Part shown: piece after piece, positions 1 to 64,000 of the stretch
How positions within the stretch are numbered: the stretch's first letter is position 1
Layout of the letters: the number at the start of each line of letters is the position of its first letter
Assembly (NCBI GenBank): GCA_041484525.1
Contig: JBGPHT010000015.1
Coordinates: 7,307 to 71,306, forward strand
Source of the DNA: Bryobacteraceae bacterium
GTDB lineage: Bacteria; Acidobacteriota; Terriglobia; Bryobacterales; Bryobacteraceae
DNA length: 64,000 bases
Direction of reading: 5' to 3'
The notes under the pieces: generated by a model
Told to the model about the DNA's origin: nothing
Database searches by the model: none
The model's input: the letters and a program-made list of their open reading frames with translations, nothing else
Translations under genes and position numbers: made by a program

Positions 1-717
1 GAAGCGCGCCAACAGGCGCCGGGCGAGCGGCCGGTCGGTCTCCGAGGAGGCGATCCGGAAGGGGGCGGTTCCGATCCACGAGCGGATGAACTCTGTCCAC
101 TCGTCTTCCGAAAAAGCGCGCGATTCCGATTGCAGGCCGCCCAATCCGACGATAGGTTTTTCGGTGGCAGCGGAAAGGCGCGGCCGCTCCGGCTCATCCG
201 GAATGTTGTGCGCCACACCCAGCGCGGCCACCAGCAGCCGCTGAAATTCCATGGCTTCGTGCATGCGGTCGGGATCGTAGGGCACGCGGCGGTCGGCCCA
301 ACCGGCAGCGCGATTGGTCTGGAAACAGGTCAGCCGGGCGCCTCCCGCCGCAGCCAGCAGTGCGGTGGCTTGCGAGAGCCCGAAGAACTGCTCGGAGTTG
401 ATGACGGCGGTGAAGCGGCCGGCGAGTTTCCAGTGCTGCCGCAGGAGACCGTCGTCATAGCAGGCATACTCGAGGCCGAGGTGCCGGGCCCAGATGATCG
501 AGCGCCGCTCGATCACCCAGAAGAATTCCTTGGGATCGTAGCCGAGCTGCTCGACCGCGATGCAGAGGACGATCAGATCGCCCATGCCACCCGGCCGAAG
601 AATCAGCGGGCGCGGATCCGGATGGCGAAACCGGAGGCAGAGCGAGCCCAGCTTCGCCACCACCACGGCGGCGGGCCAAAGCCGGCTATCAAGCGCGCGG
701 AGCGCAAGTGTATCCAT
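1..717 (-). CDS. Glycosyltransferase family 9 (heptosyltransferase-like), N-terminal part. The gene continues past the left edge.
   Basis: Hand translation of the minus strand from the ATG (complement of 715-717) gives MDTLALRALDSRLW...PLILRPGGMGDLIVLCIAVEQLG...INSEQFFG. The RPGGMGDLI segment looks like the N-terminal GT9 heptosyltransferase motif. The ORF track omits it because there is no stop in the window. The listed + ORF 130..831 is its Arg-rich antisense shadow. Confidence 0.6.
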   Translation of the reverse strand, partial: MDTLALRALDSRLWPAAVVVAKLGSLCLRFRHPDPRPLILRPGGMGDLIVLCIAVEQLGYDPKEFFWVIERRSIIWARHLGLEYACYDDGLLRQHWKLAGRFTAVINSEQFFGLSQATALLAAAGGARLTCFQTNRAAGWADRRVPYDPDRMHEAMEFQRLLVAALGVAHNIPDEPERPRLSAATEKPIVGLGGLQSESRAFSEDEWTEFIRSWIGTAPFRIASSETDRPLARRLLARF

Positions 718-832
718 GGCCGTCCCGAACCCTCAGTCTGGGGAGGGGCGCCTGGAAATGACAGATATGCAAAGGACAGGAGGCGGGTGTTAATCCCAGT
801 TAGTATTTTGTCGAGGGGGTTGGCATGTTAGC

Positions 833-2437
833 ATGGCTGCGACTCCTAAGATGAAGTTAGTAAACCGGTTTTGCAGTTTTCTCGACGCCCTGGCCGCCGT
901 CATGGAAGCCAAGTCGGGATTCTGCGTGATCCTGGCCGCCTGGGTGTTCTTCGTGGTCACCGGAATTCGCGCGCAGCATCGGCTTTTCTGGTACGACGAA
1001 CTGCTGACGGTCAAGATCTGTGCCCTCCCCACCTTCACCGATGTGTGGGCGGCGGTGCGGGCGGGCATGGACCTCAACCCGCCGCTCCAATTCCTGGCCG
1101 TGCGAGCGTCGCAGGGGCTATTTGGTTCCGGGCATTTGGCCACACGCCTACCGGTAATCATCGGCTTCCTGGTGATGAGTCTCTGCCTATTTTTGCTTCT
1201 GAGGCGGAGGATGCCGGTTTCGCTCGCGATCGCGGGGATGATCTTCCCGTGGCTGACCGAAGCCTATCGATTTGCGCTGGATGCACGGCCGTACGGCATC
1301 TTGCTCGGATGCGCCGGCGCGGCACTTCTCTGCTGGAGTCGAGCGGCCGAGGGTGGGCGGCGGGTGGTGTGGCTGGCAGGCCTGAGCCTCAGCCTGGCAC
1401 TCGCCTTGTTGACGCATTGCTACGCCGTGCTGCTGGCTCTGCCGTTCCTGTCGGGAGAGATTGTGCGCCTGCGGGAGCGCAAACGGGCCGATTGGGGCAT
1501 GTGGGCTGCTTTGGCAGCATCCGCTCTTCCGCTTGCGATCTATCCGGCAATGCTGGCGGCCAATGCGGCGCCACCAGTTCAACGGTCGTGGTTCTTTCAT
1601 GTCACGCTCGGGACCGCCCCGGACACTTACCGGGAGATGCTCGAGCCGGCGTTCTGGCCGCTGGTCCTGGCAGTGCTGTTCCTCGTGACAGCCGGCCTCA
1701 GCTCCAAGCGGGCTTCATCCATGACTGAAGGATTCGCCATGCGCCCCTCCGAGCTGGCGGTAGTCATCGGGTACGCGGCTATTCCCGTATCGGCCGTGAT
1801 GCTGTCGGCCGTCACGACGCACTCCTTCTCTTTACGCTATGGCTCGTGCGGCGTGATTGGAGTGGCCTGCCTGCTGGCGATGGCTGTGGCGCGCCAAGCG
1901 AATGCGGCGCGCAACGGCGCTGTGCTGGCGCTACTATTCCTTAGTTCCTTTGCCGCCGGTTTCGGGCAACAGCTCTGGACGGCGATCCATCCGGCCGAGG
2001 TTCATGCCTCGGGACCGGCTGAACTTCAGCCGGTGCGGGCGGATTCCGTTCCGGCCCACCCGCTGCTCTCCCATGCATCCGGCAATCAACTGCCGGTAGT
2101 GATCGCGAGTGGGCTGCAATTCCTCGAAATTGAGCACTACGGCGGCGATGCGCTGCTGGCGCGCACGTACTACCTGACGGATGTCGAGGCCTCGCTTAGG
2201 CGGACCGGCGCCGCCAGCTTCGACGCCACGTATCCCACGATGAAGCGCCTGTTCCACCTGCGGGCGAACGTCGTGCCTGTGGACGCATTTCTGGCTCAGC
2301 ACCGGCAGTTTCTGTTGTACTCCTCCGGGTACGTCGTTGAGTGGCTGCAGCCGGAGCTGCTCGCGCGTGGATGGCAGGTGCGGCTGCTCGCAAAGCTGGG
2401 GGCAGCCGACATTACGGAAGTGACCAGGCCGCGGTAA
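833..2437 (+). CDS. Polytopic membrane glycosyltransferase, GT-C fold (ArnT/PMT, GT39/GT83-like)
   Basis: 534-aa ORF starting at ATG 833. It has many hydrophobic segments. An acidic WYDELLT motif follows the first TM segment, as in GT-C enzymes. The gene is divergent from the GT9 gene. Confidence 0.5.
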   Translation: MAATPKMKLVNRFCSFLDALAAVMEAKSGFCVILAAWVFFVVTGIRAQHRLFWYDELLTVKICALPTFTDVWAAVRAGMDLNPPLQFLAVRASQGLFGSGHLATRLPVIIGFLVMSLCLFLLLRRRMPVSLAIAGMIFPWLTEAYRFALDARPYGILLGCAGAALLCWSRAAEGGRRVVWLAGLSLSLALALLTHCYAVLLALPFLSGEIVRLRERKRADWGMWAALAASALPLAIYPAMLAANAAPPVQRSWFFHVTLGTAPDTYREMLEPAFWPLVLAVLFLVTAGLSSKRASSMTEGFAMRPSELAVVIGYAAIPVSAVMLSAVTTHSFSLRYGSCGVIGVACLLAMAVARQANAARNGAVLALLFLSSFAAGFGQQLWTAIHPAEVHASGPAELQPVRADSVPAHPLLSHASGNQLPVVIASGLQFLEIEHYGGDALLARTYYLTDVEASLRRTGAASFDATYPTMKRLFHLRANVVPVDAFLAQHRQFLLYSSGYVVEWLQPELLARGWQVRLLAKLGAADITEVTRPR

Positions 2438-2455
2438 GAAGGGTTGGGACTGGCA

Positions 2456-3223
2456 ATGGGTACTCTCGAACTAGCAAAACGCCTGGTTTATAGCGTGCTC
2501 TGCGGTGGTGATTACGGGCGCTACATGGCCCTGCGCTCGGCAGCCGTCCGGGGCGCGGTACGATTTGACCTCTACGAGCGCTCTGCGATCCGTTTCGTCC
2601 GCTCGTATCTCCGGCCCGGAGACGTAGCCGTGGACGTGGGAGCGAACCTCGGGGCATACACCATCACCATGGCCGAGGCAGTTGGGCGGGCAGGCAAGGT
2701 CTGGGCGTTCGAACCGATGGCCGAAGCGTTCAGTCTGCTTCGGAGGAACACCGCGCGCTTCTCACAGGTGGAATTGCACCAGATAGCGCTTTCGAATCGC
2801 ATCGAGACACTGGAGATTTCAGTGCCGTTCCTGTTCGGTGACGTTCCCGAGGTATCACTGGCAGGCATAGGGGTTACGGCTGGACGCGTCCAACGCCGCG
2901 CGATCTCGACCATGACGCTCGATGCCTACCAATCGGTGCTCGAGAGCTTGCGCTTCATAAAGGTCGATATCGAAGGCCACGAGCCGGCCTTCCTCCGAGG
3001 CGCGATTGAGACAATCAAACACTACCAGCCGCTCGTCCAGTTCGAAGCCAATACCCCAGAGGCGCTCGACGAAGTTCAGCATCTGGTTGCGGATTCGTTC
3101 CCGTCGTACGCTATACGACAACTGGATCCGGCCGGGACGCTTTTTGCGGTGAATGGGACGCTTACGGGAAACAATTTCTATTTGGTTCCGCCGCGATTCG
3201 CCCGGGGCGATGCTAGGCGGTAG
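2456..3223 (+). CDS. FkbM-family SAM-dependent methyltransferase
   Basis: Contains VDVGANLGAYT (SAM-binding loop) and IKVDIEGHE, the two hallmark FkbM-family motifs. The track starts at TTG 2444. The first ATG is 2456. Confidence 0.8.
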   Translation: MGTLELAKRLVYSVLCGGDYGRYMALRSAAVRGAVRFDLYERSAIRFVRSYLRPGDVAVDVGANLGAYTITMAEAVGRAGKVWAFEPMAEAFSLLRRNTARFSQVELHQIALSNRIETLEISVPFLFGDVPEVSLAGIGVTAGRVQRRAISTMTLDAYQSVLESLRFIKVDIEGHEPAFLRGAIETIKHYQPLVQFEANTPEALDEVQHLVADSFPSYAIRQLDPAGTLFAVNGTLTGNNFYLVPPRFARGDARR

Positions 3224-3370
3224 AACTCCGGACCTTGGGAAGCCTACCCTCTAGCGGGTATCTCCCATCCGGAGTACGACTTGGTAAGCTTCAAGCAGCT
3301 TGACAGTGGGGGGAAGGTGGCGTCAGACTTTGATTTATAGCCCGCGCAGCCGGGTAGGAGGAGTTGGCGA

Positions 3371-4687
3371 GTGCATCTACGAACATTGGCGATACTCGGG
3401 ATGGCGCTGCCAGTCTACGCGCAGTATGCCGGCCCGGCTATTCTGAGCCGCGGCGAAGCCCCCGCGGCTATGTCCGGACCGAATATCAGTTTCCGGCCGT
3501 TCGTCGAATTCGGCGGCGTTTATGACACCGGTCTGAGCGGCGTATTGCTGAAAGAAGGCACCGAGGACCTGGCGAATACCGCGAGTTACGGTATGACCCT
3601 CTCGGGCGGCGTGAGCGGCAGCCATCGCTGGCGTCACACTACGCTTGGCCTGGATTACCGCGCTTCCATTCAGCATTACGCGAAGCAGACCTATTACGAC
3701 TCGACCAACCAATCGATGCTGCTGGGCATCACGCACCAGATTTCGCGGCATACGACCTTGACCCTGCGCGAAAGCGGCGGTATGTTCTCGCGCGACAACG
3801 GGTTGCTCGGGCTGTCCCAGACGGTGCCCTTCGATCCGTCCGCGAGCAATATTCCGAGCACCGACTTTTTCGACAACCGCACTATCTATCTTTCCTCGCA
3901 GGCCGACCTGTCTTACCAGAAAAGTGCGCGGCTTTCATTCAGTGCCGGCGGAGACACGTTCCTGGCGCGGCGCAGATCTTCGGCACTGTACGGCGTGCAG
4001 GGCGACACGGCCCGCGGCGACATCCAATACCGGATCTCCCGTCAGTCCACCGTCGGCGTCTCCTACAACTACACCCACTTCACATTCAACGGCCTTTTCA
4101 GCGGCACCGATTTCCACGCCGTTAATGCCACATATAGCGTCCGGATCAGCCGGAATTTCGAAATCTCCGTGTACGGAGGCATCCTGCGGGCGGAAACCAA
4201 GTTTGTTCAGAACGTGCCGGTGGATCCCATCATTACGGCGATTCTTGGAATCACCTCGTCGCCGTCGGTGATACATACGATCACGCGCATCCCCAATATC
4301 GGGGCGAGGCTCTCGCGGACGTATCGCCGCGGCGTGGTTTTCGTTTCCGGCGGCAACTCGATGACTCCCGGGAACGGTCTCTTCCTGACGTCGACGGTCA
4401 CCAATATTTCCGGGGGCTACACTTACACCGGCCTCAGGCGGTGGAGCTTCTCCTCCGGCGCCGCTTACAACCGCGCGAACTCGATCGGGCACATTCTCGG
4501 TGGGTATTCCGATGTAACGGGATCTATCTCAATGTCGCGCCAGATCCAGCGAACGGTGCACTTGGTGGTCAGCTTCGACGCCCATCAGTACAACAGCCCG
4601 ACCTATCAGAAGTACAACCGGCTGACGTACACGGCGCGCATCGGCATCGGATTCTCGCCGGGGGACGTGCCACTGCGCATCTGGTGA
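3371..4687 (+). CDS. Putative outer-membrane beta-barrel protein (polysaccharide-locus associated)
   Basis: Signal peptide MHLRTLAILGMALPVYAQ. Composition is Y/S/G/T-rich with an alternating pattern. The C-terminal ...VPLRIW has an aromatic end. AGGAGG (3356-3361) lies 9 nt upstream of GTG 3371. Confidence 0.5.
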   Translation: MHLRTLAILGMALPVYAQYAGPAILSRGEAPAAMSGPNISFRPFVEFGGVYDTGLSGVLLKEGTEDLANTASYGMTLSGGVSGSHRWRHTTLGLDYRASIQHYAKQTYYDSTNQSMLLGITHQISRHTTLTLRESGGMFSRDNGLLGLSQTVPFDPSASNIPSTDFFDNRTIYLSSQADLSYQKSARLSFSAGGDTFLARRRSSALYGVQGDTARGDIQYRISRQSTVGVSYNYTHFTFNGLFSGTDFHAVNATYSVRISRNFEISVYGGILRAETKFVQNVPVDPIITAILGITSSPSVIHTITRIPNIGARLSRTYRRGVVFVSGGNSMTPGNGLFLTSTVTNISGGYTYTGLRRWSFSSGAAYNRANSIGHILGGYSDVTGSISMSRQIQRTVHLVVSFDAHQYNSPTYQKYNRLTYTARIGIGFSPGDVPLRIW

Positions 4688-4724
4688 GCGCCTTTCTCGC
4701 GCCTGCGCCCGCAGCCTCCCTCCG

Positions 4725-6182
4725 ATGAGCTCATCCTCCCAGGCACTGGCCGCTTCCTTTCGGGACCCCGCCGGCTGCCTCTTCGCGTACGGCGATCGCA
4801 TTCTGCGGATGGTGACCCCGGCCGGACTGCCGGACCTCGCCCTGTTCCTGGAATCCCAGACGGCGCGGAAGCATCTGGCGGCCGGGTCGGTGACCGGCAC
4901 GCGCTTGCTCGAAGACGCGGAGATGCAGGACCTTCTGGCGGATCCCCGCCTGCCCGAATCGTGCCGCCCGTTGGAGGGCGGAATCATCCTCGAGCACGAG
5001 CGCATTTCGTTTCCCAGCTTCCCTTGTGAGTGGCCTCCCGAGATGCTGCACGCCGCGGGAGTGCTGACGCTCGACCTGGCGGCCAGCCTGTTGAATGACG
5101 GTTTGGGTTTGAAAGACGCCACTCCTTACAACGTTCTCTTCCGCGGGCCGCAGCCGGTGTTTATCGACGTACTCTCCTTCGAACGTCGCGATCCGGGCGA
5201 TTCCACCTGGCTGCCCTACGCGCAATTTGTGCGGACGTTTCTGCTGCCGCTGCTGGCCAACCGGTATTTCGGGATCGCGATCGATCAGATTCTGACCACG
5301 CGCCGCGACGGTCTCGAGCCGGAGGAAGTCTACCGCTGGCTGAAGCCGCTGCAGAAGATCCGGCCGCCGTTTCTCTCGCTGGTGTCGATGCCGAAATGGC
5401 TCGGGGCCAGGCACAAGCAGGACGACAACAGCATCTACCGGAAGCGGCCGTCGCAGGATCCGGAGCGCGCCCGCTTCGTTCTGGGCATGCTGCTGAAGGG
5501 CCTGCGGCGTACCCTCGGACGGCTGGCGCCGCCGGCGGGAAAGCAATCCACGTGGTCCGATTACATGACCTCGAACAACAATTACACGGCGGAGCACTTT
5601 GCGGCCAAGCAGTCCTTCGTGCGCCAGGCCGTGGAAGAGTTCCGGCCGAAGCGGGTGCTCGACGTGGGATGCAACACGGGCCATTTCAGCGCGATCGCGG
5701 CCCGCGCCGGAGCGGAAGTGGTGGCGCTCGATTACGACCCGGTGGTGCTTGGCGACGTGTGGCGCAATGCGCGCGCCGAACGGCTCAACATTTTGCCGTT
5801 GGCGGTAAACCTCACGCGTCCGACCCCCGGTATCGGATGGCGCAACCGGGAGAACGCATCGTTTCTCGATCGCGCCCGGGGCCACTTCGACGCCACGCTG
5901 ATGTTAGCGGTGATCCACCACATGCTGGTCACCGAACGGGTGCCGCTGGTCGAGATCGTGGACCTGGCCGCGGAGCTGACGAACCGGATCCTGATTATCG
6001 AGTTTATTGCGCCGGATGATTCGATGTTTCGCCGGCTGACCCGCGGTCGTGAGGAACTGCACCGGAACCTGACGGCGGCGATGTTCGAATCGGTTTGCTC
6101 CCGCCGTTTCGAGATTGTCCGGACACAGCATCTGGAAGGTACGAGCCGATGGCTGTATTTGCTGGCTAAGAAGACTGGGTAG
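4725..6182 (+). CDS. Class I SAM-dependent methyltransferase with an unassigned ~270-aa N-terminal domain
   Basis: VLDVGCNTGHFSAIAARAGAEVVALDYD matches the Rossmann motif I plus acidic motif II of class I methyltransferases. Confidence 0.75.
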   Translation: MSSSSQALAASFRDPAGCLFAYGDRILRMVTPAGLPDLALFLESQTARKHLAAGSVTGTRLLEDAEMQDLLADPRLPESCRPLEGGIILEHERISFPSFPCEWPPEMLHAAGVLTLDLAASLLNDGLGLKDATPYNVLFRGPQPVFIDVLSFERRDPGDSTWLPYAQFVRTFLLPLLANRYFGIAIDQILTTRRDGLEPEEVYRWLKPLQKIRPPFLSLVSMPKWLGARHKQDDNSIYRKRPSQDPERARFVLGMLLKGLRRTLGRLAPPAGKQSTWSDYMTSNNNYTAEHFAAKQSFVRQAVEEFRPKRVLDVGCNTGHFSAIAARAGAEVVALDYDPVVLGDVWRNARAERLNILPLAVNLTRPTPGIGWRNRENASFLDRARGHFDATLMLAVIHHMLVTERVPLVEIVDLAAELTNRILIIEFIAPDDSMFRRLTRGREELHRNLTAAMFESVCSRRFEIVRTQHLEGTSRWLYLLAKKTG

Positions 6183-6222
6183 GTCGGCCCGATCAGGCAG
6201 CCAGGATGCTTGGCCTCTTACC

Positions 6223-6972
6223 CTAGTGCTTAGTGGCGAAGATGTACGAGCGGTACTTCCGATGCTGCGCTCCAGCCGCGCCGAACGTTACGATTTCGAT
6301 TCGCTGAAAACCGATTTCGCCAAGAGTCCGGTATACCCATGCCGCGCTATAGCCAATGCTGGTCATGAAGGGACGTTGCCTGCCGAAACGAATCGCCATC
6401 CGCTGCACGGCATCCTTTGCGCCAATGTATTTCCTGTACGCCGTGTAAACGAGTTCAAACAGGGGCGGTGAAGCCGGCCAGTCGTGAATTGGCAAATGGA
6501 TCATGATCGTCCCCCCTGTGGCCAACACGCGAAAAAGCTCACGGAAGTTTTGGGCGGCATCCTTCATTGTGGGGAAGTGCTGGAACACGTCCGTTGAGAA
6601 CGCCGCCGATACAGAGTTATCTGTCAGCGGAATCGCGTGGCCATCCGTCAGATAGAACTCGGCGGCGCCAACGTGCCTCCTGGCATACTCGATCATCTCT
6701 GGCGAGACGTCCACCGCGTACACCTTAGCGAACGCCTGGGAGAGTTGCTTGGTTATGCGCCCGGCGCCGCAGCCGATCTCCAGGCACGATCCTGTGGATA
6801 GCCCATAGCGCCGCCAAAAGGGCTCCAGTTCTTCCCAAGAGCGCTTTCCGTGATCATAGAATTCCTCATCCGTCCACGGTGCTGCGCCCCGTTTGGATTT
6901 TCCTTCCCACGAAGAGACACCGTAGAGGGGGTCCACCTTTCCCCATGTTTGCCACTCAAGATTAGAGCGCAT
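6223..6972 (-). CDS. Class I SAM-dependent methyltransferase
   Basis: CLEIGCGAGRITKQLSQAFAKVYAVDVSPEMIEYA is a motif I/II arrangement. The 249-aa size is typical. Confidence 0.8.
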   Translation of the reverse strand: MRSNLEWQTWGKVDPLYGVSSWEGKSKRGAAPWTDEEFYDHGKRSWEELEPFWRRYGLSTGSCLEIGCGAGRITKQLSQAFAKVYAVDVSPEMIEYARRHVGAAEFYLTDGHAIPLTDNSVSAAFSTDVFQHFPTMKDAAQNFRELFRVLATGGTIMIHLPIHDWPASPPLFELVYTAYRKYIGAKDAVQRMAIRFGRQRPFMTSIGYSAAWVYRTLGEIGFQRIEIVTFGAAGAQHRKYRSYIFATKH

Positions 6973-7051
6973 TAAGCCCTTCCCTATTTCCTCGCCAAGG
7001 CAGATCGCTGAATCCGTCAGCCATTTTCCAATTGTAGCTGCCTGCGTTGCT

Positions 7052-8233
7052 CTAGTGCCCGCCGGGACTATCCGCGGTCACTTTCGAAACGGCCGCGGGC
7101 GGGCGGCCGCCGGCGACGTAGCGCGGGATTACCCAATCCAGGAACTTGCTCGGGTCGCCCTGCTGGCCGGCGACGGCGGCTCGCACCAGGTTGTAAGCCT
7201 CGCGCGCGGTGATGTAGTGGAGAACGTAGCGTTGGCCGTCGTTGTAGCGCGACTCCATGTAGGTCAGTACACGGTCGAACGGCGCGCCCAGCACATCGTC
7301 GACGTCGATATCGGTGCTGGCCTCGTGGCCATGCACCTTGACGAACACCCATTCGGGCCGGCCTTCCACGTGGACGTTGGCGTCGATCCATGCATCCACG
7401 CGCTTCTCGCTCAGCGGAACGGCGTGATGCACGTCGCCGTCCTCGACGTCCCAGAAAAGATGTTTCGCATTCCGCGACGGTACGATCTGCAGCGGGCCCT
7501 CGAACAGCATGAGGTCCCCCACCGGTTCCTGTCCCACGCGCACGCGCGTGCCCTTGTCATAGGATTTGGGGCCATCGTCATCCGTGGCTTCAAAGATCGC
7601 GTTCGCCAGGGAAGGCTGCGCCGCCTGCCAGAGGGCGGGGAAAGTGAAATCCGCGAAGCAGCCCAGCTCGCGCAGAATCTTCAACTCGTGGTTGGCGCCG
7701 CACATGCCCGGGACGCTGTTATCGAGCGCCCAATTCCCGTGGATGAAGGCGAAGCGCGTGTCGCCCTGAACCGTCTTCAGAAAACCGTACCGCTGAAAAT
7801 CGGCGATGGCGCGCGCGAACTTCGCCCGCGCTGAATCGTCGGTGTCATTGAAATGGTGGTAGTGAAGCTCCACTTCGCCGTAACCGCCCGCCACGAGATT
7901 CTTCAGAGCGGCCATGTTTTCCTCGTCCGGCTGCTCCCCGGGATAGAACCACGTGTGCTGCACGGGACGGCCGGCGCTGTCGCGATGGCGATCGGCAAGT
8001 TTCGGATACTCCTGCTCCCAGCGGTGCGTGCGATAGTGATGGCTGGCCGGCTCGAAATGGTCGGTGAAGTAGAAGAAGATATGCACCGGCCCCTGCGGCG
8101 TTTCTCGCGCGCGCATCGACTGGCGCAGGTAGTCCGGCAGCCAGATGTAATACATGCGGTTTTGGATCCGGTAACCGGCCGCGGCAGCGTAGATCGCCGC
8201 CACCGCCAGGATCAACCACGCGAGGCGGCGCAT
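7052..8233 (-). CDS. Membrane-anchored hypothetical protein, His-rich (possible metal-dependent carbohydrate esterase/deacetylase-like)
   Basis: Internal start MRRLAWLILAVAAIYAAAAGY (complement of 8231-8233) gives an N-terminal anchor. His/Asp clusters are present: TDHFEP, ELHYHH, FIHGNWALDN, VKVHGHE. I can assign no firm family. Confidence 0.45.
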   Translation of the reverse strand: MRRLAWLILAVAAIYAAAAGYRIQNRMYYIWLPDYLRQSMRARETPQGPVHIFFYFTDHFEPASHHYRTHRWEQEYPKLADRHRDSAGRPVQHTWFYPGEQPDEENMAALKNLVAGGYGEVELHYHHFNDTDDSARAKFARAIADFQRYGFLKTVQGDTRFAFIHGNWALDNSVPGMCGANHELKILRELGCFADFTFPALWQAAQPSLANAIFEATDDDGPKSYDKGTRVRVGQEPVGDLMLFEGPLQIVPSRNAKHLFWDVEDGDVHHAVPLSEKRVDAWIDANVHVEGRPEWVFVKVHGHEASTDIDVDDVLGAPFDRVLTYMESRYNDGQRYVLHYITAREAYNLVRAAVAGQQGDPSKFLDWVIPRYVAGGRPPAAVSKVTADSPGGH

Positions 8234-8355
8234 CAACAAAGATTGTAACCGTACGCGAGCGCCGATTTCGGTTTGCCCGGCTCGGCACTGTACGATAACA
8301 TGGCCCAAGTGGGCTCAATCGTCCATTCTCGATCGGCCAGAACCTCTACGCTGCG

Positions 8356-9498
8356 ATGCGCCTAGCCCACTCCGGAGCATTTGCGCTCGTTCTCGACGCT
8401 TCGCCGAAGGTGTGGACGAGTCTCGAAGAGTTTCATTTCCGGCTGCTGAAGGCATATAGGAATCGCGGCGTCCCGGCCGTGATCGTTTTCGCCAACCTGC
8501 CGCCCGACGAGTATGCGCAGCGGATGGCGACCAGCGGTGCGGCCATCGAAACCCTCAATTTTGCCAAAGGCAAGGGCCAGTATTACCGCGGGCTCGGTGA
8601 GCTTGTCCGCAAACATGGCATTACGACAGTACAGACTAGAGGCTTCAATTACTTTCACCCAATCTGGTGGATGTTACGCCTGCAAGGAGTTCGTCGCGTC
8701 ATTTTCGTGGAGGGCAATAGCGGACTGCTGCGCGCGCGATCGTGGAAGAGGGTTTTGTTGCGAATGCGCGCCGGGGTCCTGACGTGGCCGGTGACGCACA
8801 TCGTATCCATCTCGGACTTTGTGAAACGGCAGTTAGTCGAGCTCGGAATTCCGGAGCCGAAGATTCAACGCATTTATAACGGGGTGGACGCGGGGCGCTA
8901 TCATCCCGATCCCTTGGTCCGGCGGGAGTGGCGCGAACAATACGGACTGAAGCCGGAAGAGGCCTTAATCTCGACCATTGCCTATCTACGCACGTTTAAG
9001 AATCCACAGGTCATGTTCGAGGCGTGCGGGATACTGGCTGCGCGCCGCTTCCCGTTCCGGTATTTCGTCGCCGGTACAGGCGACCTGGTGGAGCCAATGA
9101 AGCAACTCAGTCAAAAGCTGGGATTTGCCGACCGCATTCACTGGCTGGGAAACTTCGCCCGGACTGAGCGGCTATTGCAGGCCTCGGATGTTTTCATGCT
9201 TTCCTCGGTGGGGGAAGCGTTGGGAAACGCCTTCCTCGAGGCATCGGCGTGCGGCGTGCCGATCGTTGGCGCCGACAGCGGCGGCATTCCGGAGATCGTT
9301 GTGCCCGGCGAGACGGGGTTCCTCGCTTCGGCGACCGATCCTGCGGCGTTTGCCGACGGCATCCAGAAAATCATGAGCGACGAATCGCTGCGCGGACGCA
9401 TGCCGGATCAGTGCGTGGCGCGCGCCCGAACGGTTTTCGATCTCGATCGTGCGGTGGCGAATTTCCTCGCAGTGTATGACGCGCTGCCGGCGGAGTAA
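8356..9498 (+). CDS. Glycosyltransferase family 4 (GT-B)
   Basis: C-terminal EALGNAFLEASACGVPIVGADSGGIPEIVVPGETGFL matches the GT4 E-x7-E region. Confidence 0.85.
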   Translation: MRLAHSGAFALVLDASPKVWTSLEEFHFRLLKAYRNRGVPAVIVFANLPPDEYAQRMATSGAAIETLNFAKGKGQYYRGLGELVRKHGITTVQTRGFNYFHPIWWMLRLQGVRRVIFVEGNSGLLRARSWKRVLLRMRAGVLTWPVTHIVSISDFVKRQLVELGIPEPKIQRIYNGVDAGRYHPDPLVRREWREQYGLKPEEALISTIAYLRTFKNPQVMFEACGILAARRFPFRYFVAGTGDLVEPMKQLSQKLGFADRIHWLGNFARTERLLQASDVFMLSSVGEALGNAFLEASACGVPIVGADSGGIPEIVVPGETGFLASATDPAAFADGIQKIMSDESLRGRMPDQCVARARTVFDLDRAVANFLAVYDALPAE

Positions 9499-9503
9499 CC
9501 GCG

Positions 9504-10691
9504 ATGAGGAACGATACACCGGTCATCCTCTCCGTTTTCGGGATCGATCCAAAATCCGTGAGCTGCACCGTGGAACTCATCCACGAGATTTCTCTCCAAC
9601 TGGGCGAGCAGGGCTGGAAGAGCGTGATCTGCTATGCGCAGCCGCCCGTGGACGAAGTACGCCGCCACCTTGCGTTGCCCAATGTGACGTTGGAGGTGAT
9701 GGCGCAACCGTGGATTGCGGGGCGCCAGCAGGCCATCACGTTCTGGCGTCTGCTGCGCCGCTATCGTCCGCGCATCGTGCATCTGCACTTCACCGGATTC
9801 GTGAACCCGTATTATTGGATGGCGCGGCTCAACGGCGTCCAGAGCATTTTTTTCACCGACCACAGCTCGCGGCCGGAAGGGCATGTTCCCAGGCGCGCGC
9901 CGCTGTGGAAACGCTGCGCGGTGCGGATTATCAACGCGCCGCTCGATCGCGTGTTTTCCATCAGTAACTTCAGTTACAGGAGCATTGTTACTCTGGATAT
10001 CTTCCCCAAAGAGCGCTTTCAGATAATGTACAACGGCACTCCTTTGATATCCCGGCCGATTCCCGGCGAAGAAGAGCAACGGCAATTCCGGCTGCAATAC
10101 GGGATTCCCGAAGGCCGCTCGATCGTCATGCAGGTGAGCTGGGTGATCCCGGAAAAGGGTGTGCAGGATCTGGTGGAAGCGGCGCGCCTGGTGCTCGCCG
10201 AGCGCCCCGGCACGCACTTCGTGGTCGCCGGTGACGGCGCGTTCCGCGAGCAGTACACGAAATGGGTAGCGGAATTGGGGATCGGCGGCCATTTCACGTT
10301 CACCGGTACGATTGCGGGCGCGGGCGCGCTCGCTCCCGCGTATGCCTCGGCCGCCGTCGTGTGCCAGCTTTCGCGTTGGCAGGAGGGCTTCGGCGTAACC
10401 ATCATCGAGGCTATGAGCTGCGGCAGACCGATCGTGGCCACGCGCATGGGCGGCATCCCGGAAGTCGTGGCGGAAAACGAAACCGGCTTTCTGGTGCCGC
10501 CGGCCTCACCGGCCATCGTGGCTGCGAAGTTGCTCGAACTGCTCAACGACCCAGCGCTTGCCGAAAAGCTGGGCCAAGCCGGCCGCCGGCGCGTCGAGGA
10601 GAAGTTCAGCCTGACCCTCAACGTCGCAGAGTGCCTCGACGCTTACGGCATCGCTCAGAGCGTGAAGCCGGACTTGCGCGCGTCGTTGTAG
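9504..10691 (+). CDS. Glycosyltransferase family 4 (GT-B)
   Basis: EGFGVTIIEAMSCGRPIVATRMGGIPEVVAENETGFLV. The gene starts 6 nt after the previous GT4 stop. Confidence 0.85.
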   Translation: MRNDTPVILSVFGIDPKSVSCTVELIHEISLQLGEQGWKSVICYAQPPVDEVRRHLALPNVTLEVMAQPWIAGRQQAITFWRLLRRYRPRIVHLHFTGFVNPYYWMARLNGVQSIFFTDHSSRPEGHVPRRAPLWKRCAVRIINAPLDRVFSISNFSYRSIVTLDIFPKERFQIMYNGTPLISRPIPGEEEQRQFRLQYGIPEGRSIVMQVSWVIPEKGVQDLVEAARLVLAERPGTHFVVAGDGAFREQYTKWVAELGIGGHFTFTGTIAGAGALAPAYASAAVVCQLSRWQEGFGVTIIEAMSCGRPIVATRMGGIPEVVAENETGFLVPPASPAIVAAKLLELLNDPALAEKLGQAGRRRVEEKFSLTLNVAECLDAYGIAQSVKPDLRASL

Positions 10692-11380
10692 AACATCTTC
10701 ACGGTGTCCAGAGAATACTCCGCCAGGTCCTTGCCGACCAGGTCGAGCTTCTTCAGTACGTCCGGCGTCACCGTGATGATGTGGCAGCCGATATCGTCCG
10801 CCTGAATGACGTTCAACAACTCGCGCGGACTCGCCCAGATGAGCTCGAGACCGGGATAGCTTTCAACCATCTCGACGGCCGCCATCATGAGCGGCAGCGG
10901 ATCGCGGCCGGTATCCGCGATGCGGCCGGCGAACACTGAGACATAGGCCGGCGCGCCGCCGCCGAGCGCCCGCACCACGTCCCGCACCTGCGCCAACGTC
11001 AGGATCGCGGTGACATTCAGCTTCACGCCCGCATGCGACAGCCGGCAGATCAGGTCGAGCGCCGGCTCCCGCCTGGTGTTGGTAACGGGTATTTTTACAT
11101 ACACGTTTTCCCCCCAGGATTTGATGATGTGGGCCTGCCGCTCCATTTCGTCGAACTCGTCGGCGAATACCTCGAAGGAAATCGACCGGTCGCTGATGCA
11201 GCCGAGAATGTCGCGCGCGAAAGATTCGTAATCGCGGATTCCCGCTTTGTTCATCAGCGTTGGATTGGTTGTAAAACCCTTGATCCAAGGCTTGCTGTAC
11301 AGTTCCAGCATGGCCGCCTTATCGGCGCCGTCGGCAAAGATCTTGACTGCGAGATCATCCACAGAGCGGTAGCTTTTCAT
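10655..11380 (-). CDS. Transaldolase-family protein (Fsa/TalC-like short form)
   Basis: VKIFADGAD...IKGFTTNPTLMNKAG...VYVKIPVT, with the GFTTNPTL and KIP motifs of short transaldolases. It is the last gene of the heptose operon. Confidence 0.8.
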   Translation of the reverse strand: MKSYRSVDDLAVKIFADGADKAAMLELYSKPWIKGFTTNPTLMNKAGIRDYESFARDILGCISDRSISFEVFADEFDEMERQAHIIKSWGENVYVKIPVTNTRREPALDLICRLSHAGVKLNVTAILTLAQVRDVVRALGGGAPAYVSVFAGRIADTGRDPLPLMMAAVEMVESYPGLELIWASPRELLNVIQADDIGCHIITVTPDVLKKLDLVGKDLAEYSLDTVKMFYNDARKSGFTL

Positions 11381-11404
11381 GCGAGTGATGTCCCCCGATG
11401 GGCT

Positions 11405-12442
11405 CTATGCCCTACGTAAATGATAGGGCAAAAGCGGAACCGTTTGCCTGTGGCCGGCCTGATTTTGCGAAAGAACGGCCGTCCCCTGAAAGTCGAAGTG
11501 CCACCGGACCTCGCGCAGACAGGCCTCGCAGATTACCCGGTGCCGGCGCGTTTTGTCTTCCGTGTAAAACATCAGGAAACCGCCGCCGCCGGCGCCGATC
11601 AGCTTGCCGCCGAGGGCGCCGTTCCGGCGCGCCGTTGCGTATATATCGTCGATGCGCGAATTGCTCATTCCCTGCGAGCGGTTTTTCTTGTGCTCCCAGT
11701 GCACGTGCATCAGCTCCGCGAAGCCCCGCAGGTCGCCGCTCTCGAACGCGGCCTTGCTCTCGCGCCCGATCTGTTTCACGAAGTGCAGGTTGTCGATCAT
11801 GCTTGGGTCCTTATCGCGGCTGCGCGAATCCTGGTCCTTCAGTATCCCGGAAGCGGAGCGCGTAAAGCCGGTAAAGAACAGGATCAGGTTGTCTTCCAGA
11901 TTGTGCAGCGTCTCGCCGCTCAACCGCAGCGGCTGCACATCCACCGTGCCATCGGGGTGGAACTCGAAAGCCGTGATGCCGCCGAACGCCGCGATGTATT
12001 GGTCCTGCTTGCCGATCGGCTCATGCAGGATATCGATCTCGATGTGGCAGGCCTGCTCCGCCAGCTCACGCTGCGAAATGTGCCGGTTCTCGTGCATGTG
12101 CAGCGCGCGCAGCAGCGCAGTGGTGAAGCTGCCCGAAGAACCGAGCCCGGTGCCTGACGGAATGTCGGCGAGGCTGGTGATTTCGATGTGCGGCCGCTCG
12201 GGCGCCAGCAGCTTCAACGCGGCGTGGAAGATGGGGTGCTGGATCTCCTCCGGCTTGTGCACCAGCTCCTGTTTCGAATACTTGAGGATGATCTCTTCCT
12301 GGAAAGCTTCGTGCAGCGTGATGTAGACGTACTTATTGATGGCCGCCGAAATGACGAAGCCGCCGTGCTCGCGGTAGTAGGACGGCAGATCGGTGCCGCC
12401 GCCGCCGAGCGAGATGCGTAACGGACTGCGCGTGATGATCAT
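11405..12442 (-). CDS. hddA: D-glycero-alpha-D-manno-heptose 7-phosphate kinase (GHMP family)
   Basis: MIITRSPLRISLGGGGTDLPSYY N-terminus and GHMP motif PSGTGLGSSGSF. Its start overlaps the gmhB stop (ATGA at 12439-12442). Confidence 0.85.
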   Translation of the reverse strand: MIITRSPLRISLGGGGTDLPSYYREHGGFVISAAINKYVYITLHEAFQEEIILKYSKQELVHKPEEIQHPIFHAALKLLAPERPHIEITSLADIPSGTGLGSSGSFTTALLRALHMHENRHISQRELAEQACHIEIDILHEPIGKQDQYIAAFGGITAFEFHPDGTVDVQPLRLSGETLHNLEDNLILFFTGFTRSASGILKDQDSRSRDKDPSMIDNLHFVKQIGRESKAAFESGDLRGFAELMHVHWEHKKNRSQGMSNSRIDDIYATARRNGALGGKLIGAGGGGFLMFYTEDKTRRHRVICEACLREVRWHFDFQGTAVLSQNQAGHRQTVPLLPYHLRRA

Positions 12443-12990
12443 AATGAGGCAGCAAGAATCCAGGCCGCGGCAGCCGCCAGCGTCGAGGCGCGGAAGTCGG
12501 GCTGGTTGTCCGGCCCGCGCTCGCGATATTGGCGGTCAATCAGAATGGTGCGGCATCCCGCCGAGGCGCCGGCATCGACATCGCGCCAGCGGTCGCCCAC
12601 CATAAAACTGCGGCTCAGATCGATTCCGTAATCGGATGCCGCCTCGATCAGCATGCCGGGCTTCGGCTTACGGCAGCCGCAGGCATCGCCGTCGTTATGG
12701 CAGCAGACGCGCACATCGTCGACTGGCAACTCGGCGCGAACGTTCCGGTGGATGGCGTCCAGGTCCTCGCGCGCCAGCGTGCCGCGTCCTACGTCCGGTT
12801 GATTGGTCACCACGATCAGGAGGAACCCCGCCGCCTTCAATCGATCGAGCGCCTCGCGGGCTCCACCTGAGACGCGGAAATCCGCGGCTGGCGGCGGATA
12901 GGGCTTGCCATCCCGCACCACCGGCTCGTTGAGCACGCCATCGCGATCCAGGAATACGGCGCGGGCGCCCGTCACCGCACCGATTCCCAT
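12439..12990 (-). CDS. gmhB: D-glycero-D-manno-heptose 1,7-bisphosphate phosphatase (HAD family)
   Basis: FLDRDGVLNEP (DxD nucleophile motif), VVTNQPDVGRG, the Cys-rich CCHNDGDACGCRKPKPGM zinc loop, and MVGDRWRDVDAG. The track ORF (to 13293) has an implausible Arg/Gly-rich extension, so I start at MGIGAV (12990). Confidence 0.85.
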   Translation of the reverse strand: MGIGAVTGARAVFLDRDGVLNEPVVRDGKPYPPPAADFRVSGGAREALDRLKAAGFLLIVVTNQPDVGRGTLAREDLDAIHRNVRAELPVDDVRVCCHNDGDACGCRKPKPGMLIEAASDYGIDLSRSFMVGDRWRDVDAGASAGCRTILIDRQYRERGPDNQPDFRASTLAAAAAWILAASL

Positions 12991-13568
12991 TTCGTTTCCG
13001 CGATCTTGAGCGCCGGATGCGTCACCAAAAGGTGCCAGATCACGGCCTGAAACGCCTCCGCGTGCGGGGTCACGTGTTGCGGATTGACAGTGGGCACCAC
13101 CACACAGGCGTCCGCCGCCTGCTTCGTATAACCGCCGTCGCGGCCTACGATCCCTGCCACCTTGGCGCCCGCCGCCTTGGCCGTTTTGATGGCGGCCACC
13201 AGGTTCGGGCTGACGCCCTTTTCGAGGTTGCCGCCTCCCACCGAGAAGACGAGCACCGCATCCGACGGGCGAATCCGGCTGCCGCGCAGCCACGTTTCGA
13301 ACACCGTCGCCCAGCCCTCATCATTGGTTCGCGCCGTCAGCTCCGAGACGTTGTCAGTGGGAGCATACGCTTCCATCCCGCAGATTTTGCGGAAGTCGTT
13401 CACGGCGTGCGAGGCGTTGGCAGCGCTGCCTCCGACACCCAGAATGAAGAGACGGCCGCCCTGCGCGCGGCAGTCCGCCAGCAGCGAAGCCACCGCTTCC
13501 ACGGACGCGATATCGATGCGCTTCAGAATCTCGCCGGCTTCCGCCAGGAATTCTTCGCTGAATGTCAT
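12972..13568 (-). CDS. gmhA: Sedoheptulose 7-phosphate isomerase (SIS domain)
   Basis: GGRLFILGVGGSAANASHAVNDF is a SIS motif. The start MTFSEEF overlaps the hddC stop (ATGA at 13565-13568). Confidence 0.85.
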   Translation of the reverse strand: MTFSEEFLAEAGEILKRIDIASVEAVASLLADCRAQGGRLFILGVGGSAANASHAVNDFRKICGMEAYAPTDNVSELTARTNDEGWATVFETWLRGSRIRPSDAVLVFSVGGGNLEKGVSPNLVAAIKTAKAAGAKVAGIVGRDGGYTKQAADACVVVPTVNPQHVTPHAEAFQAVIWHLLVTHPALKIAETKWESVR

Positions 13569-14257
13569 CGGCTGAGAAAATCCCCCAATTCCCGAATCCC
13601 TTCGTGGGAACCGATTTCGTAAAACCGCTGGTTGGCTTCCCACGCCGCCAGTTCGCCGCGCTGCAACAAATCCTGATAGAGGACGGCCAGATCCAACGGG
13701 CGGTCTTCCGGAACGGCATCGAACGCGGCCCGCCGAAAAGCGCCTAACCCGTAGTCAATGTGGCACATCCGGGGCGTCCGATCCACCTTATTGTACGCCA
13801 GTATCCGGCCCGCGGAATACTCTACATTGCTGGTATCCCACTGGCCATCATTGCGAAACACGCTCATGAATCCTAGCTTTTCCGAATTCAGAAAGGCGTG
13901 CTCCGCCGCCGGATAATCGCACGGCAAATAGGCATCGCCATAGACAACTAGGAAGGCCTCTCCGAGCAGCGGCAGGGCGCGGCGGAGGGCGCCACCGGTG
14001 CCGAGCGGTTCCGCGCCGTCGAAGGAATAATCGAGATCGAGACCGAAGGCGCTGCCGTCGCCCGCATACGCGCGGATCTGCTCGCCCAGGAAGCCGGCGC
14101 AGAGCACCACGCGCTCGATGCCGTTGGCGCGCAGCAGCCGGAGTTGATGCGCCAAGAAAGGCTCGCCATTGATTTCGATTAGCGACTTGGGGATGGTTTC
14201 GGTCAAGGGTCGCAGGCGCTTTGCCAGCCCGCCGGCCAGAATCGCGATGGGTAGCAT
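13565..14257 (-). CDS. hddC: D-glycero-alpha-D-manno-heptose 1-phosphate guanylyltransferase
   Basis: MLPIAILAGGLAKRLRPLTETIPKSLIEINGEPFL is a sugar-nucleotidyltransferase G-x-G-x-R-L signature. It is the first gene of the hddC-gmhA-gmhB-hddA set. Confidence 0.8.
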   Translation of the reverse strand: MLPIAILAGGLAKRLRPLTETIPKSLIEINGEPFLAHQLRLLRANGIERVVLCAGFLGEQIRAYAGDGSAFGLDLDYSFDGAEPLGTGGALRRALPLLGEAFLVVYGDAYLPCDYPAAEHAFLNSEKLGFMSVFRNDGQWDTSNVEYSAGRILAYNKVDRTPRMCHIDYGLGAFRRAAFDAVPEDRPLDLAVLYQDLLQRGELAAWEANQRFYEIGSHEGIRELGDFLSR

Positions 14258-14387
14258 GGGTTAGACGAGTATCAGGAGGCCGGATCGAGCAGCTTGCGCG
14301 TATGGGAGCTGCAACAAATCGCCAGTATACCGCAGCACCATTGGCAGACAGCGACCGCGCGCACGAGGCAAGCTTCGAGCAGAGGAA

Positions 14388-15641
14388 TTGTTATATTGTT
14401 ATGGTTCAGGTGGCGTCTCGCGACTGGTAGCCACCTGGTTGCATCCTGATAGGACTTCTTTATTGCGACACCGCTTACTGGATTTGCTCGCCTGCCCGAA
14501 ATGCGGCGGCTTCCCTCTGGAACTTACGGTATTGGAAACCGAATCGGACGCTCCGCCGCGAGTGTCGGGAGTCCGGTGCTCGTCCTGGTGCGCCTGGCAG
14601 AAGGAAGCACCGGAGGGAAAGGCGAGGCCGTGTTCGGAATGCTACGCCATCGAGATCACGGCGGCGATCCTGCATTGTAAGGGATGCGCGGCCGAGTATC
14701 CCGTAATCGACGGCGTCCCGCGGTTCATTCCTGACGTGGACCAGGATTTTCCGGAGTTCTTTCGCCGCTACGCGGATCGATTTCGCAACGCGAAGCCGGT
14801 CGACGCGCACGATTTCCGCCAACTGCACTCCGAGACCAGGCAGAGTTTCGGATTCCAGTGGCTGCGCTTCAAGGTCACCGACCACAAGGAAAACCAGGAA
14901 CACTTTTTCCGGCGGCTCGACATCACTCCCGCCGGCATGAAGGGCAAGATATTCTTTGAAGCCGGCTGCGGCATGGGGCGGTACTTACAAGTGATTGGAG
15001 ACGAGCCCACGGCCGAAGCGGTGGGGCTCGATCTGAGCCTGGCGGTGAATCGAGCGCGCGCCGAGAACCGGCAGAATCCGTTTATCCACGTGATCCAGGG
15101 CAACATCATGGAGCTGCCGCTGCGTGCGCAAACGATCGACTACGTGTACAGCATCGGGGTGCTTCACCATACGCCCGACACGCGGCAGGCATTCCAGAGC
15201 ATCGTGCGGCTGGTCAAGCCGGGCGGCAGCGTCAGCATCTGGGTGTACCACGTGTGGCGCCATTCGGGCGTGCACGGCCTGCAGGCGCTGCATGCTACGT
15301 TGAAGGGCCGGATCACGGACGGCGTGCGCGCGATCACGACGCGGCTGCCGTTCCGAGTCCTGAATGCTCTCTGCTACGTAGCGGTGCCGGGCGGTTGGCT
15401 GCAGCGCAAGATCACAGATTCGCCCGCGCCCATCCGCGCCCTCTTTTCGCCGCTCACGCTGCTGAATCTCTCGATGCACGACCGCTGGGAAGTGCGCGTG
15501 CTCGATACCTTCGACTGGTACTCGCCGCGCTACCAGTGGAAGCACACGGTGCCCGAGGTGGAGGGCTGGTTCCGCGACGCCGGCCTGGCCGACATCACGA
15601 CCCACGGCTTCCCGGTGAGCGTAAGGGGAACGCGGCGCTAG
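14388..15641 (+). CDS. Class I SAM-dependent methyltransferase with an N-terminal Trm112-like zinc-ribbon region
   Basis: LLDLLACPKCGG...ILHCKGCAAEYPVIDGVPRFI is Trm112-like, with extra CSSWC...CSEC pairs inserted. FFEAGCGMGRY is motif I. The start is uncertain: TTG 14388 in the track, with in-frame TTG 14463 also possible. Confidence 0.7.
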   Translation: MLYCYGSGGVSRLVATWLHPDRTSLLRHRLLDLLACPKCGGFPLELTVLETESDAPPRVSGVRCSSWCAWQKEAPEGKARPCSECYAIEITAAILHCKGCAAEYPVIDGVPRFIPDVDQDFPEFFRRYADRFRNAKPVDAHDFRQLHSETRQSFGFQWLRFKVTDHKENQEHFFRRLDITPAGMKGKIFFEAGCGMGRYLQVIGDEPTAEAVGLDLSLAVNRARAENRQNPFIHVIQGNIMELPLRAQTIDYVYSIGVLHHTPDTRQAFQSIVRLVKPGGSVSIWVYHVWRHSGVHGLQALHATLKGRITDGVRAITTRLPFRVLNALCYVAVPGGWLQRKITDSPAPIRALFSPLTLLNLSMHDRWEVRVLDTFDWYSPRYQWKHTVPEVEGWFRDAGLADITTHGFPVSVRGTRR

Positions 15642-15649
15642 TTAGTTAG

Positions 15650-15758
15650 AAAACATATATTCACCGCCGAGACGCCGAGACCGCGGAGAAGCAAAGTGAA
15701 GAATAAGATCTGGAGTTGCTTCTCAGCGATCTCGGCGTCTCGGCGGTGAATATGTTTT
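15650..15758. repeat. GC-rich palindromic intergenic element, copy 1 (hairpin, probable bidirectional terminator)
   Basis: The left arm 15650-15690 pairs with the right arm 15720-15758, with a 2-nt bulge and 2 mismatches. The 20-nt core TCACCGCCGAGACGCCGAGA is identical to copy 2. It lies between convergent stops at 15641 (+) and 15768 (-). Confidence 0.8.
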
Positions 15759-15767
15759 CACGCCAGT

Positions 15768-17654
15768 TCACCCCACCGCAGCAGGCACCCGGCTCGACTT
15801 TTCCAGGTCCTCGAACCACAGCTCCAGCATCAGGAGATCCCACAGTGGACGGCTGTTGTCGCGGCGGCCGCTTTGATGCTCGGTGAGCAGGTGGCGCACG
15901 AATTCGGGCGACACCATATCCCGGTTCAGGAATGCCTGCGAGGTCAGGTGATCCCAAAGGAACGCGCGCAGCTCGCCGCGAAACCAGGCGGCTACGGGGA
16001 CGCCGAAGCCCATCTTGCCGCGGTTCAGCAGCGGCGGCGGCAGCCGGTCGCCGATCGCCTGCAACAGGATTCTTTTTCCCTTGCCGTCGCGTAGTTTCCA
16101 ATGGTGCGGCCAGGACGCCACCAGCTCCGCTAACTCGTGGTCGAGCAGCGGGCAGCGCACTTCGAGCGATGCCGCCATCGACATGCGGTCCACCTTCACC
16201 AGCATGTCGCCTGTCAGGTTCGCCGTGGCTTCGAAATACATGGCCTGCGTCAGCGCTTCCGGATCGCCCGGCAGCAGGCATTCGGCAAATGCCCGCGTCA
16301 GAAAGCCGGCGTCGGCGGGCGCCATCCATTCCGGCTGCAGCAGGGCGCGCCGCAAAAAGTAGGGCCGGTAATTGAACTCGAAGTACCGCTCAAGCGACGA
16401 CGGGCGGCTGATCATCCGCATGTAGTTCTTCCCGTAGGTGCGATACGGCAGGCGCTCCGCCACCCACCCGAGCAGCCGCCGCAGCGCCTGGGGCGTGCGA
16501 TCGTAACCCGCGAGACTTTGCAGCTTGACGAAGCTGTCGTACCCGGCGAACAGTTCGTCGCCGCCATCGCCGGAGAGCGCCACCTTCACGGACCGTGCCG
16601 TAAATTCCGAAACTATGTAGGTCGGGATGGCGGAGGAGTCGGCGAAGGGCTCGCCGAAATGCCGCACCAGTTTTTGCACCAGGTCGAGCGAATTCGGGCG
16701 CACGACGATCTCGTGATGGTCGGTGCCGTATTGCTTCGCCACCATCGAGGCGTAATGCAGTTCGTTGAACGCCGCCTCTTCAAAACCGATGGAGAAAGTT
16801 TTGATCGGCTCGCGCGATTGCAGCGCCATCGATGCCACCACCGAGCTCGAATCGATGCCGCCGCTGAGGAATGCGCCCAGCGGCACGTCTGCGATCATCC
16901 GGATGCGCACGCATTCGTCGAACTTTTCGCGCAGTTGGGCCGCCGCGTCGGCTTCGGTCAGTCGCGGATCTCCACCCGCGCCCGGCTCGGGCAGCCGCCA
17001 GTAGCGACCTTTGCGAACCGTGCCGCCGGGTCCGTATTCCAGCCAGCCGCCGGGCTCGAGCTTGCGGATCGCGCGGAACGCGCTCAGCGGCTCGGGGATG
17101 TAGGAGAACTGGAAGTAGAGCCGGAGCGCGTCGGGATCGACCTCGAGCGGCACGCCCGCCTGCCGCAGCGCCGACAGCTCGCTCGCAAACCAGATTCCCT
17201 CGGGTAGGACGGCGTAGTACAGCGGCTTCTTCCCGAAACGGTCACGCGCCAGCAGCAGCGTCTGCCGGCTCGCGTCCCAAATCGCGAAGGCGAACATGCC
17301 CCGCAGGCGCGCGAGCCCGTCCACGCCTTCCTCTTCGTACAGATGGACCAGCGTCTCGGTGTCGCTGTTGGTTTGAAAGCGGTGGCCGCGGGAGATCAGG
17401 TCGCTGCGGAGTTTCTGATAGTCGTAAATCTCGCCATTGAATACCACCCAGACGGTGCCGTCTTCGTTCGAGATGGGTTGGTGGCCGGTACTCAGGTCGA
17501 TGATGCTGAGCCGGCGCATGCCGATCGAGCAGGGGCCTTCGGTATGGTAGCCCTCATCGTCCGGTCCGCGGTGGCGGATCTGGTCGCACATGGCTTGTAC
17601 GACCACTTGTTCCGCGGCGCCCTGGCGCAACACATATCCGGCTATCCCGCACAT
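15768..17654 (-). CDS. asnB: Asparagine synthase-type glutamine amidotransferase
   Basis: MCGIAGY is an Ntn-Cys2 N-terminus. FLSGGIDSSSV is the PP-loop. The 628-aa size fits. Confidence 0.9.
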   Translation of the reverse strand: MCGIAGYVLRQGAAEQVVVQAMCDQIRHRGPDDEGYHTEGPCSIGMRRLSIIDLSTGHQPISNEDGTVWVVFNGEIYDYQKLRSDLISRGHRFQTNSDTETLVHLYEEEGVDGLARLRGMFAFAIWDASRQTLLLARDRFGKKPLYYAVLPEGIWFASELSALRQAGVPLEVDPDALRLYFQFSYIPEPLSAFRAIRKLEPGGWLEYGPGGTVRKGRYWRLPEPGAGGDPRLTEADAAAQLREKFDECVRIRMIADVPLGAFLSGGIDSSSVVASMALQSREPIKTFSIGFEEAAFNELHYASMVAKQYGTDHHEIVVRPNSLDLVQKLVRHFGEPFADSSAIPTYIVSEFTARSVKVALSGDGGDELFAGYDSFVKLQSLAGYDRTPQALRRLLGWVAERLPYRTYGKNYMRMISRPSSLERYFEFNYRPYFLRRALLQPEWMAPADAGFLTRAFAECLLPGDPEALTQAMYFEATANLTGDMLVKVDRMSMAASLEVRCPLLDHELAELVASWPHHWKLRDGKGKRILLQAIGDRLPPPLLNRGKMGFGVPVAAWFRGELRAFLWDHLTSQAFLNRDMVSPEFVRHLLTEHQSGRRDNSRPLWDLLMLELWFEDLEKSSRVPAAVG

Positions 17655-17684
17655 ACGTGGAAGGCGTGACCGCGGCGCCCGCTG

Positions 17685-18749
17685 CTAGGTGATCGCAACC
17701 AGCGACCGCTTTTCGGCGTCGGTGCAGCGCTCTTCGCGGCAGCAGCCGGACTCCCATAGCTTCGGACGATTCTCCCAGATTTCGCGGATCGGCTTCTCCT
17801 TGACGTTGCCCACGGGCTTGGCGCCGGTGCACACCGTGACGTCGCCGTTGGCCTGAAATTGCAGCGTGGTCAGGGCCGCGCACGTGGCGTGCTTTTCGTG
17901 CGCCATGTGCGATTGCGTCAGGATCCGCAGCGTATCCGGATTCCGGAAATAAGGGATCATGGCCTCGAGTTGCGCGAAGCTGTTGTCGATGTGCAGCCCC
18001 TGGCGCTTGAGGCGGATCAACTCCTCCACCGCCGCAATCGCGCGCGCCGTGTCCTTCGGCCAGTTTTCGCTATGCTCGAACCACCGCGTATCGTCCGGGG
18101 TGTTGTAGTTCTGCTCGATCGGCTGATAGAAAATATGCATGCCGTCGCGCGAGGCGAATTCCGCCAGCTTCGGGACATCGTCCAGGTTGTGCGACATGAT
18201 CACGGTCTTCAGGCGGATCACGTACTTCAAGTTCTTTTCCTGGCGGACACGCTGCAGCGTTTCGATGGTTAGGTTGGTGAGTTCGAAGAAATCTTCCTTG
18301 CCGCGGACTTTACTGTGCGTGGCGCCCAGGCCATCCACCGAGATGGTGACGCGCGAGGGCTGCGCCAGCGCCAGTTTCTCGATCTTGGTCTGGTCTTTCC
18401 AATAGCCGTGCGTCAGGATCTCCTGGAAAAAGCCCAGGGCGGAGCCAAACGCAACCAGGTCGATGGTGTACGGCTTCAACAGTGCTTCTCCGCCGCTGAA
18501 CCCGACATGCACCGGCCCCAGCCAGGTACGCAGGTCCGTGAGAACCGTCTTCAACTGCTCGAGAGTCGGCCCGTCTTCTTTGCCCTTGTTCTTCCAGATG
18601 TCGCAATGCACGCAGCGGGCGTTGCACAGCTCGGTCAGCAGGAAAACGATCGAGGTCGGCCGGCAATGAGATGCCAACCGTCCTCCCGCAAAATTACGGA
18701 GACGGTAGTTCACGCCCTCATAAACGTGCCGGTACGTATCTGCAAACAC
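17685..18749 (-). CDS. Radical SAM protein with a C-terminal SPASM-like Cys cluster
   Basis: LTELCNARCVHCDIW is the CxxxCxxC motif. The C-terminal CAALTTLQFQANGDVTVCTGAKPVGNV...IWENRP...GCCREERC is SPASM-like. The gene ends 30 nt upstream of asnB. Confidence 0.85.
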   Translation of the reverse strand: MFADTYRHVYEGVNYRLRNFAGGRLASHCRPTSIVFLLTELCNARCVHCDIWKNKGKEDGPTLEQLKTVLTDLRTWLGPVHVGFSGGEALLKPYTIDLVAFGSALGFFQEILTHGYWKDQTKIEKLALAQPSRVTISVDGLGATHSKVRGKEDFFELTNLTIETLQRVRQEKNLKYVIRLKTVIMSHNLDDVPKLAEFASRDGMHIFYQPIEQNYNTPDDTRWFEHSENWPKDTARAIAAVEELIRLKRQGLHIDNSFAQLEAMIPYFRNPDTLRILTQSHMAHEKHATCAALTTLQFQANGDVTVCTGAKPVGNVKEKPIREIWENRPKLWESGCCREERCTDAEKRSLVAIT

Positions 18750-18943
18750 CTGTTATCTTCCCCCGAGGCCGCCCTTTCCGCAGGCGTGTACTCCACCTGA
18801 TGGTATCTGATTCACCCTGGTCATTCAATGGGTGCAAGGTAAGGGGTTATGGTACTCCGTACGATGTCATCCAACAGTTAATGTGAATCCCGCCGTTCGG
18901 TTAAGGTTCGCGGCGCATGGCACAATAGAGCAGAGCACGCCGC

Positions 18944-20872
18944 ATGTGTGGAATCACCGGCTTCGTATCCCGAAACCCGATTTCCGAACCAGACAGCCTG
19001 GTGGAGCGGATGGCCGCCGTGATCCACCATCGCGGCCCGGATGCCACCAGTTTTTACCGTGACTCCCATGCCCAACTGGGGCACCTGCGCCTGAGCATCA
19101 TCGACCTCGCCACCGGCCAGCAGCCGATGTGCAACGAGACCGGCGACCTGTGGATCATCTACAACGGCGAGATCTTCAATCATGCCGACCTGCGCGGCGA
19201 TCTGGAAGGCGCCGGCCACCGCTACAAGACCCACTGCGACACCGAAACCATCCTGCACTCTTACGAGCAGTACGGCCGGAAGTGCGTCGAGCGCTATCGC
19301 GGTATGTTTGCGTTCGCTATCTGGGATCCGCGCCGCCAGACTCTCTTCTGCGCGCGCGATCGCCTGGGAATCAAGCCGTTTTACTACTACTGGAACGGGT
19401 CGGTCTTCGTCTTCGCCTCCGAGATCAAGGCCATCCTCGAGCACCCCGCGGTTTCGGCGTCCTTCGACGAATCGCTGCTTTCTGAATACTTGGCATTCGG
19501 ATATATCAGCGGCGAGCGGACGCTGTTCTCCGGCATCCGCAAGCTGCTGCCCGGTCATACGCTGACGCTCACGCCTGAATCGCTCGAGATCGAGCCCTAT
19601 TGGGACGTGCCGCGCGACGCGCCCGCCGAAACACGCCCCGACGAGGAGTGGATCGCCGAGTGCCGCGAGCGCCTCGAGCAGACCGTCCGCATGCGCCTGA
19701 TGAGCGATGTTCCGCTCGGCATGTTCCTGAGCGGCGGCGTGGATTCGAGCGCCATCGCCGCTCTGATGAAGCGCATGGTCACGGGCCCGGTCAAGACCTT
19801 CGCCGTGGGTTACGCCGAAGCCGAGTACAGCGAACTCGGCTACGCGCGCCAGGTCGCCCAAAGCATTGGCACCGACCATCACGAGGTGCGGGTGAGCATG
19901 GAGGATTTCTTCAACGCCCTGCCCACGCTGGTATGGCATGAAGACGAGCCGATCGCCTGGCCCTCGAGTGTTTCGCTGTACTTCGTTTCCCGGCTGGCGT
20001 CGCAACAGGTAAAGGTGGTGCTCACCGGCGAAGGCAGCGACGAGCTTTTCGCGGGCTACAGCCGGTACCGCTTTTACGAAATGAACCAGGCGGGCCTGCG
20101 GTATTACAAGCTGCTGCCCGGCCCCCTGCGGCGCTTCATCCGCGCGCGTGTGGAGGATTCGCGGCTGCTCTCGGGCGCCGTGCGTCGCAAACTGCAGCAC
20201 TCCTTCGTGGGCCGCGGCGAGACGCTCGAATCGCTCTACCTGGACAATTTCTACTCCGCATTTTCCGCCGCCGGGCAGCATCAACTCCTGCTCCCCGGCG
20301 CACCCCACGCGGGAACTTACGATGGCTATCTGGGGTATTGGAATTCGGCCGCGAATCTCCCAGTGCTGCAGCGTCTGCTGTACACCGACCAGAAGACGTA
20401 CCTCGTCGAACTGCTGATGAAGCAGGACCAGATGAGCATGGCCTGCTCGATTGAGAGCCGCGTCCCGTTCCTCGACCACCCCTTCGTGGAGTTTGCCGCG
20501 CGCGTCCCCCGGCACATGAAGATCCGCAACGGCGAGGCGAAGTACATTCTGAAGCGGGCGGTGGAGGATGTGCTGCCGCGCGACATCATCTACCGCACCA
20601 AGATGGGATTCCCCACGCCGTTGCGGCAGTGGCTGCGGGATCCGCGCGCCGACCGGCTGCTGGAGCTCCTGAGCGACCCGGATGGCCTGCTGGCAGCCTA
20701 TCTGGACGGCCGGCAACTGGAGTCCTTGATCGAGAAGCACAAGTCCGGTTCAGTGGACGCTACCGACCGCATCTGGCGGCTGTTGAACTTGCAAGTGTGG
20801 GGCGACCTCTTCTTCACCGGCCGCCGCGAGCAGCGGCTGGAAGGTCTGATGGCGGTGGCGTATCGAGCGTGA
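18944..20872 (+). CDS. asnB: Asparagine synthase-type glutamine amidotransferase (second paralog)
   Basis: MCGITGF N-terminus and FLSGGVDSSAI PP-loop. The gene is 642 aa and divergent from the radical SAM gene. Confidence 0.9.
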   Translation: MCGITGFVSRNPISEPDSLVERMAAVIHHRGPDATSFYRDSHAQLGHLRLSIIDLATGQQPMCNETGDLWIIYNGEIFNHADLRGDLEGAGHRYKTHCDTETILHSYEQYGRKCVERYRGMFAFAIWDPRRQTLFCARDRLGIKPFYYYWNGSVFVFASEIKAILEHPAVSASFDESLLSEYLAFGYISGERTLFSGIRKLLPGHTLTLTPESLEIEPYWDVPRDAPAETRPDEEWIAECRERLEQTVRMRLMSDVPLGMFLSGGVDSSAIAALMKRMVTGPVKTFAVGYAEAEYSELGYARQVAQSIGTDHHEVRVSMEDFFNALPTLVWHEDEPIAWPSSVSLYFVSRLASQQVKVVLTGEGSDELFAGYSRYRFYEMNQAGLRYYKLLPGPLRRFIRARVEDSRLLSGAVRRKLQHSFVGRGETLESLYLDNFYSAFSAAGQHQLLLPGAPHAGTYDGYLGYWNSAANLPVLQRLLYTDQKTYLVELLMKQDQMSMACSIESRVPFLDHPFVEFAARVPRHMKIRNGEAKYILKRAVEDVLPRDIIYRTKMGFPTPLRQWLRDPRADRLLELLSDPDGLLAAYLDGRQLESLIEKHKSGSVDATDRIWRLLNLQVWGDLFFTGRREQRLEGLMAVAYRA

Positions 20873-21040
20873 AAGGCGACGTGAGGGAGAGAGCGCCCCA
20901 CGAGGCCGTTTTGAGCGCACGTCGAATTGACCTACTCGTATTACAATTAAGGAGTTTCCGGATGACATGCTGTCTGAGTGATGGTCGCCTCGCATTCTCG
21001 CTGAAGAAGTGCGGCAAACCATTGGCCCGGCCTTCATTGA

Positions 21041-22588
21041 ATGCCTAGACTTGCCTTCAAGCCCGATTCCAGTTTCTTCCGAAAGATCGCGATTGGTGCA
21101 ATTGGCACACGTGCGATAACCGCTGAGCTGGGCCAGTTTGGCCACCATATCGCTGAACTTGAACGAGGGTCGCTCGATACGAAGTTGTGGAAGGACGTTA
21201 AACGTAAGCGCGTCCGTATCCCCGATCTGGTCTGCGTCTCGTGCGGACTTCGCATTGAAAGCCGAGCGAAAACAAGAACTGAACTCACGATGTCGCACAG
21301 TCCGAACGAACAGGTACGGGCCTGGGATTTCGGCATGGTCGATTACATCGCGTTTCCGATCTGTCAGACCTTCGGGGAGAAGTACTGGAGCGCCGGGCAC
21401 TTGGGGCACGCTTCCTCTTATTGGCACGAACGGAATTGGATCAAGTGGGAAGTAAGCGGAAGAATCAACTACTTCCAAGTGGCGGCTTTTCGAGCGACGC
21501 CGCATGCAAGAATCGCGACGAAGGGTGTTACTGAAGGCTCTGAGACTAGCATCGGCTGGAACGCCATGTTCTCGACGAGGTCCGGTACTATTGATGCTGC
21601 CGGTAGCGGGAGGATCACCATTCGCCGGGGCTCTGATGGCCACCGTAACACGCGTACTGTTCCTGCCGGCTTACAACTCTTCGTCTCCGCGGGCGAGGCA
21701 GTCGAGGAGAGTCAAGTTGTCGCTGCCGTTGTATCTCCTGTTCCGCGTAGTGCCCTAGCGTGTCCGCGAAGGATGCCGGCCAACCACATCAGCATTCTCC
21801 TGGCATCACGTGAGAGGACGCAGAGGTTCGCTGGTGTTAAGCTCGCCCGGCTCAGGGCCGAGCCAATGTACCGATCTGCAGTGGAAAGCCTCGCTTTCGA
21901 CAGCGAAGAAGATGTTTACATTCGTCTCGAAGGCGCCTCATATCTGGCTTCCGTGTGTGGACTCTCGGCCCGTGAGCTTTTCCGTCCTTATCTTTCCAGC
22001 GTCGATGACCGAACGCAACTTGAGGCCGTGAGTGCTCTCGGGGAGACGGCCGCAACAGAAGCCGTGGAACTCCTCAGTGAGATTCTTGATGACGCAACTC
22101 AGCCATACTTCGTGCGTAGCGCGGCGGCGTGGTGCCTTGGCCGGCAGGGCACCGAAGAAGCCACGGCGCGCCTTGTTCGCGCCTTCTCGGATGTTGACCG
22201 CAAGATCCGAGAGGAAGCTCTCGAAGGGCTGGTTTCTGTGGGCGGCGCAGCCACGCACGTGCTGCTTGCCGGTTTGCGCGAAATGAATGAAGATATCGTT
22301 GCAGGGTGTGCAGAGGCGCTGCGGCGGCAGCCGCTTCCTCCGGAGATCCTTTCCCGCATCAACGAGGATCTCCACGCGCCCCAGCCGTCGAAATGGGTTG
22401 CGTGGCTCGCCGGTTTTCTTCCGCGTGATGCGACCACCGCCGCAATCGCAGAACTACAGAACACCGCCCCTCAGCTTCATTACGCGATTAGCTTGCTTTG
22501 GTCTTTCATAGATAGTTGGATCTCCCGACGGTGGGAGCTAAATCCTGGCGCAACTTTCCCTGAGAGCGATGAGGCATATGAAGTTTAG
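21041..22588 (+). CDS. Hypothetical fusion protein: N-terminal putative PD-(D/E)xK-like nuclease region plus C-terminal HEAT-repeat domain. It is the candidate restriction partner of the adjacent methyltransferase.
   Basis: 515-aa ORF overlapping the MTase start by 20 nt. The N-terminus has AELERG...RIPDLVCVSCGLRIESRAK (a possible E...PD...E-x-R/K arrangement). The C-terminus has repeated helical units (LEAVSALGETAATEAVELL, VRSAAAWCLGRQGTEEATARL, IREEALEGLVSVGG) typical of HEAT/PBS-lyase repeats. GC is lower than in the flanks. Confidence 0.5.
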   Translation: MPRLAFKPDSSFFRKIAIGAIGTRAITAELGQFGHHIAELERGSLDTKLWKDVKRKRVRIPDLVCVSCGLRIESRAKTRTELTMSHSPNEQVRAWDFGMVDYIAFPICQTFGEKYWSAGHLGHASSYWHERNWIKWEVSGRINYFQVAAFRATPHARIATKGVTEGSETSIGWNAMFSTRSGTIDAAGSGRITIRRGSDGHRNTRTVPAGLQLFVSAGEAVEESQVVAAVVSPVPRSALACPRRMPANHISILLASRERTQRFAGVKLARLRAEPMYRSAVESLAFDSEEDVYIRLEGASYLASVCGLSARELFRPYLSSVDDRTQLEAVSALGETAATEAVELLSEILDDATQPYFVRSAAAWCLGRQGTEEATARLVRAFSDVDRKIREEALEGLVSVGGAATHVLLAGLREMNEDIVAGCAEALRRQPLPPEILSRINEDLHAPQPSKWVAWLAGFLPRDATTAAIAELQNTAPQLHYAISLLWSFIDSWISRRWELNPGATFPESDEAYEV

Positions 22589-23594
22589 TTTTGACCCCTC
22601 TACCGTCGTGTACCGTACAGAGTACGGAATGCAGCTCGCGGGCGACAGCAAGGACGTCATTACATCCCTTCCAGACAGTTGCGTGGATCTACTAATCACC
22701 AGCCCGCCTTTCGCGCTCCTGCGTCAAAAGAGCTACGGCAACGAAAAGCAGGACGCCTATGTCGCGTGGCTGAGCGATTTCGGTAAAGCCGCGATGCGCG
22801 TGTTGAAGGACAGCGGTAGCTTCGTGCTTGATCTTGGGGGAGCATATCAACGCGGAAGACCTGTTCGCTCGTTGTACAACTTTCGGGTGCTCTTACAGTT
22901 CTGTGATGAACTTGGCTACGAATTAGCTGAGGAATTCTTCTGGTACAACCCCGCCAAGCTACCGTCTCCGATTGAGTGGGTAAACAAACGCAAGATTCGA
23001 GTGAAGGACGCAGTTAACACTGTTTGGTGGCTTTCAAAAACAGCCACGCCGAAGGCGGACGTGACGAAAGTTCTCGTCCCGTACTCCGAGAGAATGAAGA
23101 CTCTGCTCAAGGACCCCGGAAAATTCTATCGTCCAAAGGAACGCCCCTCTGGGCACGATATCGCTGATTCATTCGGAAGGAACAATGACGGAGCCATTCC
23201 ATCGAATCTACTTCAGATCCCAAATACCGATAGCAATTCGCACTACCTGAGAATCTGCAAGAGCCTCGGCGAGGAGAGCCATCCCGCTAGATTTCCGGCG
23301 GACCTGCCACGGTTCTTTATCAAGTTCCTCACAGACCCTGGCGATGTCGTGATCGATATTTTTTCCGGCTCGAATACAACCGGCTACGTTGCCGAAGAAC
23401 TTCGACGGCGATGGATCGGTATTGAACTTGATCGGTCGTATGCTGTTCTCTCAGGCATCCGCTTTATGGACAATGCGCCGGTGCCGGCGATCCAAAAAGC
23501 ACTTGCTGAAATGCGGCGAGGCACTACCCTGGATCTATCTGGCGGCTCCGAGGGCCGTCGGCAAGCTGAACTCAGTTTTCAACCACACACGTAG
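22569..23594 (+). CDS. DNA methyltransferase, beta-class N4/N6 type (motif IV SPPF before motif I)
   Basis: DLLITSPPFAL is motif IV near the N-terminus. HPARFPADLPRFFIKFLTDPGDVVIDIFSGSNTTG is motif I at the C-terminus. A sampled line had about 48% GC. Confidence 0.85.
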   Translation: MRHMKFSFDPSTVVYRTEYGMQLAGDSKDVITSLPDSCVDLLITSPPFALLRQKSYGNEKQDAYVAWLSDFGKAAMRVLKDSGSFVLDLGGAYQRGRPVRSLYNFRVLLQFCDELGYELAEEFFWYNPAKLPSPIEWVNKRKIRVKDAVNTVWWLSKTATPKADVTKVLVPYSERMKTLLKDPGKFYRPKERPSGHDIADSFGRNNDGAIPSNLLQIPNTDSNSHYLRICKSLGEESHPARFPADLPRFFIKFLTDPGDVVIDIFSGSNTTGYVAEELRRRWIGIELDRSYAVLSGIRFMDNAPVPAIQKALAEMRRGTTLDLSGGSEGRRQAELSFQPHT

Positions 23595-23789
23595 AGTAGC
23601 AGTCGGCGAGTAAACGGTCGTAGGCTCCAAATCCGTCCCACAGATGCCGTGGTGTGAGCCGCGGCCAAGTAGAAAGTTCCGGTTCGACGTGTCATCACTT
23701 GAAGAACGGCCGTCAGGCGGGCACACTGGAAGCGTGAAGCCGATCCGCCAGACACCCTCCAATCGGACTCGCGGCTCCGCGGCGCACGT

Positions 23790-24893
23790 ATGAACGCGCC
23801 CCTGCCGGTGCTCCTGATGGCGCGGACGCTCGACCTCGGCGGCACCGAGCGGCAGATGACGCAGATTGCCCTGACGCTCGACCGCTCGCGCTTTGAGCCC
23901 CATGTGGCCTGCTTTCACGCCGATGGATTGCGCGGCGAGGAATTGCGCGCCGCGGGCGTCCCCATCGTCGAGCTTCCGGTGCGCTCGTTTCGCGGGCCTT
24001 CGGCTCTTCACGGCGCCGTCCTGCTAGGTCGCTACCTGCGCCGCCACAGCATCCCACTCGTCCATACCTTCGACGTTCCGATGAACGTCTTCGGCGTCCC
24101 CGCGGCGCGGCTCTGGGGCACGCCGTATGTTCTCTCGAGTCAGCGCGCCCATCGCCATCTGACGCCCGGCACGATGCGCCATCTGCTCCGCCTCACGGAC
24201 CGAATGGTGGATGCCATCGTCGTGAACTCGGAATCCGTAGCGCGCGAAATGACGGAAGAAGACCGCACCCCTCCGAGCCTGCTGCGGCTTTGCTATAACG
24301 GCATCGATACCAGCGTCTTCCGCCGCCAGGATTGCGAGCCGCCGGAACCATTGCGCGAAGCCTCACTCGTCATCGGAACCCTCTGTGCGCTGCGCCCGGA
24401 AAAGAATCTACCGATGCTGCTCGCCGCCTTCGCACGCGTCGGCGGGAAAGGCATCAAGCTTGCCATCGTGGGCAGCGGCCCGGAACAACCCAAGTTGATC
24501 GAAGAGGCGCGCCGACTAGGGATTGCCGGCGACTGCTGGTTCGAGCCCTCGACCGCCGAGGTTCCCCGCTGGCTTAGCGCCATGGACATATTCGTGCTGC
24601 CGTCCGATTCCGAGGCGCTCTCAAACTCCCTGATGGAAGCGATGGCGTGTGGATGCTGCGCCGCCGCGTCCCGCGTGGGAGGCAACCTCGAGCTGGTACG
24701 CCATCTGGACACGGGCCTCCTGTTCCGCGCCGGCGACGTAGACGACCTGACAGCTTGCCTCGCCCGTCTCATCGCCGACGAGGAGTTGCGTACGTCGCTG
24801 GCCGCAGCCGGAACGGCTCGCATGCATCGGGAGTTCTCGCTCGAGGCCTCTGCCTCCCGGATGGCGGAGATTTACGAATCGGTGAGCAAATAA
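23790..24893 (+). CDS. Glycosyltransferase family 4 (GT-B)
   Basis: LLMARTLDLGGTERQ N-terminus and EALSNSLMEAMACGCCAAASRVGGNLELVRHLDTGLLF. Confidence 0.85.
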   Translation: MNAPLPVLLMARTLDLGGTERQMTQIALTLDRSRFEPHVACFHADGLRGEELRAAGVPIVELPVRSFRGPSALHGAVLLGRYLRRHSIPLVHTFDVPMNVFGVPAARLWGTPYVLSSQRAHRHLTPGTMRHLLRLTDRMVDAIVVNSESVAREMTEEDRTPPSLLRLCYNGIDTSVFRRQDCEPPEPLREASLVIGTLCALRPEKNLPMLLAAFARVGGKGIKLAIVGSGPEQPKLIEEARRLGIAGDCWFEPSTAEVPRWLSAMDIFVLPSDSEALSNSLMEAMACGCCAAASRVGGNLELVRHLDTGLLFRAGDVDDLTACLARLIADEELRTSLAAAGTARMHREFSLEASASRMAEIYESVSK

Positions 24894-24996
24894 GATATTC
24901 ACCGCCGAGACGCCGAGATCGCCGAGAAAAATGCAAGGCCTTGTCTTAATGTTTTTGTGTTCTCGGCGATCTCGGCGTCTCGGCGGTGAATATCTT
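24892..24996. repeat. GC-rich palindromic intergenic element, copy 2 (perfect 37-bp arms, 31-nt loop)
   Basis: AAGATATTCACCGCCGAGACGCCGAGATCGCCGAGAA (24892-24928) is the exact reverse complement of 24960-24996. It lies between the convergent stops of the GT4 gene (24893) and the 25003 gene. Confidence 0.9.
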
Positions 24997-25002
24997 CTTG
25001 CG

Positions 25003-26739
25003 CTATTTCGCAACTCCGAAGCCCGTCTCGATCTGAATCACCCGATGCGCGTTCGGGACTCCGAAGTTCGAGTCCGCCACCACGTACGCCCCGTCGGCCG
25101 AGAGGCACGCTCGCGGAGTACTCCAATACCCGTGCGAATCCTCGTTGGTAAATTGCACGCTGCGATGTTGGGCCAGACGCCGGATCTCGGCGCCGTTGTC
25201 GCGCACCACGAAGATCTCGGACAGATGCGGTGTACGGCGCATCGGGCTCTCGTCATCCGGCCGCCGCGCGGATTCGAATCCACCGTACGTCGTCGCCACC
25301 ACACAATAAGGCGACGAGCGCGCGCAGCCGATGTGCAGGTCCGCCCACACGTCCTGGCCGCCGCAGCGGAAAAGCGTCATCACGCGCCGGAGGCCGCCTC
25401 CCAATTCCACCGGCAGTCCCATGCGGACGCCCTGGTTGAGTTGCAGGGTCACCAGGTCGTACTCGCAGGGCGAGGTGAATTCGAGGCCCAGCATCATCAA
25501 CTGGTTGCCGCGGGGATCTTCGAAGAGGTCGCTGTGGCCGCCGCCGATGCAGCGCTCGCCCGCTTCGCAGATCCCGTTCGCGTTGCCCTTTCCGTAGCCC
25601 ACCTGCTCCGGTCCGACGGTTTCCAGTTCGAGGCTGCCGGCGGCCTCGTTCACAGAAAACGTCAACATCGCGGGGTTAGCCACCGCCACCACGTACCGCT
25701 TTCCGCTGGTCTTGTCCACGCCCTTGGACATGGTCGGGAAGTCGACTTTGAACGGGCCGCCCGGAACAGATTTCAGATCGGCGCAGTAAGCTTTCCGCGC
25801 CGCCACGGAGTAAGCGCAGAGCTGCTGCTGCTCCGGCGCGGACAGCGGCAGCCAGTTGTCCTTCGAGCCTTCGCCCGTGCCGCCCACCGTGATGCTGGAG
25901 AAGCGGTAGGGCGCCTTCGAGAAGTCCGCCAGCACGGTCTTCTTGCCGGTCGCGAGATCGTACCGCAAAATCGCCGCGTGGTTTTCAGCCGGGCCGACTG
26001 CATAGGCCACCGCATCGTCCTGCGCATCCAGGATCGTGCCTTCGAGCGGCGCCTTGACGTTCCGCACGAGGACGCTCCCGGTGTTCAGATCCACCATCTG
26101 GTTCTCGCCCGATTTCCCCACCAGGACCATCCGGTTCCGCGCCGTGATCGCGCTGGGGGACGAATATCCGTGCAGCGCCCCCGGCCCGGTCAGCACGGTG
26201 ACGCGCGCACCAAAATTCGGGTCCACGTACGACGTGCCCACTTCAGGAGGCTGGAACCGTCCGGGAGGCCGCTCGTTGGGAACCACGCAGGTCGCTGGAT
26301 CCGGCAGCTCCGGAACGGCAGTACATCCGTGCGGCCCGTCTGGGTAGGTGACGGCGGGATTGGGCACGGCCTGGGCGATCCGCAAGGTGACGTGCACCGT
26401 CGTGCCCTTCGACGGGTCGCCGCCCTCCGGATAGACGGAGAGCGTCTGCTCGTAAGTGCCGGCCTTTTGCCGGACCAGCCACCACCCCTGGACCCCTACC
26501 GCCACGACGTCGTTTCCGGCGCCCTTGGCTTTGCTCAGCGACAACATGTCGCCCGGGCCGGTCCCCATCCGGATATTCCACGGCCCCGAGGCCTGGATGG
26601 CCAGGGACTGCGTTTCCCGAAGGATAAAGCCGCTGGTGACGGCTTCGAACCGCAGGGAATCGGGCAACGCGTTCTGCGCCAGCAGCGGAAGTCCGAGGGC
26701 TGCTCCCAACAGCGCCAGCGCGCGGGTACGGGTGGGCAT
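25003..26739 (-). CDS. Secreted hypothetical protein (beta-propeller/PD40-like features)
   Basis: Signal peptide MPTRTRALALLGAALGLPLLAQ, with the start at the complement of 26737-26739. The C-terminal CLSADGAYVVADSNFG resembles a PD40/TolB-type blade. I found no catalytic motif. Confidence 0.55.
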   Translation of the reverse strand: MPTRTRALALLGAALGLPLLAQNALPDSLRFEAVTSGFILRETQSLAIQASGPWNIRMGTGPGDMLSLSKAKGAGNDVVAVGVQGWWLVRQKAGTYEQTLSVYPEGGDPSKGTTVHVTLRIAQAVPNPAVTYPDGPHGCTAVPELPDPATCVVPNERPPGRFQPPEVGTSYVDPNFGARVTVLTGPGALHGYSSPSAITARNRMVLVGKSGENQMVDLNTGSVLVRNVKAPLEGTILDAQDDAVAYAVGPAENHAAILRYDLATGKKTVLADFSKAPYRFSSITVGGTGEGSKDNWLPLSAPEQQQLCAYSVAARKAYCADLKSVPGGPFKVDFPTMSKGVDKTSGKRYVVAVANPAMLTFSVNEAAGSLELETVGPEQVGYGKGNANGICEAGERCIGGGHSDLFEDPRGNQLMMLGLEFTSPCEYDLVTLQLNQGVRMGLPVELGGGLRRVMTLFRCGGQDVWADLHIGCARSSPYCVVATTYGGFESARRPDDESPMRRTPHLSEIFVVRDNGAEIRRLAQHRSVQFTNEDSHGYWSTPRACLSADGAYVVADSNFGVPNAHRVIQIETGFGVAK

Positions 26740-26811
26740 GCAGCCCAATTCTAACACCCGATTACTATCCTAAGTTCACCGCAAAACTTTGAAATCACGG
26801 GCTGTGCGACA

Positions 26812-28209
26812 ATGAGAGGGCGCTCGTTCATGTCCACGGGAACTTATCCAGCTACGCTGAATCAATCCGGCGGCCTTGCCTTCGGCCTCATCGATACCCC
26901 GCTCCGCCGGTTGGGCGCCGTGGTCATTACGATTTTCCTGTTCTTCGCCTACGGAAGAATCCTGGATTTTCGCATGGCCAAGCTGCATATCCCTTACGTC
27001 CTTTCGTTGTTCGCGCTGTTTTGCGCCGCGCTCTCGGGCGGTCTGCCGCGGGCCCTCCTCTCTCGCATCGGGGTATTCATGACGGCGCTTACGGCGTGGA
27101 TGATGGTGTGCGTGCCGTTCGCCTTCTGGAGAAGCAACTCGCTCGAGTTGATCACCGGCAAGTGGTTCAAGGCGTACATGCTGGCGATCCTGCTGATCGC
27201 GCTGCTGGGGTCGGTAAAAGAATGCCATCGTGCCATGAACTCGCTGGCCTACGGCACCCTGCTGGTAGCGTTGCTGGCGCTCTATTTTCATGCCACGTCG
27301 CGCGGCCGGCTCATTTTGCCCGAGACGGCTTTGACCAACCCGAACGATCTGGCGCAGGTGTTGCTGATGGGGTTGCCGTTTCTGGTGATTATGACGTTTT
27401 CAGGCAACAACGTGGTGCGTCGGGTGTTCGCCAGCGGAGCCGTCATGATCGTCATGTACGTGATTCTGAAAACCGCCTCGCGCGGCGCCCTGATCACGAT
27501 TGGGGTCTGCAGTCTGCTGGTGTTTTTCAAAGCGTCCATGCTGACCAAGTTCAAGCTGGTGGCGCTCGGAATGATCGGCGTAGTGGTGTTTGTCGCCACC
27601 ATGCCGCCTGAGGTCCGATCCCGCTACATGACGCTTTTCTCGAGCTCGCAGGGGAAGTTTGCCGATAGCAATGATGACGAGAGCGCGATCGAGTCCACCG
27701 CCGAGCGTAAGGCGATCCTGATCCAAGCGGTCAAGATCACCCTCCGGCGTCCGCTGTTTGGAGTAGGCCCGGCGAACTTCCCGGATTACTCGGCGGCCGA
27801 TTCCCACGCTTCGGGGGTGAGAGCGCACTGGCGCATGACGCACAACACTTACCTCGAATGGTCGAGCGAATGCGGTTTTCCCGGTGTGATTCTTTTCCTG
27901 GCAGGTGTTTTCTTCTGTCTGCGCCGGATGTCTAAAACCACCAAGCGTTTCGAAGGGAATCCCGCCACCAGGCACCTGGTGCAGATCGCCGGCGCGCTGC
28001 AGTTCTCGCTGCTCACCTACTGCGCGAGTTCGTTCTTCGCCAGCACGGCTTACGAAATCCTGTTCCCTACCCTCGCCGGTTTGACCATGGCCTTTCTATA
28101 CGCCGTTGAGAACGAGCAGTTGGTCGAAACGCTCGCGCCGGCTCCCGTCGAGTGGATGCCTCCGCAGAAGAATTTCATTCGCTCCGCTTCGTCCGCTCCG
28201 CTGCGGTAG
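26812..28209 (+). CDS. O-antigen ligase/polymerase-like (Wzy_C-type) polytopic membrane protein
   Basis: About 10 or more hydrophobic segments. KTASRGALITIGVCSLL plus a large loop with HNTYLEW is typical of the O-antigen ligase domain family. Confidence 0.7.
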   Translation: MRGRSFMSTGTYPATLNQSGGLAFGLIDTPLRRLGAVVITIFLFFAYGRILDFRMAKLHIPYVLSLFALFCAALSGGLPRALLSRIGVFMTALTAWMMVCVPFAFWRSNSLELITGKWFKAYMLAILLIALLGSVKECHRAMNSLAYGTLLVALLALYFHATSRGRLILPETALTNPNDLAQVLLMGLPFLVIMTFSGNNVVRRVFASGAVMIVMYVILKTASRGALITIGVCSLLVFFKASMLTKFKLVALGMIGVVVFVATMPPEVRSRYMTLFSSSQGKFADSNDDESAIESTAERKAILIQAVKITLRRPLFGVGPANFPDYSAADSHASGVRAHWRMTHNTYLEWSSECGFPGVILFLAGVFFCLRRMSKTTKRFEGNPATRHLVQIAGALQFSLLTYCASSFFASTAYEILFPTLAGLTMAFLYAVENEQLVETLAPAPVEWMPPQKNFIRSASSAPLR

Positions 28210-28224
28210 CGCCCCCATCCCCGC

Positions 28225-29448
28225 ATGAAGATTCTCTGGGTCAAGGCCGGCGGCTTGGTGCCCTGCGATTCCGGCGGCAAGATCCGCAGTTTTCAAATCC
28301 TGCAGCAACTGGCCCGCCGCCACTCCGTCACCCTGTTCACCTTCTATCCGGAATATCCGGACGATCAGCACCCCGCGCTTACCGGCTTCGCCGAGGTCAT
28401 CCCCGTTCCCATTCATCTGCCGCCCAATCGTACCCTCGACGATTACCTGCTCTATGCGCGCCGCCTCTTCTCGCCGCACCCCTACAGCATGGAGAAGTAT
28501 TACACCCCGATGGTGCGCCAGAAAACCGCCGAGGTACAGGCGCGCGGCGGCTTCGACGTGTTGGTCTGCGATTTTCTGACGCCCGCGGGGTTGATCGACT
28601 GGCGCCTCCCCATGGCTAAGATCCTTTTCACGCACAACGTGGAAGCGCAGATCTGGCGGCGCCACGCCCAGGTGACGCGGCATCCGGTTTGGAAAGCGGT
28701 CTATTGGCGCGAGGCGCGCATGCTGGCCCGCGCCGAGCAGAGATATTCGCAGCTTGCCGATCACGTGCTGACCGTATCCGAGAGCGACCGGACCGCCTTC
28801 CGCAACCACGTGTCCGCCGAGAAAGTCACCGCCATCCCGACCGGCGTCGACGTCGAGTACTTCCACCCGGGAGCGGAGCCCATCGAGCCCGATTCCATCG
28901 TCTTCACCGGGTCGATGGATTGGATGCCGAACGAGGACGGCATTCTATTCTTCGCGCAGGAAATCCTGCCCAAGATCCACCAGGAGATCCCGGCCGCTAA
29001 GCTGTGGGTGGTCGGGCGGCGCCCCACGAAGCCGGTCGAGGCCCTGGCCGGCGACCGCGTCCGCGTCACGGGAACCGTCGACGACATCCGTCCATATGTG
29101 CAGCGCGCGGGCGTCTACGTGGTGCCCTTGCGCAGCGGCAGCGGCACACGGATCAAGATTTTCGAGGCGATGGCGATGGGTAAGGCGGTGGTCTCGACAA
29201 CGGTTGGCGCCGAAGGCCTGCCCGTGACCCACGGCCGCGATATCGTGATCGCCGATGATCCCGCCGCGTTCGCCGCGAGCGTGGTGCGCCTGCTGCGCGA
29301 CCCCGAGTCGGCGCGCCGCCTGGGGAGCGAGGCGCGCAAGCTGGTCGAAAGCAAATACGGTTGGGGGGCGGTGGCGGATAGTTTCGAACCTATTCTGCAA
29401 TCGCTGGCCGGCCGCGGCGCTACCCGGGCGCGGCTGGTGCGCGAGTAA
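28225..29448 (+). CDS. Glycosyltransferase family 4 (resembles the PEP-CTERM/EpsH-locus-associated stp1-type sugar transferases)
   Basis: FTGSMDWMPNEDGILFF and GSGTRIKIFEAMAMGKAVVSTTVGAEGL. The family assignment is from memory of the MDW-x-PN motif. Confidence 0.75.
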   Translation: MKILWVKAGGLVPCDSGGKIRSFQILQQLARRHSVTLFTFYPEYPDDQHPALTGFAEVIPVPIHLPPNRTLDDYLLYARRLFSPHPYSMEKYYTPMVRQKTAEVQARGGFDVLVCDFLTPAGLIDWRLPMAKILFTHNVEAQIWRRHAQVTRHPVWKAVYWREARMLARAEQRYSQLADHVLTVSESDRTAFRNHVSAEKVTAIPTGVDVEYFHPGAEPIEPDSIVFTGSMDWMPNEDGILFFAQEILPKIHQEIPAAKLWVVGRRPTKPVEALAGDRVRVTGTVDDIRPYVQRAGVYVVPLRSGSGTRIKIFEAMAMGKAVVSTTVGAEGLPVTHGRDIVIADDPAAFAASVVRLLRDPESARRLGSEARKLVESKYGWGAVADSFEPILQSLAGRGATRARLVRE

Positions 29449-29457
29449 GCTTCACTG

Positions 29458-29961
29458 TCACAGCAGGATCTTCGCGGCGGTCGCGAGCGGCAGGAACAGA
29501 GTCCGCGGCTGGCTGGCAAGCGGGCGGAAGCCGTGGTGCCGATAGAATGCCGCGGCGCGATCGTTCTTAGCGTCAACCAGAAGTGTGAAGACCGCCGGCG
29601 GGGCAAGCAGCGTGCGCCGGACGGCATCCGCCAGCAGCGCCGCACCCAGGCCGCGCCCGCCAAATTTCTCGTCCACGGCCAGGCGGCCGATGCGCACCGC
29701 AGGCAGGGTCGGATAGCGCGGCAGGCGCTTCGTCATCTCAGGCGGAAGGTCCGGAGTGGGGATGCTGGCCGAAGCGATCGTGTAATAAGCGGCGAGGCAC
29801 CCGCTGGCCGCTTCGATGGCGACGAAGCAACTGGCGATGCGGCGGCGAATGTCCTGGGTGGCTTGCGTCCTGAGATAACGGTCCAGCGCTTCTTCCCCGC
29901 AGGCGAATGACGCGCGGTCGTGCCGATCGCTCAGCGGCTCGAGGCGGAACGGAGGCGTCAC
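29458..29961 (-). CDS. tacT: GNAT-family acetyltransferase toxin (TacT-like) of a type II TA pair
   Basis: The 167-aa protein has GRLAVDEKFGGRGLGAALLADAVRR (acetyl-CoA loop). Its start overlaps the stop of the DUF1778 gene by 4 nt. Confidence 0.75.
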   Translation of the reverse strand: MTPPFRLEPLSDRHDRASFACGEEALDRYLRTQATQDIRRRIASCFVAIEAASGCLAAYYTIASASIPTPDLPPEMTKRLPRYPTLPAVRIGRLAVDEKFGGRGLGAALLADAVRRTLLAPPAVFTLLVDAKNDRAAAFYRHHGFRPLASQPRTLFLPLATAAKILL

Positions 29962-30239
29962 GCGCGACCGAATAACGCCTGACGGCGTTTGAAGGCGCGC
30001 CGCAGCGCCGGTTTTGGAGCGGGCGGATTCAGAATAGCCTCGGCGATCTGCCGCTGGTCTTCAACGGAAAGGCGGATGATCTCGTTTTGCTCGATGGTCC
30101 GGCACGCGGCTTCGCGAGCGGCCGTAACCACGAAGTCCGTCAAGCTGCGCCCCTGGATCTCCGCCGCTCGCTTGAGCAGCGCGTGAATGTCGGCGGGCAG
30201 GCGCGCTTCCAGGCGGGCCGGGCTGGAAGCTTTCTCCAT
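29958..30239 (-). CDS. tacA: DUF1778 (TacA-like, RHH) antitoxin
   Basis: MEKASSPARLEARLPADIHALLKRAAEIQGRSLTDFVVTAAREAA matches the DUF1778 pattern. The start is set at the complement of 30237-30239. The track ORF extends upstream into the permease gene. Confidence 0.75.
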   Translation of the reverse strand: MEKASSPARLEARLPADIHALLKRAAEIQGRSLTDFVVTAAREAACRTIEQNEIIRLSVEDQRQIAEAILNPPAPKPALRRAFKRRQALFGRA

Positions 30240-30249
30240 ATCTCCACTA

Positions 30250-30266
30250 TACGGCAAATTGCCGTA
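30250..30266. promoter_or_regulatory. Perfect palindrome TACGGCAA-A-TTGCCGTA, 11 nt upstream of tacA. Candidate TA operator.
   Basis: Read directly from the sequence: 8-bp arms around a single central base. This is too short a loop for an RNA hairpin, so a DNA-binding site is more likely. Confidence 0.4.
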
Positions 30267-30271
30267 CAGGG

Positions 30272-32929
30272 CTACTCGTACCGCAAAGCTACCATCGGAT
30301 CCACGCGAGCCGCGCGGCGCGCCGGCACATAGGCCGCTAGCATCGCTATCGCGATCATCGCGACGGCGCCGAACGCAATCGGGACCGGGCTCGCCAGCGG
30401 CAGCCCTTCCATCACGCTCGCAGCGAATCGCCTGCCCCACAGCGCCATCGGCACTCCGATCCCGAGGCCGATCGACACCATTCGCAGCGCGTCTCCCACC
30501 ACCATGCCGATCACGTCCCCGCGCGTAGCGCCCAGCGCCATGCGGATGCCGATCTCGTTGATGCGGCGCGCCACCGTGTAAGCCAGCAGCCCGTACACGC
30601 CGATCGCCGCCAGCAAGGATCCCAGCGCGCCGAACAGCGCGGAGAGCGTGGCGATGAGCCGCTCCGGAACGATCGACGCATCCATTTGGGCGGCCAGCGT
30701 GGTGATGCTCTCGACCGGCACGGTCTTCAAGACGGTGCCGACAGTGCGGCGCACCTCGCCCGCTACGACAGCCGGGTCCCCATTCGTGCGAAGCGAAAAA
30801 CTATGCGAGTTGACGCCCCGCGCCTGGAACGCACAGAGGTAGATGGTGCGGGGCGCCGGCTCGCGCAGGTCGATGTACTTGGCATCGCCCACGACCCCCG
30901 CAATCTCAAACGGCTGGTCGTCCCGCTCCAGCGTGACGCGCCTGCCGACGGGGTTGGCGTCGCCGAAATAATAGCGGGCCATAGCCCGATTGAGAATCGC
31001 CAGGTGCGCGGCGCCCAAGTCCTGGAGCGTGAAATCACGGCCCGCGAGCAGCGGCGTACCGTAAGTTTCAAAGTACCTGGGTGCGACCCAGCGCACGAAG
31101 ATGCGGGTTTCCACCGCCTTCTTCTGGTAGCCTTCCACGGTAGCGAAGCGGCTGGCCGCCGCGCCCGAGATGGGCGTACCGCTGCTGAGCGTGGCCGAGC
31201 GAACGCCCGGAATCGCCACGAATCGCTCCAGCAGTTCACGGTACGCGGAGGACAATTGTTCGCCGGTATATCCGCTGCGCGCCGGATTCAGGGTCGCCAG
31301 CAGAAGATGGTCGCGTTGAAAGCCCAGGTTGACGTTCCGCAGATCCGAAAGGTGGCGGATGAACAGACCCGCGGCACTCAACAGCACCACCGAAAGGGCA
31401 ACCTGTGCAACCACCAGGCTCCTTCCGAAAAGCCGCCCGAGCCGGGTCTCGCCGGCCGTCCCCATCGTTCGCAGCGACGACGCCGGCTCGGCCGCCATGG
31501 CATGCAAAGCCGGCGCCAGCCCGAACAGCACTCCGGTGAGCAGCGCGGCTCCGGCTGTGAACAGCAGCATGTGCATATCCGGCTGCACCACAATCTCGAT
31601 ACGGCTGCGCTCGCTGGCGATGATCCGCACCAGCGCGTCCGCGCCGAAATACGCCACCAGGACACCACACAAGCCGCCCGTCACGGACAGCAGCAGGGAC
31701 TCGGTCAACACCTGGCGCACCAGGCGCAGCCGGCCGGCGCCGAGCGAGATGCGCAATGCCATTTCACGCCGGCGACCCGCCGCACGCGCCAGCAGCATGC
31801 TGGCCACGTTGGTGCACGCGATCAGCAGGAGCAGCCCCACGACGGCCATCAGGAACAGCAGCGGTTTCGAAAATCGATCGCGCAGACGCCCCCCAGGGGG
31901 ATCGGCGCGCGACAGACCGGCGCCCGCCGGCTCGAGATCGAACTTCACCCTGCTCCAATTGGGATCGCGCTTCAGGCTGGCTTCATCGAAGGTCTGCCGG
32001 TACAGCACCGCCATTTCCGCGCGGGCCTGTTCCATCGACACCCCCGGCTTCAACCGGCCCATCAGTGAGACGCCGCCGTGCCGCGTGGCGTGATGGATCG
32101 CCGGCTCCGTGGACATCGTCACCCAGACCTGCGTTCTGTACCCTAATACGATGCCGGAGAAGCCCTGCGGCGCCACGCCCGCAATCGTCGCCGGCACATC
32201 GTCTATGATGATTCGCTTGCCCATGATGGCCGGATCCAGATTGAACCGGCTCTTCCAGTAGGACCAGCTCACGACTGCCACCGCGGAAGAAGCCGCCTGC
32301 GCGCCGTCGTCTTCCGGACCGATCAGCCGGCCTGCCGTCGGCTTCACGCCGAGCATCCGAAAGTAGTTCCCATCCACAAATTCGCCGTCCGCGGCCGCCG
32401 CTTCCAGACCCTCGCCACGCACGGAAAGACGCGCGGGAGAACAGGCGATCAGGCCCGAGAACACCTGGTTGCGGTCGCGCATGTACTGGTAGGCATCGAA
32501 GCTGTAGACGTTCAGGCGCGGATCGCCCGGGTATGTGTTCAGGAGATCGACGAGCTGCCCCGGTTCCCGCACCGGCAGCGAGCGCAACATCAGGGTATCG
32601 ATCAGGCTGAAGATCGCGGTGTTGGCGCCGATACCCAACGCCAGCGACAGCACCGCCACCGCGGTAAATCCGGGACTGCGCCGCATGGTGCGAAGGGCAT
32701 AGCGTATATCCTGCCAAAGCCGTTCGAGCGAACTCCATCCCCACATTTCGCGTGTGACCTCCTGGACCACTGTGCGATTGCCAAACTCGCGGCGGACGGC
32801 CAGTTCGGCGGCCTGCGGTGTATCGCCTCGTTCGATCCGATCGCGCGCCGCCATCGCGAGATGCGCCTGGATCTCTTCGTCCAACTCCTGATCTCGGCGC
32901 CTGCGGGAAAGCCAAGTCCACTTGCTCAT
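30272..32929 (-). CDS. ADOP-family duplicated FtsX/MacB-like permease
   Basis: The 885-aa protein has the N-terminus MSKWTWLSRRRRDQELDEEIQAHLAMAARDRIERG...RYALRTMRRSPGFTAVAVLSLALGIGANTAIFSLID and two FtsX-type 4-TM modules. This is the hallmark architecture of acidobacterial duplicated orphan permeases. Confidence 0.85.
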   Translation of the reverse strand: MSKWTWLSRRRRDQELDEEIQAHLAMAARDRIERGDTPQAAELAVRREFGNRTVVQEVTREMWGWSSLERLWQDIRYALRTMRRSPGFTAVAVLSLALGIGANTAIFSLIDTLMLRSLPVREPGQLVDLLNTYPGDPRLNVYSFDAYQYMRDRNQVFSGLIACSPARLSVRGEGLEAAAADGEFVDGNYFRMLGVKPTAGRLIGPEDDGAQAASSAVAVVSWSYWKSRFNLDPAIMGKRIIIDDVPATIAGVAPQGFSGIVLGYRTQVWVTMSTEPAIHHATRHGGVSLMGRLKPGVSMEQARAEMAVLYRQTFDEASLKRDPNWSRVKFDLEPAGAGLSRADPPGGRLRDRFSKPLLFLMAVVGLLLLIACTNVASMLLARAAGRRREMALRISLGAGRLRLVRQVLTESLLLSVTGGLCGVLVAYFGADALVRIIASERSRIEIVVQPDMHMLLFTAGAALLTGVLFGLAPALHAMAAEPASSLRTMGTAGETRLGRLFGRSLVVAQVALSVVLLSAAGLFIRHLSDLRNVNLGFQRDHLLLATLNPARSGYTGEQLSSAYRELLERFVAIPGVRSATLSSGTPISGAAASRFATVEGYQKKAVETRIFVRWVAPRYFETYGTPLLAGRDFTLQDLGAAHLAILNRAMARYYFGDANPVGRRVTLERDDQPFEIAGVVGDAKYIDLREPAPRTIYLCAFQARGVNSHSFSLRTNGDPAVVAGEVRRTVGTVLKTVPVESITTLAAQMDASIVPERLIATLSALFGALGSLLAAIGVYGLLAYTVARRINEIGIRMALGATRGDVIGMVVGDALRMVSIGLGIGVPMALWGRRFAASVMEGLPLASPVPIAFGAVAMIAIAMLAAYVPARRAARVDPMVALRYE

Positions 32930-33014
32930 GCCTGGCCTTCGCTATCATTGGGATGCACGATGCGATTCTACATCTATGGCTGTAGATTGTCTACTGCCTG
33001 AGGTGGGTGGCATC

Positions 33015-33081
33015 TTGACAGGGTCCTGTTAGGGCCGCTACGATTCAGTCAGTAGTAGGAATTCCGGACTTTCCGGAATTC
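33015..33081 (+). promoter_or_regulatory. Candidate sigma70-type promoter (TTGACA-18 nt-TACGAT) plus inverted repeat GGAATTCCGGA-CTT-TCCGGAATTC, upstream of the AbrB-type gene
   Basis: TTGACA is at 33015-33020 and TACGAT at 33039-33044. The 10/11-bp inverted repeat is at 33058-33081, ending 26 nt before ATG 33108. Confidence 0.35.
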
Positions 33082-33107
33082 TCCAGAACACTAACCACGC
33101 CGTTCCT

Positions 33108-33311
33108 ATGAGCACCTTAGTCAAAGTTCAACACAAGGGCCAGGTGACTATTCCCACACGGCTGCGCCGACAGGCCGGTATCGCTGAAGGCGACCTCAAG
33201 AAGGGCCGCACATTTGGCCCTTTCAACACTGCCGACGAGATGATTGCCTCCATGAAGGCACAACTGAGCAAGAGAGCCGCCGCCGCTAAGAAAACCCAGC
33301 CGTCTCGATGA
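33108..33311 (+). CDS. AbrB/MazE/SpoVT-type antitoxin-like protein (possibly internally shortened)
   Basis: MSTLVKVQHKGQVTIPTRLRRQAGIAEGDL matches the SpoVT/AbrB swapped-hairpin motif. The domain then breaks off into a Lys/Ala-rich tail. The ATGA overlap with the next ORF is preserved. Confidence 0.5.
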   Translation: MSTLVKVQHKGQVTIPTRLRRQAGIAEGDLKKGRTFGPFNTADEMIASMKAQLSKRAAAAKKTQPSR

Positions 33312-33501
33312 AGATCGATTACGTCCCGCGTGCGTTAGAAGCCCTCGAAAACGCCCCCGCCGCCGTGCGCAAAGCGTTTTTCAAGCAGGTCATATTTCTG
33401 GAACAGAACTTGGCCCACCCCTCCCTGCACGCCAAAAAGTACGGACGCATCCAAAGACCTCTGGCAAGCCCGGGAACCGCATCATCCCTCACCCTAAGTA
33501 G
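33308..33501 (+). pseudogene. Degraded RelE/ParE-superfamily toxin gene (frameshift plus internal deletion)
   Basis: The N-terminus MKIDYVPRALEALENAPAAVRKAFFKQVIFLEQNLAHPSLHAKKY is in frame. KDLWQAR appears only in the +1 frame and NRIIPHPK-stop only in the third frame, ending at 33501. The 201-aa track ORF is read-through into the antisense of the heparinase gene. Confidence 0.45.
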
Positions 33502-35581
33502 TAACCCCTCTGACCTCTACCTCTCCACCTGTCCGAAACGCGAACCCGTACCCACCGCCCTCATACACAACCCCGCCATCATCCTGCCGGCGGACCAGCG
33601 TGCCGACTGCGCGACCGAAGGCCAGCAGCATGGCAAACTCCGCCGGACACGCAGCGCGCCGGCTCCACCGCACCACCGTCGCGCGCACCTTCACGCCGTA
33701 CACCGGCGAGTATTCTCCCACTTCGATGCGCCGCTCCCATCCGCTATCCGCACTCGCGACGATCCCGAGCGTCTCCCCGCCCCAACACGCAGTCACGCCC
33801 GCCGCGTCAGTCTCCGACACCACGATCTCCGGCGCGAAATGCAGAGAGATTTCCAGATCGTGCGTGCCGCTTCCTTCCACCGCGTCGCGCACCAGCCAGA
33901 CTCCCTCGCGTAGGCCGACGACCCATCGGCGGTGCACCACCGGTTCGGCCAATCGTTCGTAGCCACTATGCAACCCTTCGAAAAGATCGAAGTCGCCGTC
34001 CTCCACCCATCGCCGAACTTCCACCCGCGGCCGCGGCCCCCAGCCGAACGGCCCGCGCGGATCAGCTTGGCTCGTGCCATCCACCGTGAGCGTGTTATGC
34101 GCTGCCGTACCGCGGAACCGGTCGCGCTCGCCGCCCATGTAGGCGAACGATCCGGGGTCCGTCAACCAGAGCTTCCCGTTCGCCGCGAGTTGGATGCTAA
34201 GCGCGTCCGCATGCCCGTGGCCCGCCGTCAGCGCCCCCTGTTCCCCGCCGTCGATGAACAACTGCCGCAGCGGCGGTCCCGCGGATGTCATCGCGTAGAT
34301 GCCGCAATCCGCCAGTGCCACGGAATGCGCCATCGGAAGGGCCGCGGCCACGATGTCGAACCTCGCCGCCGCCTCTGCTCCCAGCAGCCACAACGTCTCT
34401 TCCGCCAACCCGGGCGCGGCCGATTTCAGCCGCCCGTCGCCGAACAACACAGCCCCCGTCGAGAGCGGATCGAGCATCTCCTCCGCCCGATTGCGTGCGC
34501 CGTCGAAGAGCCGCCCGCCGTCGTCATCGCCGAAGCGCGGAAGCGCGCCCGCCTGCGCCAGATCCGCCAACGCCCGCAGCATGCGGCGAATCGTCTCGTC
34601 GAATTCCGCCGGAATCGCCACCCCATTACGGGCCGCCAGCAGCCGCGCGTACACGAAGAAATCGATCGCGTAGACGTGATAGTAAATCGACTGCTCGAAG
34701 TGCAGCCCGTCGACGCGCACCTGCCGCCGCGATTCCTCGAGTACGATCCGCCAGCCCGTTTGCCGCCACCGCGCCGCCTGCGGAATTCCCGGGTACCGCG
34801 CGCCGATCAGGAACAGCACCACGCCTTCGCCCAGCAAATGTGTGTTGGGCGCGAAATACGTCGAGAGGTATCGCTCGATGTACCACGCGGCGCGCGCCGT
34901 CTCGCGCTCCAGGTCCCGCTCAAACGCCCGATCGCCGCCCGCGCCTTCGAGCAGGAAGTCCACCCACAGCCAGGAGTGCGCGCGGAACGCCACCTCGAGA
35001 GTGCTGGTCCAATTCACTCCCATCGGATACGGATTCTTGCGCTGCCAGTCGTACCAGAGCTCGATCAGCCCGCTCGCGAACCGCGCGTCTCCAGTGATCC
35101 GGTAGGCCTTCGCCAGCGTAATCAGGAACTGGTGCCGGTTCAATTCCCAGGTGATCTTGTGATCGCCCACCTCGGCGAAATCCAGGTATCGAACCGACGG
35201 CCACGGCACTAAAGGCGCCCGCTTGCCGTGCACCGGATCGAGGCTCCAATCGATGTCCCGGCCGAAATCGAGCCCCTCATATCCAAGCAGATCGAACCGC
35301 CGGTCGAGGATACGTTCGGCCCGCGCCACGATTCGATCCGCCTGCGCCGGCATTCTCTCGCGCAGGATATCGACGATCCGCGGCACATCGTCCCGGTCGC
35401 AGAAGAAGCGGCCGCGCATCTCTGTGCCGTCCCCCGCGCCGAGGAACGCATCCTTCCCCGCCCTCTTGAACAGCACGTCGCCGCGCTTCGCCAGCTCCTG
35501 CCGCGAGCGCGTATAGATTTCGTGCGCGCTCATGCCGGACAATCGGCGAACATAGTCGCGCCAGGTTTTCTCAGCCGCCAT
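33494..35581 (-). CDS. Heparinase II/III-like protein (alginate-lyase-like N-domain)
   Basis: The 695-aa protein contains GDHKITWELNRHQFL, NTHLLGEGVVLF and HGHADALSIQL, motifs characteristic of the heparinase II/III family. Confidence 0.8.
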   Translation of the reverse strand: MAAEKTWRDYVRRLSGMSAHEIYTRSRQELAKRGDVLFKRAGKDAFLGAGDGTEMRGRFFCDRDDVPRIVDILRERMPAQADRIVARAERILDRRFDLLGYEGLDFGRDIDWSLDPVHGKRAPLVPWPSVRYLDFAEVGDHKITWELNRHQFLITLAKAYRITGDARFASGLIELWYDWQRKNPYPMGVNWTSTLEVAFRAHSWLWVDFLLEGAGGDRAFERDLERETARAAWYIERYLSTYFAPNTHLLGEGVVLFLIGARYPGIPQAARWRQTGWRIVLEESRRQVRVDGLHFEQSIYYHVYAIDFFVYARLLAARNGVAIPAEFDETIRRMLRALADLAQAGALPRFGDDDGGRLFDGARNRAEEMLDPLSTGAVLFGDGRLKSAAPGLAEETLWLLGAEAAARFDIVAAALPMAHSVALADCGIYAMTSAGPPLRQLFIDGGEQGALTAGHGHADALSIQLAANGKLWLTDPGSFAYMGGERDRFRGTAAHNTLTVDGTSQADPRGPFGWGPRPRVEVRRWVEDGDFDLFEGLHSGYERLAEPVVHRRWVVGLREGVWLVRDAVEGSGTHDLEISLHFAPEIVVSETDAAGVTACWGGETLGIVASADSGWERRIEVGEYSPVYGVKVRATVVRWSRRAACPAEFAMLLAFGRAVGTLVRRQDDGGVVYEGGGYGFAFRTGGEVEVRGVTT

Positions 35582-35649
35582 GAACTAGTGGGTGTCCTCG
35601 ATCCAACGCCAAATGCTAGATTGAATTTTGGCATTTTAGCCGGTATGAA

Positions 35650-37818
35650 ATGAAGCAAGTTCTGCGCAAGGGCCTGAAAGACATTGTCGTGGACGAAGTC
35701 CCGGACCCCATGGTCACGCCGCACCACGTTCTGGTACGGCCCGCGAACTCGCTCATCAGCAGCGGTACCGAGACCGCCAGCATCCACCAGGAAGGCATCA
35801 TGAAGGAGGTGGCCGACAACCCCTCGCACCTGCGCAAGGTGTGGGACGTCATGCTGGCCAACGGCCCCATGCGCACCCTGGCCGAGGTCCGCGCGAAGTT
35901 CAGCGACTACGCCGTGCTCGGCTATGCGGGCGCGGGCGTGGTCGCCGAGGTGCACCCCACAGTCCGCGATCTCGAGCCCGGCGATCGCGTGGCCTATGGT
36001 GGCGAAGGCACCGGCCACGGCGAGTGCATCATCACCGGCCGCAACCTGGTGGCGCGCGTTCCCGATGACGTGCCGTTCGATCAAGCCTGCTTCGCCACCC
36101 TCGGTTCGATCGCGCTCAACGCGGTGCGCATCGCGCAAATCTCGCTCGGCGATTCCGTGGTGGTCCTCGGCCTCGGCCTCGTCGGCCAGCTCATTGCGCA
36201 GCTCGCCCGCCTGCAAGGCGCGGTCGTGATCGCCACAGACCTCAAGCCGGAACGCGTCGATCTGGCGCGCCGCCTCGGTGCCAATCACGCCATCCCGGGC
36301 GGCGCCGGATTCCCCGAAGGCGTGGCCGCGGTCACTGCCGGGCGCGGCGCCGATTGCGTGATCGTGGCCGCCGCCGCCAAGTCCGATGGCCCGTGCCGCA
36401 CAGCGCTGGCCGTCTGCCGCGATCGCGGCCGCATCGTCGTGGTAGGCGCCGTCGAGATGTCGTTTCCGTGGAACGACATGTACCTCAAGGAAATCCAGCT
36501 CTTCATGTCGCGCGCCTACGGCCCCGGCAGTTACGACCCCGCCTACGAAAAGCAGGGCCGCGATTACCCCGTCTCTTACGTGCGCTGGACCGAGAACCGC
36601 AACATGGAGGAGTTCCTTCGCCTTCTCGCCGAGCGCCGTGCCGATGTAGCGCCGCTCATCACCCACCGCTTCCCGCTCGAGGAAGCGCCCGCAGCGTATC
36701 AGACGATTCTCGATCCCGCGTCCAACAGCCTCGCCGTGGTTTTGAATTATCCGCCGGCTAACAGCGCGTCACCAGTCACGCCAGTGCGCCGTGTCGAGAT
36801 CGCAGGCGCCCGTCCCGCGACTTCCGGTTTCCGCGTGGCGCTCGCCGGCGCCGGCAATATTTCGCGCTGGGCCCACATGCCCGCGTTGAAGAGCATCGGG
36901 GACGTATCGCTGCGCGCCGTCTACTCCGCCGGCGGCGCGCGCGGCAAGAGCTACGGGAAGCGCTTCGGCGCCGCCTACTGCTGCTCCGATTACGACGAGA
37001 TCCTGCGTGACCCGGAAGTGGACGTGGTGCTGATCGCCACCCGCAACCAGCTTCACGCATCCGAGGCCGCCCGAGCCCTGCGCGCCGGCAAGCACGTCTT
37101 CGTCGAGAAACCGATGGCCCTCACGGAGGAGGAATGCCGCGAGCTCACCTCCGCCGTCCACGAATCCGGCAAGCAGCTCACCGTGGGTTTCAATCGCCGC
37201 TATGCGCCTGACTACCTGGCAGTGAAGCGCACGCTGGCACGACGCTCCGGCCCCGCGGTGATTCACGCGCGCATCAACTCGCCCGGGATTTCGGGAGCCT
37301 ACTGGATGGCCGATCCTGCAATCGGCGGCGCCATTCTCGGCGAGGCCTGCCACTTCACCGATCTCTTCTACTGGCTGCTCGAGTCCGAGCCCGTCAGCGT
37401 TTCCGCGTACAGCCTTCCCACCAGCCAGCCCGACCCCATCGGCGAAAACAATCTGGTCTCGTGCTTCCGCTTCGCCGATGGCTCGATCGCCAATTTCACC
37501 TACTGCACCGTCGGCAGCCGCACCTCGGGCGGCGAGCGCGTCGAAGTCTTCGCCCCCGGCCTGGGCGCTTTCACAGAGGATTTCAAACGCGTCTCAATCC
37601 GCACCAGCGTCAGTAAGAACAGCTCGCGGATGTTCGCCGAAAAGGGCTACACGGCGCAGATGAAGTCCTTCTTCTCCGCCCTCCGCGAAGGACGTGCGCC
37701 AGAAGTTACGGTGCTCGATGGCGCCCGGTCCACCATCCTGGCGCTGCGCATGCTCGAAGCCGCGCGTACCGGATTGCCTGTGGAACTGAACTGGCGCAGC
37801 GCCGCTGAAACCTCATGA
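35650..37818 (+). CDS. Fusion protein: zinc-type alcohol dehydrogenase (MDR) domain plus Gfo/Idh/MocA NAD(P)-oxidoreductase domain
   Basis: The N-terminal half has GDSVVVLGLGLVGQL (Rossmann motif). The C-terminal half has FRVALAGAGNISRWAHMPAL and EKPMALT, the Gfo/Idh/MocA signatures. Total length is 722 aa. Confidence 0.8.
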   Translation: MKQVLRKGLKDIVVDEVPDPMVTPHHVLVRPANSLISSGTETASIHQEGIMKEVADNPSHLRKVWDVMLANGPMRTLAEVRAKFSDYAVLGYAGAGVVAEVHPTVRDLEPGDRVAYGGEGTGHGECIITGRNLVARVPDDVPFDQACFATLGSIALNAVRIAQISLGDSVVVLGLGLVGQLIAQLARLQGAVVIATDLKPERVDLARRLGANHAIPGGAGFPEGVAAVTAGRGADCVIVAAAAKSDGPCRTALAVCRDRGRIVVVGAVEMSFPWNDMYLKEIQLFMSRAYGPGSYDPAYEKQGRDYPVSYVRWTENRNMEEFLRLLAERRADVAPLITHRFPLEEAPAAYQTILDPASNSLAVVLNYPPANSASPVTPVRRVEIAGARPATSGFRVALAGAGNISRWAHMPALKSIGDVSLRAVYSAGGARGKSYGKRFGAAYCCSDYDEILRDPEVDVVLIATRNQLHASEAARALRAGKHVFVEKPMALTEEECRELTSAVHESGKQLTVGFNRRYAPDYLAVKRTLARRSGPAVIHARINSPGISGAYWMADPAIGGAILGEACHFTDLFYWLLESEPVSVSAYSLPTSQPDPIGENNLVSCFRFADGSIANFTYCTVGSRTSGGERVEVFAPGLGAFTEDFKRVSIRTSVSKNSSRMFAEKGYTAQMKSFFSALREGRAPEVTVLDGARSTILALRMLEAARTGLPVELNWRSAAETS

Positions 37819-38864
37819 AGGTCGTGCAGCTCGGGCCCTACCCGCCGCCTCATGGCGGCGTCCAGTCCAACCTGGTAGCTATCCGCGATTACGTCCGCCG
37901 CCAGGGACATGCCTGCGCCGTCATCAACCTCACGCGGCACCGCGGCGAGGAGCGCGACGACGTCTACTACCCGAGCACTCCCCAGGAAGTTGTGCGCCTA
38001 TTGAAGGCGGGCGGCTACGACATCATCCACCTGCACATCGGCGGCAATCTGCCGCTCCGGCTGCTGCTACTGGCTCTGGTCTGCACCCTGATCCCGCGCG
38101 CCCGTACCGTGTTCACGTTTCATTCGGGCGGCTATCCGTCGTCACCCGAAGGCCGGACGGCGCGCCCATTTTCTCTACGCGGATTCGTCTTCCGGCGCTT
38201 CGGCTGTGTCATCGGCGTCAACCCGCAATTGGTCGAGCTGTTCCGCCGGTTCGGTGTGGCGGCGGACCGTGCGCGCCTGATCTACCCACATGCCGTCCCC
38301 ACACTCCCCGAGGTCTCCGCCGAATTGCCCCCGCCCCTCCAGACTTTCTTCGCGGAACACGATCCCGTGCTCGTCACCGTCGGTCTGCTCGAACCCGAGT
38401 ACGACCTGCCGCTGCAGATCGAGACCATGGGCCGCATTCAGGAGCGCCTTCCGCACGCCGGCCTGATCATCGTGGGCGCAGGCAGTCTCGAGGCGGATTT
38501 GCGCGCCCGCATCCAGGCCGTACCCCACGGCCGCGACATTCTCCTATGCGGAGACGTGCCGCATTCGGCCACGCTGCGCACCATCACGCGCGCCGCCGCG
38601 CTCTTGCGAACCACGCTCTACGACGGCGATTCCGTGGCAGTTCGCGAGGCGCTACACCTGGGGACGCCCGTGATCGCCACCGATAACGGCATGCGTCCCG
38701 AAGGCGTCCACCTGATTCCCATCCACAATGCGGACGCCCTGGTGAACGCCGTCGCGCAGATTGCGGCGACCCCGCGCGAGACTCGCACACCGCCCAAAAC
38801 TGCCGACGAGACAAACCTGGAAGAGGTGTGGCGGATCTACACCGGCCTGCTTACGGAACGCTAG
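37815..38864 (+). CDS. Glycosyltransferase (GT-B, GT4-like)
   Basis: MKVVQLGPYPPPHGGVQSNL N-terminus and DSVAVREALHLGTPVIATDNGMRPEGV. It has an ATGA overlap with the upstream oxidoreductase gene. Confidence 0.7.
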   Translation: MKVVQLGPYPPPHGGVQSNLVAIRDYVRRQGHACAVINLTRHRGEERDDVYYPSTPQEVVRLLKAGGYDIIHLHIGGNLPLRLLLLALVCTLIPRARTVFTFHSGGYPSSPEGRTARPFSLRGFVFRRFGCVIGVNPQLVELFRRFGVAADRARLIYPHAVPTLPEVSAELPPPLQTFFAEHDPVLVTVGLLEPEYDLPLQIETMGRIQERLPHAGLIIVGAGSLEADLRARIQAVPHGRDILLCGDVPHSATLRTITRAAALLRTTLYDGDSVAVREALHLGTPVIATDNGMRPEGVHLIPIHNADALVNAVAQIAATPRETRTPPKTADETNLEEVWRIYTGLLTER

Positions 38865-41800
38865 TGACCTGTATCGGACCGCCTCGCAGAATGTTGTTCG
38901 AAGCGTCCCGATAAATGACCCGGTAGTACAAAATACGTTCCGGCAGTGCCGGAATCGCGACGCTGCACGTGGTGCTGCACGGGACACCGGAACCGTTCCA
39001 CGCCCCGCCCTTCGAAGCCATATCGGAGTTCACGAACCAGAACGGGTTGTCGCCGTCGAACCCATTCGCGGGCGGTCCGACAGTGGTCGAGATGCACGCC
39101 TCCCGCCGGCTGGTGCAGTAGAGGTTCAGCGCATCGTACCCGAACACCACCAGGACGTTGTCCACCCCGGTATCGGGCGGCGCCGTCACCGATAGCACCA
39201 TCGGGATGAACTTCGACCGGTCGTATTCATCCGTCGCGGGATAAGGCGGCAGCTTGCCGATCAGGTTGGAACGGAAGAGCATCCACTTGCCATCCGGACT
39301 CGCCTTGACATTGGTCGTTGCCGAACCCCTGTAGCCTTCGAAAATCCTCGTCAGCAGGCGTCCCCGTTCGAAATTCTTCAGCGGCCTGCCGTCGGCATCG
39401 GGCAATCCCCATTGCGCGTAGCCCGCGCCCAGCACGTTGAAATTGGCCACGCAGACATCGCGCCACCCGCCGTAAAACTCGCCCTCTTTGCACCAGGGCA
39501 CCGTCCGGTCGAGCGCCGGAATGTTGACATAGACATTTCCCGGCTGCGAGCCCGCCGTGCACTCTCCCCCGCGCCAGGCGTAGCAGACCCGGTACGCATC
39601 CGAAGCCTGGCCTGTGAGCACCGACTGCGGACCGCTGATGTCCGTCAAAGGCGATCCACCCGAAAACGCCGCCAGGTCGTAATGTTTGGGATCGATCGCG
39701 CCGGTGTACCGGTATTGATACAGGTCTCCCTCGATCGGCACCGCACTCATCGTGCCATTGCTCGCGTTCCCCGTGAACAGGTATGGATGGCCGTCCAGAA
39801 ACCACCGCTGATCCTCAGGCGGCGCGGCTTCCTGCGAATAGGAAGGATGCTTCTCGATGGCGTTGCCATACGGTGCCGACAGTTTTCCGCTGAACAGCGT
39901 CGGCAGCGCGATGCTCGTCTGGTAAGAACTGTCCTGCATCTTCGCCGGGTCGAAAGGCGCCAGCGACACGCCGTAATCCGGGTGCACACGGACGCCGTCG
40001 CGCCCGAACGCATGGTTCACGTACGCCGTCGGGAAGTACGTCGCCGGGTTGGACGCGTCCCCATCCTGTTGATAGAACCAGTGCGCTCCGCCCTGCAGGC
40101 AGTAGGCCGTCAACACGCTCCCGTTGGCATGCTCGCGCGGAAATTGATACGTCTGATCGGGGCCCACGCCGCGCTCCACGATATATTCCGCCGGGCCCTT
40201 CTTCTGCACGATCTGAATCACCTCGCCATCCACCGCCAGGGTGTCGCCGGGCGCGAATGGCTGCAGCCAGTGAAGATTCGACCGTTCCGAAACCGGCTCA
40301 CCCGCCTGCCATGCGCCGGGCGCGGTCCCCCAGGCGGCGTTCCACGCGCTCGCCGTCGTCAGCGTGCTGCAATAATTCTTTCCCGCGTAATTCACGCCGT
40401 TGACCGTCACCGGCGGACACGGATCGCAGTTGCCGACCCCCGCCTTGGTGCACACTTTGAGCGGCCCGTTTTGCGTCACGCGGAACGGATAATCCTTCTC
40501 GTTTTGAAATTCCGGCGTGGCGATTCCTTCGGCGCGGATGCTCTGGTACGTGTGCAGCGTGCACCAGCGCGACGCGGCGCGCGCGAACATCGGATCGGCC
40601 CCGATCGCCTGTTGGGTGTTGCCGAAACGCCCGGCATATCCGTTCCCGATGGGAAGTCCGTTGCCCAGGTCGAGCGCGAACAGCCACGCAAAACTATCCT
40701 GCTGATAATTGCGGCACGACACCACCACGCTATTGCCCTGCACCGACTCGAGCCCGCAATTCGGAAACGAACCGCGATCATAGGCAATGTCCTTCGACGC
40801 CGTGTAGCGGGTGAACTGTGCCTGCAGCGTGTAGTCGTCGTCCGCGCTGGTGCAATTGCGGAGACACGGCGTCAGGACCTGAAATTTGGCCGGGAGTTGC
40901 GGCCACCGCGCCGTTTCGGAGCCGTAGATATTGGCGGCTGGACACGCGGATGCCTTCTCGCCGCACGCCACGTCATTGCCCGTGTACGTCGCCTTCACCA
41001 GCACGCTCGGGCTGCCGGGATATCCCGACTGCGTCGAAAAATACATCACGTTGGCGTCGTTGTCGTCCCACAGAAAATCATTCAACGACGCGCCGTAGAA
41101 TTCCAGCCCGCTCTTGAGAACACCTACCGACTGGATAAACACGTACGCCATCCCCAGATACCGCACCGTCAGGGTTCCGTCGGCTTCCGTCCGCAGCCCG
41201 GCGATCAGACCGTTCCCGGCGTGGCAATGATAGAATCCGTTCCCGTCGGCCTTCTTGGCGCAGACGCGGTTGAATCCGCCCGACCCGTTTCCGAATGTCA
41301 CGTTGACCGCCGTCGCCGCCCGCCACCCGATCCACTCCAGGTTGATCGTGGATTGCGCCGTCGCGCTCTTCTTGCGCACCAGGATGCCGTACCGCGGATT
41401 TCCAGTCACGCCCGTCCCGTAGTAAAAAGGAATGCCGGTCGTGCCGTTGAAGTCCACGGCGAGCGCGCTTTTCAGCGTCGCCTGCGGTGCGTCCGCGGAG
41501 CAATCCAGAGACTTCACCGCGGGATACTGCGCCGTCGCCGACGGGCTGTTGTAAATCGTCAGCGTGTCGTCCGGCCGCACCCGGCGGCAATCCGCCGCAT
41601 TGGTGAAAAACAGCTTCGTGTAATCCGCGCTGGTGTTGTACACATACCCTTTTCCGGTTCGCGAATCGCCCGCCGGCAGACTGTCGAGCGTCAGCAGATC
41701 GCCCGGCGTGGCCGGATTCCGGCAGGGCGCCCCGTCGCCGCACAGCGCGATCGTAGCGTCACCGCCGGTCAGATCCACTTCCCGAATCGGCGCTTCGCAA

Positions 41801-42654
41801 TGCGCGCCGTCTTCATCCACGCCGTACCGCGTGATGCAGACTTCGACCGTCTGCCCGCCGCTCGAGCAATCCGGCCCCGAGCAGTATCCCTTCAACAGGA
41901 TGTTCTGAAACGAGAGCGAGCTCGACGGAAACGTGGAATTGTACGGAAAGGGTGGATTGCGCAGCCACAGCCAGTCGCGCCTGTTGCCGGAATACGAGGC
42001 GTAGGCGCCGTCGGCGGTCAGCGCCGCGCCGGGATTGCTCCAGTTCCCCGACGCATCCTCGGCGGCTGTGAAGGACGCGCCGCTCTCCGGCGTAGATCCA
42101 CCGTATGCCCACCCCAGCGTGTTGACGTTGTAAATCAGCATGCCGGTCTTGGGATCGACGATAGTGGGCTGCAGGAGCGTGTTAGCAGATGGCTGCAGAT
42201 ACTTTCCAGGCGCCGCAAGGTCGGTCTCGAGCGCGTCTATGTGGGTCGAACCAAGCGGAATGTTGGCCGTTCGGAAACTGTCCGTTGCCGTGTCGTTCCC
42301 GCACCTGATCCGGAAGTAGTGTGCGGTGTTGGTCTGGAGCGCACGGCTATACAACAACCCGACCGGCGTCCGCTCCGTGCGGCGTGCGCCGATCACGAAA
42401 ATGCGCTGCTGGTCCTGCGCGATATTCCCCGGACGGTCGTCGCGATTGGAATTCGGAAATAGCGCCGGATCCACGTCGTGCACCAGGGGCTGAAAGGTCG
42501 CCGACTCGCTGACCTCGACGGTGCAAGCACCCGAATCCGGTGCGGTATAAGAGAGAATCGCCTGCGTCGGCGTCTTCCCCATGACCTGGACGTTGCTGAT
42601 GGCGGCAAATGCCATTCCTGCACTGCCAAACAGGACAAGAGCGGCACGTACCAT
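38851..42654 (-). CDS. Giant secreted hypothetical protein B (1267 aa), paralog of 42729..46508
   Basis: Signal peptide MVRAALVLFGSAGMAFAA. An FN3-like opening reads ISNVQVMGKTPTQAILSYTAP. There are many Cys pairs and a PD40-like NVKASPDGKWMLFRSN near the C-terminus. It is colinear with the upstream paralog along its whole length. Confidence 0.8.
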   Translation of the reverse strand: MVRAALVLFGSAGMAFAAISNVQVMGKTPTQAILSYTAPDSGACTVEVSESATFQPLVHDVDPALFPNSNRDDRPGNIAQDQQRIFVIGARRTERTPVGLLYSRALQTNTAHYFRIRCGNDTATDSFRTANIPLGSTHIDALETDLAAPGKYLQPSANTLLQPTIVDPKTGMLIYNVNTLGWAYGGSTPESGASFTAAEDASGNWSNPGAALTADGAYASYSGNRRDWLWLRNPPFPYNSTFPSSSLSFQNILLKGYCSGPDCSSGGQTVEVCITRYGVDEDGAHCEAPIREVDLTGGDATIALCGDGAPCRNPATPGDLLTLDSLPAGDSRTGKGYVYNTSADYTKLFFTNAADCRRVRPDDTLTIYNSPSATAQYPAVKSLDCSADAPQATLKSALAVDFNGTTGIPFYYGTGVTGNPRYGILVRKKSATAQSTINLEWIGWRAATAVNVTFGNGSGGFNRVCAKKADGNGFYHCHAGNGLIAGLRTEADGTLTVRYLGMAYVFIQSVGVLKSGLEFYGASLNDFLWDDNDANVMYFSTQSGYPGSPSVLVKATYTGNDVACGEKASACPAANIYGSETARWPQLPAKFQVLTPCLRNCTSADDDYTLQAQFTRYTASKDIAYDRGSFPNCGLESVQGNSVVVSCRNYQQDSFAWLFALDLGNGLPIGNGYAGRFGNTQQAIGADPMFARAASRWCTLHTYQSIRAEGIATPEFQNEKDYPFRVTQNGPLKVCTKAGVGNCDPCPPVTVNGVNYAGKNYCSTLTTASAWNAAWGTAPGAWQAGEPVSERSNLHWLQPFAPGDTLAVDGEVIQIVQKKGPAEYIVERGVGPDQTYQFPREHANGSVLTAYCLQGGAHWFYQQDGDASNPATYFPTAYVNHAFGRDGVRVHPDYGVSLAPFDPAKMQDSSYQTSIALPTLFSGKLSAPYGNAIEKHPSYSQEAAPPEDQRWFLDGHPYLFTGNASNGTMSAVPIEGDLYQYRYTGAIDPKHYDLAAFSGGSPLTDISGPQSVLTGQASDAYRVCYAWRGGECTAGSQPGNVYVNIPALDRTVPWCKEGEFYGGWRDVCVANFNVLGAGYAQWGLPDADGRPLKNFERGRLLTRIFEGYRGSATTNVKASPDGKWMLFRSNLIGKLPPYPATDEYDRSKFIPMVLSVTAPPDTGVDNVLVVFGYDALNLYCTSRREACISTTVGPPANGFDGDNPFWFVNSDMASKGGAWNGSGVPCSTTCSVAIPALPERILYYRVIYRDASNNILRGGPIQVTSVP

Positions 42655-42728
42655 CTCTTGAGTCTAATTCATCTCTTACGTTTCCAATAGTTAACGGCGT
42701 ACTAGATTGGTTAGGTTATCCACTTACT

Positions 42729-45700
42729 TCACGGCACCACCGTAACCTGCAGCGGCGACGTCGCGATCACGGCCTGCGACGCATTCCGATACGACCAGCG
42801 GTAGAACACTACCTTGCCCGAGATCGCCGGAATCGCAATCGTACAGCCGCTGCTGCAAGGCATCCCGGTCACACCCGTATCCCCGCCCACCTCCGTCGGC
42901 CACACGAACGGGTTAACCTCGTCGATGGCGCTCTTGGTCGCGACGCACTTCTCGGTTCGCACGGTGCAATATAGGGTTGTGGTGTATCCGAACTCCACCA
43001 CCGCGTTATTCACACCCGCGCTCGCCGGCGGTTTCAGGTTCACCACTACCGGGCTGAAACTCGTTCGCACCACGCTGTTGGCCGCGGGATACGGCGGCAG
43101 CTTCAGAACGATATTGCTACGCAGCATGATCCACTGGCCGTCAGGCGTTGGTTTCGTATTGGAAGTCGAGGAACCTCGAAACGGTTCGAAAAGGCGCGTC
43201 AATACTCTCCCGCCCAGAAAATTCCTCACCGTCAGTCCACCCGTATGCGGCAGCGCCCATTGTGCATAGGATCCCCCCAGCACGTTGAAATTCACCGCGC
43301 AGATGTCGCGCCATCCGGAGAAGAACTCGCCCTCCTTGCAATAGTTGACAGTCAGGTCGAGCACCGGAATATTCATGTAAACGTCACCCGCGGTCGAGCC
43401 CGAAGTACACTCGTTATTCACCAGAGCCCGGCATGCCTTGTAAGCATCCGCGCTGGTACCGGTGACGACGGAGCCCGGGCCGCTGACTTCGCGCAGCACA
43501 TTCGCGCCCGCAAACGCGGCCAAGTCGTACTGTTTGGCGTCGATCGTCCCGGCGTACCGGTATCGATAGAGGTCGCCCGAGATTTTCACCGCGCTAAATT
43601 GTGTCGAACCGGAATTCCCGGCAAACAGATAAGGGTGCCCGTCGACGAACCAGCCCTGATCGTACGCCGGCGCATCTTCCTGGCCATACGAGGGATGCTT
43701 TTCGATCGTGTTGCCCGACGCGAATGACTGCTTTTGCGCATACGTGTCCGGCATGACGATCAGCGAGAAGTAAGACAGATCCTGCATCTGGGACGGAGTG
43801 AAAGGCGACAGCGAGACGGCGTAATCCGGATGCACACGAACGCCGTCCCGCCCGAACGCATGGTTGACGAAGTCCGTTGGGAAATACGTGCTGGTCGTAC
43901 CCGTGCCGTCCGGATCGAGTTCATAGAACCAATGGGCGCCGCTGAATTCGCAGCCCGTGGGCCAGACGCTGCCGTTCCCTTGCGCCCGCGGAAATTGATA
44001 GGACTGGTCGAATCCTACGCCGCGCTCCACGATGTACTGCGAAGGTCCGTTTTTCTGAATTACCCGAATCACCTCGCCCGCCGACGTGAGTTCGTCGCCA
44101 ACTCCCAGAGGTTGCATCCAGTGGAGGTTGGCAAGCGTCGATACCGGCTCACCCGTTGCAAACCCGGCCGGCACCGCCCCCCAGGCCCCGTTCCAGGAAG
44201 TGGTGGTGTTCAGCGTTCCGCAGAAGTTCTTCCCGGTATAGTCGGTGCCATTCACCACCACCGAAGGGCACAGATCGCAGTTGGCGCCTCCCAGCTTGGA
44301 GCACGCGGGCAGCGAGCCGGTTTGGGTCACTTTGAAAGGCTCGATTTTCTCGATCTGAAACTCCGGTGTTGAGATTCCCTCCTTGTGAACATTCTGGTAC
44401 GTGTGCAGCGTGCACCATTTGGACAGGCCTCGCGCAAATATCGGGTTGGCGGCGAACACCTGCTGCGTATTCCCGAAGCGGCCCACAAATCCGGCGCCGA
44501 TCGGCAAACCATTCCCCAGGTCGAGTGCGAATACCCAGGCAAAACTGTCCTGCTGCCCCTGCCGGCAGGCAGCCAGCAGCGTGCTCCCAGCCACCGCCTC
44601 CAAGGCGCAATTGGGAAACGAGCCCTGGATGTAAACGGTGCTCTTCGATGCGGTGTACCGCGCAAACTGCTTTTCGAGCGAGTAGTCGTCGGCCGGGTTG
44701 AGGCAGCCATTCAGGCACGGCGTCAGTATCTGGAAAGTCGCCGGCAACTGCGGCCACCGCTGCGTTTCGCTGCCGTATGGATCGGGCGGCGGACAGGCCG
44801 ACCCCGCCGTGCCGCACACCAGGTCGTTTCCCGTGTACGTGGCTTTCACTAACTGGGTTCCGGAATTATCGGCGTAGCCCCTGGACGCGAAGTACATGAC
44901 ATTCGGATTCGTGTCGTCCCATAGAAAATCGTTCGCCGCCGGGCCGTAAGTCTGAAAACCGGATTGCAGCCCATAGCCTTGCCCGAACAGCCACGCCATG
45001 CCGAGAAACCTCACCGTGATGTTCCCATCGGGCTCGGTGCGGATGCCGGTGATCATGTTGTTCCCAGCGTGACAGTGGTAAAAGCCGTTGGCGTCCGTTC
45101 GCTTCGTGCAAACCCGGTTGAAGCCGCCTGACCCGTTGGCGAACGTCGTATTCAGCGCGCTCGCCCCCACCCATTTGGCCGAATTGATATAGATCGTCGA
45201 GCTTGCCGTGGCGCTGCTTTTTCGGACCAGTATTCCGTACCGTGGATTTGCCATTCCGGTGAAATAGTAGAACGGAATCCCCGTCGTGCCGTTGTAGTCC
45301 ATGATTACCGAAGAGGACATCACCGCTTGTGGTGGATTGGCGCCGCAGTTCAACGATGAGAGTGTGACGCTGAACGTCACCGCCGACGGGCTCACATACA
45401 TCAAGACGGTTTCGCCCGGCCACAGCCGGCGGCAGTCGTTTAGGCTGCCAAAAAATATCTTCGTGTAATCGGCCGACGTGTTGTACACATAGCCATCACC
45501 CACCACGGAATCGAATTTCGGAAGCCGGTCGAACAGCATGATGTCGCCCGGTTTGGATGGCTGCTGGCACAGTGCGCCATCCCCGCAGATCCGGATGGGC
45601 GACATCACGTTTGCCAGCGCCACGGTCCTTATTGGATTCTCGCAATGCGCGCCTTTTTCGTCGATCCCCAGGCGCGTGATGCAAACGTCCACCAACTCCC

Positions 45701-46508
45701 CACCCGTGCCACAGGCCGTACCGGCACACATTCCTTCGAGAATGATGTTCTGATACGAGAGTTCGTTCTGCGTGAAGGTCGAGTTGTCGGGATAGAAATT
45801 CAGCCGGAACCACAGCCATTCCTGCGCGTTGCCCGGATAGGCCGCCCAATTCGTATCCGTGGCCAGTGCGAACGAGGGATTCGTCCAGTGGCCGGAGGGG
45901 TCCTGCACATCGCTGAAGGCCACCCCCGCCGCGCCGCTGCCCGACCCGTACGACCAACCGGACGTGTCGATATTCTTCGCCAGCACACCCGTCTTCGGGT
46001 CCACGATTTCCGGGAACAGAGATTCGTTGTTGGATGGCCAGAGATACGCCCCGGGATTGTTCGGATCCGACTCGAGCCCGTCCATGTGAGTGCTGCCCAG
46101 CGGTGGATTCAGCGTCCGGAATTTGCCGGTTGCGACGTCCGCCCCGCACGTTACGCGGAAATAGTAATCCGAATCCGCCTGTAGCGCGCGCGAATACTTC
46201 GCCCCCGATCCCGCCCGTTCCACACGCGGCTTTCCGGCTACAAACGTCCGCGTGCGGCCCAGCGTCAGCGACCCGGACCGGCTGTCCTGATCTTCTCCCG
46301 GAAACAACGCCGGGTCCACGTCGATCGCGAGCGGCGTGTAGCCCGGTTGCTTGCTCGCCTCGAACTTGCAGGCCTGACTCGTCGATGCCACGTAAGCAAT
46401 CACCGCCTGCGTCGGCGTCGTGCCCAGCACCCGGACATTGGTGATCTGCGCAGCCGCGATCCCCGGACCCAATACCGCCAGAACCGTCACTTCGCGTAGT
46501 CTTACCAT
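42729..46508 (-). CDS. Giant secreted hypothetical protein A (1259 aa), paralog of 38851..42654
   Basis: The start MVRLREVTVLAVLGPGIAAAQ (complement of 46506-46508) overlaps the stop of the upstream gene (ATGGTAA). The same motif order as protein B is present: ITNVRVLGTTPTQAVIAY..., WCTLHTYQ, HPDY[GA]VSL, EKHPSY, TPDGQWIMLRSN. Confidence 0.8.
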   Translation of the reverse strand: MVRLREVTVLAVLGPGIAAAQITNVRVLGTTPTQAVIAYVASTSQACKFEASKQPGYTPLAIDVDPALFPGEDQDSRSGSLTLGRTRTFVAGKPRVERAGSGAKYSRALQADSDYYFRVTCGADVATGKFRTLNPPLGSTHMDGLESDPNNPGAYLWPSNNESLFPEIVDPKTGVLAKNIDTSGWSYGSGSGAAGVAFSDVQDPSGHWTNPSFALATDTNWAAYPGNAQEWLWFRLNFYPDNSTFTQNELSYQNIILEGMCAGTACGTGGELVDVCITRLGIDEKGAHCENPIRTVALANVMSPIRICGDGALCQQPSKPGDIMLFDRLPKFDSVVGDGYVYNTSADYTKIFFGSLNDCRRLWPGETVLMYVSPSAVTFSVTLSSLNCGANPPQAVMSSSVIMDYNGTTGIPFYYFTGMANPRYGILVRKSSATASSTIYINSAKWVGASALNTTFANGSGGFNRVCTKRTDANGFYHCHAGNNMITGIRTEPDGNITVRFLGMAWLFGQGYGLQSGFQTYGPAANDFLWDDTNPNVMYFASRGYADNSGTQLVKATYTGNDLVCGTAGSACPPPDPYGSETQRWPQLPATFQILTPCLNGCLNPADDYSLEKQFARYTASKSTVYIQGSFPNCALEAVAGSTLLAACRQGQQDSFAWVFALDLGNGLPIGAGFVGRFGNTQQVFAANPIFARGLSKWCTLHTYQNVHKEGISTPEFQIEKIEPFKVTQTGSLPACSKLGGANCDLCPSVVVNGTDYTGKNFCGTLNTTTSWNGAWGAVPAGFATGEPVSTLANLHWMQPLGVGDELTSAGEVIRVIQKNGPSQYIVERGVGFDQSYQFPRAQGNGSVWPTGCEFSGAHWFYELDPDGTGTTSTYFPTDFVNHAFGRDGVRVHPDYAVSLSPFTPSQMQDLSYFSLIVMPDTYAQKQSFASGNTIEKHPSYGQEDAPAYDQGWFVDGHPYLFAGNSGSTQFSAVKISGDLYRYRYAGTIDAKQYDLAAFAGANVLREVSGPGSVVTGTSADAYKACRALVNNECTSGSTAGDVYMNIPVLDLTVNYCKEGEFFSGWRDICAVNFNVLGGSYAQWALPHTGGLTVRNFLGGRVLTRLFEPFRGSSTSNTKPTPDGQWIMLRSNIVLKLPPYPAANSVVRTSFSPVVVNLKPPASAGVNNAVVEFGYTTTLYCTVRTEKCVATKSAIDEVNPFVWPTEVGGDTGVTGMPCSSGCTIAIPAISGKVVFYRWSYRNASQAVIATSPLQVTVVP

Positions 46509-49162
46509 GATGCGATCGCCACCCTTCTCCAGCCATTCGCCTGGAAACAGATATAGAGAAAACTTCCGTCCGCCGCCCACGATCCGGAATCGCAGGTGGT
46601 GACGGCAGTTGCCGGGACCCCCACCCGCAGTCCCACCAGGCTGGTATCGAGCGCCAGATTCGTCGTCGCCCCAAGGTCCGCCGCGATCAATCCCACGCCC
46701 GGCGCGATGGCCTTCCCCGCACTGTACGCCGCCCGCTGATCCAGACCGCCGCTCACGTCAAACCTCACCGTCAGCCCAACCGGCCATGTGGCTGTCCACG
46801 TATATAGCGGAATCGAATCCAGCGGAAATGCAGGCACCGCCGCTTGCACCGTACAGTTCCCGCACGACAGCGTGTCTCCCGCCGGGAAGTTGTGCCCCGC
46901 GGTCAAAGCGCCCGACCGTGCGATGTAGATGAACACCGTGCCCGCGCCCAGAGTGGCGCCGCCCACCGTCAACGTCGAACTCTGCGTGAATGAGAAAGTC
47001 GTGCTTCCGAGCCGCACGTTGCACGGCGTGGTAACGCTGCACCCCACTCCGATCTGCAGCGTCACTGACGTCGTTCGCACCACTCCGAAATCGCCGAGTT
47101 GCGCACCCATGGTTGCTGCGCCTCCGCCCCCCGAGCCGGTCTGCGGCTCCCACTGGCTGCTCCCGGCGTTCCACCCCAACACCTGGCCGCTTCCCGGCGC
47201 CGCCGCCGATACCGCCCGGTTCTGCAGCGCCGTCACCGTATTGGTGCTCAGATCGCCCGTCACATCTCCCGCCGCGGTATGCGAATGGCTGGACGGCGAT
47301 TTCGAATTGATCTGTGTCTGAATGTCGCTGCTCACGTTCTGCAGAAACGCGAAGTGCGTGCTATCCACTGCGCCCGAGCCGATCTTCGTGGCATCAATCC
47401 CGGAGGGCAATTGACTCAAGGTCGCCGTCCCCGAAATATCGCTGAACGCATAGTCGGCAACCTGTTTCAGGATGGTTCCTGTGCGCCCGAAGACACTCAG
47501 CACCGAGCCGCCCCCGCCTCCCCCTCCACCGCCCGAGCCGCCGGAGCCGTTCACTACGCAGTGGCCGGTCTGGGCCGTGGTGAAATTGACCGTCACGTCG
47601 AACGTCGTGGGGTGCACCGTCACCGTGTCGGGCTCGATCTGTTTCGCCGGCGTGGCCGCGTCGTAGCACGCCACCACCAGATTCGCCGTGGCGAAACCGT
47701 GCGCCGTGGCGGCCATCACGATGCTGGTCTGGCTGACGAAATCGAGTCCGTAATTCTTCCCCGTGCCGGTGGGGACCCAGGCCGTGCCGTTGTAGAATTT
47801 CAAGCTGTTGCCATCCGCCGAATCCGCCGCCACGTCGCCGCTTTGGGGCGCACTGGGCAGCACGGCCGGCGCCACGCGCAAACCAGGGTTGGTGGCGCTG
47901 GCCGTGAACGTCTGCCGCGCGCCCGCCGAGAAGATCGTCGCCGCGGTCTTATCCACTGCATTGGTCACTTGCGAGGCCGAGTAGTCGCTCGCCTGTGCCG
48001 TCACCGTTCCCGTCCGCCCGAAAACGCTGCCCACCGAGGCCGGGGCCGCCGCCGTGATCACCCAGGAGGTGCCGTCGAACACTTTCAACTTATTCGAGTC
48101 GGCGGAATCGATCGCCAGGTCGCCGCTGGCCGGAGAACTGGGCAGCGTGGACGGCACGATCCGCAGTCCCGGCAGCGTACTCCCCGCCGTGAACGTCTGC
48201 CGCGCGCCCGCCGAGAACGTATTGGCCGCGGTCTTGTCCGCCGCGTTCGTCACCTGCGCCGCCAGGTAGTCGCCCGACTGCGCCGTCACGGTTCCGGTCC
48301 GCCCGAAAATGCTAGTGATGTTTCCGCCCCCCGACGTCCCCGCTGTTGCAATCCATGAGGTCCCGTCGAAATACTTCAGCTTGTTCACATCGCCCGCATC
48401 TATCGCCAGGTCGCCGCTCTGGGGCGCCGTCGGCAGTACCGCCGGGATCACGCGCAGGCCCGGTTGGCTGGCGCTTGGAGTGAAGGTCTGTTTCGCCCCC
48501 GACGTGTACGCGGTGGCGGCAGTTTTATCCACCGCGTTCGTGATCTGCGAGACCAGATAGTCGCCCGCTTGCGCCGTCACCGCGCCGGCTCGCCCGAAAA
48601 TGCTGGTGATGAGGTCGGGCGGCGCGACCGTCGTCACCCAGGCCGTTCCGTTGTAGAATTTCAGCTTGTTGCTGTCGCTCGCATCGATCGCCAAGTCCCC
48701 GGTCTGGGGCGCGCTCGGCAGCGTGGACGGCGCTACGCGCAGCCCGGTCAAAGTGGCGCCCGGCGTGAACGTCTGCTTCGCCCCGGCGGAGTAGCTATTG
48801 GCCGCGGTCTTATCCACCGCATTGGTGATTTGCGCTGCCGTGAAGTCGCCCGTTTGCGACGCCACCGTCCCAACGCGGCCGAAGACCGTCAGCACCGCCG
48901 CCGAGCTTTGTAGGGTCCACGTATCCGTCGTAGTGCACAGATACAGATTCTTCCCGGCCGGGGCGCTAGTGCTGAAGAACGCCGCTCCTATCGAGCACGT
49001 GGATGGAAGCGTAACGCCGGTCTTAAAGGGTTTGGTCGAGGGTGCGGCCGAGAAATCGACGGTCTTGCCTTGCGTCGACAGGCCAATTCGCGTCTGGCAA
49101 TTGACCCTGTACAGCCCCGCACCGATGACCGCCAACGCGATCGGAAAACGCCATGTCTGCAT
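46502..49162 (-). CDS. Secreted repeat protein with phage-tail-fibre-like repeats
   Basis: Start MQTWRFPIALAVIGAGLYRVNCQ (complement of 49160-49162). It has four tandem ~95-aa repeats beginning [VI]FGR[VAT]G[TA]V[TA][AS]Q, a fifth partial copy after a poly-Gly linker (GGSGGGGGGGGGS), and Cys-bracketed end modules. Confidence 0.8.
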   Translation of the reverse strand: MQTWRFPIALAVIGAGLYRVNCQTRIGLSTQGKTVDFSAAPSTKPFKTGVTLPSTCSIGAAFFSTSAPAGKNLYLCTTTDTWTLQSSAAVLTVFGRVGTVASQTGDFTAAQITNAVDKTAANSYSAGAKQTFTPGATLTGLRVAPSTLPSAPQTGDLAIDASDSNKLKFYNGTAWVTTVAPPDLITSIFGRAGAVTAQAGDYLVSQITNAVDKTAATAYTSGAKQTFTPSASQPGLRVIPAVLPTAPQSGDLAIDAGDVNKLKYFDGTSWIATAGTSGGGNITSIFGRTGTVTAQSGDYLAAQVTNAADKTAANTFSAGARQTFTAGSTLPGLRIVPSTLPSSPASGDLAIDSADSNKLKVFDGTSWVITAAAPASVGSVFGRTGTVTAQASDYSASQVTNAVDKTAATIFSAGARQTFTASATNPGLRVAPAVLPSAPQSGDVAADSADGNSLKFYNGTAWVPTGTGKNYGLDFVSQTSIVMAATAHGFATANLVVACYDAATPAKQIEPDTVTVHPTTFDVTVNFTTAQTGHCVVNGSGGSGGGGGGGGGSVLSVFGRTGTILKQVADYAFSDISGTATLSQLPSGIDATKIGSGAVDSTHFAFLQNVSSDIQTQINSKSPSSHSHTAAGDVTGDLSTNTVTALQNRAVSAAAPGSGQVLGWNAGSSQWEPQTGSGGGGAATMGAQLGDFGVVRTTSVTLQIGVGCSVTTPCNVRLGSTTFSFTQSSTLTVGGATLGAGTVFIYIARSGALTAGHNFPAGDTLSCGNCTVQAAVPAFPLDSIPLYTWTATWPVGLTVRFDVSGGLDQRAAYSAGKAIAPGVGLIAADLGATTNLALDTSLVGLRVGVPATAVTTCDSGSWAADGSFLYICFQANGWRRVAIASW
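47765..48886 (-). repeat. Four in-frame tandem coding repeats (periods 95, 97 and 95 aa, about 285-291 bp) inside the tail-fibre-like gene
   Basis: Repeat starts are at residues 113, 208, 305 and 400 of the track ORF. The consensus is FGRtGtVtAQsGDY..aQvTNAvDKTAA..fSAGArQTFT....pGLRv.P..LPsaPqSGDLAID..D.NkLK.f.GTsWv. Confidence 0.9.
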
Positions 49163-49264
49163 GGTTATTTTTGGGTTGTTTCGGAGGCTGTCCTCCGAAG
49201 TCCAAATATCCCAGCCGCACATGCGCTTGAACCGTGCCGTTGCGCTAAGCGTTTGAAAATGGGC

Positions 49265-50407
49265 TTAAAAAAAATCGGTTGAGCTTGTGACGGGCGCCCG
49301 CTCGATCCAATCCGCAATCGCCCGCTCGATCCGTTCGCACGCATGGCCGTCCCCGTACGGATTGTGGATATGGGACATGCCTTGATATGCCTCCGGATCG
49401 TCCAGCAGCAGTTCGGCCTGGCGCACGATTCGCTCGGTATCGGTCCCTACCAGCCGCACCGTCCCGGCGTCGACCGCTTCCAGCCTCTCGGTCTTATCGC
49501 GCAGCACCAGCACCGGCTTGCCCAGTGACGGCGCCTCTTCCTGAACTCCGCCCGAATCCGTCAGCAGCAGATAAGAGCGGCGCATCAGGTCGACGAAGTC
49601 CACGTACTCGATCGGATCGAGCAGCGTGATGCCGCGCGTCCCTCCCAGCAGCCGCGTCACGGGAGCAAGCACATTCGGGTTGCGATGCACCGGATAAACG
49701 ATCTGCACGTCCGGACGCCGGGCCAGGCGGTTCAGAGCCTCGCAGATGCGCTCGAACCCAGCGCCGAAGCTCTCGCGCCGATGCGCTGTCACCAGAATCA
49801 GTTTGCGGCCCGGATCCAGTTCGTCCCAGCGACGCGCCGTCAGCCGCCCCAAAAGCAGCGCGTCCCGCACATGCAGCACCGCGTCGATCCCCGTGTTGCC
49901 GGTCACCGAAATCGCCGCCGCGGCCACGCCTTCGCGCAGCAGATTGTCGCGCGCCGATTCGGTGGGCGCGAAGTGCAGAGCCGCCAGGCGCGTCGCGATC
50001 ATGCGGTTCAATTCCTCTGGGTAGGGCTGGTAGAGGTCCCCCGTCCGCAACCCCGCTTCGACGTGGCCGACCGCGATCCGTTGATAGAACGCCGCGAGCG
50101 CTCCCGCCATCGTGGTGGTGGTATCGCCCTGGACCAATACCAGGTCCGGACGCTCCTCCGCCAGCACCGGTTCAAGCGCCGCCAATATCCGCGCCGTGGA
50201 TTGCGAAAGCGTCTGCCCCGGCAGCATCAGGTCGAGGTCATAATCGGGCTCGATGCCGAACGCTGCCAGCACCTGGTCGAGCATCGCCCGATGCTGCGCC
50301 GTCACGCACACCTTGATTTCGAACGCCGCGAGCGAGCGCAGATGCAGCACTAGCGGCGCCAGTTTGATCGCCTCGGGCCGCGTGCCAAAAATGAAGAGTG
50401 CCCGCAT
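49265..50407 (-). CDS. wecB: UDP-N-acetylglucosamine 2-epimerase (non-hydrolysing)
   Basis: [20 protein letters not shown]-terminus and [10 protein letters not shown]. The start is set at the complement of 50405-50407. The track ORF has an unlikely 35-aa extension. Confidence 0.9.
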
Positions 50408-50465
50408 GTCTGGGCGGAAACAACCATTGTACAGTCCCGCCCCGCGCCCGTATGCTTGTAAGGTA

Positions 50466-51089
50466 GTGGGACGATTCATCCGTCGCGTGTGGCGCATCGC
50501 CGTGGGAGCCATGGCTCTCCTCGGCTTCCTCTACGTGCTGGTCAGCGCCACCCCGCTCACCATCTGGTGGGCGCGCAAACTCGCCGGCCCGTGGAACGAC
50601 CCGCGGGGTGAGACCGTCATCGTGCTCGGCGGTTCCGTCATGGAGGGCGGCATCGTGGGGCTGAATTCCTACTGGCGGACCATCTATACCCGCCTGGTCT
50701 ACCGCGAGGGTGGCGTCCGCCGCATCATCATCTCGGGAGGCGCGCCGGACAACCCCATCTCCGAAGCCATGAAGGGATTTCTCGTCTGTCAGGGTCTACC
50801 CGGCGACGTCATCACCACCGACACCAAAGCCCTCAGCACGCGCGAAAACGCCGTCAACGTGGCCGAGATTCTGAAAGGTGACACCAGCCGGAAAATCCTG
50901 CTGACCAGCGACTATCACATGTACCGCGCCTGGCGCAGTTTCCGAAAGGTCGGCCTGAACATGGAACCGCGCCCCTTTCCCGACGCCATCAAGCAAAGTC
51001 AAAACTGGATGGGACGGTGGCCGAGTTTCCTGAACCTATCCATCGAAAGCGCTAAGATCGCCTACTACTACGCGCGCGGATGGATCTGA
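50466..51089 (+). CDS. YdcF/ElyC-like (DUF218) membrane-anchored protein
   Basis: VIVLGGS, IIISGG, TRENA and [11 protein letters not shown] are DUF218 motifs. The start is uncertain: GTG 50466 gives a basic N-terminus plus a TM segment, and ATG 50511 is the alternative. The upstream part of the track ORF is antisense to wecB. Confidence 0.6.
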
Positions 51090-51097
51090 AAGGCAAT

Positions 51098-52102
51098 TCA
51101 CAGAGCTGCCACTAACTCCGCCACGCTCGCCGTCGCCGTTCCCAGCTTCCCCACGACAATCCCGCTGGCGCGGTTCGCCAGTTCGGCAGCCTCAGCCGGC
51201 GACGCCCCCGCGCACAAGCTCAGCGTAAAAACCGAGATGGCGGTGTCCCCTGCCCCGGACACGTCGAATACATCCTTGGCGCGCGTCGGTGTGTGGTACG
51301 GCTCGCCCTCGCCGTCGAGCAACAGCATGCCGTGCTCCCCGAGCGTGATCAGCAGGCTGTCGGTATGCCACATTTGCTGCAGCCGCTTCGCCGCCTCGAT
51401 CAGCGCGACGTCCTCCAGCACCGGCAGCACCGGATCCGACGGCAGCATTCCGGCCATCACAAAGGCCTCGCCGCGGTTCGGTTTGATGGCCGTGGCGCCG
51501 TTCCACGTGAGCGACGTGTGCGGATGCGGATCCACCGCCAGGATCTTGCCGTGCGTGCGAGCACACTCGCAGATGTAATCGGCCAGGGCCTGGCTCAGAA
51601 ATCCCTTGCCGTAATCGGCAACAATAATGCCGTCGAGCCCGCCGATGACGCCATCCAGATATCGCTTCGCCCGTTCCATCTGGTCCCCGGTGAGCGCCGT
51701 CCGATGTTCGCGATCCACCCGCACTACTTGTTGATGGCGCGCGATAATGCGCGTCTTGACGGTGGTCGAAAATCCCGCCGCCTGCTGCACCCCCGCGGTA
51801 TCGATGCCCGCGGTTTCGAGCAGTTCCGTCAACCGGCCCCCGTGCGCATCCGCCCCCACGACTCCCATTACCGCCGTACACGCCGTAAGCTCGCGAACGT
51901 TGCGCGCCACGTTGGCCGCGCCGCCCGGATAGTAGGATTCGCCCGTGACGTTCACCACCGGCACCGGCGCTTCGGGCGAAATCCGCGATACCTTGCCCCA
52001 GATGAACTCGTCCAGCATGAGATCGCCGATCGCCAGAATCCGCTTGCCCGCGAACCCGGCGATCAGGGAACTCAGGCGCTCCGTCTCGAATTCAGTCTGC
52101 AT
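51098..52102 (-). CDS. hldA: D-glycero-beta-D-manno-heptose 7-phosphate kinase (RfaE/HldE domain I type, PfkB family), stand-alone
   Basis: ILAIGDLMLDEFIWGKVSRISPEAPVPVVNV...YPGGAANVARNV closely parallels the N-terminus of E. coli HldE. GAGDT lies near the C-terminus. The start is at MQTEFE (52102). Confidence 0.8.
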   Translation of the reverse strand: MQTEFETERLSSLIAGFAGKRILAIGDLMLDEFIWGKVSRISPEAPVPVVNVTGESYYPGGAANVARNVRELTACTAVMGVVGADAHGGRLTELLETAGIDTAGVQQAAGFSTTVKTRIIARHQQVVRVDREHRTALTGDQMERAKRYLDGVIGGLDGIIVADYGKGFLSQALADYICECARTHGKILAVDPHPHTSLTWNGATAIKPNRGEAFVMAGMLPSDPVLPVLEDVALIEAAKRLQQMWHTDSLLITLGEHGMLLLDGEGEPYHTPTRAKDVFDVSGAGDTAISVFTLSLCAGASPAEAAELANRASGIVVGKLGTATASVAELVAAL

Positions 52103-53573
52103 TCCGTGAGGACATCTCCGGCATGGAGCCGTGTTGCCGGCGGGCGCTCTCGGAGGCGTCACCCGCGGCCTCGCGGCGCGCGATCACGATCAGGGAGAGC
52201 CCTCGCCACGGCATCGAGCCGTCCAGCCGCCGCCACAGCCACACCGTCTTGTCGAAGATCTTCAGCACCGGTTTGTTGATGTTGCGCGAACCGAACAGCT
52301 TGCTGTAAATCCACCAGGGCGGCGTCCCGGCCTTGTTGAAACCGTATGCCTTCTCCACTCTGAAGCCGCGCGATTCGAGCAACTGCCTGGCATCCGCCAC
52401 GCTGTAACGCCGCTTGTGCCCCAGGCTGCGGTCGAGCGTTCCGAACAGCGCCGGCCCTTGCGGCACCAGCACCATCAGTACGCCGTTCGGTTTGAGCGTA
52501 TCGCGCAAAGATGCCACCACCTGACCCGGGTCGTCCAGGTACTCGAGGACGTTCAGGCACAGCACCGTGTCGAAGCTGTGGCCCAGGCCGGCCACCTCCT
52601 CGGGTAGTTCGGGGTCGACGCGCTGCACCACCACATTCGGAGTCCGCAGGAAACGGTTGCGCAGCGCGTGCAGATGCAGCGGGTCCTTTTCCGCCGCCAC
52701 ATAAAGCACGCGGCGGCTCATCAGCCTGCCCGAAATATTCCCGATACCCGCGCCCACCTCAAGCACTTCGTCGCCTACGTGCGGCCGCAGTTGCCGAGCC
52801 AGCCAGCTCAAGTACTGCGGCGTCCCCGTCAGATTATTCAAGACGCCGCGGCCGTACGGCGCCGAGTACAGGTCGTCGATGATCCAGAACTTGAGAATCA
52901 CGCCCAGCGCCTTCAATCCGTCCCGCCACCCGATCTTCTTGCCTTCCTCGTAAGTGCGGCCGTGATAGCTGATGGGCACTTCGTAAATGCGGAAATTCCG
53001 CTTGGCGCTCTTCATCGTGATTTCCGGCTCGAACCCGAAACGGTCGCTTCGGATGGGAACGCTTTTCAGCAGATCCGTGCGGAACACCTTGTAGCAGGTC
53101 TCCATGTCCGTCAGTTTGAGGTTGCAGAACATGTTCGAAACCAGGGTGAGCCCCTTGTTGATCATGGAGTGCCAGAACGGCAGCACGCGCATCTGCTCGC
53201 CCGCCAGGTAGCGCGATCCGAACACCGCGTCGGCATGCCCCGCCAGCAGCGGCCGTAGCAGGATCGGATATTCCGAGGGATCGTACTCCAGGTCGGCGTC
53301 CTGAATCAGGGAGAAATCGCCCGTCGCCTTCTCGATCGCGGTGCGCACGGCCGCGCCCTTGCCCCGGTTCTGCGGATGGCGGTAAAGCCGGATCTGCGGA
53401 AATGCCGCCGCCAGCCGCTCGAGAATGGCGTACGTGCCGTCAGTCGAGCAGTCGTCCACGATCACCAGTTCCCGCTCCATGTTTTCGGGAACGGGGGCCG
53501 TCAATACGAGCGAGATACACCTCTCGACGACAGTGCGCTCGTTATAGACCGGCATCAGGATCGACAGCTTCAT
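52092..53573 (-). CDS. Fusion protein: GT2 glycosyltransferase (N-terminal) plus class I SAM methyltransferase (C-terminal)
   Basis: MKLSILMPVYNERTVVERCI...VIVDDCSTDGT...DADLEYDP are GT2 motifs. VLEVGAGIGNISGRL is the MTase motif I. The start is at 53573. Confidence 0.8.
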   Translation of the reverse strand: MKLSILMPVYNERTVVERCISLVLTAPVPENMERELVIVDDCSTDGTYAILERLAAAFPQIRLYRHPQNRGKGAAVRTAIEKATGDFSLIQDADLEYDPSEYPILLRPLLAGHADAVFGSRYLAGEQMRVLPFWHSMINKGLTLVSNMFCNLKLTDMETCYKVFRTDLLKSVPIRSDRFGFEPEITMKSAKRNFRIYEVPISYHGRTYEEGKKIGWRDGLKALGVILKFWIIDDLYSAPYGRGVLNNLTGTPQYLSWLARQLRPHVGDEVLEVGAGIGNISGRLMSRRVLYVAAEKDPLHLHALRNRFLRTPNVVVQRVDPELPEEVAGLGHSFDTVLCLNVLEYLDDPGQVVASLRDTLKPNGVLMVLVPQGPALFGTLDRSLGHKRRYSVADARQLLESRGFRVEKAYGFNKAGTPPWWIYSKLFGSRNINKPVLKIFDKTVWLWRRLDGSMPWRGLSLIVIARREAAGDASESARRQHGSMPEMSSRNAD

Positions 53574-53653
53574 GAAAGTATTTAGTCTAACAAAGCCGCC
53601 GGAACAGCCCCGAGCCCGCCGTGCCTTGCCTGCCCCGATTATGCTACAATTCA

Positions 53654-53668
53654 ACTAGTCAGACTAGT
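53654..53668. promoter_or_regulatory. Palindrome ACTAGTC-A-GACTAGT just upstream of the phd-like gene, preceded by TACAAT (53645-53650). Candidate TA promoter/operator.
   Basis: Read directly from the sequence: perfect 7-bp arms ending 6 nt before ATG 53675. I found no convincing -35 element. Confidence 0.35.
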
Positions 53669-53674
53669 GAGAAT

Positions 53675-53956
53675 ATGAGAAACGCCCAGCGATCGACAGA
53701 AAACGAATGGCAGCTACAGGAGGCTAAGGCCCGATTCAGCGAAGTCTTCACCCTCGCCCGCTCGCGCGGCCCCCAACGCGTCACGCGGCACGGCAAGGAG
53801 GCCGTCGTCATCCTTCCCGCCGAGGAGTTCGAGCGCCTGACAGATCGCAGCCGGCAGCCTGGCAGCCTGGTCGAGTTCTTCTCCGCCTCGCCCCTCTCCC
53901 GGTCCGGTATCCGGCTCGATCGTAAGCCCGATTTCGGGCGGAAGGTGTCCCTCTGA
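53675..53956 (+). CDS. Phd/YefM-family antitoxin
   Basis: WQLQEAKARFSEVFTLARSRGPQRVTRHGKEAVVILPAEEFERL is the typical Phd/YefM N-domain pattern. Its stop is 1 nt before the vapC start. Confidence 0.75.
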   Translation: MRNAQRSTENEWQLQEAKARFSEVFTLARSRGPQRVTRHGKEAVVILPAEEFERLTDRSRQPGSLVEFFSASPLSRSGIRLDRKPDFGRKVSL

Positions 53957-53957
53957 G

Positions 53958-54395
53958 TTGACCGGCTTCCTCTTAGACACGAACGTCATTTCCGAACTGG
54001 TCAAGCCGCGGCCGGATGCGGGTGTCACCGGGTGGATCGAATCGGTCGAGGAAACCCTGTTGTATCTCAGCGTTCTAACCCTGGGAGAAATGCGGAAGGG
54101 CATCGCAGGTTTGCGCAGCGGCCGCCGGCGCGCCGACCTCGAAGCGTGGCTCGAGGGTTCGTTGCGCGCCCGATTCTCCGGGCGCACCCTCCCCGTGAAT
54201 GATGCGGTGGCCGATCGCTGGGGCCAGATCATGGCTGTCGCCGATGCGCGCGGCGCACGTATGCCGGTAATCGACGGCCTGTTCGCCGCTACCGCACTGC
54301 ATCACAACCTCACGCTCGTCACGCGCAACGTAGCCGATGTGGAAGCCAGCGGCGCGTCCGTCTTCAACCCGTGGACATCCACGCGCCGGCGCTAG
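53958..54395 (+). CDS. vapC: PIN-domain ribonuclease toxin VapC
   Basis: FLLDTNVISELVKPRP holds the first PIN acidic residue. LVTRNVADVE lies near the C-terminus. The start is TTG 53958. Confidence 0.85.
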   Translation: MTGFLLDTNVISELVKPRPDAGVTGWIESVEETLLYLSVLTLGEMRKGIAGLRSGRRRADLEAWLEGSLRARFSGRTLPVNDAVADRWGQIMAVADARGARMPVIDGLFAATALHHNLTLVTRNVADVEASGASVFNPWTSTRRR

Positions 54396-54586
54396 GCCGG
54401 GCGTCCCAGGTGCATGCCCGCGCCCACTAAGCAACGAATGGGCCCTCGGCCCACTAAAGGTGATGAAGACGCGATCGGCCGGTATCGTGGAGTCGATGAC
54501 TTGTGGTGCGTCTTTAGCGGAGCGGCTGCTCGTTGCAACCGCACTACCAATTGCTGCCGCGCGCGGCTCTGTTAAATTGAAGACAG

Positions 54587-56221
54587 GTGCGCGTCTCCCT
54601 CCTCCAAATCAACCCGACCGCCGGTGACCTCAACGGCAACGCCGCACTTATCATCCGCGCCGCGCGTGTCGCCCAGTCCCAAGGCGCCGATCTCGCCTTC
54701 ACGTCCGAGTTGGCCCTCATGGGATACCTGCCGCGCGACCTTCTGATGAGCCAGGGCTTCATTCGCCGTAGCTGCGAAATGCTGGCGCGCCTTGCAACCG
54801 AGCTCAAGGATGCGCCTCCGCTCCTGGTCGGAGTAGCTACGCCCAATCCCGCTGAAGTCGGCCGACCTCTCTTCAACAGCGCCGTCCTGCTCGACCGCGG
54901 CCACGTCGGACAGGCATTCCACAAGACCCTGCTCCCCACCTATGACGTCTTCGATGAGGACCGTTACTTCGAGCCCGCGCCACCCCAGCCGCTTCTCGAT
55001 CTGAACGGCTGCCGCCTCGGCATCAGCATCTGCGAAGACGTCTGGAACGATCGCGATTTCTGGAAGCGGCGCCGCTATCACCAGGACCCCATCCAGGGGT
55101 TGGTCGAATCCGGCGCCCAGGCGATCCTCAACCTTTCCGCCTCGCCCTTCAACGCCGGCAAGCAGCTTCTGCGCGAGCAGATGCTGGCGCACATGGCCCG
55201 CAAGTACAGCGTGCCCGTCGTCATCGTCAACCAGGTGGGCGGCAACGACGACCTCATCTTCGATGGCCGCAGCGCCGCCTTCGATGCTTCCGGGCGCCTC
55301 TTCGCGCGCGCCAAAGGCTTCGACGAAGACGTCATCACGGTCGATCTCGCCACCTGCACCGGCTCTATCGCGCCCGACGATTTCGAGCCCGAAGCCGAGA
55401 TCTGGCATGCCCTCGTGCTAGGCGTCCGCGACTACGCCCGCAAGACCGGTTTCCGCGACGTGCTGCTGGGACTATCCGGCGGCGTCGATTCCGCGCTGAC
55501 CGCCGCCATCGCCGCCGATGCCCTGGGCCCGGAACACGTGCTCGGTGTGATGATGCCCTCCCGCTACTCGAGCCCTGGGAGCGTGGACGATTCCGTCGCG
55601 CTGGCGCGCAACCTCGGCGTCCGCACTCTGACGCTGCCCATCAGCGACATCATGTCGACCTATGATGCCGTCCTCGCCGATGCCTTTCGCGGACTCGCGC
55701 CCGACGTCACCGAGGAGAACATACAGTCGCGCATCCGCGGCAACCTCCTGATGGCGCTTTCGAACAAGCACGGATCGCTGCTCCTCACCACCGGCAACAA
55801 GTCGGAGATGTCGGTCGGATATTGCACTCTCTACGGCGATATGAACGGCGGCCTGGCGGTGATTGCGGACCTGCCGAAGATGATGGTGTACCGCGTGTCG
55901 CGCTGGCGCAACTGCCGCCGGCCGGACATCCCGGAAGCCATCCTGACCAAGGCGCCGTCGGCCGAACTGCGGCCCGGCCAGACCGATCGGGACAGCCTCC
56001 CGCCTTACGAGCTGCTGGATCAGATTCTCGAGTTGCACGTCGAGCAGTGCCGGTCGGCCGAGGAAATTATCGCCCAGGGTTTCGACGAGCCGACCGTGCG
56101 CCGCGTGCTGCGTCTGGTCCGCATGGCGGAGTTCAAACGCAAGCAGGCCGCGCCGGTTTTGAAGGTGACTTCGCGCGCGTTCGGCACCGGCTGGCGCATG
56201 CCCATCGTCCGCCAGGAATAA
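54587..56221 (+). CDS. nadE: Glutamine-dependent NAD+ synthetase
   Basis: The N-terminal CN-hydrolase domain has GISICEDVW, with the catalytic Cys. The C-terminal domain has LGLSGGVDSALTAA (PP-loop). The start is GTG 54587. Confidence 0.9.
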   Translation: MRVSLLQINPTAGDLNGNAALIIRAARVAQSQGADLAFTSELALMGYLPRDLLMSQGFIRRSCEMLARLATELKDAPPLLVGVATPNPAEVGRPLFNSAVLLDRGHVGQAFHKTLLPTYDVFDEDRYFEPAPPQPLLDLNGCRLGISICEDVWNDRDFWKRRRYHQDPIQGLVESGAQAILNLSASPFNAGKQLLREQMLAHMARKYSVPVVIVNQVGGNDDLIFDGRSAAFDASGRLFARAKGFDEDVITVDLATCTGSIAPDDFEPEAEIWHALVLGVRDYARKTGFRDVLLGLSGGVDSALTAAIAADALGPEHVLGVMMPSRYSSPGSVDDSVALARNLGVRTLTLPISDIMSTYDAVLADAFRGLAPDVTEENIQSRIRGNLLMALSNKHGSLLLTTGNKSEMSVGYCTLYGDMNGGLAVIADLPKMMVYRVSRWRNCRRPDIPEAILTKAPSAELRPGQTDRDSLPPYELLDQILELHVEQCRSAEEIIAQGFDEPTVRRVLRLVRMAEFKRKQAAPVLKVTSRAFGTGWRMPIVRQE

Positions 56222-56335
56222 GATTCGTCTGGTATTGCCCATTCCACCAACCCCGTGAGCCAAAACGTAATAATGCCGCCGGGCAATGCGGGTATAATGT
56301 GAAGCTGACGTCGCTTTTCCTCCGGTTCCTTTTGG

Positions 56336-57727
56336 ATGGTCCGTTTATTTCGAGTTTTTGTACCGATCGGCACACTCACCCTGCTGGTCTCCGAGATCCT
56401 GCTGGTGACCGCGGCCTTCGTGCTTGCGACGTATCTGGCGCTCGACGTCGACCCCACCGGTTACCTCCTGTATGACGGCGGCTTGGTCAACATCGTCCTG
56501 GTGCTTCTCAGCATCCTGATCGGTCTGCATTTTCACGATCTGTATACCGACATTTTCATCGAATCGCGCATCGTCCTGATGCAGCAGCTCTGTCTCGTCA
56601 CCGGCGTCGCCTTCCTGATGCAGGGCCTGATCAGTTACATCAGTCCCGCCAATCGCATGCCGATCCGAGTCATGCTGGTGGGCAGCCTGATCGCGGTGAT
56701 CGCGATTTATTGCTGGCGCGTTTTCTTCAGCGCCTACGCCCTCAAGGTCGTGGGCCGCGACCGCCTGCTTCTGGTCGGCGGCAGCGCCATGCTGGTGGAT
56801 ATCGGGCGGCACATCGTGGAGACCCCGGCCACCGGCCTGGTCGTGACCGGTTATGTGGATGATGAGCACGAGCCGGGTACGCAGCTCCCCGGCGGCAAAC
56901 TGCTCGGCCCCATGTCCGCCCTCCGCGAGATCGTCACCGCTACAAGGCCCAACCGCATCGTGGTGGGTATGTTCGAGCGGCGCAATCGCATGCCCGTCGC
57001 CGAACTGCTCGAGATGCGATTCGCCGGGCACATCATCGAAGAGGCCGCCAGCGCCTACGAACGCGTCTGCGGCCGGGTGTGCGTCAAGGAACTCCGTCCG
57101 TCGCAGCTCATCTATTCGGGCGAGCTCGGACCGCGCCGCGAGAGCCTGTTATACCAGACGATTTCGAACCTGGTGGTGGCGTGCATCGGCATCATCGTCA
57201 CGTTTCCCCTGATGCTGCTCACCGCGTTGGCGGTACGGCTCTCCTCGCCCGGCCCGGTTCTCTACCGGCAGGTACGCGTCGGCATGGACGGGGTGCCGTT
57301 CACCGTGGTCAAATTTCGCTCTATGTATGCGGATGCGGAAGCCAATACCGGAGCCGTCTGGGCCACCAAGGACGACCCGCGCGCCACGCCTGTAGGCCGC
57401 GTCATCCGCCGCATCCGCCTCGACGAATTGCCGCAACTTTTCAACGTTCTGAAAGGCGACATGTCGATCGTGGGCCCGCGCCCGGAGCGCCCGGAATTCG
57501 TTAAAGCCCTCTCTGAGCAGGTTCCCTACTACCGCCAGCGCCACTGTGTGCGCCCCGGTATCACCGGCTGGGCGCAGATCAACTACAAGTACGGCGACAC
57601 CCTGGAAGATACGATCACCAAGCTCGAATACGACCTTTACTACATCAAGAACATGTCGCTCGGTCTCGACGCTTACGTCATCTTCCACACCATCAAGACC
57701 ATGCTGCAAACGCGCGGCGCGCAGTAG
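56336..57727 (+). CDS. Polyprenyl-phosphate glycosyl-1-phosphate transferase (bacterial sugar transferase, EpsB/WbaP-like)
   Basis: An N-terminal 4-5 TM bundle, then PGPVLYRQVRVGMDGVPFTVVKFRSM and RLDELPQLFNVLKGDMSIVGPRPERP. Confidence 0.9.
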   Translation: MVRLFRVFVPIGTLTLLVSEILLVTAAFVLATYLALDVDPTGYLLYDGGLVNIVLVLLSILIGLHFHDLYTDIFIESRIVLMQQLCLVTGVAFLMQGLISYISPANRMPIRVMLVGSLIAVIAIYCWRVFFSAYALKVVGRDRLLLVGGSAMLVDIGRHIVETPATGLVVTGYVDDEHEPGTQLPGGKLLGPMSALREIVTATRPNRIVVGMFERRNRMPVAELLEMRFAGHIIEEAASAYERVCGRVCVKELRPSQLIYSGELGPRRESLLYQTISNLVVACIGIIVTFPLMLLTALAVRLSSPGPVLYRQVRVGMDGVPFTVVKFRSMYADAEANTGAVWATKDDPRATPVGRVIRRIRLDELPQLFNVLKGDMSIVGPRPERPEFVKALSEQVPYYRQRHCVRPGITGWAQINYKYGDTLEDTITKLEYDLYYIKNMSLGLDAYVIFHTIKTMLQTRGAQ

Positions 57728-57731
57728 GCAG

Positions 57732-58877
57732 CTACCCGACGAATTCCTCCACTGCAGCGATCACCGCGTTCCTCTCCGCCTCACTCATCTCGGGAAACAC
57801 CGGCAGGCTGATCGCCTCCCGCGCCAGCCGCTCCGCCACCGGGAGCGCCGGAAAAGGTCCGAGCCCGCGGAAGCACTGCTGTTCATGCAGCGGCAGCGGA
57901 TAGTACACCTCCGAAGCGATACCGCGCTCCGCCAAAAACTTCCGCAGGGCATCCCGTGGCGATTCCCTTCCCTTCCATCCGTCACCCGCTCGAATCCGCA
58001 GCGTGTATTGGTGGACGATGTGGGTCCGGTCCGCGTGCGTCACCGGCGTCACCACCTCCACCGCCCCGTTGCCCTTCAGTCCGCCGAAAGCGCGATTGTA
58101 CTCGCAAGCGTGCCGCTGCCGTTTCGCCGTGTACTCCGGCAGATGCGGCAGCTTCACCCCGAGCAGCGCCGCCTGTAGCGCGTCCAGCCGGAAATTCCCG
58201 CCCACCGTCTCGTGGAAATACCGCGCATGCGCGCCATGGCTGCGGAGCAACCTCGCTTTATCCGCCAGCGCCGGGTCGTTGGTCACCAGCAGGCCCGCAT
58301 CCCCCAGCGCACCCAGATTCTTCGTCGGGAAAAAACTGATGGTGGCGAAATCACCGAATGAGCCCACCGGCCGCCCCCGATATTGGGCGCCAAACGCCTG
58401 GGCAGCATCTTCGATCGTCGCGATCCCGCGCCGCCTGGCCAGCTCGAGAATGGGGTCCAGGTCGGCCGCCTGCCCGTACAGGTGCACCGGAACAATCGCC
58501 TTCGTGCGCCCGCTGATTAGCCGTTCAACACCTTCTGGATCGATGTTGAAACACTCCGCGCAGGAGTCCGCAAACACCGGCTTCGCCCCTAACCTGGCCA
58601 CACATCCGGCCGTAGCGAAAAAGGTGAATGAGGGACAGATGACCTCGTCGCCCGGGCCGATCCCCAATGCCATGAGGGCGCACAAGACTGCATCCGTGCC
58701 CGACGACATCCCGATGCCGAAGCGCGCGCCCGCCACCGCCGCGGCCGCCGATTCGAACTCCTCCACTTCCCTGCCCAGGATGAACTGGCCGGACTCGAGG
58801 ACGCGCCGGAACGCTGCCGTCAATTCAGCTTCGAGCGGTAGATTCTCCCGCCGCACATCCAGCAAAGGAACCTTCAT
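57732..58877 (-). CDS. DegT/DnrJ/EryC1/StrS-family PLP aminotransferase
   Basis: MKVPLLDVRRENLPLEAEL..., FILGREVEEFE and FFPTKNLGALGDAG (with the PLP Lys). The start is at 58877, with an ATGA overlap onto the upstream gene stop. Confidence 0.9.
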   Translation of the reverse strand: MKVPLLDVRRENLPLEAELTAAFRRVLESGQFILGREVEEFESAAAAVAGARFGIGMSSGTDAVLCALMALGIGPGDEVICPSFTFFATAGCVARLGAKPVFADSCAECFNIDPEGVERLISGRTKAIVPVHLYGQAADLDPILELARRRGIATIEDAAQAFGAQYRGRPVGSFGDFATISFFPTKNLGALGDAGLLVTNDPALADKARLLRSHGAHARYFHETVGGNFRLDALQAALLGVKLPHLPEYTAKRQRHACEYNRAFGGLKGNGAVEVVTPVTHADRTHIVHQYTLRIRAGDGWKGRESPRDALRKFLAERGIASEVYYPLPLHEQQCFRGLGPFPALPVAERLAREAISLPVFPEMSEAERNAVIAAVEEFVG

Positions 58878-60055
58878 GGCGTCTCCAGGGATTGCAGCAC
58901 CTGCCGCGCCTCCGCGCGCTCCGCCTCCGGCCGCGCCGGATCGCCCGCCACCTGTTTCCAATAGTCGTGGGTCTCTTGCCAGCGGCGCCGCTCCTCTTCC
59001 ACCTGCTTGCGCAGCAGTTCGCGCGCCGAAAGGTGTCCGCCATTTTCGAAGTGCCGCGGCACCGCCGTCAGCACAAACCCGACCGGATTTTGAATGTGGC
59101 GCGCCCACTGCAGCTTGACCCCGACGAAATAAGCGATCTCTTCGATGGTCGAATCCCCCGCCCTTCTGCGGCATGCTTCGAGCAGTTGGAGCAGCGCGCC
59201 GTCGTCGACAAAACCTAGCTGCCTTTCGAGAAGCTTTCGCAACGCCGCCACTTCCGACGATGACGCTGTTCTGCCTTCAGGATTATGCTCTATCTTTTGT
59301 GTGGTCTGCCTGACTACTGTGGTCTGGTTCGCAACGGCGCCAGTTGGTGTAGCCCCAGCCGCCTCAGTGGTCGCGGCTGAAGTGTCATCAGTGGTCTGGT
59401 CCGAAGTGACTACTGTAGTCAGGTTCAGCCGTGGATCGGGCAACGGATGCGCGTACAGAAAACCGGGTCCGATCTTGACCGCGTGCAAGCGTCCCTTCCG
59501 CGCCTGACGGTCGAGCACTCCCCGATAGCTGAAAACCCGGTAGACCGTGGAACTGCGGGTATAGATATCGGCCGGCCGTTCGATCATGATAAAGTCCTTC
59601 TCGATCAGGCGGTCGATGATGCGCTGGATGGTCTTCTTCGAAAGACGGGTGCGCTTCATCAGGTAGTCGTATCCAGCCTGCACAATCCGCGCGTCACCGC
59701 CAGTCTCGTCCCGCTCCGCTCCCCGGGTCGCCCAGAGCGTGTCGTACACCGATTCCTCTGCCGTATTCAAGACATCCTGCGCCAGCCGGATCCGCTTCAC
59801 CCGCGACCCCGGTACCAGTTCGCCGCCTTCCGTGATCCAGATGGAAGGCGCAGGGCCGGACCTGACTACAGTAGCCGGGTTACTCACGACCACTGTGGGC
59901 GTCTCTACTACTGTTGCCACTTCAAACTCGTCTACAGTGGCCGGCTCGGCTACTGTGGTCATGTCAGATTCGACCACAGTATTCTGAAATGACTCGACTA
60001 CAGTGGTCACTTCCGCCAACACATTGTTACTTAACAGGATATTACAGGATATCAA
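58874..60055 (-). CDS. Winged-helix (Rep/regulator-like) protein with T-T-V-V low-complexity arrays
   Basis: The central segment YDYLMKRTRLSKKTIQRIIDRLIEKDFIMIERP...VYRVF is a wHTH-like module. It is flanked by TTVV-type repeats. The C-terminal part has IEEIAYFVGVKLQWARHIQNPVGFVLTAVP. An alternative start is at 59962. Confidence 0.55.
   Translation of the reverse strand: MISCNILLSNNVLAEVTTVVESFQNTVVESDMTTVAEPATVDEFEVATVVETPTVVVSNPATVVRSGPAPSIWITEGGELVPGSRVKRIRLAQDVLNTAEESVYDTLWATRGAERDETGGDARIVQAGYDYLMKRTRLSKKTIQRIIDRLIEKDFIMIERPADIYTRSSTVYRVFSYRGVLDRQARKGRLHAVKIGPGFLYAHPLPDPRLNLTTVVTSDQTTDDTSAATTEAAGATPTGAVANQTTVVRQTTQKIEHNPEGRTASSSEVAALRKLLERQLGFVDDGALLQLLEACRRRAGDSTIEEIAYFVGVKLQWARHIQNPVGFVLTAVPRHFENGGHLSARELLRKQVEEERRRWQETHDYWKQVAGDPARPEAERAEARQVLQSLETP
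59298..59425. repeat. Cluster of CTACTGT[GA]GT / CAGTGGTC motif copies (2 full plus 3 partial)
   Basis: gactactgtggtc (59312-), cctcagtggtc, catcagtggtc, gactactgtagtc (59408-) and gtgtggtctg (59299-). Confidence 0.6.
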
Positions 60056-60145
60056 CAGCGCTCGTCAGGCTTCCAGGGCGTCCATCTAGCTTCCTGGCTA
60101 CTGTGGGCAAGTCAGACATGTCCACAGTAGGCTCTTCCGGATCTT
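59870..60145. repeat. Cluster of 9 copies of C[CT]AC[AT]GT[GA]G in both orientations, spanning the 5' end and upstream region of the wHTH gene (iteron/centromere-like)
   Basis: In order: ctacagtagc, ccactgtggg, ctactgttgc, ctacagtggc, ctactgtggt, ccacagtatt, ctacagtggt, ctactgtggg, ccacagtagg. A tandem ACAGGATAT x2 lies at 60043-60061 around the annotated start. Confidence 0.65.
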
Positions 60146-60258
60146 CCGGCGCCAGCGGCGGGGGAGCGTTCACCAGATGGGAACCGACACCACTACCCAC
60201 GGCTGGCGTTAAGATCAGATCCTCCAGCTCGCTAGGGTCGAACGCCGGTTGCGTCTTA

Positions 60259-60699
60259 CTAGACCGCGATACTCTCGCCATGCTGCGCTTCGATTTGCGC
60301 CGTCGGTGGCGCCGTCTTCACGCCTAACAAGTTCAATAATGAGGTTGTCGCCGCGTCGTAATCCTCGAGCGCCTTCGCCTTCGGATCCACGTCCACGATC
60401 ATCTTGTGCAGCCGCGCCGATTTGCCGATCGCCTGGTCCGTTCGAATGGCCTCCACCACCGGAATCTTGTAGGTGTCGCTCAACTGGCTGATCATCTTCA
60501 TTACTGCATCCGTCAAACCATACCGCCGATTCACGATTGCTGGCAGCAGGGCAACCGGCCGGATCGGAGTCCGGACGCTGTCGCCGATCGTCTGCGCCGA
60601 AAAGATGGTCGCGCCGGCGCCTGAAACGCTTAGGGTGTCCATCGAGATCGGGATCAGCACGTTCTGGCAAAACACCATCGAACAAGCCTGGAGCAGGGA
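60259..60699 (-). pseudogene. parA: ParA/Soj-family partition ATPase, C-terminal ~145 aa only (N-terminal Walker A half missing)
   Basis: [24 protein letters not shown]...LLPAIVNRRYGLTDAVMKMISQ...IPVVEAIRTDQAIGKSARLHKMIVDVDPKAKALEDY matches the distal half of ParA. No KGGxGKT motif is present. The upstream part of the track ORF is antisense to the permease fragment. Confidence 0.6.
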
Positions 60700-60711
60700 A
60701 ATGGAGGGCGC

Positions 60712-62387
60712 ACTCCGATGCTGGGGGTCGGCGCCGTGATCCTGGCCGCGGTCAGCCTGGTCCTGCTGATCGCCTGCGCCAATTTGGCGAATCTCCTGCT
60801 GGCCCGCGCGGTAGTGAGGCGCAAGGAAATTGCCGTTCGCCTGGCGGTAGGCGCCTCGCGCCTGCGCCTGATCCGCCAACTTCGGGCCGGCAGGAACTCC
60901 GGGTTCTCGGCCACGTAGGCGCCTCGCGCCTGCGCCTGATCCGCCAACTGCTGACCGAGAGTATGCTGCTGGCGTTGACCGGCGGCGCTCTGGGCCTGGT
61001 GGCCGCCTGGGGAACGCTGCGCAGCCTGTATCCGCTACTGCTGGCGAGGCTCCCGCAGGAAGTGCAATCGCTGCCCCTCAACCTCAATCTGGATGTCCGA
61101 ATTCTGTTCTACTCGCTGCTCCTGTCCTTTGCGACCGGCGCCGCATTCGGCCTGGTTCCGGCGCTTCAGACCTCGAACCTCGATCTCAATTCGTCGCTCA
61201 AAGGAACCGGCGCGTCGTTCGCCGGACGCTCGGGCGGTTGGCTGCGCGGTTCGCTCATCGCCGCCCAGATCGCGGTCTGCCTGGTCCTGTTGATCGCCGC
61301 CGGACTGCTGGTGCGGGGCCTTCAGGCCGCACAGACGATCGACCCGGGATTCGAAATGAAAGACATCGCGGCGGCGAGTTTCGATCTGAGACTCGAAGGC
61401 TACGACCAGCCACGAGCCGCCGCGTTCAATCGCCAACTCGCCGACCGGCTGGCAACGCACGCCGGTATCGATGAGGTGGGTTTCGTGGACTCCGTGCCCT
61501 TGAGCGGCTCGCGGCGCGGAACCATGGGCACGGTGGCCGGCCGGGACGAGAAATTCCAAATCACCGACGCCCGCGTTTCCGCCAACTACTTTCAGCTTCT
61601 CGGAATTCCGGTTGTGCGCGGCCGCGCGTTCGAGCCGGGCGAGACCACCGGCGACGGACGCAGCATCATCCTCAGCCAATCCGCCGCGCGGCGTTTGTGG
61701 CCGGGCGAAGATCCCATTGGAAAGCGCCTGCTGTTCGACGACGGGAAAACTGCAACCGAAGTCGTGGGCGTGGTGAAGGACATCCGCGCTTCCAGCCTTT
61801 CGGCCGTCGATCCTATCTTCCTCTACCATCCGGCGGGACCGAAGTCGCAGGTGGGCCTTTCCATTCTGGTGCGCGGCAAAGCCGGATACGCCGCCATCGC
61901 CAAATCCATCCGCGATGAGACGCGCGCGCTCGATCCGAACGTTCTGGTGCAGTCCCACCGCCTGGAAGACAATCTCGACCTGTGGCAACTCCCCTCGCGG
62001 ATTCTGTCGATGCTGGCGCTGGCTCTGGGGATCGCCGGGTTGATCCTGGCATCGATCGGCATCTACGGCGTGATGGCCTACGCCGTGACCCAGCGGACGA
62101 AGGAGATCGGGATTCGGATGACGATGGGCGCGCAGCGGCGCGACGTGGTGCGGCTCATTCTGGGGCAGGCGATGCGTCCGGTCGCCATCGGGATCGCGCT
62201 CGGCCTGGCGGGCAGCGCCGCCGTCTCCGGCATCCTTTCGAGTCTGCTCTACGGCTTGAACCGGCTCGACCCGGCGGTCTTCGGAGGCGTGTCACTTTTC
62301 CTTGCAGCCATCGCGCTGCTGGCCGGCTATGTCCCCGCGCAACGAGCGACACGCGTCGATCCGATGACGGCCTTGCGCCACGACTAG
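60712..62387 (+). pseudogene. ADOP/FtsX-type permease, 5'-truncated and frameshifted by a 68-bp duplication
   Basis: [54 protein letters not shown] is in one frame (ORF 60718..60918). It continues after the duplication as [28 protein letters not shown]... in another frame, to stop 62387. The N-terminal MacB-like domain is absent. Confidence 0.7.
60847..60949 (+). repeat. 35-bp perfect direct repeat (60847-60881 and 60915-60949) separated by 33 bp
   Basis: GTAGGCGCCTCGCGCCTGCGCCTGATCCGCCAACT occurs twice. The unit offset of 68 bp is not a multiple of 3 and breaks the permease frame. Confidence 0.9.
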
Positions 62388-62438
62388 GGATTGGTCGCCC
62401 GCCTGCCAAGGAGCGGTACCTTAAGTCATAGGCGCGCC

Positions 62439-63305
62439 ATGGACGTCCATCTAGTCGACGGCACATACGAGTTGTTCCGGCATTTCTACGCGCTGCCGTC
62501 GGCACGCGATCAGGACGGTCGCGAGATCGCCGCTGTCCGGGGAGTACTCGGGTCGGTGCTGGGCATGATCAAGGACGGCGCCACTCACGTCGCCGTCGCG
62601 ACCGACCACATCATCGAGTCGTTCCGCAATGATCTGTGGCCTGGTTATAAGACCGGCGAAGGCATCGAACCCGACCTGTTGGCGCAGTTCCAACTCCTCG
62701 AAGACGCCCTCTCGGCAGCCGGCGTGACGGTTTGGCCGATGGTGGAGTTCGAGGCAGATGATGCGCTGGCTGCGGGAGCGGCGGCAGCGGCTCGCGATGC
62801 GCGGGTCGAGCGCGTGATCGTCTGCACGCCGGACAAGGACCTCGCGCAATGTGTACGCGGTAAGCGCGTAGTCCAGATCAATCGCCGGACGCGCGTGACG
62901 TACGACGAGGCTGGCGTGATCCAAAAGTTTGGCGTCCCGCCGGCGTCGATCCCCGACTACCTGGCGCTGGTCGGCGACGCAGCCGATGGCTACCCGGGCC
63001 TGCCAGGCTGGGGGGCGAAATCGTCGGCTGCGGTTCTCGCCAAGTTCGGACATATCGAGTCCATCCCCGCGGACTGGCGCGAATGGCACGTGAACGCCTC
63101 GAGCGCGAGTACCCTGGCACAGACGCTCGAGCGCGAACGCGAACGCGCACTGCTGTTCCGAACTCTTGCCACGCTCCGCACCGACATCCCGCTCTTCGAC
63201 GACGTGGACGAACTGCAGTGGAAGGCGCCCACCTCCGCTTTTGCCGCGCTCGGCGCCCGATTTGACGCGGCCGTCACCAAGACCTCGCGGCGCCCCGGCC
63301 GATAG
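62439..63305 (+). CDS. 5'-3' exonuclease / flap endonuclease (Pol I N-terminal-domain family)
   Basis: MDVHLVDGTYELFRHFYALP, VATDHIIESFRNDLWPGYK, EADDALAA, TPDKDLAQ and PDYLALVGDAADGYPGLPGWGAKSSAAVL (H3TH). The start is set at ATG 62439. Confidence 0.8.
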   Translation: MDVHLVDGTYELFRHFYALPSARDQDGREIAAVRGVLGSVLGMIKDGATHVAVATDHIIESFRNDLWPGYKTGEGIEPDLLAQFQLLEDALSAAGVTVWPMVEFEADDALAAGAAAAARDARVERVIVCTPDKDLAQCVRGKRVVQINRRTRVTYDEAGVIQKFGVPPASIPDYLALVGDAADGYPGLPGWGAKSSAAVLAKFGHIESIPADWREWHVNASSASTLAQTLERERERALLFRTLATLRTDIPLFDDVDELQWKAPTSAFAALGARFDAAVTKTSRRPGR

Positions 63306-63324
63306 TGCAACAATCAAAATCCGG

Positions 63325-64000
63325 ATGTCAGAAAAAGCTGTCGATCTCTGGGCGTTGAGCGATCTTTGCACGCCGTGGTGCGTCCACGTAGTGGCGACCC
63401 TGCGAATCGCCAACCATATCGCCGCGGGCATCGACAAAATCGACGACCTGGCCGCGGCGGCAAAGTGCGATTCCGATGTCCTCCACAGCGTGCTCGGACA
63501 TCTGGTGAGCAGAGGCGTCTTTCAGGAACCGGAGCCCGGCCGATTCGCGCTGAACGAAGCCGCCCAGGGGCTGCTCGACCCGGCGTCGCTTCTGGGCCTT
63601 GACCTGGAGGGCCTCGGCGGCCGTATGGCTTACGCATGGGGCAGCCTCCTCAGCTACGTCCGGACGGGCGCTCCCGCCTACCGCGAGATTTTCGGCCTGC
63701 CATTCTTTGAGGACCTGGACGCCCATCCGGAGATCGGGGCGAGCTTCGACGCGCTCATCGGGCCGCCGGGACACGGCGTTCCCAACCCGGAGTTTGAAAT
63801 CACCGGTGGCTGGGAGACGGTCCGGACGGTGGTCGACGTGGGCGGCGGTACGGGAGCGATGCTGGCTGAGATCCTGCGCGCCCGGCCGCAGATTCACGGC
63901 ACGCTGGTCGATTTGCCGAGGCCTGTGGCTCGCTCCGCCGAGACGTTCCGCTCGGCCGGCGTCACCGATCGGGTCACGACGCTCGGGCAAAGCTTCTTCG
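63325..64000 (+). CDS. Class I O-methyltransferase (family 2, with an N-terminal dimerisation/wHTH domain). The 3' end runs off the right edge.
   Basis: Hand translation from ATG 63325 gives MSEKAVDLWALSDLCTPWCVHVVATLRIANHI...VVDVGGGTGAMLAEIL...GTLVDLP. The ORF track omits it because there is no stop in the window. Confidence 0.7.
   Translation, partial: MSEKAVDLWALSDLCTPWCVHVVATLRIANHIAAGIDKIDDLAAAAKCDSDVLHSVLGHLVSRGVFQEPEPGRFALNEAAQGLLDPASLLGLDLEGLGGRMAYAWGSLLSYVRTGAPAYREIFGLPFFEDLDAHPEIGASFDALIGPPGHGVPNPEFEITGGWETVRTVVDVGGGTGAMLAEILRARPQIHGTLVDLPRPVARSAETFRSAGVTDRVTTLGQSFF

What the first reader, a model, noticed from the sequence alone, without database searches (positions are those of the whole stretch)
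21041..22588. Putative nuclease fused to a HEAT-repeat domain as the partner of a DNA methyltransferase
The 515-aa ORF overlaps the start of a clear beta-class DNA MTase by 20 nt, so it sits where a restriction enzyme would be expected. Its first ~110 aa contain an E...PD...(I-E-S-R-A-K) arrangement compatible with a PD-(D/E)xK core. Its last ~220 aa are alpha-helical HEAT/PBS-lyase-like repeats. I do not know of a described Type II restriction enzyme architecture with a HEAT-repeat domain. It could be a new specificity or regulatory module, or a different kind of MTase-linked defence effector.
Basis: inference. Interest (0 to 1): 0.65.

Follow-up and report, generated by a model that had tools for sequence, protein, structure and literature searches.

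The report
Unannotated HEAT-tailed CAGCTG restriction enzyme family
The gene next to a PvuII-type DNA methyltransferase is very probably the restriction enzyme that cuts CAGCTG, but it belongs to a large, unrecognised family with an unusual three-part build (small nuclease-like core, a beta-barrel-like module, and a HEAT-repeat solenoid) that public databases label only as 'HEAT repeat protein'.

Summary
A 515-aa ORF (21041-22588, +) overlaps by 20 nt a 341-aa methyltransferase that is about 65% identical to M.PvuII (N4-cytosine, CAGCTG). Its C-terminal half is HEAT/PBS-lyase repeats.

The interpretation (restriction partner, PD-(D/E)xK-like core) is largely supported, by context rather than by homology:
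- Relatives sit beside a DNA methyltransferase in 81/81 testable loci of the window's clade and 75/75 of a remote clade (25-30% identity).
- In the remote clade, 72/80 loci have a C-type controller gene abutting the gene.
- CAGCTG is absent from the 64-kb window (17-27 expected) and is the most depleted palindromic hexamer in host DNA (102 vs 636), even where the partner methyltransferase is an unrelated type.

E41, D62, E73, [R/K]75 and K77 are invariant or nearly so.

No Pfam, NCBIfam, PADLOC, PHROGs or PDB sequence match covers the core, and sources name members only 'hypothetical' or 'HEAT repeat protein'.

Verdict: a new architectural variant of Type II restriction enzyme. Cleavage activity and the HEAT domain's role are untested.

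The parts
21041..22588 (+). Putative restriction endonuclease gene (515 aa), R position of the cassette
   Evidence: ORF confirmed. About 170 close homologs and 360 cluster representatives. Always next to an MTase. AlphaFold2 model pLDDT 90.6, pTM 0.88.
21041..21370 (+). N-terminal core (aa 1-110): helix 10-31, then strands 37-39, 63-65, 71-74, 82-86, 102-105. Candidate catalytic residues E41, D62, E73, R75, K77. Basic loop K48-R59.
   Evidence: Residue conservation. Marginal Foldseek match to Hjc resolvase 2wcw/2wiw: prob 0.84-0.94, TM 0.41-0.45, E about 1e-2. No sequence-family match. Net charge about +5.
21359..21520 (+). Long beta-hairpin insertion (aa ~107-160) specific to the window's clade; shortened or absent in remote relatives
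   Evidence: Secondary structure of the model. Gap in remote members in alignment A5.
21521..21760 (+). Barrel-sandwich-hybrid-like beta domain (aa ~161-240) with invariant K161, E168, W173, G182
   Evidence: Foldseek: 59-77 aligned columns (64-65 for the rmsd 1.2 A matches) to the RNA polymerase beta hybrid domain and cytochrome f, E about 5e-3. Weak Pfam hints RPOC_hybrid and Apocytochr_F_C. Conservation.
21761..21865 (+). Linker helices (aa ~241-275) with conserved C241 and the SRERTQRF motif
   Evidence: Alignments A1 and A2. Model helices 249-254 and 259-271.
21866..22585 (+). HEAT/PBS-lyase-like alpha-solenoid (aa ~276-515), net acidic, with a conserved C-terminal W-rich segment
   Evidence: Pfam HEAT_2 and HEAT_PBS. 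alphaRep PDB sequence hits. Foldseek alphaRep hits. Charge -12 to -14. Present in all loci and in remote members.
22569..23594 (+). M.PvuII-type N4-cytosine DNA methyltransferase gene (341 aa), overlapping the R-position gene by 20 nt
   Evidence: PDB 1boo, 1e-121, about 65% identity over residues 14-323. PF01555. PADLOC MTase_II, 8e-145.
20873..21040 (.). 168-bp upstream intergenic region with no controller (C) gene; the promoter was not identified
   Evidence: Sequence read. No sigma-70-like site found in 20700-23900.

Best explanation
The two genes form a horizontally acquired Type II restriction-modification cassette aimed at CAGCTG. The downstream M.PvuII-type enzyme methylates the host's CAGCTG sites at N4 of cytosine. 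The 515-aa protein is the cognate endonuclease that cuts unmethylated CAGCTG in incoming DNA. It is not related to R.PvuII. It is built from three modules: (i) a small basic N-terminal core that most likely has a PD-(D/E)xK-type fold, with E41, D62, E73 and R75/K77 as the metal-binding and catalytic set; (ii) a barrel-sandwich-hybrid beta domain; and (iii) an acidic HEAT solenoid that packs against the core. The solenoid probably serves as a dimerisation, scaffold or regulatory module and not as a DNA-backbone clamp. In this clade R and M are co-oriented and overlap, so they are probably co-transcribed. Remote clades use a C-protein-controlled divergent layout. What is shown: gene linkage, site avoidance, domain architecture and residue conservation. 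What is inferred: cleavage activity, the exact fold class, the catalytic residues, and the roles of the BSH and HEAT domains.
For: 1. An M.PvuII-like MTase lies directly downstream on the same strand in 81/83 loci from about 80 species of many phyla, and the two exceptions are contig ends. Three further metagenome loci agree.
2. In the remote clade (25-30% identity, same three-module architecture), an MTase is adjacent in 75/75 testable loci. A C-type HTH gene abuts the gene in 72/80 loci. The C protein's best solved relatives are C.BclI (2e-16) and C.AhdI (6e-13). A C stop codon within +/-20 nt of the R start codon is the rule for C-controlled systems (PMC2997769).
3. CAGCTG occurs 0 times in the 64-kb window against 17-27 expected, the most depleted of the 64 palindromic hexamers. 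Over 77 loci and 1.34 Mb it is 102 observed vs 636 expected, ratio 0.16, with the next palindrome at 0.46. In remote-clade loci it is 3 vs 49 with PvuII-like MTases and 55 vs 183 with an unrelated 576-aa MTase. The specificity therefore follows the R-position protein.
4. About 12 of 81 loci have frameshifted or truncated R-position genes beside intact MTases, as expected for a toxic gene.
5. The model is confident (pLDDT 90.6, pTM 0.88). The core's only nuclease-like fold match is the Hjc resolvase. D62 opens strand 2 and E73-x-[R/K]75 lies on strand 3.
6. No R.PvuII-like gene is present in the window or any locus.
7. Cassette GC is 52.9-57.6% against 62.9% for the window.
Against: No sequence or profile method links the core to any nuclease family. 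hhalign against a real Hjc profile gives only 12% probability. The Foldseek match to Hjc is marginal (E about 1e-2, rmsd 6-11 A), and I could not inspect active-site geometry. The motif is E-x-[R/K]-x-K rather than the canonical ExK. A few loci with intact R and M show no CAGCTG depletion (L029 15 vs 16; L022, L060, L032). No promoter was detected. No enzymatic data exist. REBASE could not be searched.
Confidence: 0.78

Rival explanations
1. The protein is the CAGCTG endonuclease, but its catalytic core is not a PD-(D/E)xK fold. It would be a new or other nuclease fold that only superficially resembles Hjc.
For: All sequence and profile tests against known nucleases are negative. The Foldseek match is marginal. 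The first acidic residue sits on strand 1 and not on helix 1, and an extra strand (82-86, carrying invariant S85) follows strand 3.
Against: The order helix - strand - strand(D) - strand(E-x-K/R) and the D-to-E spacing (11 residues, against 13 in Hjc) fit the PD-(D/E)xK core. H86 is replaced by D or E in 6/29 sequences and the cysteines are not invariant, which argues against His-Me or zinc-dependent folds.
Confidence: 0.15
2. The HEAT protein is not a nuclease. It is an accessory, regulatory or specificity factor of the MTase, and CAGCTG avoidance is caused by another enzyme elsewhere in the genome.
For: No nuclease homology is detectable. HEAT repeats are typically protein-interaction modules. 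Some carriers show no site avoidance.
Against: Only this gene, the MTase and sometimes a C gene are conserved across more than 150 unrelated neighbourhoods. C proteins are known as activators of R genes (PMC2997769). Avoidance follows this protein across two unrelated MTase families. No R.PvuII-like gene is nearby. The gene decays while the MTase is kept.
Confidence: 0.05
3. The window's copy is an inactive relic: an orphan MTase beside a silenced R gene, with CAGCTG depletion left over from past activity.
For: No promoter was found. Relatives are disrupted in about 15% of loci. Depletion persists in loci with disrupted R genes.
Against: The window's ORF is full length, has the family's N-terminus, and keeps every invariant residue. 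Zero sites in 64 kb suggests continuing selection.
Confidence: 0.1

Closest known systems
PvuII restriction-modification system (R.PvuII / M.PvuII / C.PvuII)
   Same: The MTase is a close homolog of M.PvuII (1e-121, about 65% identity). The inferred target CAGCTG is the same. Remote clades have the same M <- C -> R layout, with the C gene abutting the R gene.
   Different: It is 515 aa with three modules. The window's clade has no C gene, and R precedes and overlaps M.
Hjc archaeal Holliday-junction resolvase (Pfam PF01870), a minimal PD-(D/E)xK nuclease
   Same: It is the best nuclease fold match to residues ~1-155. The helix 1 - strand 1 register is the same in hhalign. The order and spacing of D...E-x-K/R are comparable.
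   Different: There is no significant sequence or profile similarity (probability 12%). The core has a 15-residue basic loop inserted between strands 1 and 2. The helix-1 glutamate is not conserved, and E41 on strand 1 takes its place. Biological role and partners differ.
PBS-lyase/alphaRep-type HEAT repeat proteins (Pfam HEAT_2, HEAT_PBS; NblB, CpcE, YibA)
   Same: The repeat sequence and fold of residues ~290-430 match.
   Different: These proteins are stand-alone interaction or lyase proteins. None is fused to a nuclease-like core or linked to an MTase. The C-terminal W-rich segment is specific to this family.
AlkD/AlkC HEAT-like-repeat DNA glycosylases (own knowledge; not tested here)
   Same: They are a precedent for a HEAT-like solenoid in a DNA-acting enzyme.
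   Different: AlkD binds DNA on a basic concave face. The solenoid here is net acidic, -12 to -14. No sequence or fold hit to AlkD appeared among the listed matches.
Barrel-sandwich-hybrid domains (RNA polymerase beta hybrid domain, cytochrome f small domain, lipoyl/biotinyl carriers)
   Same: Local fold match over 59-77 aligned columns, with rmsd as low as 1.2 A over 64-65 columns. Weak Pfam hints.
   Different: I do not know of a role for this fold in restriction enzymes. Here it carries the family-invariant residues K161, E168 and W173.

Membership tests
Type II restriction-modification system | Separate, adjacent R and M genes that are inherited together | tested here: met
   20-nt overlap in the window. 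Linkage in 81/81 and 75/75 testable loci in unrelated neighbourhoods.
Type II restriction-modification system | A cognate DNA methyltransferase with catalytic motifs | tested here: met
   M.PvuII homolog at 1e-121, with SPPF and FxGxG motifs.
Type II restriction-modification system | Selection against the recognition site in host DNA | tested here: met
   CAGCTG 0 vs 17-27 in the window; 102 vs 636 across loci; the most depleted palindrome in three independent locus sets.
Type II restriction-modification system | Mg2+-dependent cleavage at or near the unmethylated site, blocked by the cognate methylation | not testable with these tools
   Needs enzyme assays.
PD-(D/E)xK nuclease superfamily | alpha-beta-beta-beta-alpha-beta core fold | tested here: inconclusive
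   Foldseek match to Hjc (2wcw/2wiw): prob 0.84-0.94, TM 0.41-0.45, E about 1e-2, rmsd 6-11 A. The order of secondary-structure elements is compatible.
PD-(D/E)xK nuclease superfamily | Catalytic D at the start of strand 2 and (D/E)-x-K on strand 3, conserved across the family | tested here: met
   D62 29/29 at strand 62/63-65. E73 29/29 on strand 71-74. Position 75 is R in 25 and K in 4; K77 29/29; E41 28/29. The variant motif is E-x-[R/K]-x-K. Geometry was not inspected.
PD-(D/E)xK nuclease superfamily | Detectable sequence or profile similarity to a known member family | tested here: not met
   No Pfam, NCBIfam, PADLOC, PHROGs or PDB-profile hit. hhalign against an Hjc profile gives 12% probability.
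R.PvuII family | Sequence similarity to R.PvuII and a homodimeric ~157-aa single-domain enzyme | tested here: not met
   BLASTP E > 1. tblastn finds nothing in the window or loci. R.PvuII did not appear in the PDB sequence search of the full protein or in the top 50 fold matches.
HEAT / PBS-lyase repeat proteins | Tandem ~30-aa helix-turn-helix repeats that match the Pfam models above threshold | tested here: met
   HEAT_2 52.5 bits (cutoff 27.7) and HEAT_PBS 31.9 bits (cutoff 20.9). alphaRep fold matches.
C-protein-controlled R-M systems | A small HTH controller gene directly upstream of the R gene and abutting it | tested here: not met
   The window has no ORF for a C protein in the 168-bp upstream region. 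The feature is met in the remote clade, in 72/80 loci.

The most novel reading that the evidence does not exclude
The family founds a new structural class of Type II restriction enzyme, in which a minimal nuclease core works only as part of a rigid assembly with a barrel-sandwich-hybrid domain and an acidic HEAT solenoid. In this reading the solenoid and BSH domain take a direct part in recognising CAGCTG, in dimerisation, or in gating the basic DNA-binding cleft (an intramolecular DNA mimic). Target recognition or activation would then work differently from every described Type II enzyme.
Probability: 0.25. Interest if true: 0.75.

Novelty: new variant of a known kind. Interest (0 to 1): 0.6.

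Why it matters
Restriction enzymes that recognise the same site with unrelated folds are textbook cases of convergent evolution and a source of new tools. This would be a non-homologous isoschizomer of PvuII with a domain architecture (nuclease core, barrel-sandwich hybrid, HEAT solenoid) that I could not find described for any restriction enzyme.

The family is large: 360 clusters at 50% identity, in about 160 GTDB species from many bacterial phyla and from archaea. In the 80 genome loci examined every source is a metagenome-assembled genome, and members are annotated only as 'HEAT repeat protein'. Current R-M and defence annotation pipelines therefore miss them and mislabel the partner MTases as orphans.

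The family pairs with two unrelated MTase types while keeping the same site avoidance. That makes it a clean system for studying how R and M specificities are matched. The conserved acidic HEAT solenoid poses a concrete structural question that can be tested.

Tried and rejected
- Sequence similarity to R.PvuII: none.
- Pfam, NCBIfam, PADLOC and PHROGs scans of the core, for single sequences and for 29-41 family members at permissive thresholds: no nuclease family found.
- HMM profiles of the N-terminal module and of the diverse core against all PDB sequences: only noise. The recurrent weak match to the RNA polymerase beta-prime zinc ribbon (E about 1-4) is not significant.
- Structural zinc site formed by C65/C68/C108/C241: rejected, because C68 (25/29) and C108 (15/29) are not invariant.
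- His-Me/HNH idea based on S85-H86: rejected, because H86 is D or E in 6/29 sequences.
- Foldseek of the full-length model: dominated by alphaRep/HEAT hits. The viral structure library was uninformative.
- hhalign against Hjc, as a single sequence and as a profile: the register is consistent but the result is not significant.
- tblastn against plasmid and phage collections, and a viral-contig scan: no relatives of the window's clade.
- Flanking repeats or mobile-element scars around the cassette: none convincing.
- HEAT as a generic DNA-backbone clamp in the manner of AlkD: disfavoured by its net charge of -12 to -14.
- HEAT as a substitute for C-protein control: disfavoured, because the C-controlled clades keep the HEAT domain.
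- Loss of catalytic residues as the reason some loci show no depletion: not the case.

Full report
OBSERVATION

The window holds an ATG-initiated ORF at 21041-22588 (+) of 515 codons. The next ORF on the same strand, 22569-23594 (341 aa), overlaps it by 20 nt. That downstream protein is clearly a beta-class DNA methyltransferase:
- Pfam N6_N4_Mtase, 4e-39.
- PADLOC Type II MTase model, 8e-145.
- Closest solved relative M.PvuII (1boo), 1e-121 and about 65% identity over residues 14-323, with the SPPF motif typical of N4-cytosine enzymes.

The C-terminal half of the 515-aa protein matches HEAT_2 (6e-14) and HEAT_PBS (1e-7), and matches designed alphaRep proteins in the PDB.

The flanking genes belong to a polysaccharide-biosynthesis cluster: two asparagine synthases, a radical-SAM/SPASM protein, GT4 glycosyltransferases and a Wzy-type protein. 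The two-gene cassette has lower GC (57.6% and 52.9%) than the window (62.9%), so it was acquired horizontally.

THE GENE IS REAL AND WIDESPREAD

The N-terminal 274 aa alone finds 172 proteins in metagenomes at 45-70% identity. A scan of one genome per GTDB species finds 160 encoded relatives, of which the 80 best loci were kept. All 80 are metagenome-assembled genomes. They include Acidobacteriota, Planctomycetota, Gemmatimonadota, Armatimonadota, Cyanobacteria, Chloroflexota, NC10, Verrucomicrobiota, Proteobacteria and archaeal Methanotrichaceae.

An exhaustive HMMER search with a profile of the core finds 360 cluster representatives at E <= 1e-3. The distant ones (25-30% identity, 485-525 aa) keep the same overall build, including the HEAT tail. 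Where public sources name members at all, they call them 'hypothetical protein' or 'HEAT repeat domain-containing protein'.

LINKAGE

In the window's clade, an M.PvuII-like MTase (62-75% identical to the window's) lies directly downstream on the same strand in 81 of 83 loci. The two exceptions are contigs that end before that point. The surrounding genes differ from locus to locus, so the conserved unit is the gene pair.

In a remote clade sampled from metagenomes (80 loci):
- All 75 loci with enough upstream DNA carry an adjacent MTase, and 72 of the 80 loci have a small HTH gene abutting the start of the HEAT-protein gene.
- The best solved relatives of that small protein are the R-M controller proteins C.BclI (2e-16) and C.AhdI (6e-13).
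- The layout M <- C -> R, with the C stop codon within a few nucleotides of the R start codon, is the PvuII layout and the rule in C-controlled systems (PMC2997769).
- Examples lie on a conjugative element (TrwC relaxase and T4SS genes), next to Tn7/Mu-like transposition genes, and near an integrase.

SITE AVOIDANCE

M.PvuII methylates CAGCTG. CAGCTG does not occur once in the 64-kb window, against 16.6 +/- 4.5 in dinucleotide shuffles and 17-27 under Markov orders 1, 3 and 4. It is the most depleted of all 64 palindromic hexamers, and related sites such as CCGCGG and CTGCAG are at expectation.

Over 77 loci of the window's clade (1.34 Mb), CAGCTG is 102 observed against 636 expected (ratio 0.16), with the next palindrome at 0.46.

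In the remote clade, CAGCTG is again the most depleted palindrome in both subsets:
- 18 loci with PvuII-like MTases: 3 observed against 49 expected.
- 55 loci whose MTase is an unrelated 576-aa N6_N4 enzyme: 55 against 183.

The factor common to all CAGCTG-avoiding hosts is therefore the HEAT-containing protein. To my knowledge, N4-methylcytosine does not create the mutational site loss seen with 5-methylcytosine, so selection by a cognate endonuclease is the natural reading.

About 12 of 81 loci have frameshifted or truncated copies of the gene next to an intact MTase. This is the usual fate of toxic restriction genes, although some of these cases may be assembly errors.

STRUCTURE

AlphaFold2 with an 89-sequence alignment gives a confident full-length model (pLDDT 90.6, pTM 0.88). 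The N-terminal 275 aa modelled alone score pLDDT 81.6. Loops 44-60 and 90-100 lose confidence when the HEAT region is left out, which suggests that they contact it.

Foldseek against the PDB resolves three modules:
- Residues ~276-500 are a HEAT solenoid (alphaRep matches, E about 1e-7).
- Residues ~170-235 superpose on the barrel-sandwich-hybrid domain of RNA polymerase beta and on cytochrome f. The best matches have rmsd 1.2 A over 64-65 aligned columns (E about 5e-3).
- Residues ~1-155 find, as their only nuclease-like match, the archaeal Holliday-junction resolvase Hjc, a minimal PD-(D/E)xK enzyme. The match is marginal: prob 0.84-0.94, TM 0.41-0.45 normalised to Hjc, E about 1e-2, rmsd 6-11 A.

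The predicted order of elements fits the PD-(D/E)xK core: helix 10-31; strand 37-39 followed by E41; strand 63-65 (62-65 in the N-terminal-only model) opened by P61-D62; strand 71-74 carrying E73, followed by R75 and K77.

Across 29 diverse members:
- D62, E73 and K77 are invariant.
- E41 is present in 28 of 29.
- Position 75 is always basic (25 R, 4 K).

Sequence methods do not confirm the fold. No Pfam, NCBIfam, PADLOC, PHROGs or PDB-profile hit covers the core. hhalign against a real Hjc profile aligns only helix 1 and strand 1, with 12% probability.

I therefore treat 'PD-(D/E)xK-like' as the most likely fold and not as an established one. Zinc-ribbon and His-Me alternatives are disfavoured because the cysteines and H86 are not invariant.

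WHAT THE HEAT DOMAIN MIGHT DO

The core is basic (mean net charge about +5). The HEAT solenoid is consistently acidic (-12 to -14). This argues against a generic DNA-backbone clamp of the AlkD kind. It fits a dimerisation or scaffold module, or a gate over the basic DNA-binding surface. The domain is kept in the C-controlled clades too, so it is not a replacement for C-protein control. These points are inference, because no multimer or DNA-complex model could be run.

MECHANISM PROPOSED

This is a Type II system, probably Type IIP, aimed at CAGCTG. The MTase protects host sites by N4-methylation. The 515-aa enzyme cleaves unmethylated sites in incoming DNA using a metal-dependent centre formed by E41, D62, E73 and R75/K77. 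In the window's clade R and M overlap and are probably co-transcribed. Linkage, site avoidance, architecture and residue conservation are shown. Catalysis, cut position, oligomeric state and the roles of the domains are inferred.

RIVALS

- A nuclease with a different fold remains possible (about 0.15).
- A non-nuclease accessory protein is hard to reconcile with the two-gene conservation, the C-gene control, and avoidance that follows this protein across two MTase families (about 0.05).
- The window's copy could be silent (about 0.1), but it is intact and keeps every invariant residue.
- A few carriers with intact genes show no CAGCTG depletion (L029 15 vs 16; L022, L060, L032). Recent acquisition is the simplest explanation, but it is untested.

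NOVELTY

The system type is classical. The endonuclease family is what is new. It is unrelated to R.PvuII, lies outside every sequence library searched, is not named as a restriction enzyme in any source record seen, and has a core-BSH-HEAT architecture that I could not find in the literature.

Two caveats apply. REBASE could not be queried, and new Type II folds are discovered regularly. I rate it a new variant of a known kind, of moderate-to-good interest.

Noticed in passing
L089:2909-4639 (-) and 57 of the loci L094-L173: A second, unrelated 576-aa N6_N4 MTase partners the remote clade. Its motif I (FAGSGMTG) is at the N-terminus, a different motif order from M.PvuII. Its hosts also avoid CAGCTG (55 observed vs 183 expected). 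It may be an undescribed CAGCTG methyltransferase type.
   Followed up: partly
L029, L022, L060, L032 (whole loci): These loci carry intact R and M genes with all candidate catalytic residues, yet CAGCTG is at expectation (for example L029, 15 observed vs 16 expected). This may reflect recent acquisition or a silent R gene.
   Followed up: partly
P0094 (352 aa, from a 2.3-Mb contig); L012:5623-8229: Apparent in-frame fusions of the R-protein N-terminus (~260 aa) to the C-terminal part of the MTase (motif I region). These could be deletion derivatives or assembly artefacts.
   Followed up: no
window 15768-17654 (-), 17685-18749 (-), 18944-20872 (+): Two paralogous glutamine-dependent asparagine synthase genes flank a radical-SAM/SPASM gene, inside a polysaccharide cluster (GT4 at 23790-24893 and 28225-29448, Wzy-like at 26812-28209). 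The R-M cassette is inserted between the second asparagine synthase gene and the first GT4 gene.
   Followed up: partly
window 24931-26754 (+) and 25003-26757 (-): A 607-aa ORF with no Pfam match is almost fully overlapped by a 584-aa antisense ORF. Which strand codes was not resolved.
   Followed up: no
window 14388-15641 (+): A class I SAM methyltransferase with an N-terminal Trm112p-like zinc-ribbon domain lies next to the polysaccharide genes.
   Followed up: no
window ~30000-62000: GC skew is persistently negative (about -0.05 to -0.15 per 2-kb bin) from about 30 kb onward, but near zero before that. This suggests a change in gene orientation or replication-strand bias.
   Followed up: no
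L084:5765-7461 and L085 (P0191): The C-R-M version of the system sits between a TrwC-type relaxase and a T4SS gene set (TrbI, CagX, VirB8, TrbL), so it lies on a conjugative element in a 43% GC Deltaproteobacteria MAG.
   Followed up: partly

Follow-up and report, generated by a model that had tools for sequence, protein, structure and literature searches.

Frequent pairing of phage-fibre-like and giant, putatively exported proteins in an acidobacterial glycan-biosynthesis locus and its relatives

What does a phage-fibre-like protein do beside two giant proteins in a glycan-biosynthesis locus? The question is raised by genes A, B and C (Table 1) in a 64,000-nucleotide stretch of a Bryobacteraceae genome, the whole of which is called the window here. 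A sequence-only reading had described three co-directional minus-strand genes, which we recovered in the ORF listing. GC content at codon positions 1/2/3 (A, 0.56/0.59/0.80; B, 0.55/0.50/0.76; C, 0.58/0.51/0.79) and homologues in the hundreds for each gene (214 for A) indicate that the frames are real and not high-GC artefacts. Gene A lies in an ORF at 46502..49222(-), within which an ATG at 49162 opens an 886-aa reading frame starting MQTWRFPIALAV, and gene B in an ORF at 42729..46580(-) with its ATG at 46508 and a product identical to P0004. A second possible start of A is the upstream ATG at 49222, and public annotations give 906 versus 886 aa; the 886-aa form is favoured because both the signal peptide and the alignment of homologues agree with it.

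At the A/B junction (ATCATGGTAAGA) the ATG of B stands 4 nt ahead of the TAA of A, so that the 7-nt overlap is real. The B/C spacer is AT-rich (38% GC against ~63% for the window), and no terminator-like hairpin was found on the minus strand in either junction. The overlap ATGGTAA, the terminator-free 74-bp spacer and the 14-bp convergent overlap of C with the GT4 gene were thus present as previously described. The stop/start overlap, the lack of terminator-like sites and the adjacency kept in other genomes support A-B-C as one unit, as had been proposed, and the cassette is probably co-translated.

Table 1. Positions of the cassette genes, their modules and the neighbouring genes within the window
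Feature	Position	Strand	Remarks
Gene A	46502..49162	-	886 aa (ORF listing); putatively exported modular protein, phage receptor-binding-protein-like
A_N module (A residues 23-90)	48893..49096	-	~70-aa N-terminal domain, two invariant Cys
Tandem repeats x4 (A residues 91-472)	47747..48892	-	95-97 aa, FGRxGxVxAQxGDY...GDLAIDxxDxNKLKxYxGTxW
C-terminal tip module of A (residues 826-886)	46505..46687	-	From tblastn and phrog_17312
A/B overlap ATGGTAA	46502..46508	-	Start codon of B over stop codon of A; read from the sequence
Gene B	42729..46508	-	1259 aa; putatively exported, disulfide-rich all-beta giant, paralogue of C
B/C spacer	42655..42728		74 bp, 38% GC, without terminator-like hairpin
Gene C	38851..42654	-	1267-aa giant; residues 136-1267 modelled
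N-terminal domain of C (residues ~20-135)	42250..42597	-	Most conserved segment family-wide; possibly FN3-like; outside the structure model
Core module of C (residues ~783-1150)	39205..40308	-	Most widespread part among distant relatives; bears the invariant polar residues
C-terminal beta-sandwich of C (residues ~1150-1267)	38854..39204	-	DSSP strands 1015-1130 of the model
C 3' end/GT4 overlap	38851..38864		14 bp; GT4 convergent
wecB-type UDP-GlcNAc 2-epimerase	49265..50512	-	Pfam Epimerase_2, 2.9e-120; co-directional, 102 bp upstream of A
GT4 gene	37815..38864	+	Convergent with C
ADH_zinc_N+GFO/IDH/MocA fusion	35650..37818	+	Flank of cassette
Heparinase II/III	33494..35581	-	Flank of cassette
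Wzy_C gene	26812..28209		In the window
PMT_2 GT-C genes	833..2437		In the window; also in the JGI locus

Gene A had been likened to a phage receptor-binding fibre, and its database matches agree. The protein matched phrog_16348 (6e-19) and phrog_17312 ('tail protein', 1.8e-9, residues 825-886), and tblastn returned the C-termini of Klebsiella phage tailspikes and fibres as well as Arthrobacter phage minor tail proteins (27.5% identity over residues 154-462). Tail fibres and tailspike depolymerases of Klebsiella, Escherichia and Serratia phages, K64-1 S2-6 included, end in sequences 41-54% identical to the tip, and P0150, a relative of A, carries a Beta_helix domain (right-handed beta-helix). 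These matches relate A to the receptor-binding proteins of phages. Its four repeats share 58-64% pairwise identity, a divergence too great for detection as DNA tandem repeats, and are supported by the four stretches in which phrog_16348 matches. In alignment A6 the A_N module has 54% mean column identity with invariant G27, P31, C34, G37, G48, N50, C54 and W60. The AlphaFold monomer of A was poor (pLDDT 54), only small beta modules being confident, among them residues 45-85 of A, within A_N. The architecture is best explained as a disulfide-bonded A_N together with the four 95-aa repeats, one Ig-like domain and a distal domain that bears the tip module; the disulfides, here as in B and C, are predicted.

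The synteny of A_N genes with giant genes is the main new result. Partner proteins whose genes precede a giant gene in other genomes also contain A_N, and we searched for this module with an HMM built from an alignment of 24 instances. Among 42 independent loci, drawn from GTDB species representatives by two peptide patterns and hence biased toward closer relatives, 29 had an A_N ORF on the same strand that abutted the giant ORF or ended no more than ~240 bp from it, the A_N gene ending directly upstream and often overlapping. When loci were seeded with homologues of A, two of three (L046, L048) had the order fibre, second A_N protein, giant, and the third (L047) had the A homologue alone, with no giant pairing. 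Giants without an A_N partner nearby occurred in 13 of the 42 loci and in L050; together with L047 these mean that the pairing is frequent, not obligatory. The usual related locus has one giant with one or two A_N partners, two tandem giants being the exception. The distal parts of the partners vary by locus (repeat fibres, jelly-roll-like heads, spike-like segments), and their PHROG matches were phrog_863, 13893, 4775 (pre-neck appendage), 1171 (tail spike) and 17312. The neighbourhood is therefore conserved across related genomes, and because A_N and giant genes adjoin in about two thirds of the loci, the fibre-type and giant proteins probably cooperate on the cell's surface glycan.

The modules that A and its partners have in common with tail fibres, tailspikes and pre-neck appendages, and the constant N-terminal module with exchangeable distal parts, which is the architecture of phage receptor-binding proteins, might instead indicate derivation from a phage, whether as the remnant of a prophage, as a tailocin-like particle, or as a decoy against phages, in which receptor-binding proteins made by the cell occupy or destroy the receptor glycan. 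We consider such an origin very unlikely, since families for capsid, portal, terminase, sheath, tube or baseplate were absent from the annotated window genes and the inspected loci, the giant family had no PHROG match in 38 members, no tblastn match in 50,697 phage records or in plasmids, and no PADLOC match, and the GC content and codon usage of the cassette agree with the host locus. Unlike phage receptor-binding proteins, to which A is similar in its Klebsiella-type tip and the beta-helix of its relative, A lies in a chromosomal glycan locus without virion genes, the N-termini here are signal-peptide-like, and the partner giant has no phage relatives. The modules of A are, by sequence, common to phages; the earlier label 'domesticated' is unproven.

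The giants B and C align as paralogues over their whole length (56% identity, 1256 aligned residues) and have 32 Cys each, all at aligned positions, so that the previous description of them as paralogous and Cys-rich holds. In a set of 38 members (B, C and 36 others), 15 of the 32 Cys of C are kept in at least 90% of the proteins, in neighbouring pairs. At 50% identity the family falls into ~911 clusters, almost all of them from metagenomes of Acidobacteriota. B and C had no match in Pfam, NCBIfam, PHROGs, PADLOC or PDB sequences, Pfam GH and PL families were absent in all 38 members, and no similarity of the giants to a CAZy-type Pfam family, a lectin family or a solved structure was found. 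HMM and structure searches thus place them outside well-characterised families, as had been supposed. The 'PD40-like blades' proposed near the C-terminus were not recovered in B, C or the 36 other members, even at E<=1, and the 'FN3-like' opening gained weak PhoD_N/Pur_ac_phosph_N matches in three of the 38 members and nothing stronger. The best explanation is an undescribed family of disulfide-rich, all-beta multidomain proteins of ~1200-1400 aa.

In distant relatives the core is fused to PKD, He_PIG, Big_1/7/9, DUF11, PA14, Laminin_G_3 and PG_binding_1 domains, and in others to Ig-repeat stalks. Two family members, P0060 and P0072, were named TIGR03437 by JGI, and P0011 ends in a TIGR03437-type domain by inspection. 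The TIGR03437 'Soli_cterm' proteins of Solibacter and other Acidobacteria resemble the giants in phylum, very large size and export; in contrast, B and C have no NCBIfam match, TIGR03437 included, and the TIGR03437 C-terminal domain is distinct from the core family that we define.

The AlphaFold model of C (residues 136-1267) reached pLDDT 88.2 and pTM 0.86, and a Foldseek search with it against PDB and BFVD gave no convincing neighbour. The best matches were weak and included propeller proteins and a PL25 lyase, with TM-scores of at most 0.21 even when target-normalised, so a propeller fold is not established for the giants. Sliding-window conservation of the N-terminal domain of C is 0.55-0.67, and it keeps 40-55% identity even in relatives ~28% identical overall. 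The core is modelled with pLDDT mostly 82-96 (short dips of 66-69), and many matches in the representative search span only profile positions ~313-692. In 30 diverse members aligned at 22% mean column identity, E811, R828, W859, H881, S1007, C1024, E1031, C1032, Q1081 and R1099 (C numbering) are invariant; our best reading of these ten residues, E/R/H/S/E/Q/R among them, is a candidate constant functional site. The beta-sandwich has conserved Cys pairs at 1180/1187 and 1226/1230, and Foldseek gave an FN3 match, 2h41 (probability 0.99, 117 columns), whose place along the C chain was not reported; in the model the C-terminal domain of C may be Ig- or FN3-like.

The gene order, with translational coupling directly after A_N genes, and the high conservation of both A_N and the N-terminal domain of the giant would also fit giants that act on the A_N proteins and not on glycan, as maturation, folding or attachment factors by analogy with tail-fibre assembly. 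Known fibre chaperones are far smaller than ~1260 aa, giants occur without an A_N gene in the 13 loci and L050 mentioned above, and the invariant core is kept in 30/30 aligned members, at least 20 of them outside the A_N-neighbour survey; we give this role little credence.

Signal-peptide-like starts had been noted for all three proteins. By a rule of thumb, A, B and C each have a short hydrophobic N-terminal stretch, followed by Ala-X-Ala-like sites in B (AAA|Q) and C (AFA|A), whereas A has no such site. All three are predicted from these features to be exported, and an extracytoplasmic location of the proteins is suggested by the hydrophobic N-termini, the AXA-like sites, the conserved Cys pairs and the surface-type domain fusions of relatives. 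No secretion system or known sorting signal that explains passage of the outer membrane was identified.

The cassette had been placed between wecB and a GT/oxidoreductase/heparinase block, and the flanking Pfam annotations agree with a glycan-biosynthesis locus. The window encodes Bac_transf, DegT, two AsnB, GT4s, GT2, Wzy_C, PMT_2, wecB and heparinase II/III, and AsnB, GT4, Wzy_C, wecB and heparinase recur near the giant family. wecB adjoins cassette relatives also in L048, L050, L014, L032 and L043; in L050 a 31%-identical relative occupies the identical slot, with wecB on one side and GT4 plus the ADH/GFO oxidoreductase on the other. It is from this context that the giants might be called carbohydrate-active, the CAZy-type Pfam, lectin and structure searches having given no match.

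We therefore tentatively favour, at somewhat short of an even chance, an exported two-part module in which variable fibre- or spike-like subunits and a constant giant act together on the glycan of the locus. Both kinds of protein would lie outside the cytoplasmic membrane. The giant would be the constant ligand-binding or catalytic core, with E811, R828, W859, H881, S1007, E1031, Q1081 and R1099 (C numbering) as its invariant polar constellation, and the A_N-bearing partners would associate physically with it, their locus-specific distal parts supplying variable glycan recognition or cleavage. The complex would bind, trim or organise the cell's own extracellular or O-antigen-like polysaccharide. 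The association of A with B/C, the glycan as ligand or substrate, and any catalysis are here putative.

S-layer glycan clusters adjoin their target genes, and A, B and C might likewise be substrates of the locus, surface glycoproteins O-glycosylated by nearby enzymes of the Wzy_C type, which is O-oligosaccharyltransferase-like, or of the PMT_2 type. Wzy_C genes occur in the giant-gene flanks of 10 loci, in at least L014 directly beside the giant, and one lies in the window, PMT_2 GT-C genes occur in the window and the JGI locus, and Ser+Thr make up 23% of A. However, a role as an ordinary O-antigen polymerase or ligase would explain Wzy_C equally well, neither a glycosylation sequon nor an S-layer domain was identified, and the genes most constantly beside the cassette encode sugar-nucleotide enzymes (AsnB, wecB, oxidoreductase) rather than oligosaccharyltransferases. 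Substrate status, which would not account for the close coupling of A_N to giant genes or for the invariant polar site, seems improbable to us.

Previous studies described a comparable arrangement in Vibrio cholerae, where the rbm genes lie between vps-1 and vps-2, RbmC and Bap1 are paralogues (47% sequence similarity) with propeller plus lectin domains, RbmA is an FN3 protein and RbmB is related to phage tail proteins (PMC11451748). Like our cassette with its putatively secreted products, the rbm genes sit in a region for exopolysaccharide biosynthesis and encode secreted proteins, with two large paralogous all-beta proteins, one phage-tail-related component and FN3-type domains present or suspected; in the module that we favour, the cassette would be a cell-encoded counterpart of these matrix and dispersal proteins. 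The cassette differs in several ways: neither sequence homology nor detectable structural homology links it to Bap1, RbmC, RbmA or RbmB, its giants of ~1260 aa have a different, unmatched domain set, and the coupling of a fibre-type gene to a giant gene and the N-terminal module shared with other partner proteins have no rbm counterpart, and the phyla differ.

This precedent also suits a non-catalytic envelope or biofilm-matrix scaffold or adhesin, Bap1/RbmC-like or S-layer-like, with A as a surface fibre and the glycan locus merely housing matrix genes. Large, all-beta, disulfide-rich, exported tandem paralogues in an EPS-type locus would be expected of it, as would relatives with Ig, PKD or He_PIG stalks and TIGR03437-type C-termini, typical of displayed proteins, and the undetected catalytic families. 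We regard it as rather unlikely, though the least so of the alternatives, because ten invariant, mostly polar or charged residues in 22%-identical members fit an active or ligand site better than a scaffold, no SLH, S-layer or adhesin Pfam domain was found in the giants, and homology to Bap1/RbmC was lacking (PDB sequence searches were empty and neither was among the best 50 Foldseek matches).

AlgL, PslG, PelA and BcsZ process polymers in the periplasm or after secretion, and their genes belong to EPS operons. The giants resemble them in being putatively exported proteins encoded within a polysaccharide biosynthetic locus and in a core with invariant acidic, basic and His residues, and beta-propeller polysaccharide lyases and phage propeller depolymerases in their weak best Foldseek matches; they differ from both in the GH/PL and TM-score results given above. 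The beta-propeller is a recognised depolymerase fold (PMC11326577). As a point against the module that we favour, the heparinase II/III-like protein of the locus could itself be its polymer-cleaving enzyme.

The three minus-strand genes A, B and C were recovered in the ORF listing where the sequence-only reading had placed them, and its account of the junctions was borne out: the start of B overlaps the stop of A in ATGGTAA, a 74-bp spacer of 38% GC (window, about 63% GC) lies between B and C, no terminator-like hairpin is present on the coding strand in either junction, and the last 14 bp of C are shared with the convergent GT4 gene. A has an extra in-frame ATG at 49222, which is the start in some public annotations. 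High-GC DNA gives rise to long spurious ORFs, and an antisense ORF of 1016 aa lies inside C; we accepted the three frames despite this risk because each had the coding signature (GC3 0.76-0.80) and was backed by many protein-level homologues. The two giant paralogues B and C are 56% identical from end to end, with 32 of 32 Cys at aligned positions. One strand, overlapping or short junctions free of terminators and an adjacency kept across genomes together mark the genes as a probable operon, and the overlapping stops and starts suggest that giants and the proteins carrying A_N, the conserved N-terminal module of A, are made together. The Rfam scan of the window returned no RNA families.

Features of the A/B/C cassette, of its surroundings and of related loci (nucleotide positions, except for protein A)
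Feature	Sequence	Position	Strand	Size or remark
Gene A (fibre-like)	window	46502-49162	-	886 aa
Gene B (giant)	window	42729-46508	-	1259 aa
Gene C (giant)	window	38851-42654	-	1267 aa
A_N module	protein A	residues 23-90		~70 aa, two Cys
Repeats	protein A			four, 95-97 aa each, mutual identity 58-64%
Ig-like domain	protein A	residues ~470-540		modelled confidently
Gly-rich linker	protein A	between Ig-like domain and distal beta-sandwich
Distal beta-sandwich	protein A	residues ~690-810
C-terminal tip	protein A	residues 826-886		phage fibre-tip similarity
Asparagine-synthase paralogues (two)	window	15768-20872	divergent	either side of radical-SAM/SPASM gene
Radical-SAM/SPASM gene	window	17685-18749
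Lower-GC island	window	21041-23594	+	two ORFs
Secreted neighbour	window	25003-26757	-	584 aa
MacB_PCD/FtsX-type permease gene	window	30272-32929	-
MacB_PCD/FtsX-type permease gene	window	60537-62387	+
Family member P0011	L050	8001-13748		1915 aa (contig_53381_np1212, ERZ26871208)
Extended giant frame	L007	5123-13741		2873 aa
Shortened family member	L010	7497-9671		~880 aa
Shortened family member	L011	7478-9652		~880 aa
Giant with insert	L009	4124-8239		~95-aa insert
Giant with insert	L019	4642-9063		~95-aa insert
Polytopic membrane protein gene	L017	7750-9846		~700 aa
Polytopic membrane protein gene	L018	7742-9844		~700 aa

Conservation of the neighbourhood was assessed in 41 loci with a family member from GTDB species representatives, drawn by two peptide patterns from 8 close homologues, a sample which favours closer relatives; one further locus, found in two copies (L001 and L002) by exact look-up of homologue P0030, brought the total to 42 independent loci. 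Genes were called by a simple ORF/GC3 heuristic together with six-frame HMM and tblastn searches, and A_N was detected by tblastn and an HMM from 24 instances. In 29 of the 42 loci an A_N ORF on the giant's strand ends immediately before the giant ORF, usually with a gap of 0-240 bp and often with an overlap, and the adjacency seen in the window is thus present in related genomes; the A_N ORF was divergent from the giant in one locus, and 12 loci, some with short flanks, had a giant without an A_N ORF. Three kinds of A_N protein were found, namely long A-like fibres (600-850 aa), short proteins of A_N plus a distal domain (~290-410 aa), and proteins of ~330-380 aa in which A_N is joined by a Gly linker to a head of another kind, and a common gene order was fibre, second A_N protein, giant. 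Look-up from A homologues led back to this cassette in two cases of three (L046 and L048), the third being a stand-alone fibre gene (L047). A single giant is the norm; tandem giants as in the window occur in L003, L004 and L034 and probably in L006. AsnB, GT4, Wzy_C, wecB and heparinase II/III-like genes recur in the related loci, and in L050 the exact slot of the window, between wecB and the GT4 and ADH/GFO oxidoreductase genes, is filled by a family member of 31% identity. Partner proteins in other loci match PHROG families for tail-fibre assembly, tail, tail spike and pre-neck appendage. A role of the giants as a fibre-maturation factor could accommodate the close adjacency, and would have to accommodate the giants that stand without an A_N ORF; we regard it as highly improbable.

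The likeness of A to a phage receptor-binding fibre, noticed at first from the sequence, was confirmed by matches to phrog_16348 (6e-19) and phrog_17312 'tail protein' (1.8e-9) (A C-terminus). By tblastn, its C-terminal tip had 41-54% identity to the very C-terminal ends of tail fibres and tailspike depolymerases from phages of Klebsiella, Escherichia and Serratia, and the repeats (residues 154-462) had 27.5% identity to Arthrobacter phage minor tail proteins. These repeats are visible at the protein level only, with none found by a DNA tandem-repeat search in A. Signal peptides of all three proteins were judged by eye and hydrophobicity, and A begins with a signal-peptide-like N-terminus. The AlphaFold monomer of A was poor (pLDDT 54, pTM 0.29, with low confidence precisely at the FGRxGxV repeat linkers), as expected if A is oligomeric, and a Foldseek search of A was meaningless for this reason. 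A right-handed beta-helix occurs in one A relative; beta-propeller and beta-helix are the usual folds of phage depolymerases (PMC11326577), and neither was established for the giants. The A_N profile returned only ~100-aa fragments from a database of 5.8 billion proteins, uninformative on architectures. The JGI label 'trimeric autotransporter adhesin', carried by several A homologues, is not supported, because A has no YadA-type anchor, its C-terminus matching phage fibre tips in that place; Hep_Hag/HIM were likewise absent in Pfam. The fibre likeness could also reflect a phage-derived element or decoy, which we consider most unlikely: the neighbours of A are glycan-biosynthesis genes and not a phage or prophage context, no virion gene family occurs among the annotated window genes (a few small window ORFs were outside the scan), and the PADLOC anti-phage defence models matched none of A, B and C. 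A prophage or plasmid origin for the giants was dropped, as tblastn searches of 50,697 phage records and of 72,556 plasmids gave no match.

B and C lie outside characterised families, as had been thought from the sequence. As single sequences they matched no Pfam, NCBIfam, PHROGs or PADLOC model, no recurrent family appeared when 38 members (B, C and 36 others) were scanned one by one against Pfam and PHROGs at E<=1, and PDB searches with the single sequence and three family profiles returned nothing usable; the cassette as a whole falls within no characterised family. A family profile (C residues 471-1150) run against 1.84 billion cluster representatives collected 911 proteins at E<=1e-3, or 378 when the cut-off was E<=1e-30, with many matches spanning only the part equivalent to C residues ~783-1150. 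Named homologues are from Bryobacteraceae, Solibacter, Terriglobia and related MAGs, and the Rhodospirillales bin of one locus may be mis-binning. With 45 homologues as input, residues 136-1267 of C gave a confident all-beta multidomain model (pLDDT 88.2, pTM 0.86), the N-terminal 135 aa being outside it. Foldseek searches of the model against PDB and BFVD gave low-probability matches (best E ~1e-5, TM <=0.21) to Sevenless/ROS1 ectodomains, Bacteroides hybrid two-component sensor domains, phage tail-tip proteins, legume lectins and an FN3 domain, and because these were generic large beta-rich proteins only, we describe the fold as unmatched. The PD40-like blades once read near the C-termini of B and C were not supported, with no PD40 or propeller Pfam match at E<=1 in the 38 members, and a beta-propeller is not claimed for the C core (propeller Foldseek matches E>=1.8e-5, probability <=0.25, TM <=0.21). 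For the FN3-like segment proposed at the N-termini of B and C, fn3 profiles matched neither protein, PhoD_N/Pur_ac_phosph_N matched weakly (E 0.07-0.1) in 3 of 38 members, and the FN3 Foldseek match 2h41 (probability 0.99) falls somewhere within the modelled residues.

Thirty diverse members (22% mean column identity) share the invariant residues E811, R828, W859, H881, S1007, C1024, E1031, C1032, Q1081 and R1099 (C numbering) and the near-invariant D804, H936, D954, D1005 and N1044, and the giants also have a conserved N-terminal domain. No GH or PL membership was found in Pfam or NCBIfam, the PDB profile searches were empty, and the PL25 lyase 5uas aligned to the C model at TM 0.21. In agreement with the first inspection, neither PEP-CTERM nor a lipobox was present by Pfam, NCBIfam or N-terminus reading, and the same sources gave no exosortase, lipoprotein, T9SS CTD or SLH sorting signal; C ends in ...QVTSVP, within a beta-sandwich. 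Distant relatives add PKD, He_PIG, Big_1/7/9, DUF11, PA14, Laminin_G_3/DUF2341 and PG_binding_1 domains or Ig-repeat stalks with a TIGR03437-like end, all accessory to extracytoplasmic proteins and none catalytic; together with the conserved Cys pairs, these sequence features point to an extracytoplasmic site of action. A purely structural role in a matrix or as an adhesin would suit such accessory domains and the empty GH and PL searches, and would leave the invariant polar residues of the core to be explained; we consider it unlikely.

The bulk of the window is, by gene content, a glycan-biosynthesis region, with genes for Bac_transf (initiating sugar transferase), DegT aminotransferase, several GT4s, a GT2-methyltransferase, Wzy_C, PMT_2, GHMP kinase, PfkB kinase, wecB, DUF218, a heparinase II/III-like protein and an ADH_zinc_N+GFO/IDH/MocA fusion. 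The set of wecB epimerase, GFO/IDH/MocA, DegT and AsnB amidotransferase appears to resemble the pathway to di-N-acetylated, amidated mannuronic acids of the Pseudomonas B-band O-antigen. A location among such genes would also be expected if A, B and C were glycosylation substrates of the locus, a very unlikely explanation in our view, set beside the invariant core residues and the tight coupling of A_N and giant genes. Two asparagine-synthase paralogues are present in the window, and AsnB-type genes are the commonest neighbours of the giant family (13 loci with looser BLAST clustering, 12 with stricter clustering). The lower-GC island (58-60% against ~63%) breaks into the glycan locus and has two ORFs, one of 515 aa whose residues ~290-430 look by eye like HEAT-type helical repeats, and one of 341 aa with the motif DLLITSPPF as in N4/N6 DNA methyltransferases; judging from the sequence, it is probably an inserted restriction-modification pair. 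The 584-aa neighbour has a signal-peptide-like N-terminus and no Pfam matches, and its homologues (42-44% identity) adjoin the giant gene in L003-L006; kinship with the giants was dropped, a 26-residue motif being all they have in common. One of the two MacB_PCD/FtsX-type permease genes, which lie inside the glycan region and at its edge, encodes 885 aa with duplicated domains.

The best-supported reading, which we hold tentatively at a little short of even confidence, is that the cassette encodes an exported two-component module functionally tied to the polysaccharide of its locus. The giant would be the constant part, with its conserved N-terminal domain and invariant polar core residues, and would bind or process a constant feature of the glycan; the A_N proteins would be the variable part, with a conserved N-terminal module and exchangeable distal domains as in phage receptor-binding proteins, and would have the glycan as their target, with cleavage of it in some loci. 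Glycan binding or processing by the module is a putative function. The earlier idea of a fibre-based glycan apparatus is partly supported: the cassette, the fibre likeness and the uncharacterised giants stood, and the PD40-like blades found no support. Secreted proteins encoded in polysaccharide loci and bearing phage-type receptor-binding modules are a kind already known; new here are a sizeable undescribed protein family, a predicted structure without a match and the 70-aa partner module. Alternatively, and with somewhat low probability, the cassette may represent a hitherto unrecognised envelope apparatus of Acidobacteriota, in which the new-fold giant, possibly a new carbohydrate-active catalytic family, is the constant platform for exchangeable phage-RBP-like subunits attached via the common N-terminal module, the whole serving to recognise and process the polysaccharide on the surface of the cell itself; it would parallel, in a cell, the baseplate and fibres of a phage.

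The Acidobacteriota, to which Bryobacterales and Solibacter relatives belong, rank among the most abundant soil bacteria, and their extracellular polymers are thought important for soil aggregation and desiccation survival; to our knowledge, next to nothing is known of the proteins that deal with such polymers. The cassette offers three handles on them: a family of exported ~1300-aa proteins, in about 900 sequence clusters, with a confident predicted structure unlike any solved, a 70-aa N-terminal module marking their fibre- or spike-like partners, and a reproducible genomic signature linking both to one glycan-locus type (AsnB, wecB, GT4, oxidoreductase, heparinase-like). A catalytic giant core would be a new carbohydrate-active family, and a docking platform would mean that modular receptor-binding proteins in the style of phages serve the surface biology of bacteria themselves.

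In logic, the nearest known analogue is the V. cholerae matrix cluster, in which two vps clusters flank the genes for the secreted paralogues RbmC and Bap1, for RbmA, an FN3 protein, and for RbmB, which is related to phage tail proteins (PMC11451748). Homology between A/B/C and these matrix proteins is absent, and we therefore treat the cluster as an analogy and not as membership. The 8-bladed propeller and beta-prism of Bap1/RbmC were found neither in the PDB sequence search nor among the top 50 Foldseek matches of the C model, and the likeness is of genomic context.

Several related loci depart from the common architecture. P0011 of L050 has neither the jelly-roll middle part nor the A_N module, and carries some eight Ig-like repeats together with a C-terminal domain resembling TIGR03437. 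The open frame of L007 puts a ~1620-aa N-terminal extension, with Ig/FN3-like and unassigned domains, in front of a complete giant-family protein, just downstream of an ORF with three A_N-like modules; neither is a clear Rosetta-stone fusion of A_N and giant, P0011 being without A_N and the L007 ORF adding other domains. The shortened members of L010 and L011 are without the middle region and lie directly 3' of the gene for a 724-aa secreted protein with the motif VMDDGWFG...DRAGLGDW, which by eye looks like a GH36 alpha-galactosidase. L017 and L018 are loci without A_N, and there the gene immediately before the giant is for a polytopic membrane protein, by inspection possibly GT-C- or Wzy-like; in L014 this position is held by a Wzy_C gene. 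The giants of L009 and L019 contain inserts like the distal C-terminal domain of A (E 2e-7 and 3e-5), suggesting that modules are exchanged between partner proteins and giants.

Follow-up and report, generated by a model that had tools for sequence, protein, structure and literature searches.

A decayed winged-helix gene beside a parA remnant

The 64-kb window contains on its minus strand (58874..60281) an initiator-like gene that is here a pseudogene. A 10-bp tandem duplication at 60033..60052 on the same strand, read directly from the sequence as ATATCCTGTA followed by ATATCCTGTT on the coding strand, breaks the frame and splits the gene into open reading frames (ORFs) 60042-60281 and 58874-60055. 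Removing one duplicate copy in silico restores a reading frame of 465 codons, and its 465-aa product is matched by the family from end to end. The gene encodes in order a conserved N-terminal peptide, a first repeat array (R1), a winged-helix (wHTH) domain, a second array (R2) with an AT-rich tract, and a helical C-terminal domain.

The frameshift changes how the 5′ part of the gene must be read. ORF 60042-60281, with its sites at 60096 and 60120, had been described as a small ORF lying ahead of the start codon, but it is the conserved N terminus of the same gene, shifted out of frame by the duplication. Homologs begin M..SRS..QPEFDPSELEDLIFTPAVGxGVGSHL and match this ORF. Its segment 60174..60281 (minus strand) encodes a basic/acidic peptide of 36 aa (MARVSRSSKTQPAFDPSELEDLILTPAVGSGVGSHL) whose columns are near-invariant in the family alignment, with a short helix predicted at residues 17-23 of homolog P0009. 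The first 23 bases of this segment overlap the end of parA in the window, and the same arrangement is seen in homologs. Further along the minus strand lie the predicted winged-helix DNA-binding domain (59426..59830), which includes an invariant K-T-I-Q-R recognition-helix stretch, and the helical C-terminal domain (58877..59263), which carries a conserved NPVGFxLTAVPRHFENGGH.

The neighboring parA is also damaged. The parA remnant (60259..60711, minus strand) comprises only residues 122-265 of a 265-aa ParA, and the Walker-A half is therefore missing; its 77% identity to the ParA of another locus, L004, is restricted to these residues. The HTH_17 gene, the promoter, and the operator sites upstream of parA are absent at the window copy, while synteny is intact in other loci. 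Downstream, an ATGA stop/start overlap (58874..58877, minus strand) with a DegT/DnrJ-type aminotransferase gene (57732-58877; Pfam DegT match, 1.4e-114) is present as previously noted, and in L004 another glycan gene overlaps in the same way by 4 bp. The duplication frameshift, the truncation of parA, and the loss of promoter and operator have inactivated the window copy, which is a remnant, probably without present function.

Palindromic sites on a regular lattice within the coding sequence

Exact matches to CYACWGTRG number 10 in the 64-kb window, and 9 of them fall within 0.8 kb (59314-60130). Dinucleotide-preserving shuffles of the whole window gave a mean of 0.64 and a maximum of 5, with 10 reached in 0/100. 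Extended to its full length, the motif is a palindrome of 13 bp, GNCYACWGTRGNC, present in nine perfect copies (59312, 59408, 59864, 59888, 59930, 59948, 59996, 60096, and 60120), one copy with a single mismatch (59972), and three with two mismatches (59360, 59384, and 59906). These 13 sites are close to the “about 14” copies of the sequence-only reading, which also correctly placed them in two clusters on either side of the wHTH-coding segment (59312-59420 and 59864-60132).

Both arrays, to which no strand is assigned, sit on an 18/24-bp lattice that accommodates all 13 sites. R1 (59864..60132) consists of nine sites 24 or 18 bp apart (60120, 60096, 59996, 59972, 59948, 59930, 59906, 59888, and 59864). 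R2 (59312..59420) consists of sites 59408, 59384, 59360, and 59312, the middle two degenerate, at lattice positions 0, 24, 48, and 96 bp. On the minus (coding) strand every site reads NCY-ACW-GTR-GNN, translating to [S/T/A/P]-T-V-[V/A/D/G], in agreement with the TTVV-type repeat described before. The plus-strand ORFs 59145..59507 and 59739..59987, which had been read as encoding TTV-type strings, are mirror images of the repeats, artifacts of the palindrome that give no evidence of genes.

Nucleotide-level conservation of the sites

The gene has 243 close homologs, and the family comprises 1,536 representative clusters. Every homologous gene carries 3 to 17 copies of the motif, and the rest of the 20-kb loci has almost none. 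R1 varies among homologs from 0 to 15 copies; R2 has a fixed lattice common to all of them, and sites most often lie 24 bp apart (170 of the spacings counted). Across 43 homologous genes, threonine within the motif is encoded by ACW in 526/582 cases (90%, against 42% elsewhere) and valine by GTR in 501/582 (86%, against 43% elsewhere), although these statistics are drawn from related sequences and their P values overstate independence. The NCN codon before the motif threonine ends in Y in 92% of cases in the homologous genes, and the G and C that flank the motif, both at third codon positions, occur in 91% and 86% of sites, respectively. As a control, the TV dipeptide of a folded “TVYR” stretch uses ordinary codons. 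Paired sites also occur about 1.1 kb upstream, where they are out of the TV frame or in non-coding DNA, beside a conserved TGTCATAAGTTT element that precedes the HTH_17 gene.

The sequence-only reading left undecided whether the DNA sites or the peptide came first, and the comparative data settle this in favor of DNA. The homologs do not keep TTVV peptides with other codons; across the 43 genes the motif is held at synonymous positions. Selection on RNA or peptide would make the palindrome incidental, either because self-complementary copies pair in the mRNA or because the TTVV peptide is functional, and the single reading frame shared by 384/386 coding copies is compatible with such an account. 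However, this common frame follows from coding constraints, since CYACWGTRG read in either of the remaining frames yields TAG or TGG, or strings of Cys/Tyr/His. The fixed synonymous positions rule out pure peptide selection, and both the copies out of frame or in non-coding DNA upstream of a promoter-like element and the nucleotide-fixed repeats of other lineages, whose peptides are unrelated (PMG, PIG, and SPAV; see below), speak against RNA or peptide selection, which we regard as hardly credible.

Synonymous fixation, non-coding copies, and lineage-specific repeats together indicate that the DNA sites are primary and covary with the protein. Sequence comparison shows that the sites are under nucleotide-level selection, with conserved positions and a motif that changes with the protein lineage, and that the TTVV-type peptide repeat is a by-product of the DNA sites. 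The earlier suggestion that iteron- or centromere-like sites are embedded in coding sequence is thus supported by the 43 homologous genes.

Different lineages carry different motifs in the same places

Diverged subfamilies have other nucleotide-fixed repeats, ACCCATGGGT, ACCTATAGGT, and TCCCCYGCTGT, in the same two places. The PMG type has ACCCATGGGT, with proline always encoded by CCC, and also has this motif as an upstream pair. The PIG type has AC[CA]TATAGGT, with isoleucine always ATA, and the SPAV type has TCCCCYGCTGT as true direct repeats on one strand. Sites of the TV, PMG, and PIG types are palindromic, so their orientation as direct repeats is undefined. The presence of four motifs in four lineages makes the sites initiator-lineage-specific, as for iterons, and a further trait of plasmid iterons is present in the form of many sites of 13 to 22 bp at roughly two-turn spacing (dominant 24 bp). 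All members of the TV type have the same recognition-helix sequence, and the other types have different ones.

This covariation bears on whether the sites are bound by another factor, such as the HTH_17/MerR-excisionase-like protein or an integrase, and serve in recombination or excision control rather than replication. Such a factor is at hand, as an HTH_17 gene always comes first in the operon and an integrase gene is usually found within a few kilobases. The motif nevertheless changes in step with the wHTH lineage and sits in the wHTH gene, while HTH_17 and ParA are far more conserved than the wHTH protein across TV-type loci (ParA, 75-95% identity). The arm sites of an integrase would be expected by its att sites and not in a gene 3 to 7 kb away. 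We therefore consider binding by another factor very improbable.

Predicted disordered linkers, an AT-rich tract, and an initiator-like fold

Both arrays encode predicted disordered linkers (pLDDT < 50), spanning residues 25-100 of homolog P0009 for R1 and residues 137-186 of the window model for the inter-domain linker encoded by R2. The flanking winged-helix domain and the five-helix C-terminal domain are each modeled by AF2 with a pLDDT of ~90, and the two-domain architecture of winged helix, flexible linker, and helical C-terminal domain is found in the AF2 models.

Adjoining R2, at 59262..59309 (no strand assigned), a half-site (GACCAC on the coding strand) is followed by an AT-rich tract (AAAAGATAGAGCATAATCC...), which is a candidate DNA-unwinding element. 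In the 43 homologs the tract has a GC content of 25-34%, against 56% for the gene, and uses codons that are rare elsewhere, with ATA making up 96% of isoleucine codons (12% elsewhere) and TTA 73% of leucine codons (6% elsewhere). In the window, the tract is less extreme (44% GC against 60% for the gene). Repeated sites with an adjoining AT-rich tract inside an initiator-like gene are thus conserved in 43 homologs and recognizable at 59262-59420 of the window.

No Pfam or NCBIfam family reaches threshold for the gene product, the curated O and replisome-organizer families included. Below threshold, Pfam DnaD_N and HTH_36 match 26 to 29 of 30 members and RP-C (PF03428) matches 3/30 with a best E value of 0.039, and PF06970 (RepA_N) is absent from the matches of the 30 members even at E values up to 0.1. 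PHROG matches to “replication initiation protein” extend down to 1.6e-7, with a weak “O-like” match at 0.01. Foldseek alignments to BFVD over both domains retrieve replisome organizers, Replication initiator A, and DnaD-like proteins (E values of 3e-6 to 1e-4), and the PDB fold matches are generic wHTH.

Genomic neighborhood

In other loci the module has the order HTH_17 gene, parA, wHTH gene, and the wHTH gene overlaps parA by 23 to 35 bp in every locus with upstream DNA. HTH_17 and ParA resemble a split RepA of repABC, or type-Ia ParA (TIGR03453). The HTH_17 protein could itself be a site-binding factor, an observation that counts against an initiator reading of the wHTH gene. In 13 long-form loci a dnaB helicase gene follows 37 to 44 bp downstream, and two of these loci have type IV secretion (T4SS) or relaxase genes nearby (T4CP, TrwC relaxase, and VirB4, along with an integrase). 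Short-form loci, including the window type, lack an adjacent dnaB, and in the window DegT follows instead. No repB or parB gene was found in the loci examined, and DnaA boxes show no enrichment.

No member of the family occurs among PLSDB plasmids, GenBank phages, or IMG/VR, and no contig was seen to have the terminal overlap that would mark a circular molecule. Many copies have housekeeping or glycan genes around them on long contigs, which indicates that they are integrated or chromosomal. Like the missing dnaB of the short forms, the DnaA-box result, the sub-threshold matches to curated families, and the generic PDB fold matches, these observations weigh against the initiator reading. The claim of a Rep-like winged-helix gene gains support from the PHROG and fold matches, weak in the case of PHROG, and from the dnaB, T4SS, and relaxase neighbors. 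The family probably provides for both the replication and the maintenance of integrative or conjugative elements in Acidobacteriota.

The position of the gene directly after parA is that of parB, and no other ParB candidate is seen, which counts against the initiator reading. The protein may instead be the ParB analogue of the upstream ParA, with the intragenic arrays as partition site and the basic N-terminal peptide stimulating the ParA ATPase. Arrays of short palindromes with a site pair at the promoter resemble centromere-operator layouts, the N-terminal peptide is nearly invariant, the centromere-binding wHTH protein AspA is among the PDB fold matches, and the upstream gene pair looks like a split type-Ia ParA. 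However, Pfam and NCBIfam searches return no ParB/Srx, RHH, or ParB-HTH signature, and the fold, a wHTH with a helical domain, indicates a replication initiator, as do the HMM matches. The next gene in the long forms is dnaB, and it is hard to see what the conserved rare-codon AT-rich tract beside R2 would do in a centromere. A centromere function is possible but on balance unlikely, and the protein could combine it with that of an initiator.

Glycan or flagellar genes recur downstream across loci, sometimes with a 4-bp stop/start overlap, and JGI names the family “predicted transcriptional regulator.” Together with the site pairs at the operon promoter, these features would suit a transcription factor that regulates itself and the adjoining glycan or flagellar genes, with the sites acting as operators or as roadblocks that tune read-through. 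Yet up to 17 or more sites in its own gene would be unexpected for an ordinary regulator, as would a ParA partner, a dnaB neighbor, conjugation genes, and an initiator-like fold, and the AT-rich tract would be left unexplained. We regard this as improbable.

A proposed replication initiator with a putative intragenic origin

The reading that we favor, with a probability of roughly 0.58, is a replication initiator with its own predicted cognate sites, that is, intragenic iterons and an origin, within an hth17-parA-rep module. The protein would be of the initiator or “replisome-organizer” type, built from the N-terminal peptide, a disordered linker, the winged helix, a second disordered linker, and the helical C-terminal domain. 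Its gene would belong to a maintenance module, hth17-parA-rep, carried by integrative and in part conjugative elements of Terriglobia (Acidobacteriota). The GNCYACWGTRGNC sites, its predicted cognate sites, lie on a 24-bp lattice in both linker-coding parts, with a pair also upstream of the operon promoter. Winged-helix dimers would bind sites of the GACTACAGTAGTC type, to which the covariation of motif and protein lineage lends indirect support. R2, with its 4 to 5 fixed lattice positions, and the AT-rich tract would form the origin, where the DNA would be opened and the C-terminal domain would recruit a DnaB-type helicase. The outer R1 of variable copy number and the upstream pair may serve autoregulation, copy control, or ParA-dependent segregation.

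A more ambitious proposal, which we advance tentatively and think rather unlikely as a whole, is that one protein is both the initiator and the centromere-binding protein of a minimal two-gene (parA and rep) cassette for replication and segregation. Each lineage would carry its own site in the linkers, the recognition helix and the in-gene arrays would drift together and so set specificity and incompatibility, and the TTVV, PMG, PIG, and SPAV linkers would be pure by-products of translation. If this is true, the placement of the cassettes beside glycan and flagellar clusters would mean that they mobilize or maintain surface-polysaccharide islands in Terriglobia.

The family, large, unnamed, and uncharacterized (~1,500 representative clusters at 50% identity), offers a particularly clear example of dual coding in nature, in which an array of predicted protein-binding DNA sites sets the amino acid sequence of two protein linkers. 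Lineages of this one family use different DNA words, and hence different peptide repeats, at the same places. Low-complexity repeats such as TTVV and the antisense ORFs opposite them should accordingly be annotated with caution, as footprints of DNA sites and not as protein motifs or genes. Little is known about the mobile elements of, and the genetic tools for, the Acidobacteriota, a phylum that is dominant in soil. From an active member of the family, vectors for these bacteria could obtain their first replicon or partition cassette to be chosen rationally.

Comparison with known systems

Islands of the ICEHin1056/ICEclc type carry parA and dnaB at one extremity of the integrative conjugative island (PMC3739013). 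The long-form loci are similar in combining parA, the wHTH gene, dnaB, and T4SS or relaxase genes, whereas the ParA-DnaB-ParB module of those islands has a canonical parB, and its description mentions no wHTH gene that carries internal repeats. In repABC, an AT-rich region inside the repC coding sequence is essential, as shown by silent mutations (PMC3155836). Shared features are a parA-type ATPase followed by the initiator, the split-RepA-like HTH_17 and ParA, and an origin, here putative, in the initiator gene. In contrast, our loci have no repB, the RP-C match is negligible, the host phylum is another one, and repC has no iterons, with which the present gene family is saturated.

The origin repeats of RepA_N plasmids were reportedly placed by Weaver et al. 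in 2009 in the central part of repA. RepA_N initiators (pSK41, pTZ2162, and PLE RepA) combine a DnaD_N-like wHTH with a lineage-specific C-terminal domain and bind semi-palindromic iterons (PMC7145576). PDB entries 4pql and 5kbj are among our fold matches, though weakly (E values of 0.04-0.14); the differences are the lack of a PF06970 match and the presence of two arrays flanking the DNA-binding domain in place of one central array.

The phage SPP1 protein gp38 binds direct repeats in its own gene 38 (oriL) beside an AT-rich unwinding element, and the loader gp39 and the DnaB-type helicase gp40 are encoded just downstream (PMC6316719). The dnaB gene that closely follows the long forms and the Foldseek match to “replisome organizer” recall this arrangement. 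Unlike in SPP1, no helicase-loader gene is identified here, short forms are without dnaB, most lineages have palindromic sites, and the genes belong to integrative or conjugative elements.

The lambda origin in gene O is made up of four iterons of 18 bp, set apart by short spacers, and an adjoining AT-rich tract of 38 bp (PMC3349717). Similarly, the putative origin described here lies in its own initiator gene, in the part that codes for the inter-domain linker, where 4 to 5 lattice positions at 24-bp intervals lead into ~36 to 39 bp of AT-rich DNA. Both proteins have an N-terminal DNA-binding domain and a C-terminal domain, which in lambda recruits the helicase. The present family differs in that it has no O-family sequence membership, its module includes a ParA partner and an integrase, the element is not a phage, and the far side of the DNA-binding domain has a second array with a variable number of copies. 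Its peptide repeat is also far more conspicuous, with up to ~17 copies.

A palindromic site forms two arrays within the gene

The word CYACWGTRG is matched exactly at 10 places in the 64-kb window, 9 of which fall between 59314 and 60130, within the initiator-like winged-helix gene (58874-60281, minus strand) of the hth17-parA-rep module. Dinucleotide-preserving shuffles of the whole window gave a mean of 0.64 matches and a maximum of 5 per shuffle. The sequence-only reading had described such a motif in two clusters, and site searches and shuffles bear this out: the matches are far above chance and group into an inner array, R2 (59312-59420), and an outer array, R1 (59864-60132). Aligning the copies showed that the full site is a 13-bp palindrome, GNCYACWGTRGNC, which occurs in the locus as nine perfect copies, one with a single mismatch, and three with two mismatches, with neighboring sites spaced 24 or 18 bp apart. 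We treat 13-mers of the GACTACAGTAGTC type as candidate sites of the TV lineage, in which the sites encode Thr-Val repeats. On the coding (minus) strand, every 13-bp copy reads NCY-ACW-GTR-GNN and thus encodes [S/T/A/P]-T-V-[V/A/D/G]. Plus-strand open reading frames (ORFs) had been reported to encode TTV strings as well; they are the unavoidable mirror of a palindromic codon string, and we rejected them as genes. The sole match outside the locus, at 15840-15848 (CCACAGTGG) within an AsnB-like gene, is consistent with chance.

The repeat is held at the DNA level

We assessed codon use at 582 T-V dipeptides in 43 non-identical homologous genes. Thr in these dipeptides is ACA or ACT in 90% of cases, compared with 42% of the other Thr codons of the same genes, and Val is GTG or GTA in 86%, compared with 43% elsewhere in them. 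The 4-fold degenerate codon preceding T-V ends in C or T in 92%. Fisher tests of codon use gave p-values of 1e-77 to 1e-98, which overstate independence because the sequences are related. The G and C that complete the 13-mer at third codon positions are present in 91% and 86% of sites, respectively, and a weaker palindromic extension reaches out to approximately 21 bp. The conserved T-V of the folded “TVYR” strand serves as an internal control, and its codon choice is ordinary (ACW, 13 of 32; GTR, 9 of 32). Nearly all coding copies (384 of 386) share one frame, since the other two frames of CYACWGTRG produce TAG or TGG, or strings of Cys, Tyr, and His. An additional one to three sites stand approximately 1.1 kb upstream; they fall in intergenic DNA or within the last part of the preceding ORF, there out of the TV frame, and sit 40 to 110 bp before a conserved element, TGTCATAAGTTT, that precedes the HTH_17 start.

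These sequence patterns argue decisively that DNA, not peptide, is the selected level of the repeat. A peptide-driven repeat is rejected by the synonymous-site statistics, the “TVYR” control, and the noncoding and out-of-frame copies. More broadly, selection of the repeat as RNA or peptide is scarcely credible given the synonymous-site data and the noncoding copies.

The window copy is a decayed member of the family

Homologs begin with M-x-[KR]-x-SRS-x-x-x-QPEFDPSELEDLIFTPAVGxGVGSHL, which is the product of a small ORF at 60042-60281 in the window. We reject a reading of this ORF as a separate gene: homolog starts identify it as the N terminus of the family protein, and it lies in a different frame from the main ORF because of a 10-bp tandem duplication at 60033-60052 (ATATCCTGTA followed by ATATCCTGTT on the minus strand) that breaks the frame. 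Removing one copy of the duplication in silico leaves one open frame of 465 codons (58874-60281), colinear with the family over its full length. The duplication is bracketed by two R1 sites, in DNA that is locally rich in AT (37% GC).

The proposed parA remnant is indeed present, as residues 122 to 265 alone of a 265-residue ParA (77% identity, with the Walker-A half lost), while the gene model around it needed correction for the frameshift and the N terminus. The truncated parA adjoins a fragment of a gene for an FtsX/MacB-type permease, from which the N-terminal part is missing. Within this fragment (60700-60960, plus strand), a 43-nt direct repeat (60847-60889 and 60915-60957, spaced 68 bp apart) also breaks the frame. 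With two small duplications disrupting frames inside 1 kb, the DNA may have decayed locally around a deletion junction, or the assembly may be at fault. Because the frameshift coincides with a half-lost parA and a broken permease neighbor, the window copy reads as a decayed remnant and, on its sequence, is a nonfunctional relic.

The family and its upstream operon

Our searches recovered 243 close homologs of 300 to 690 aa, every one from a soil or peat metagenome or an Acidobacteriaceae/Terriglobia metagenome-assembled genome; their best existing label is “predicted transcriptional regulator.” A profile search extended the family to 1,536 representative clusters at E up to 1e-3, with 387 at E up to 1e-30. 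No curated Pfam or NCBIfam family scored above threshold, with weak but consistent matches to HTH_36 and DnaD_N; a PDB sequence search with the family profile returned no match, and we found no paper describing the family. Neither tblastn against PLSDB and GenBank phages nor a scan of IMG/VR found the family, and we rejected a phage or known-plasmid origin on these zero matches. We also found no contig with the terminal overlap of a circular molecule, and a tRNA/att-site search found no tRNAs near the integrases.

Every locus with upstream sequence has the same gene order: a small HTH_17/MerR-excisionase-like gene, parA (265 aa), and the family gene, which overlaps parA by 23 bp. HTH_17 and ParA together resemble a split version of the RepA-type (type Ia) ParA of repABC. 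In annotated TV-type loci, a gene of approximately 170 to 220 codons with no assigned function precedes HTH_17, with genes for a tyrosine integrase and for toxin-antitoxin systems another few kilobases upstream. The second conserved DNA word, TGTCATAAGTTT (G[TA]CATA[AG]G[TA]T), occurs approximately 1.0 kb upstream of the family gene, before the HTH_17 start, once or twice on one strand, with two copies approximately 40 to 90 bp apart (e.g., L004 5833-5844, L001, L027, and L015). All loci with upstream DNA have it, and it is nearly absent elsewhere; the window locus lacks this region. The PMG lineage, a diverged subfamily, carries the variant TGTCCATAGTTTT. The element could act as a promoter or as an operator for a different factor; a sigma-70 scan of the L004 operon region gave no match, and we call it promoter-like only.

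Site and protein change together between lineages

At the same two positions, distant members from the profile search have different short peptide repeats, which their DNA again shows to be words fixed at the nucleotide level. All repeats of the PMG lineage read A-CCC-ATG-GGT, a perfectly palindromic word (site type ACCCATGGGT); the two genes examined contain nine and five copies. Pro in the repeats is invariably CCC, while other Pro codons are mixed, and upstream there are two further sites spaced 21 bp apart. The “[P/H]IG” lineage uses A-C[CA]T-ATA-GGT, in which Ile is always the rare ATA, in contrast to ATC in the folded parts. The “SPAV” lineage uses TCC-CCY-GCT-GTW; all eight copies lie on one strand and are therefore true direct repeats, and a degenerate inverted copy stands upstream. 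CYACWGTRG is absent from the PMG, [P/H]IG, and SPAV genes examined, and the HTH_17/MerR-parA-family gene synteny is kept in these lineages.

The putative recognition helix (K-T-I-Q-R) does not vary within the TV lineage, and the other lineages have different sequences there. Since the position of the sites is conserved and their word is lineage specific, protein and site appear to be a cognate pair. This co-variation, which is independent of the Fisher p-values, is the strongest support, as indirect evidence, for the family protein being a putative binder of sites in its own gene. Binding of the sites by HTH_17 or the integrase instead is very unlikely, as the motif tracks the winged-helix lineage.

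The arrays frame the DNA-binding domain

AlphaFold models contain a winged helix and a five-helix C-terminal domain, both confident (pLDDT of approximately 90 each), and the low-confidence segments (pLDDT below 50) are those encoded by the arrays: residues 137 to 186 of the window protein (R2), and residues 25 to 100 (R1) and 240 to 289 (R2) of P0009, an intact full-length homolog. R1 varies from 0 to 15 or more copies among homologs. R2 follows a lattice common to all homologs (0, 24, 48, and 96 bp, with overlapping half-sites at 72 bp) and is followed directly by a GACCAC half-site and then a conserved tract of approximately 36 bp, in which GC falls to 25 to 34% versus a gene mean of 56%. 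Within this tract, ATA accounts for 96% of Ile codons, compared with 12% elsewhere, and TTA for 73% of Leu codons, compared with 6% elsewhere; the tract is thus also held at the nucleotide level. In locus L064, a frameshift inside R1 (9990-10010, ...ACATCATGACATGACT...) splits the family gene into ORFs of 133 and 548 aa, which could reflect repeat instability or a long-read assembly error.

A putative replication initiator on probable mobile elements

PHROG matches are to “replication initiation protein” families, and a Foldseek search of viral models gave alignments spanning both domains with proteins labeled “replisome organizer” or “Replication initiator A” and with DnaD-like proteins (E of 3e-6 to 1e-4). 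A PDB fold search found only generic winged helices (E of 0.02 or weaker), among them a RepA_N Rep and the AspA centromere binder, and for this reason cannot separate a Rep from a centromere-binding protein. A centromere with the family protein in a ParB-like role would fit a gene that fills the parB slot where no other ParB is seen, as well as the conserved N-terminal peptide; we regard this reading, which could coexist with an initiator role, as doubtful.

A DnaB-family helicase gene starts 37 to 44 bp after the stop codon in 13 loci encoding the long form of approximately 680 aa (L001 11157-12506, L027 11187-12536, L064 11681-13027, and ten more). L064 also has a type IV secretion system (T4SS) coupling protein and a TrwC relaxase nearby, L027 has a VirB4/TrbE-like ATPase, and L068 is the only locus noted with PRTRC genes. 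These predicted dnaB, conjugation, and PRTRC neighbors are those of an integrative conjugative element. DnaA boxes show no enrichment, at 0.17 per kb in operon regions versus 0.13 per kb in whole loci.

Downstream of the family gene, at least 30 of 58 kb in the window codes for glycan-biosynthesis proteins (DegT, a Bac_transf sugar transferase, glycosyltransferases of families 2 and 4, Wzy, two AsnB paralogs, an epimerase, and a heparinase-like protein), and NadE is encoded in the same stretch. The AsnB-like paralogs are divergently oriented (15768-17654, minus; 18944-20872, plus) around a radical-SAM/SPASM gene (17685-18749), and an AsnB-like gene also lies downstream of the module in L002 and the P0299 contig. 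Two adjacent minus-strand ORFs in the glycan region (38851-42654, 1,267 aa; 42729-46580, 1,283 aa) have no Pfam match at E up to 1e-5, and neither does the ORF at 25003-26757 (584 aa). Short and intermediate forms elsewhere and the PMG lineage also adjoin glycan or flagellar genes; overall, the module lies beside polysaccharide or flagellar clusters, often near nadE, in the window (1-58800), L002, L004, L010, L014, L015, L066, L067, and the P0299 contig. A 4-bp ATGA stop/start overlap into different glycan genes was seen twice. These clusters may be element cargo or mark a preferred integration neighborhood or hotspot. Their recurrence would also fit a pure regulator of the adjacent glycan genes, but ParA, dnaB, the conjugation genes, and the AT-rich tract do not, and we consider such a role improbable.

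The best explanation is that the family protein is a putative replication initiator with intragenic iterons and origin, to which we assign a probability of roughly 0.6; it is supported by the PHROG and fold matches, the dnaB neighbor of the long forms, and a layout that matches those of lambda and SPP1, with repC as another precedent. R1 and the upstream site pair would then serve autoregulation, copy control, or segregation.

Comparison with known intragenic origins

Origins or iterons inside initiator genes are textbook features of lambda, SPP1, RepA_N, and repC. The principle is thus already known, and what is new is the family as such, a large and unnamed one from Acidobacteriota, together with its two arrays flanking the DNA-binding domain. 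Also new are the very high site copy numbers, which account for the conspicuous peptide repeats, and the switching of the DNA word, and hence of the peptide, which is demonstrable between lineages from their sequences. As in this family, the sites and AT-rich tract of lambda ori and SPP1 oriL lie where the initiator gene encodes a linker, and a helicase gene is close by, as it is here in the long forms. The lambda origin lies inside gene O, with four 18-bp iterons and a 38-bp AT-rich tract (PMC3349717); SPP1 oriL lies within gene 38, followed by gp39 and the DnaB-type gp40 (PMC6316719); and the origin of repABC replicons lies inside repC of parA-led operons (PMC3155836).
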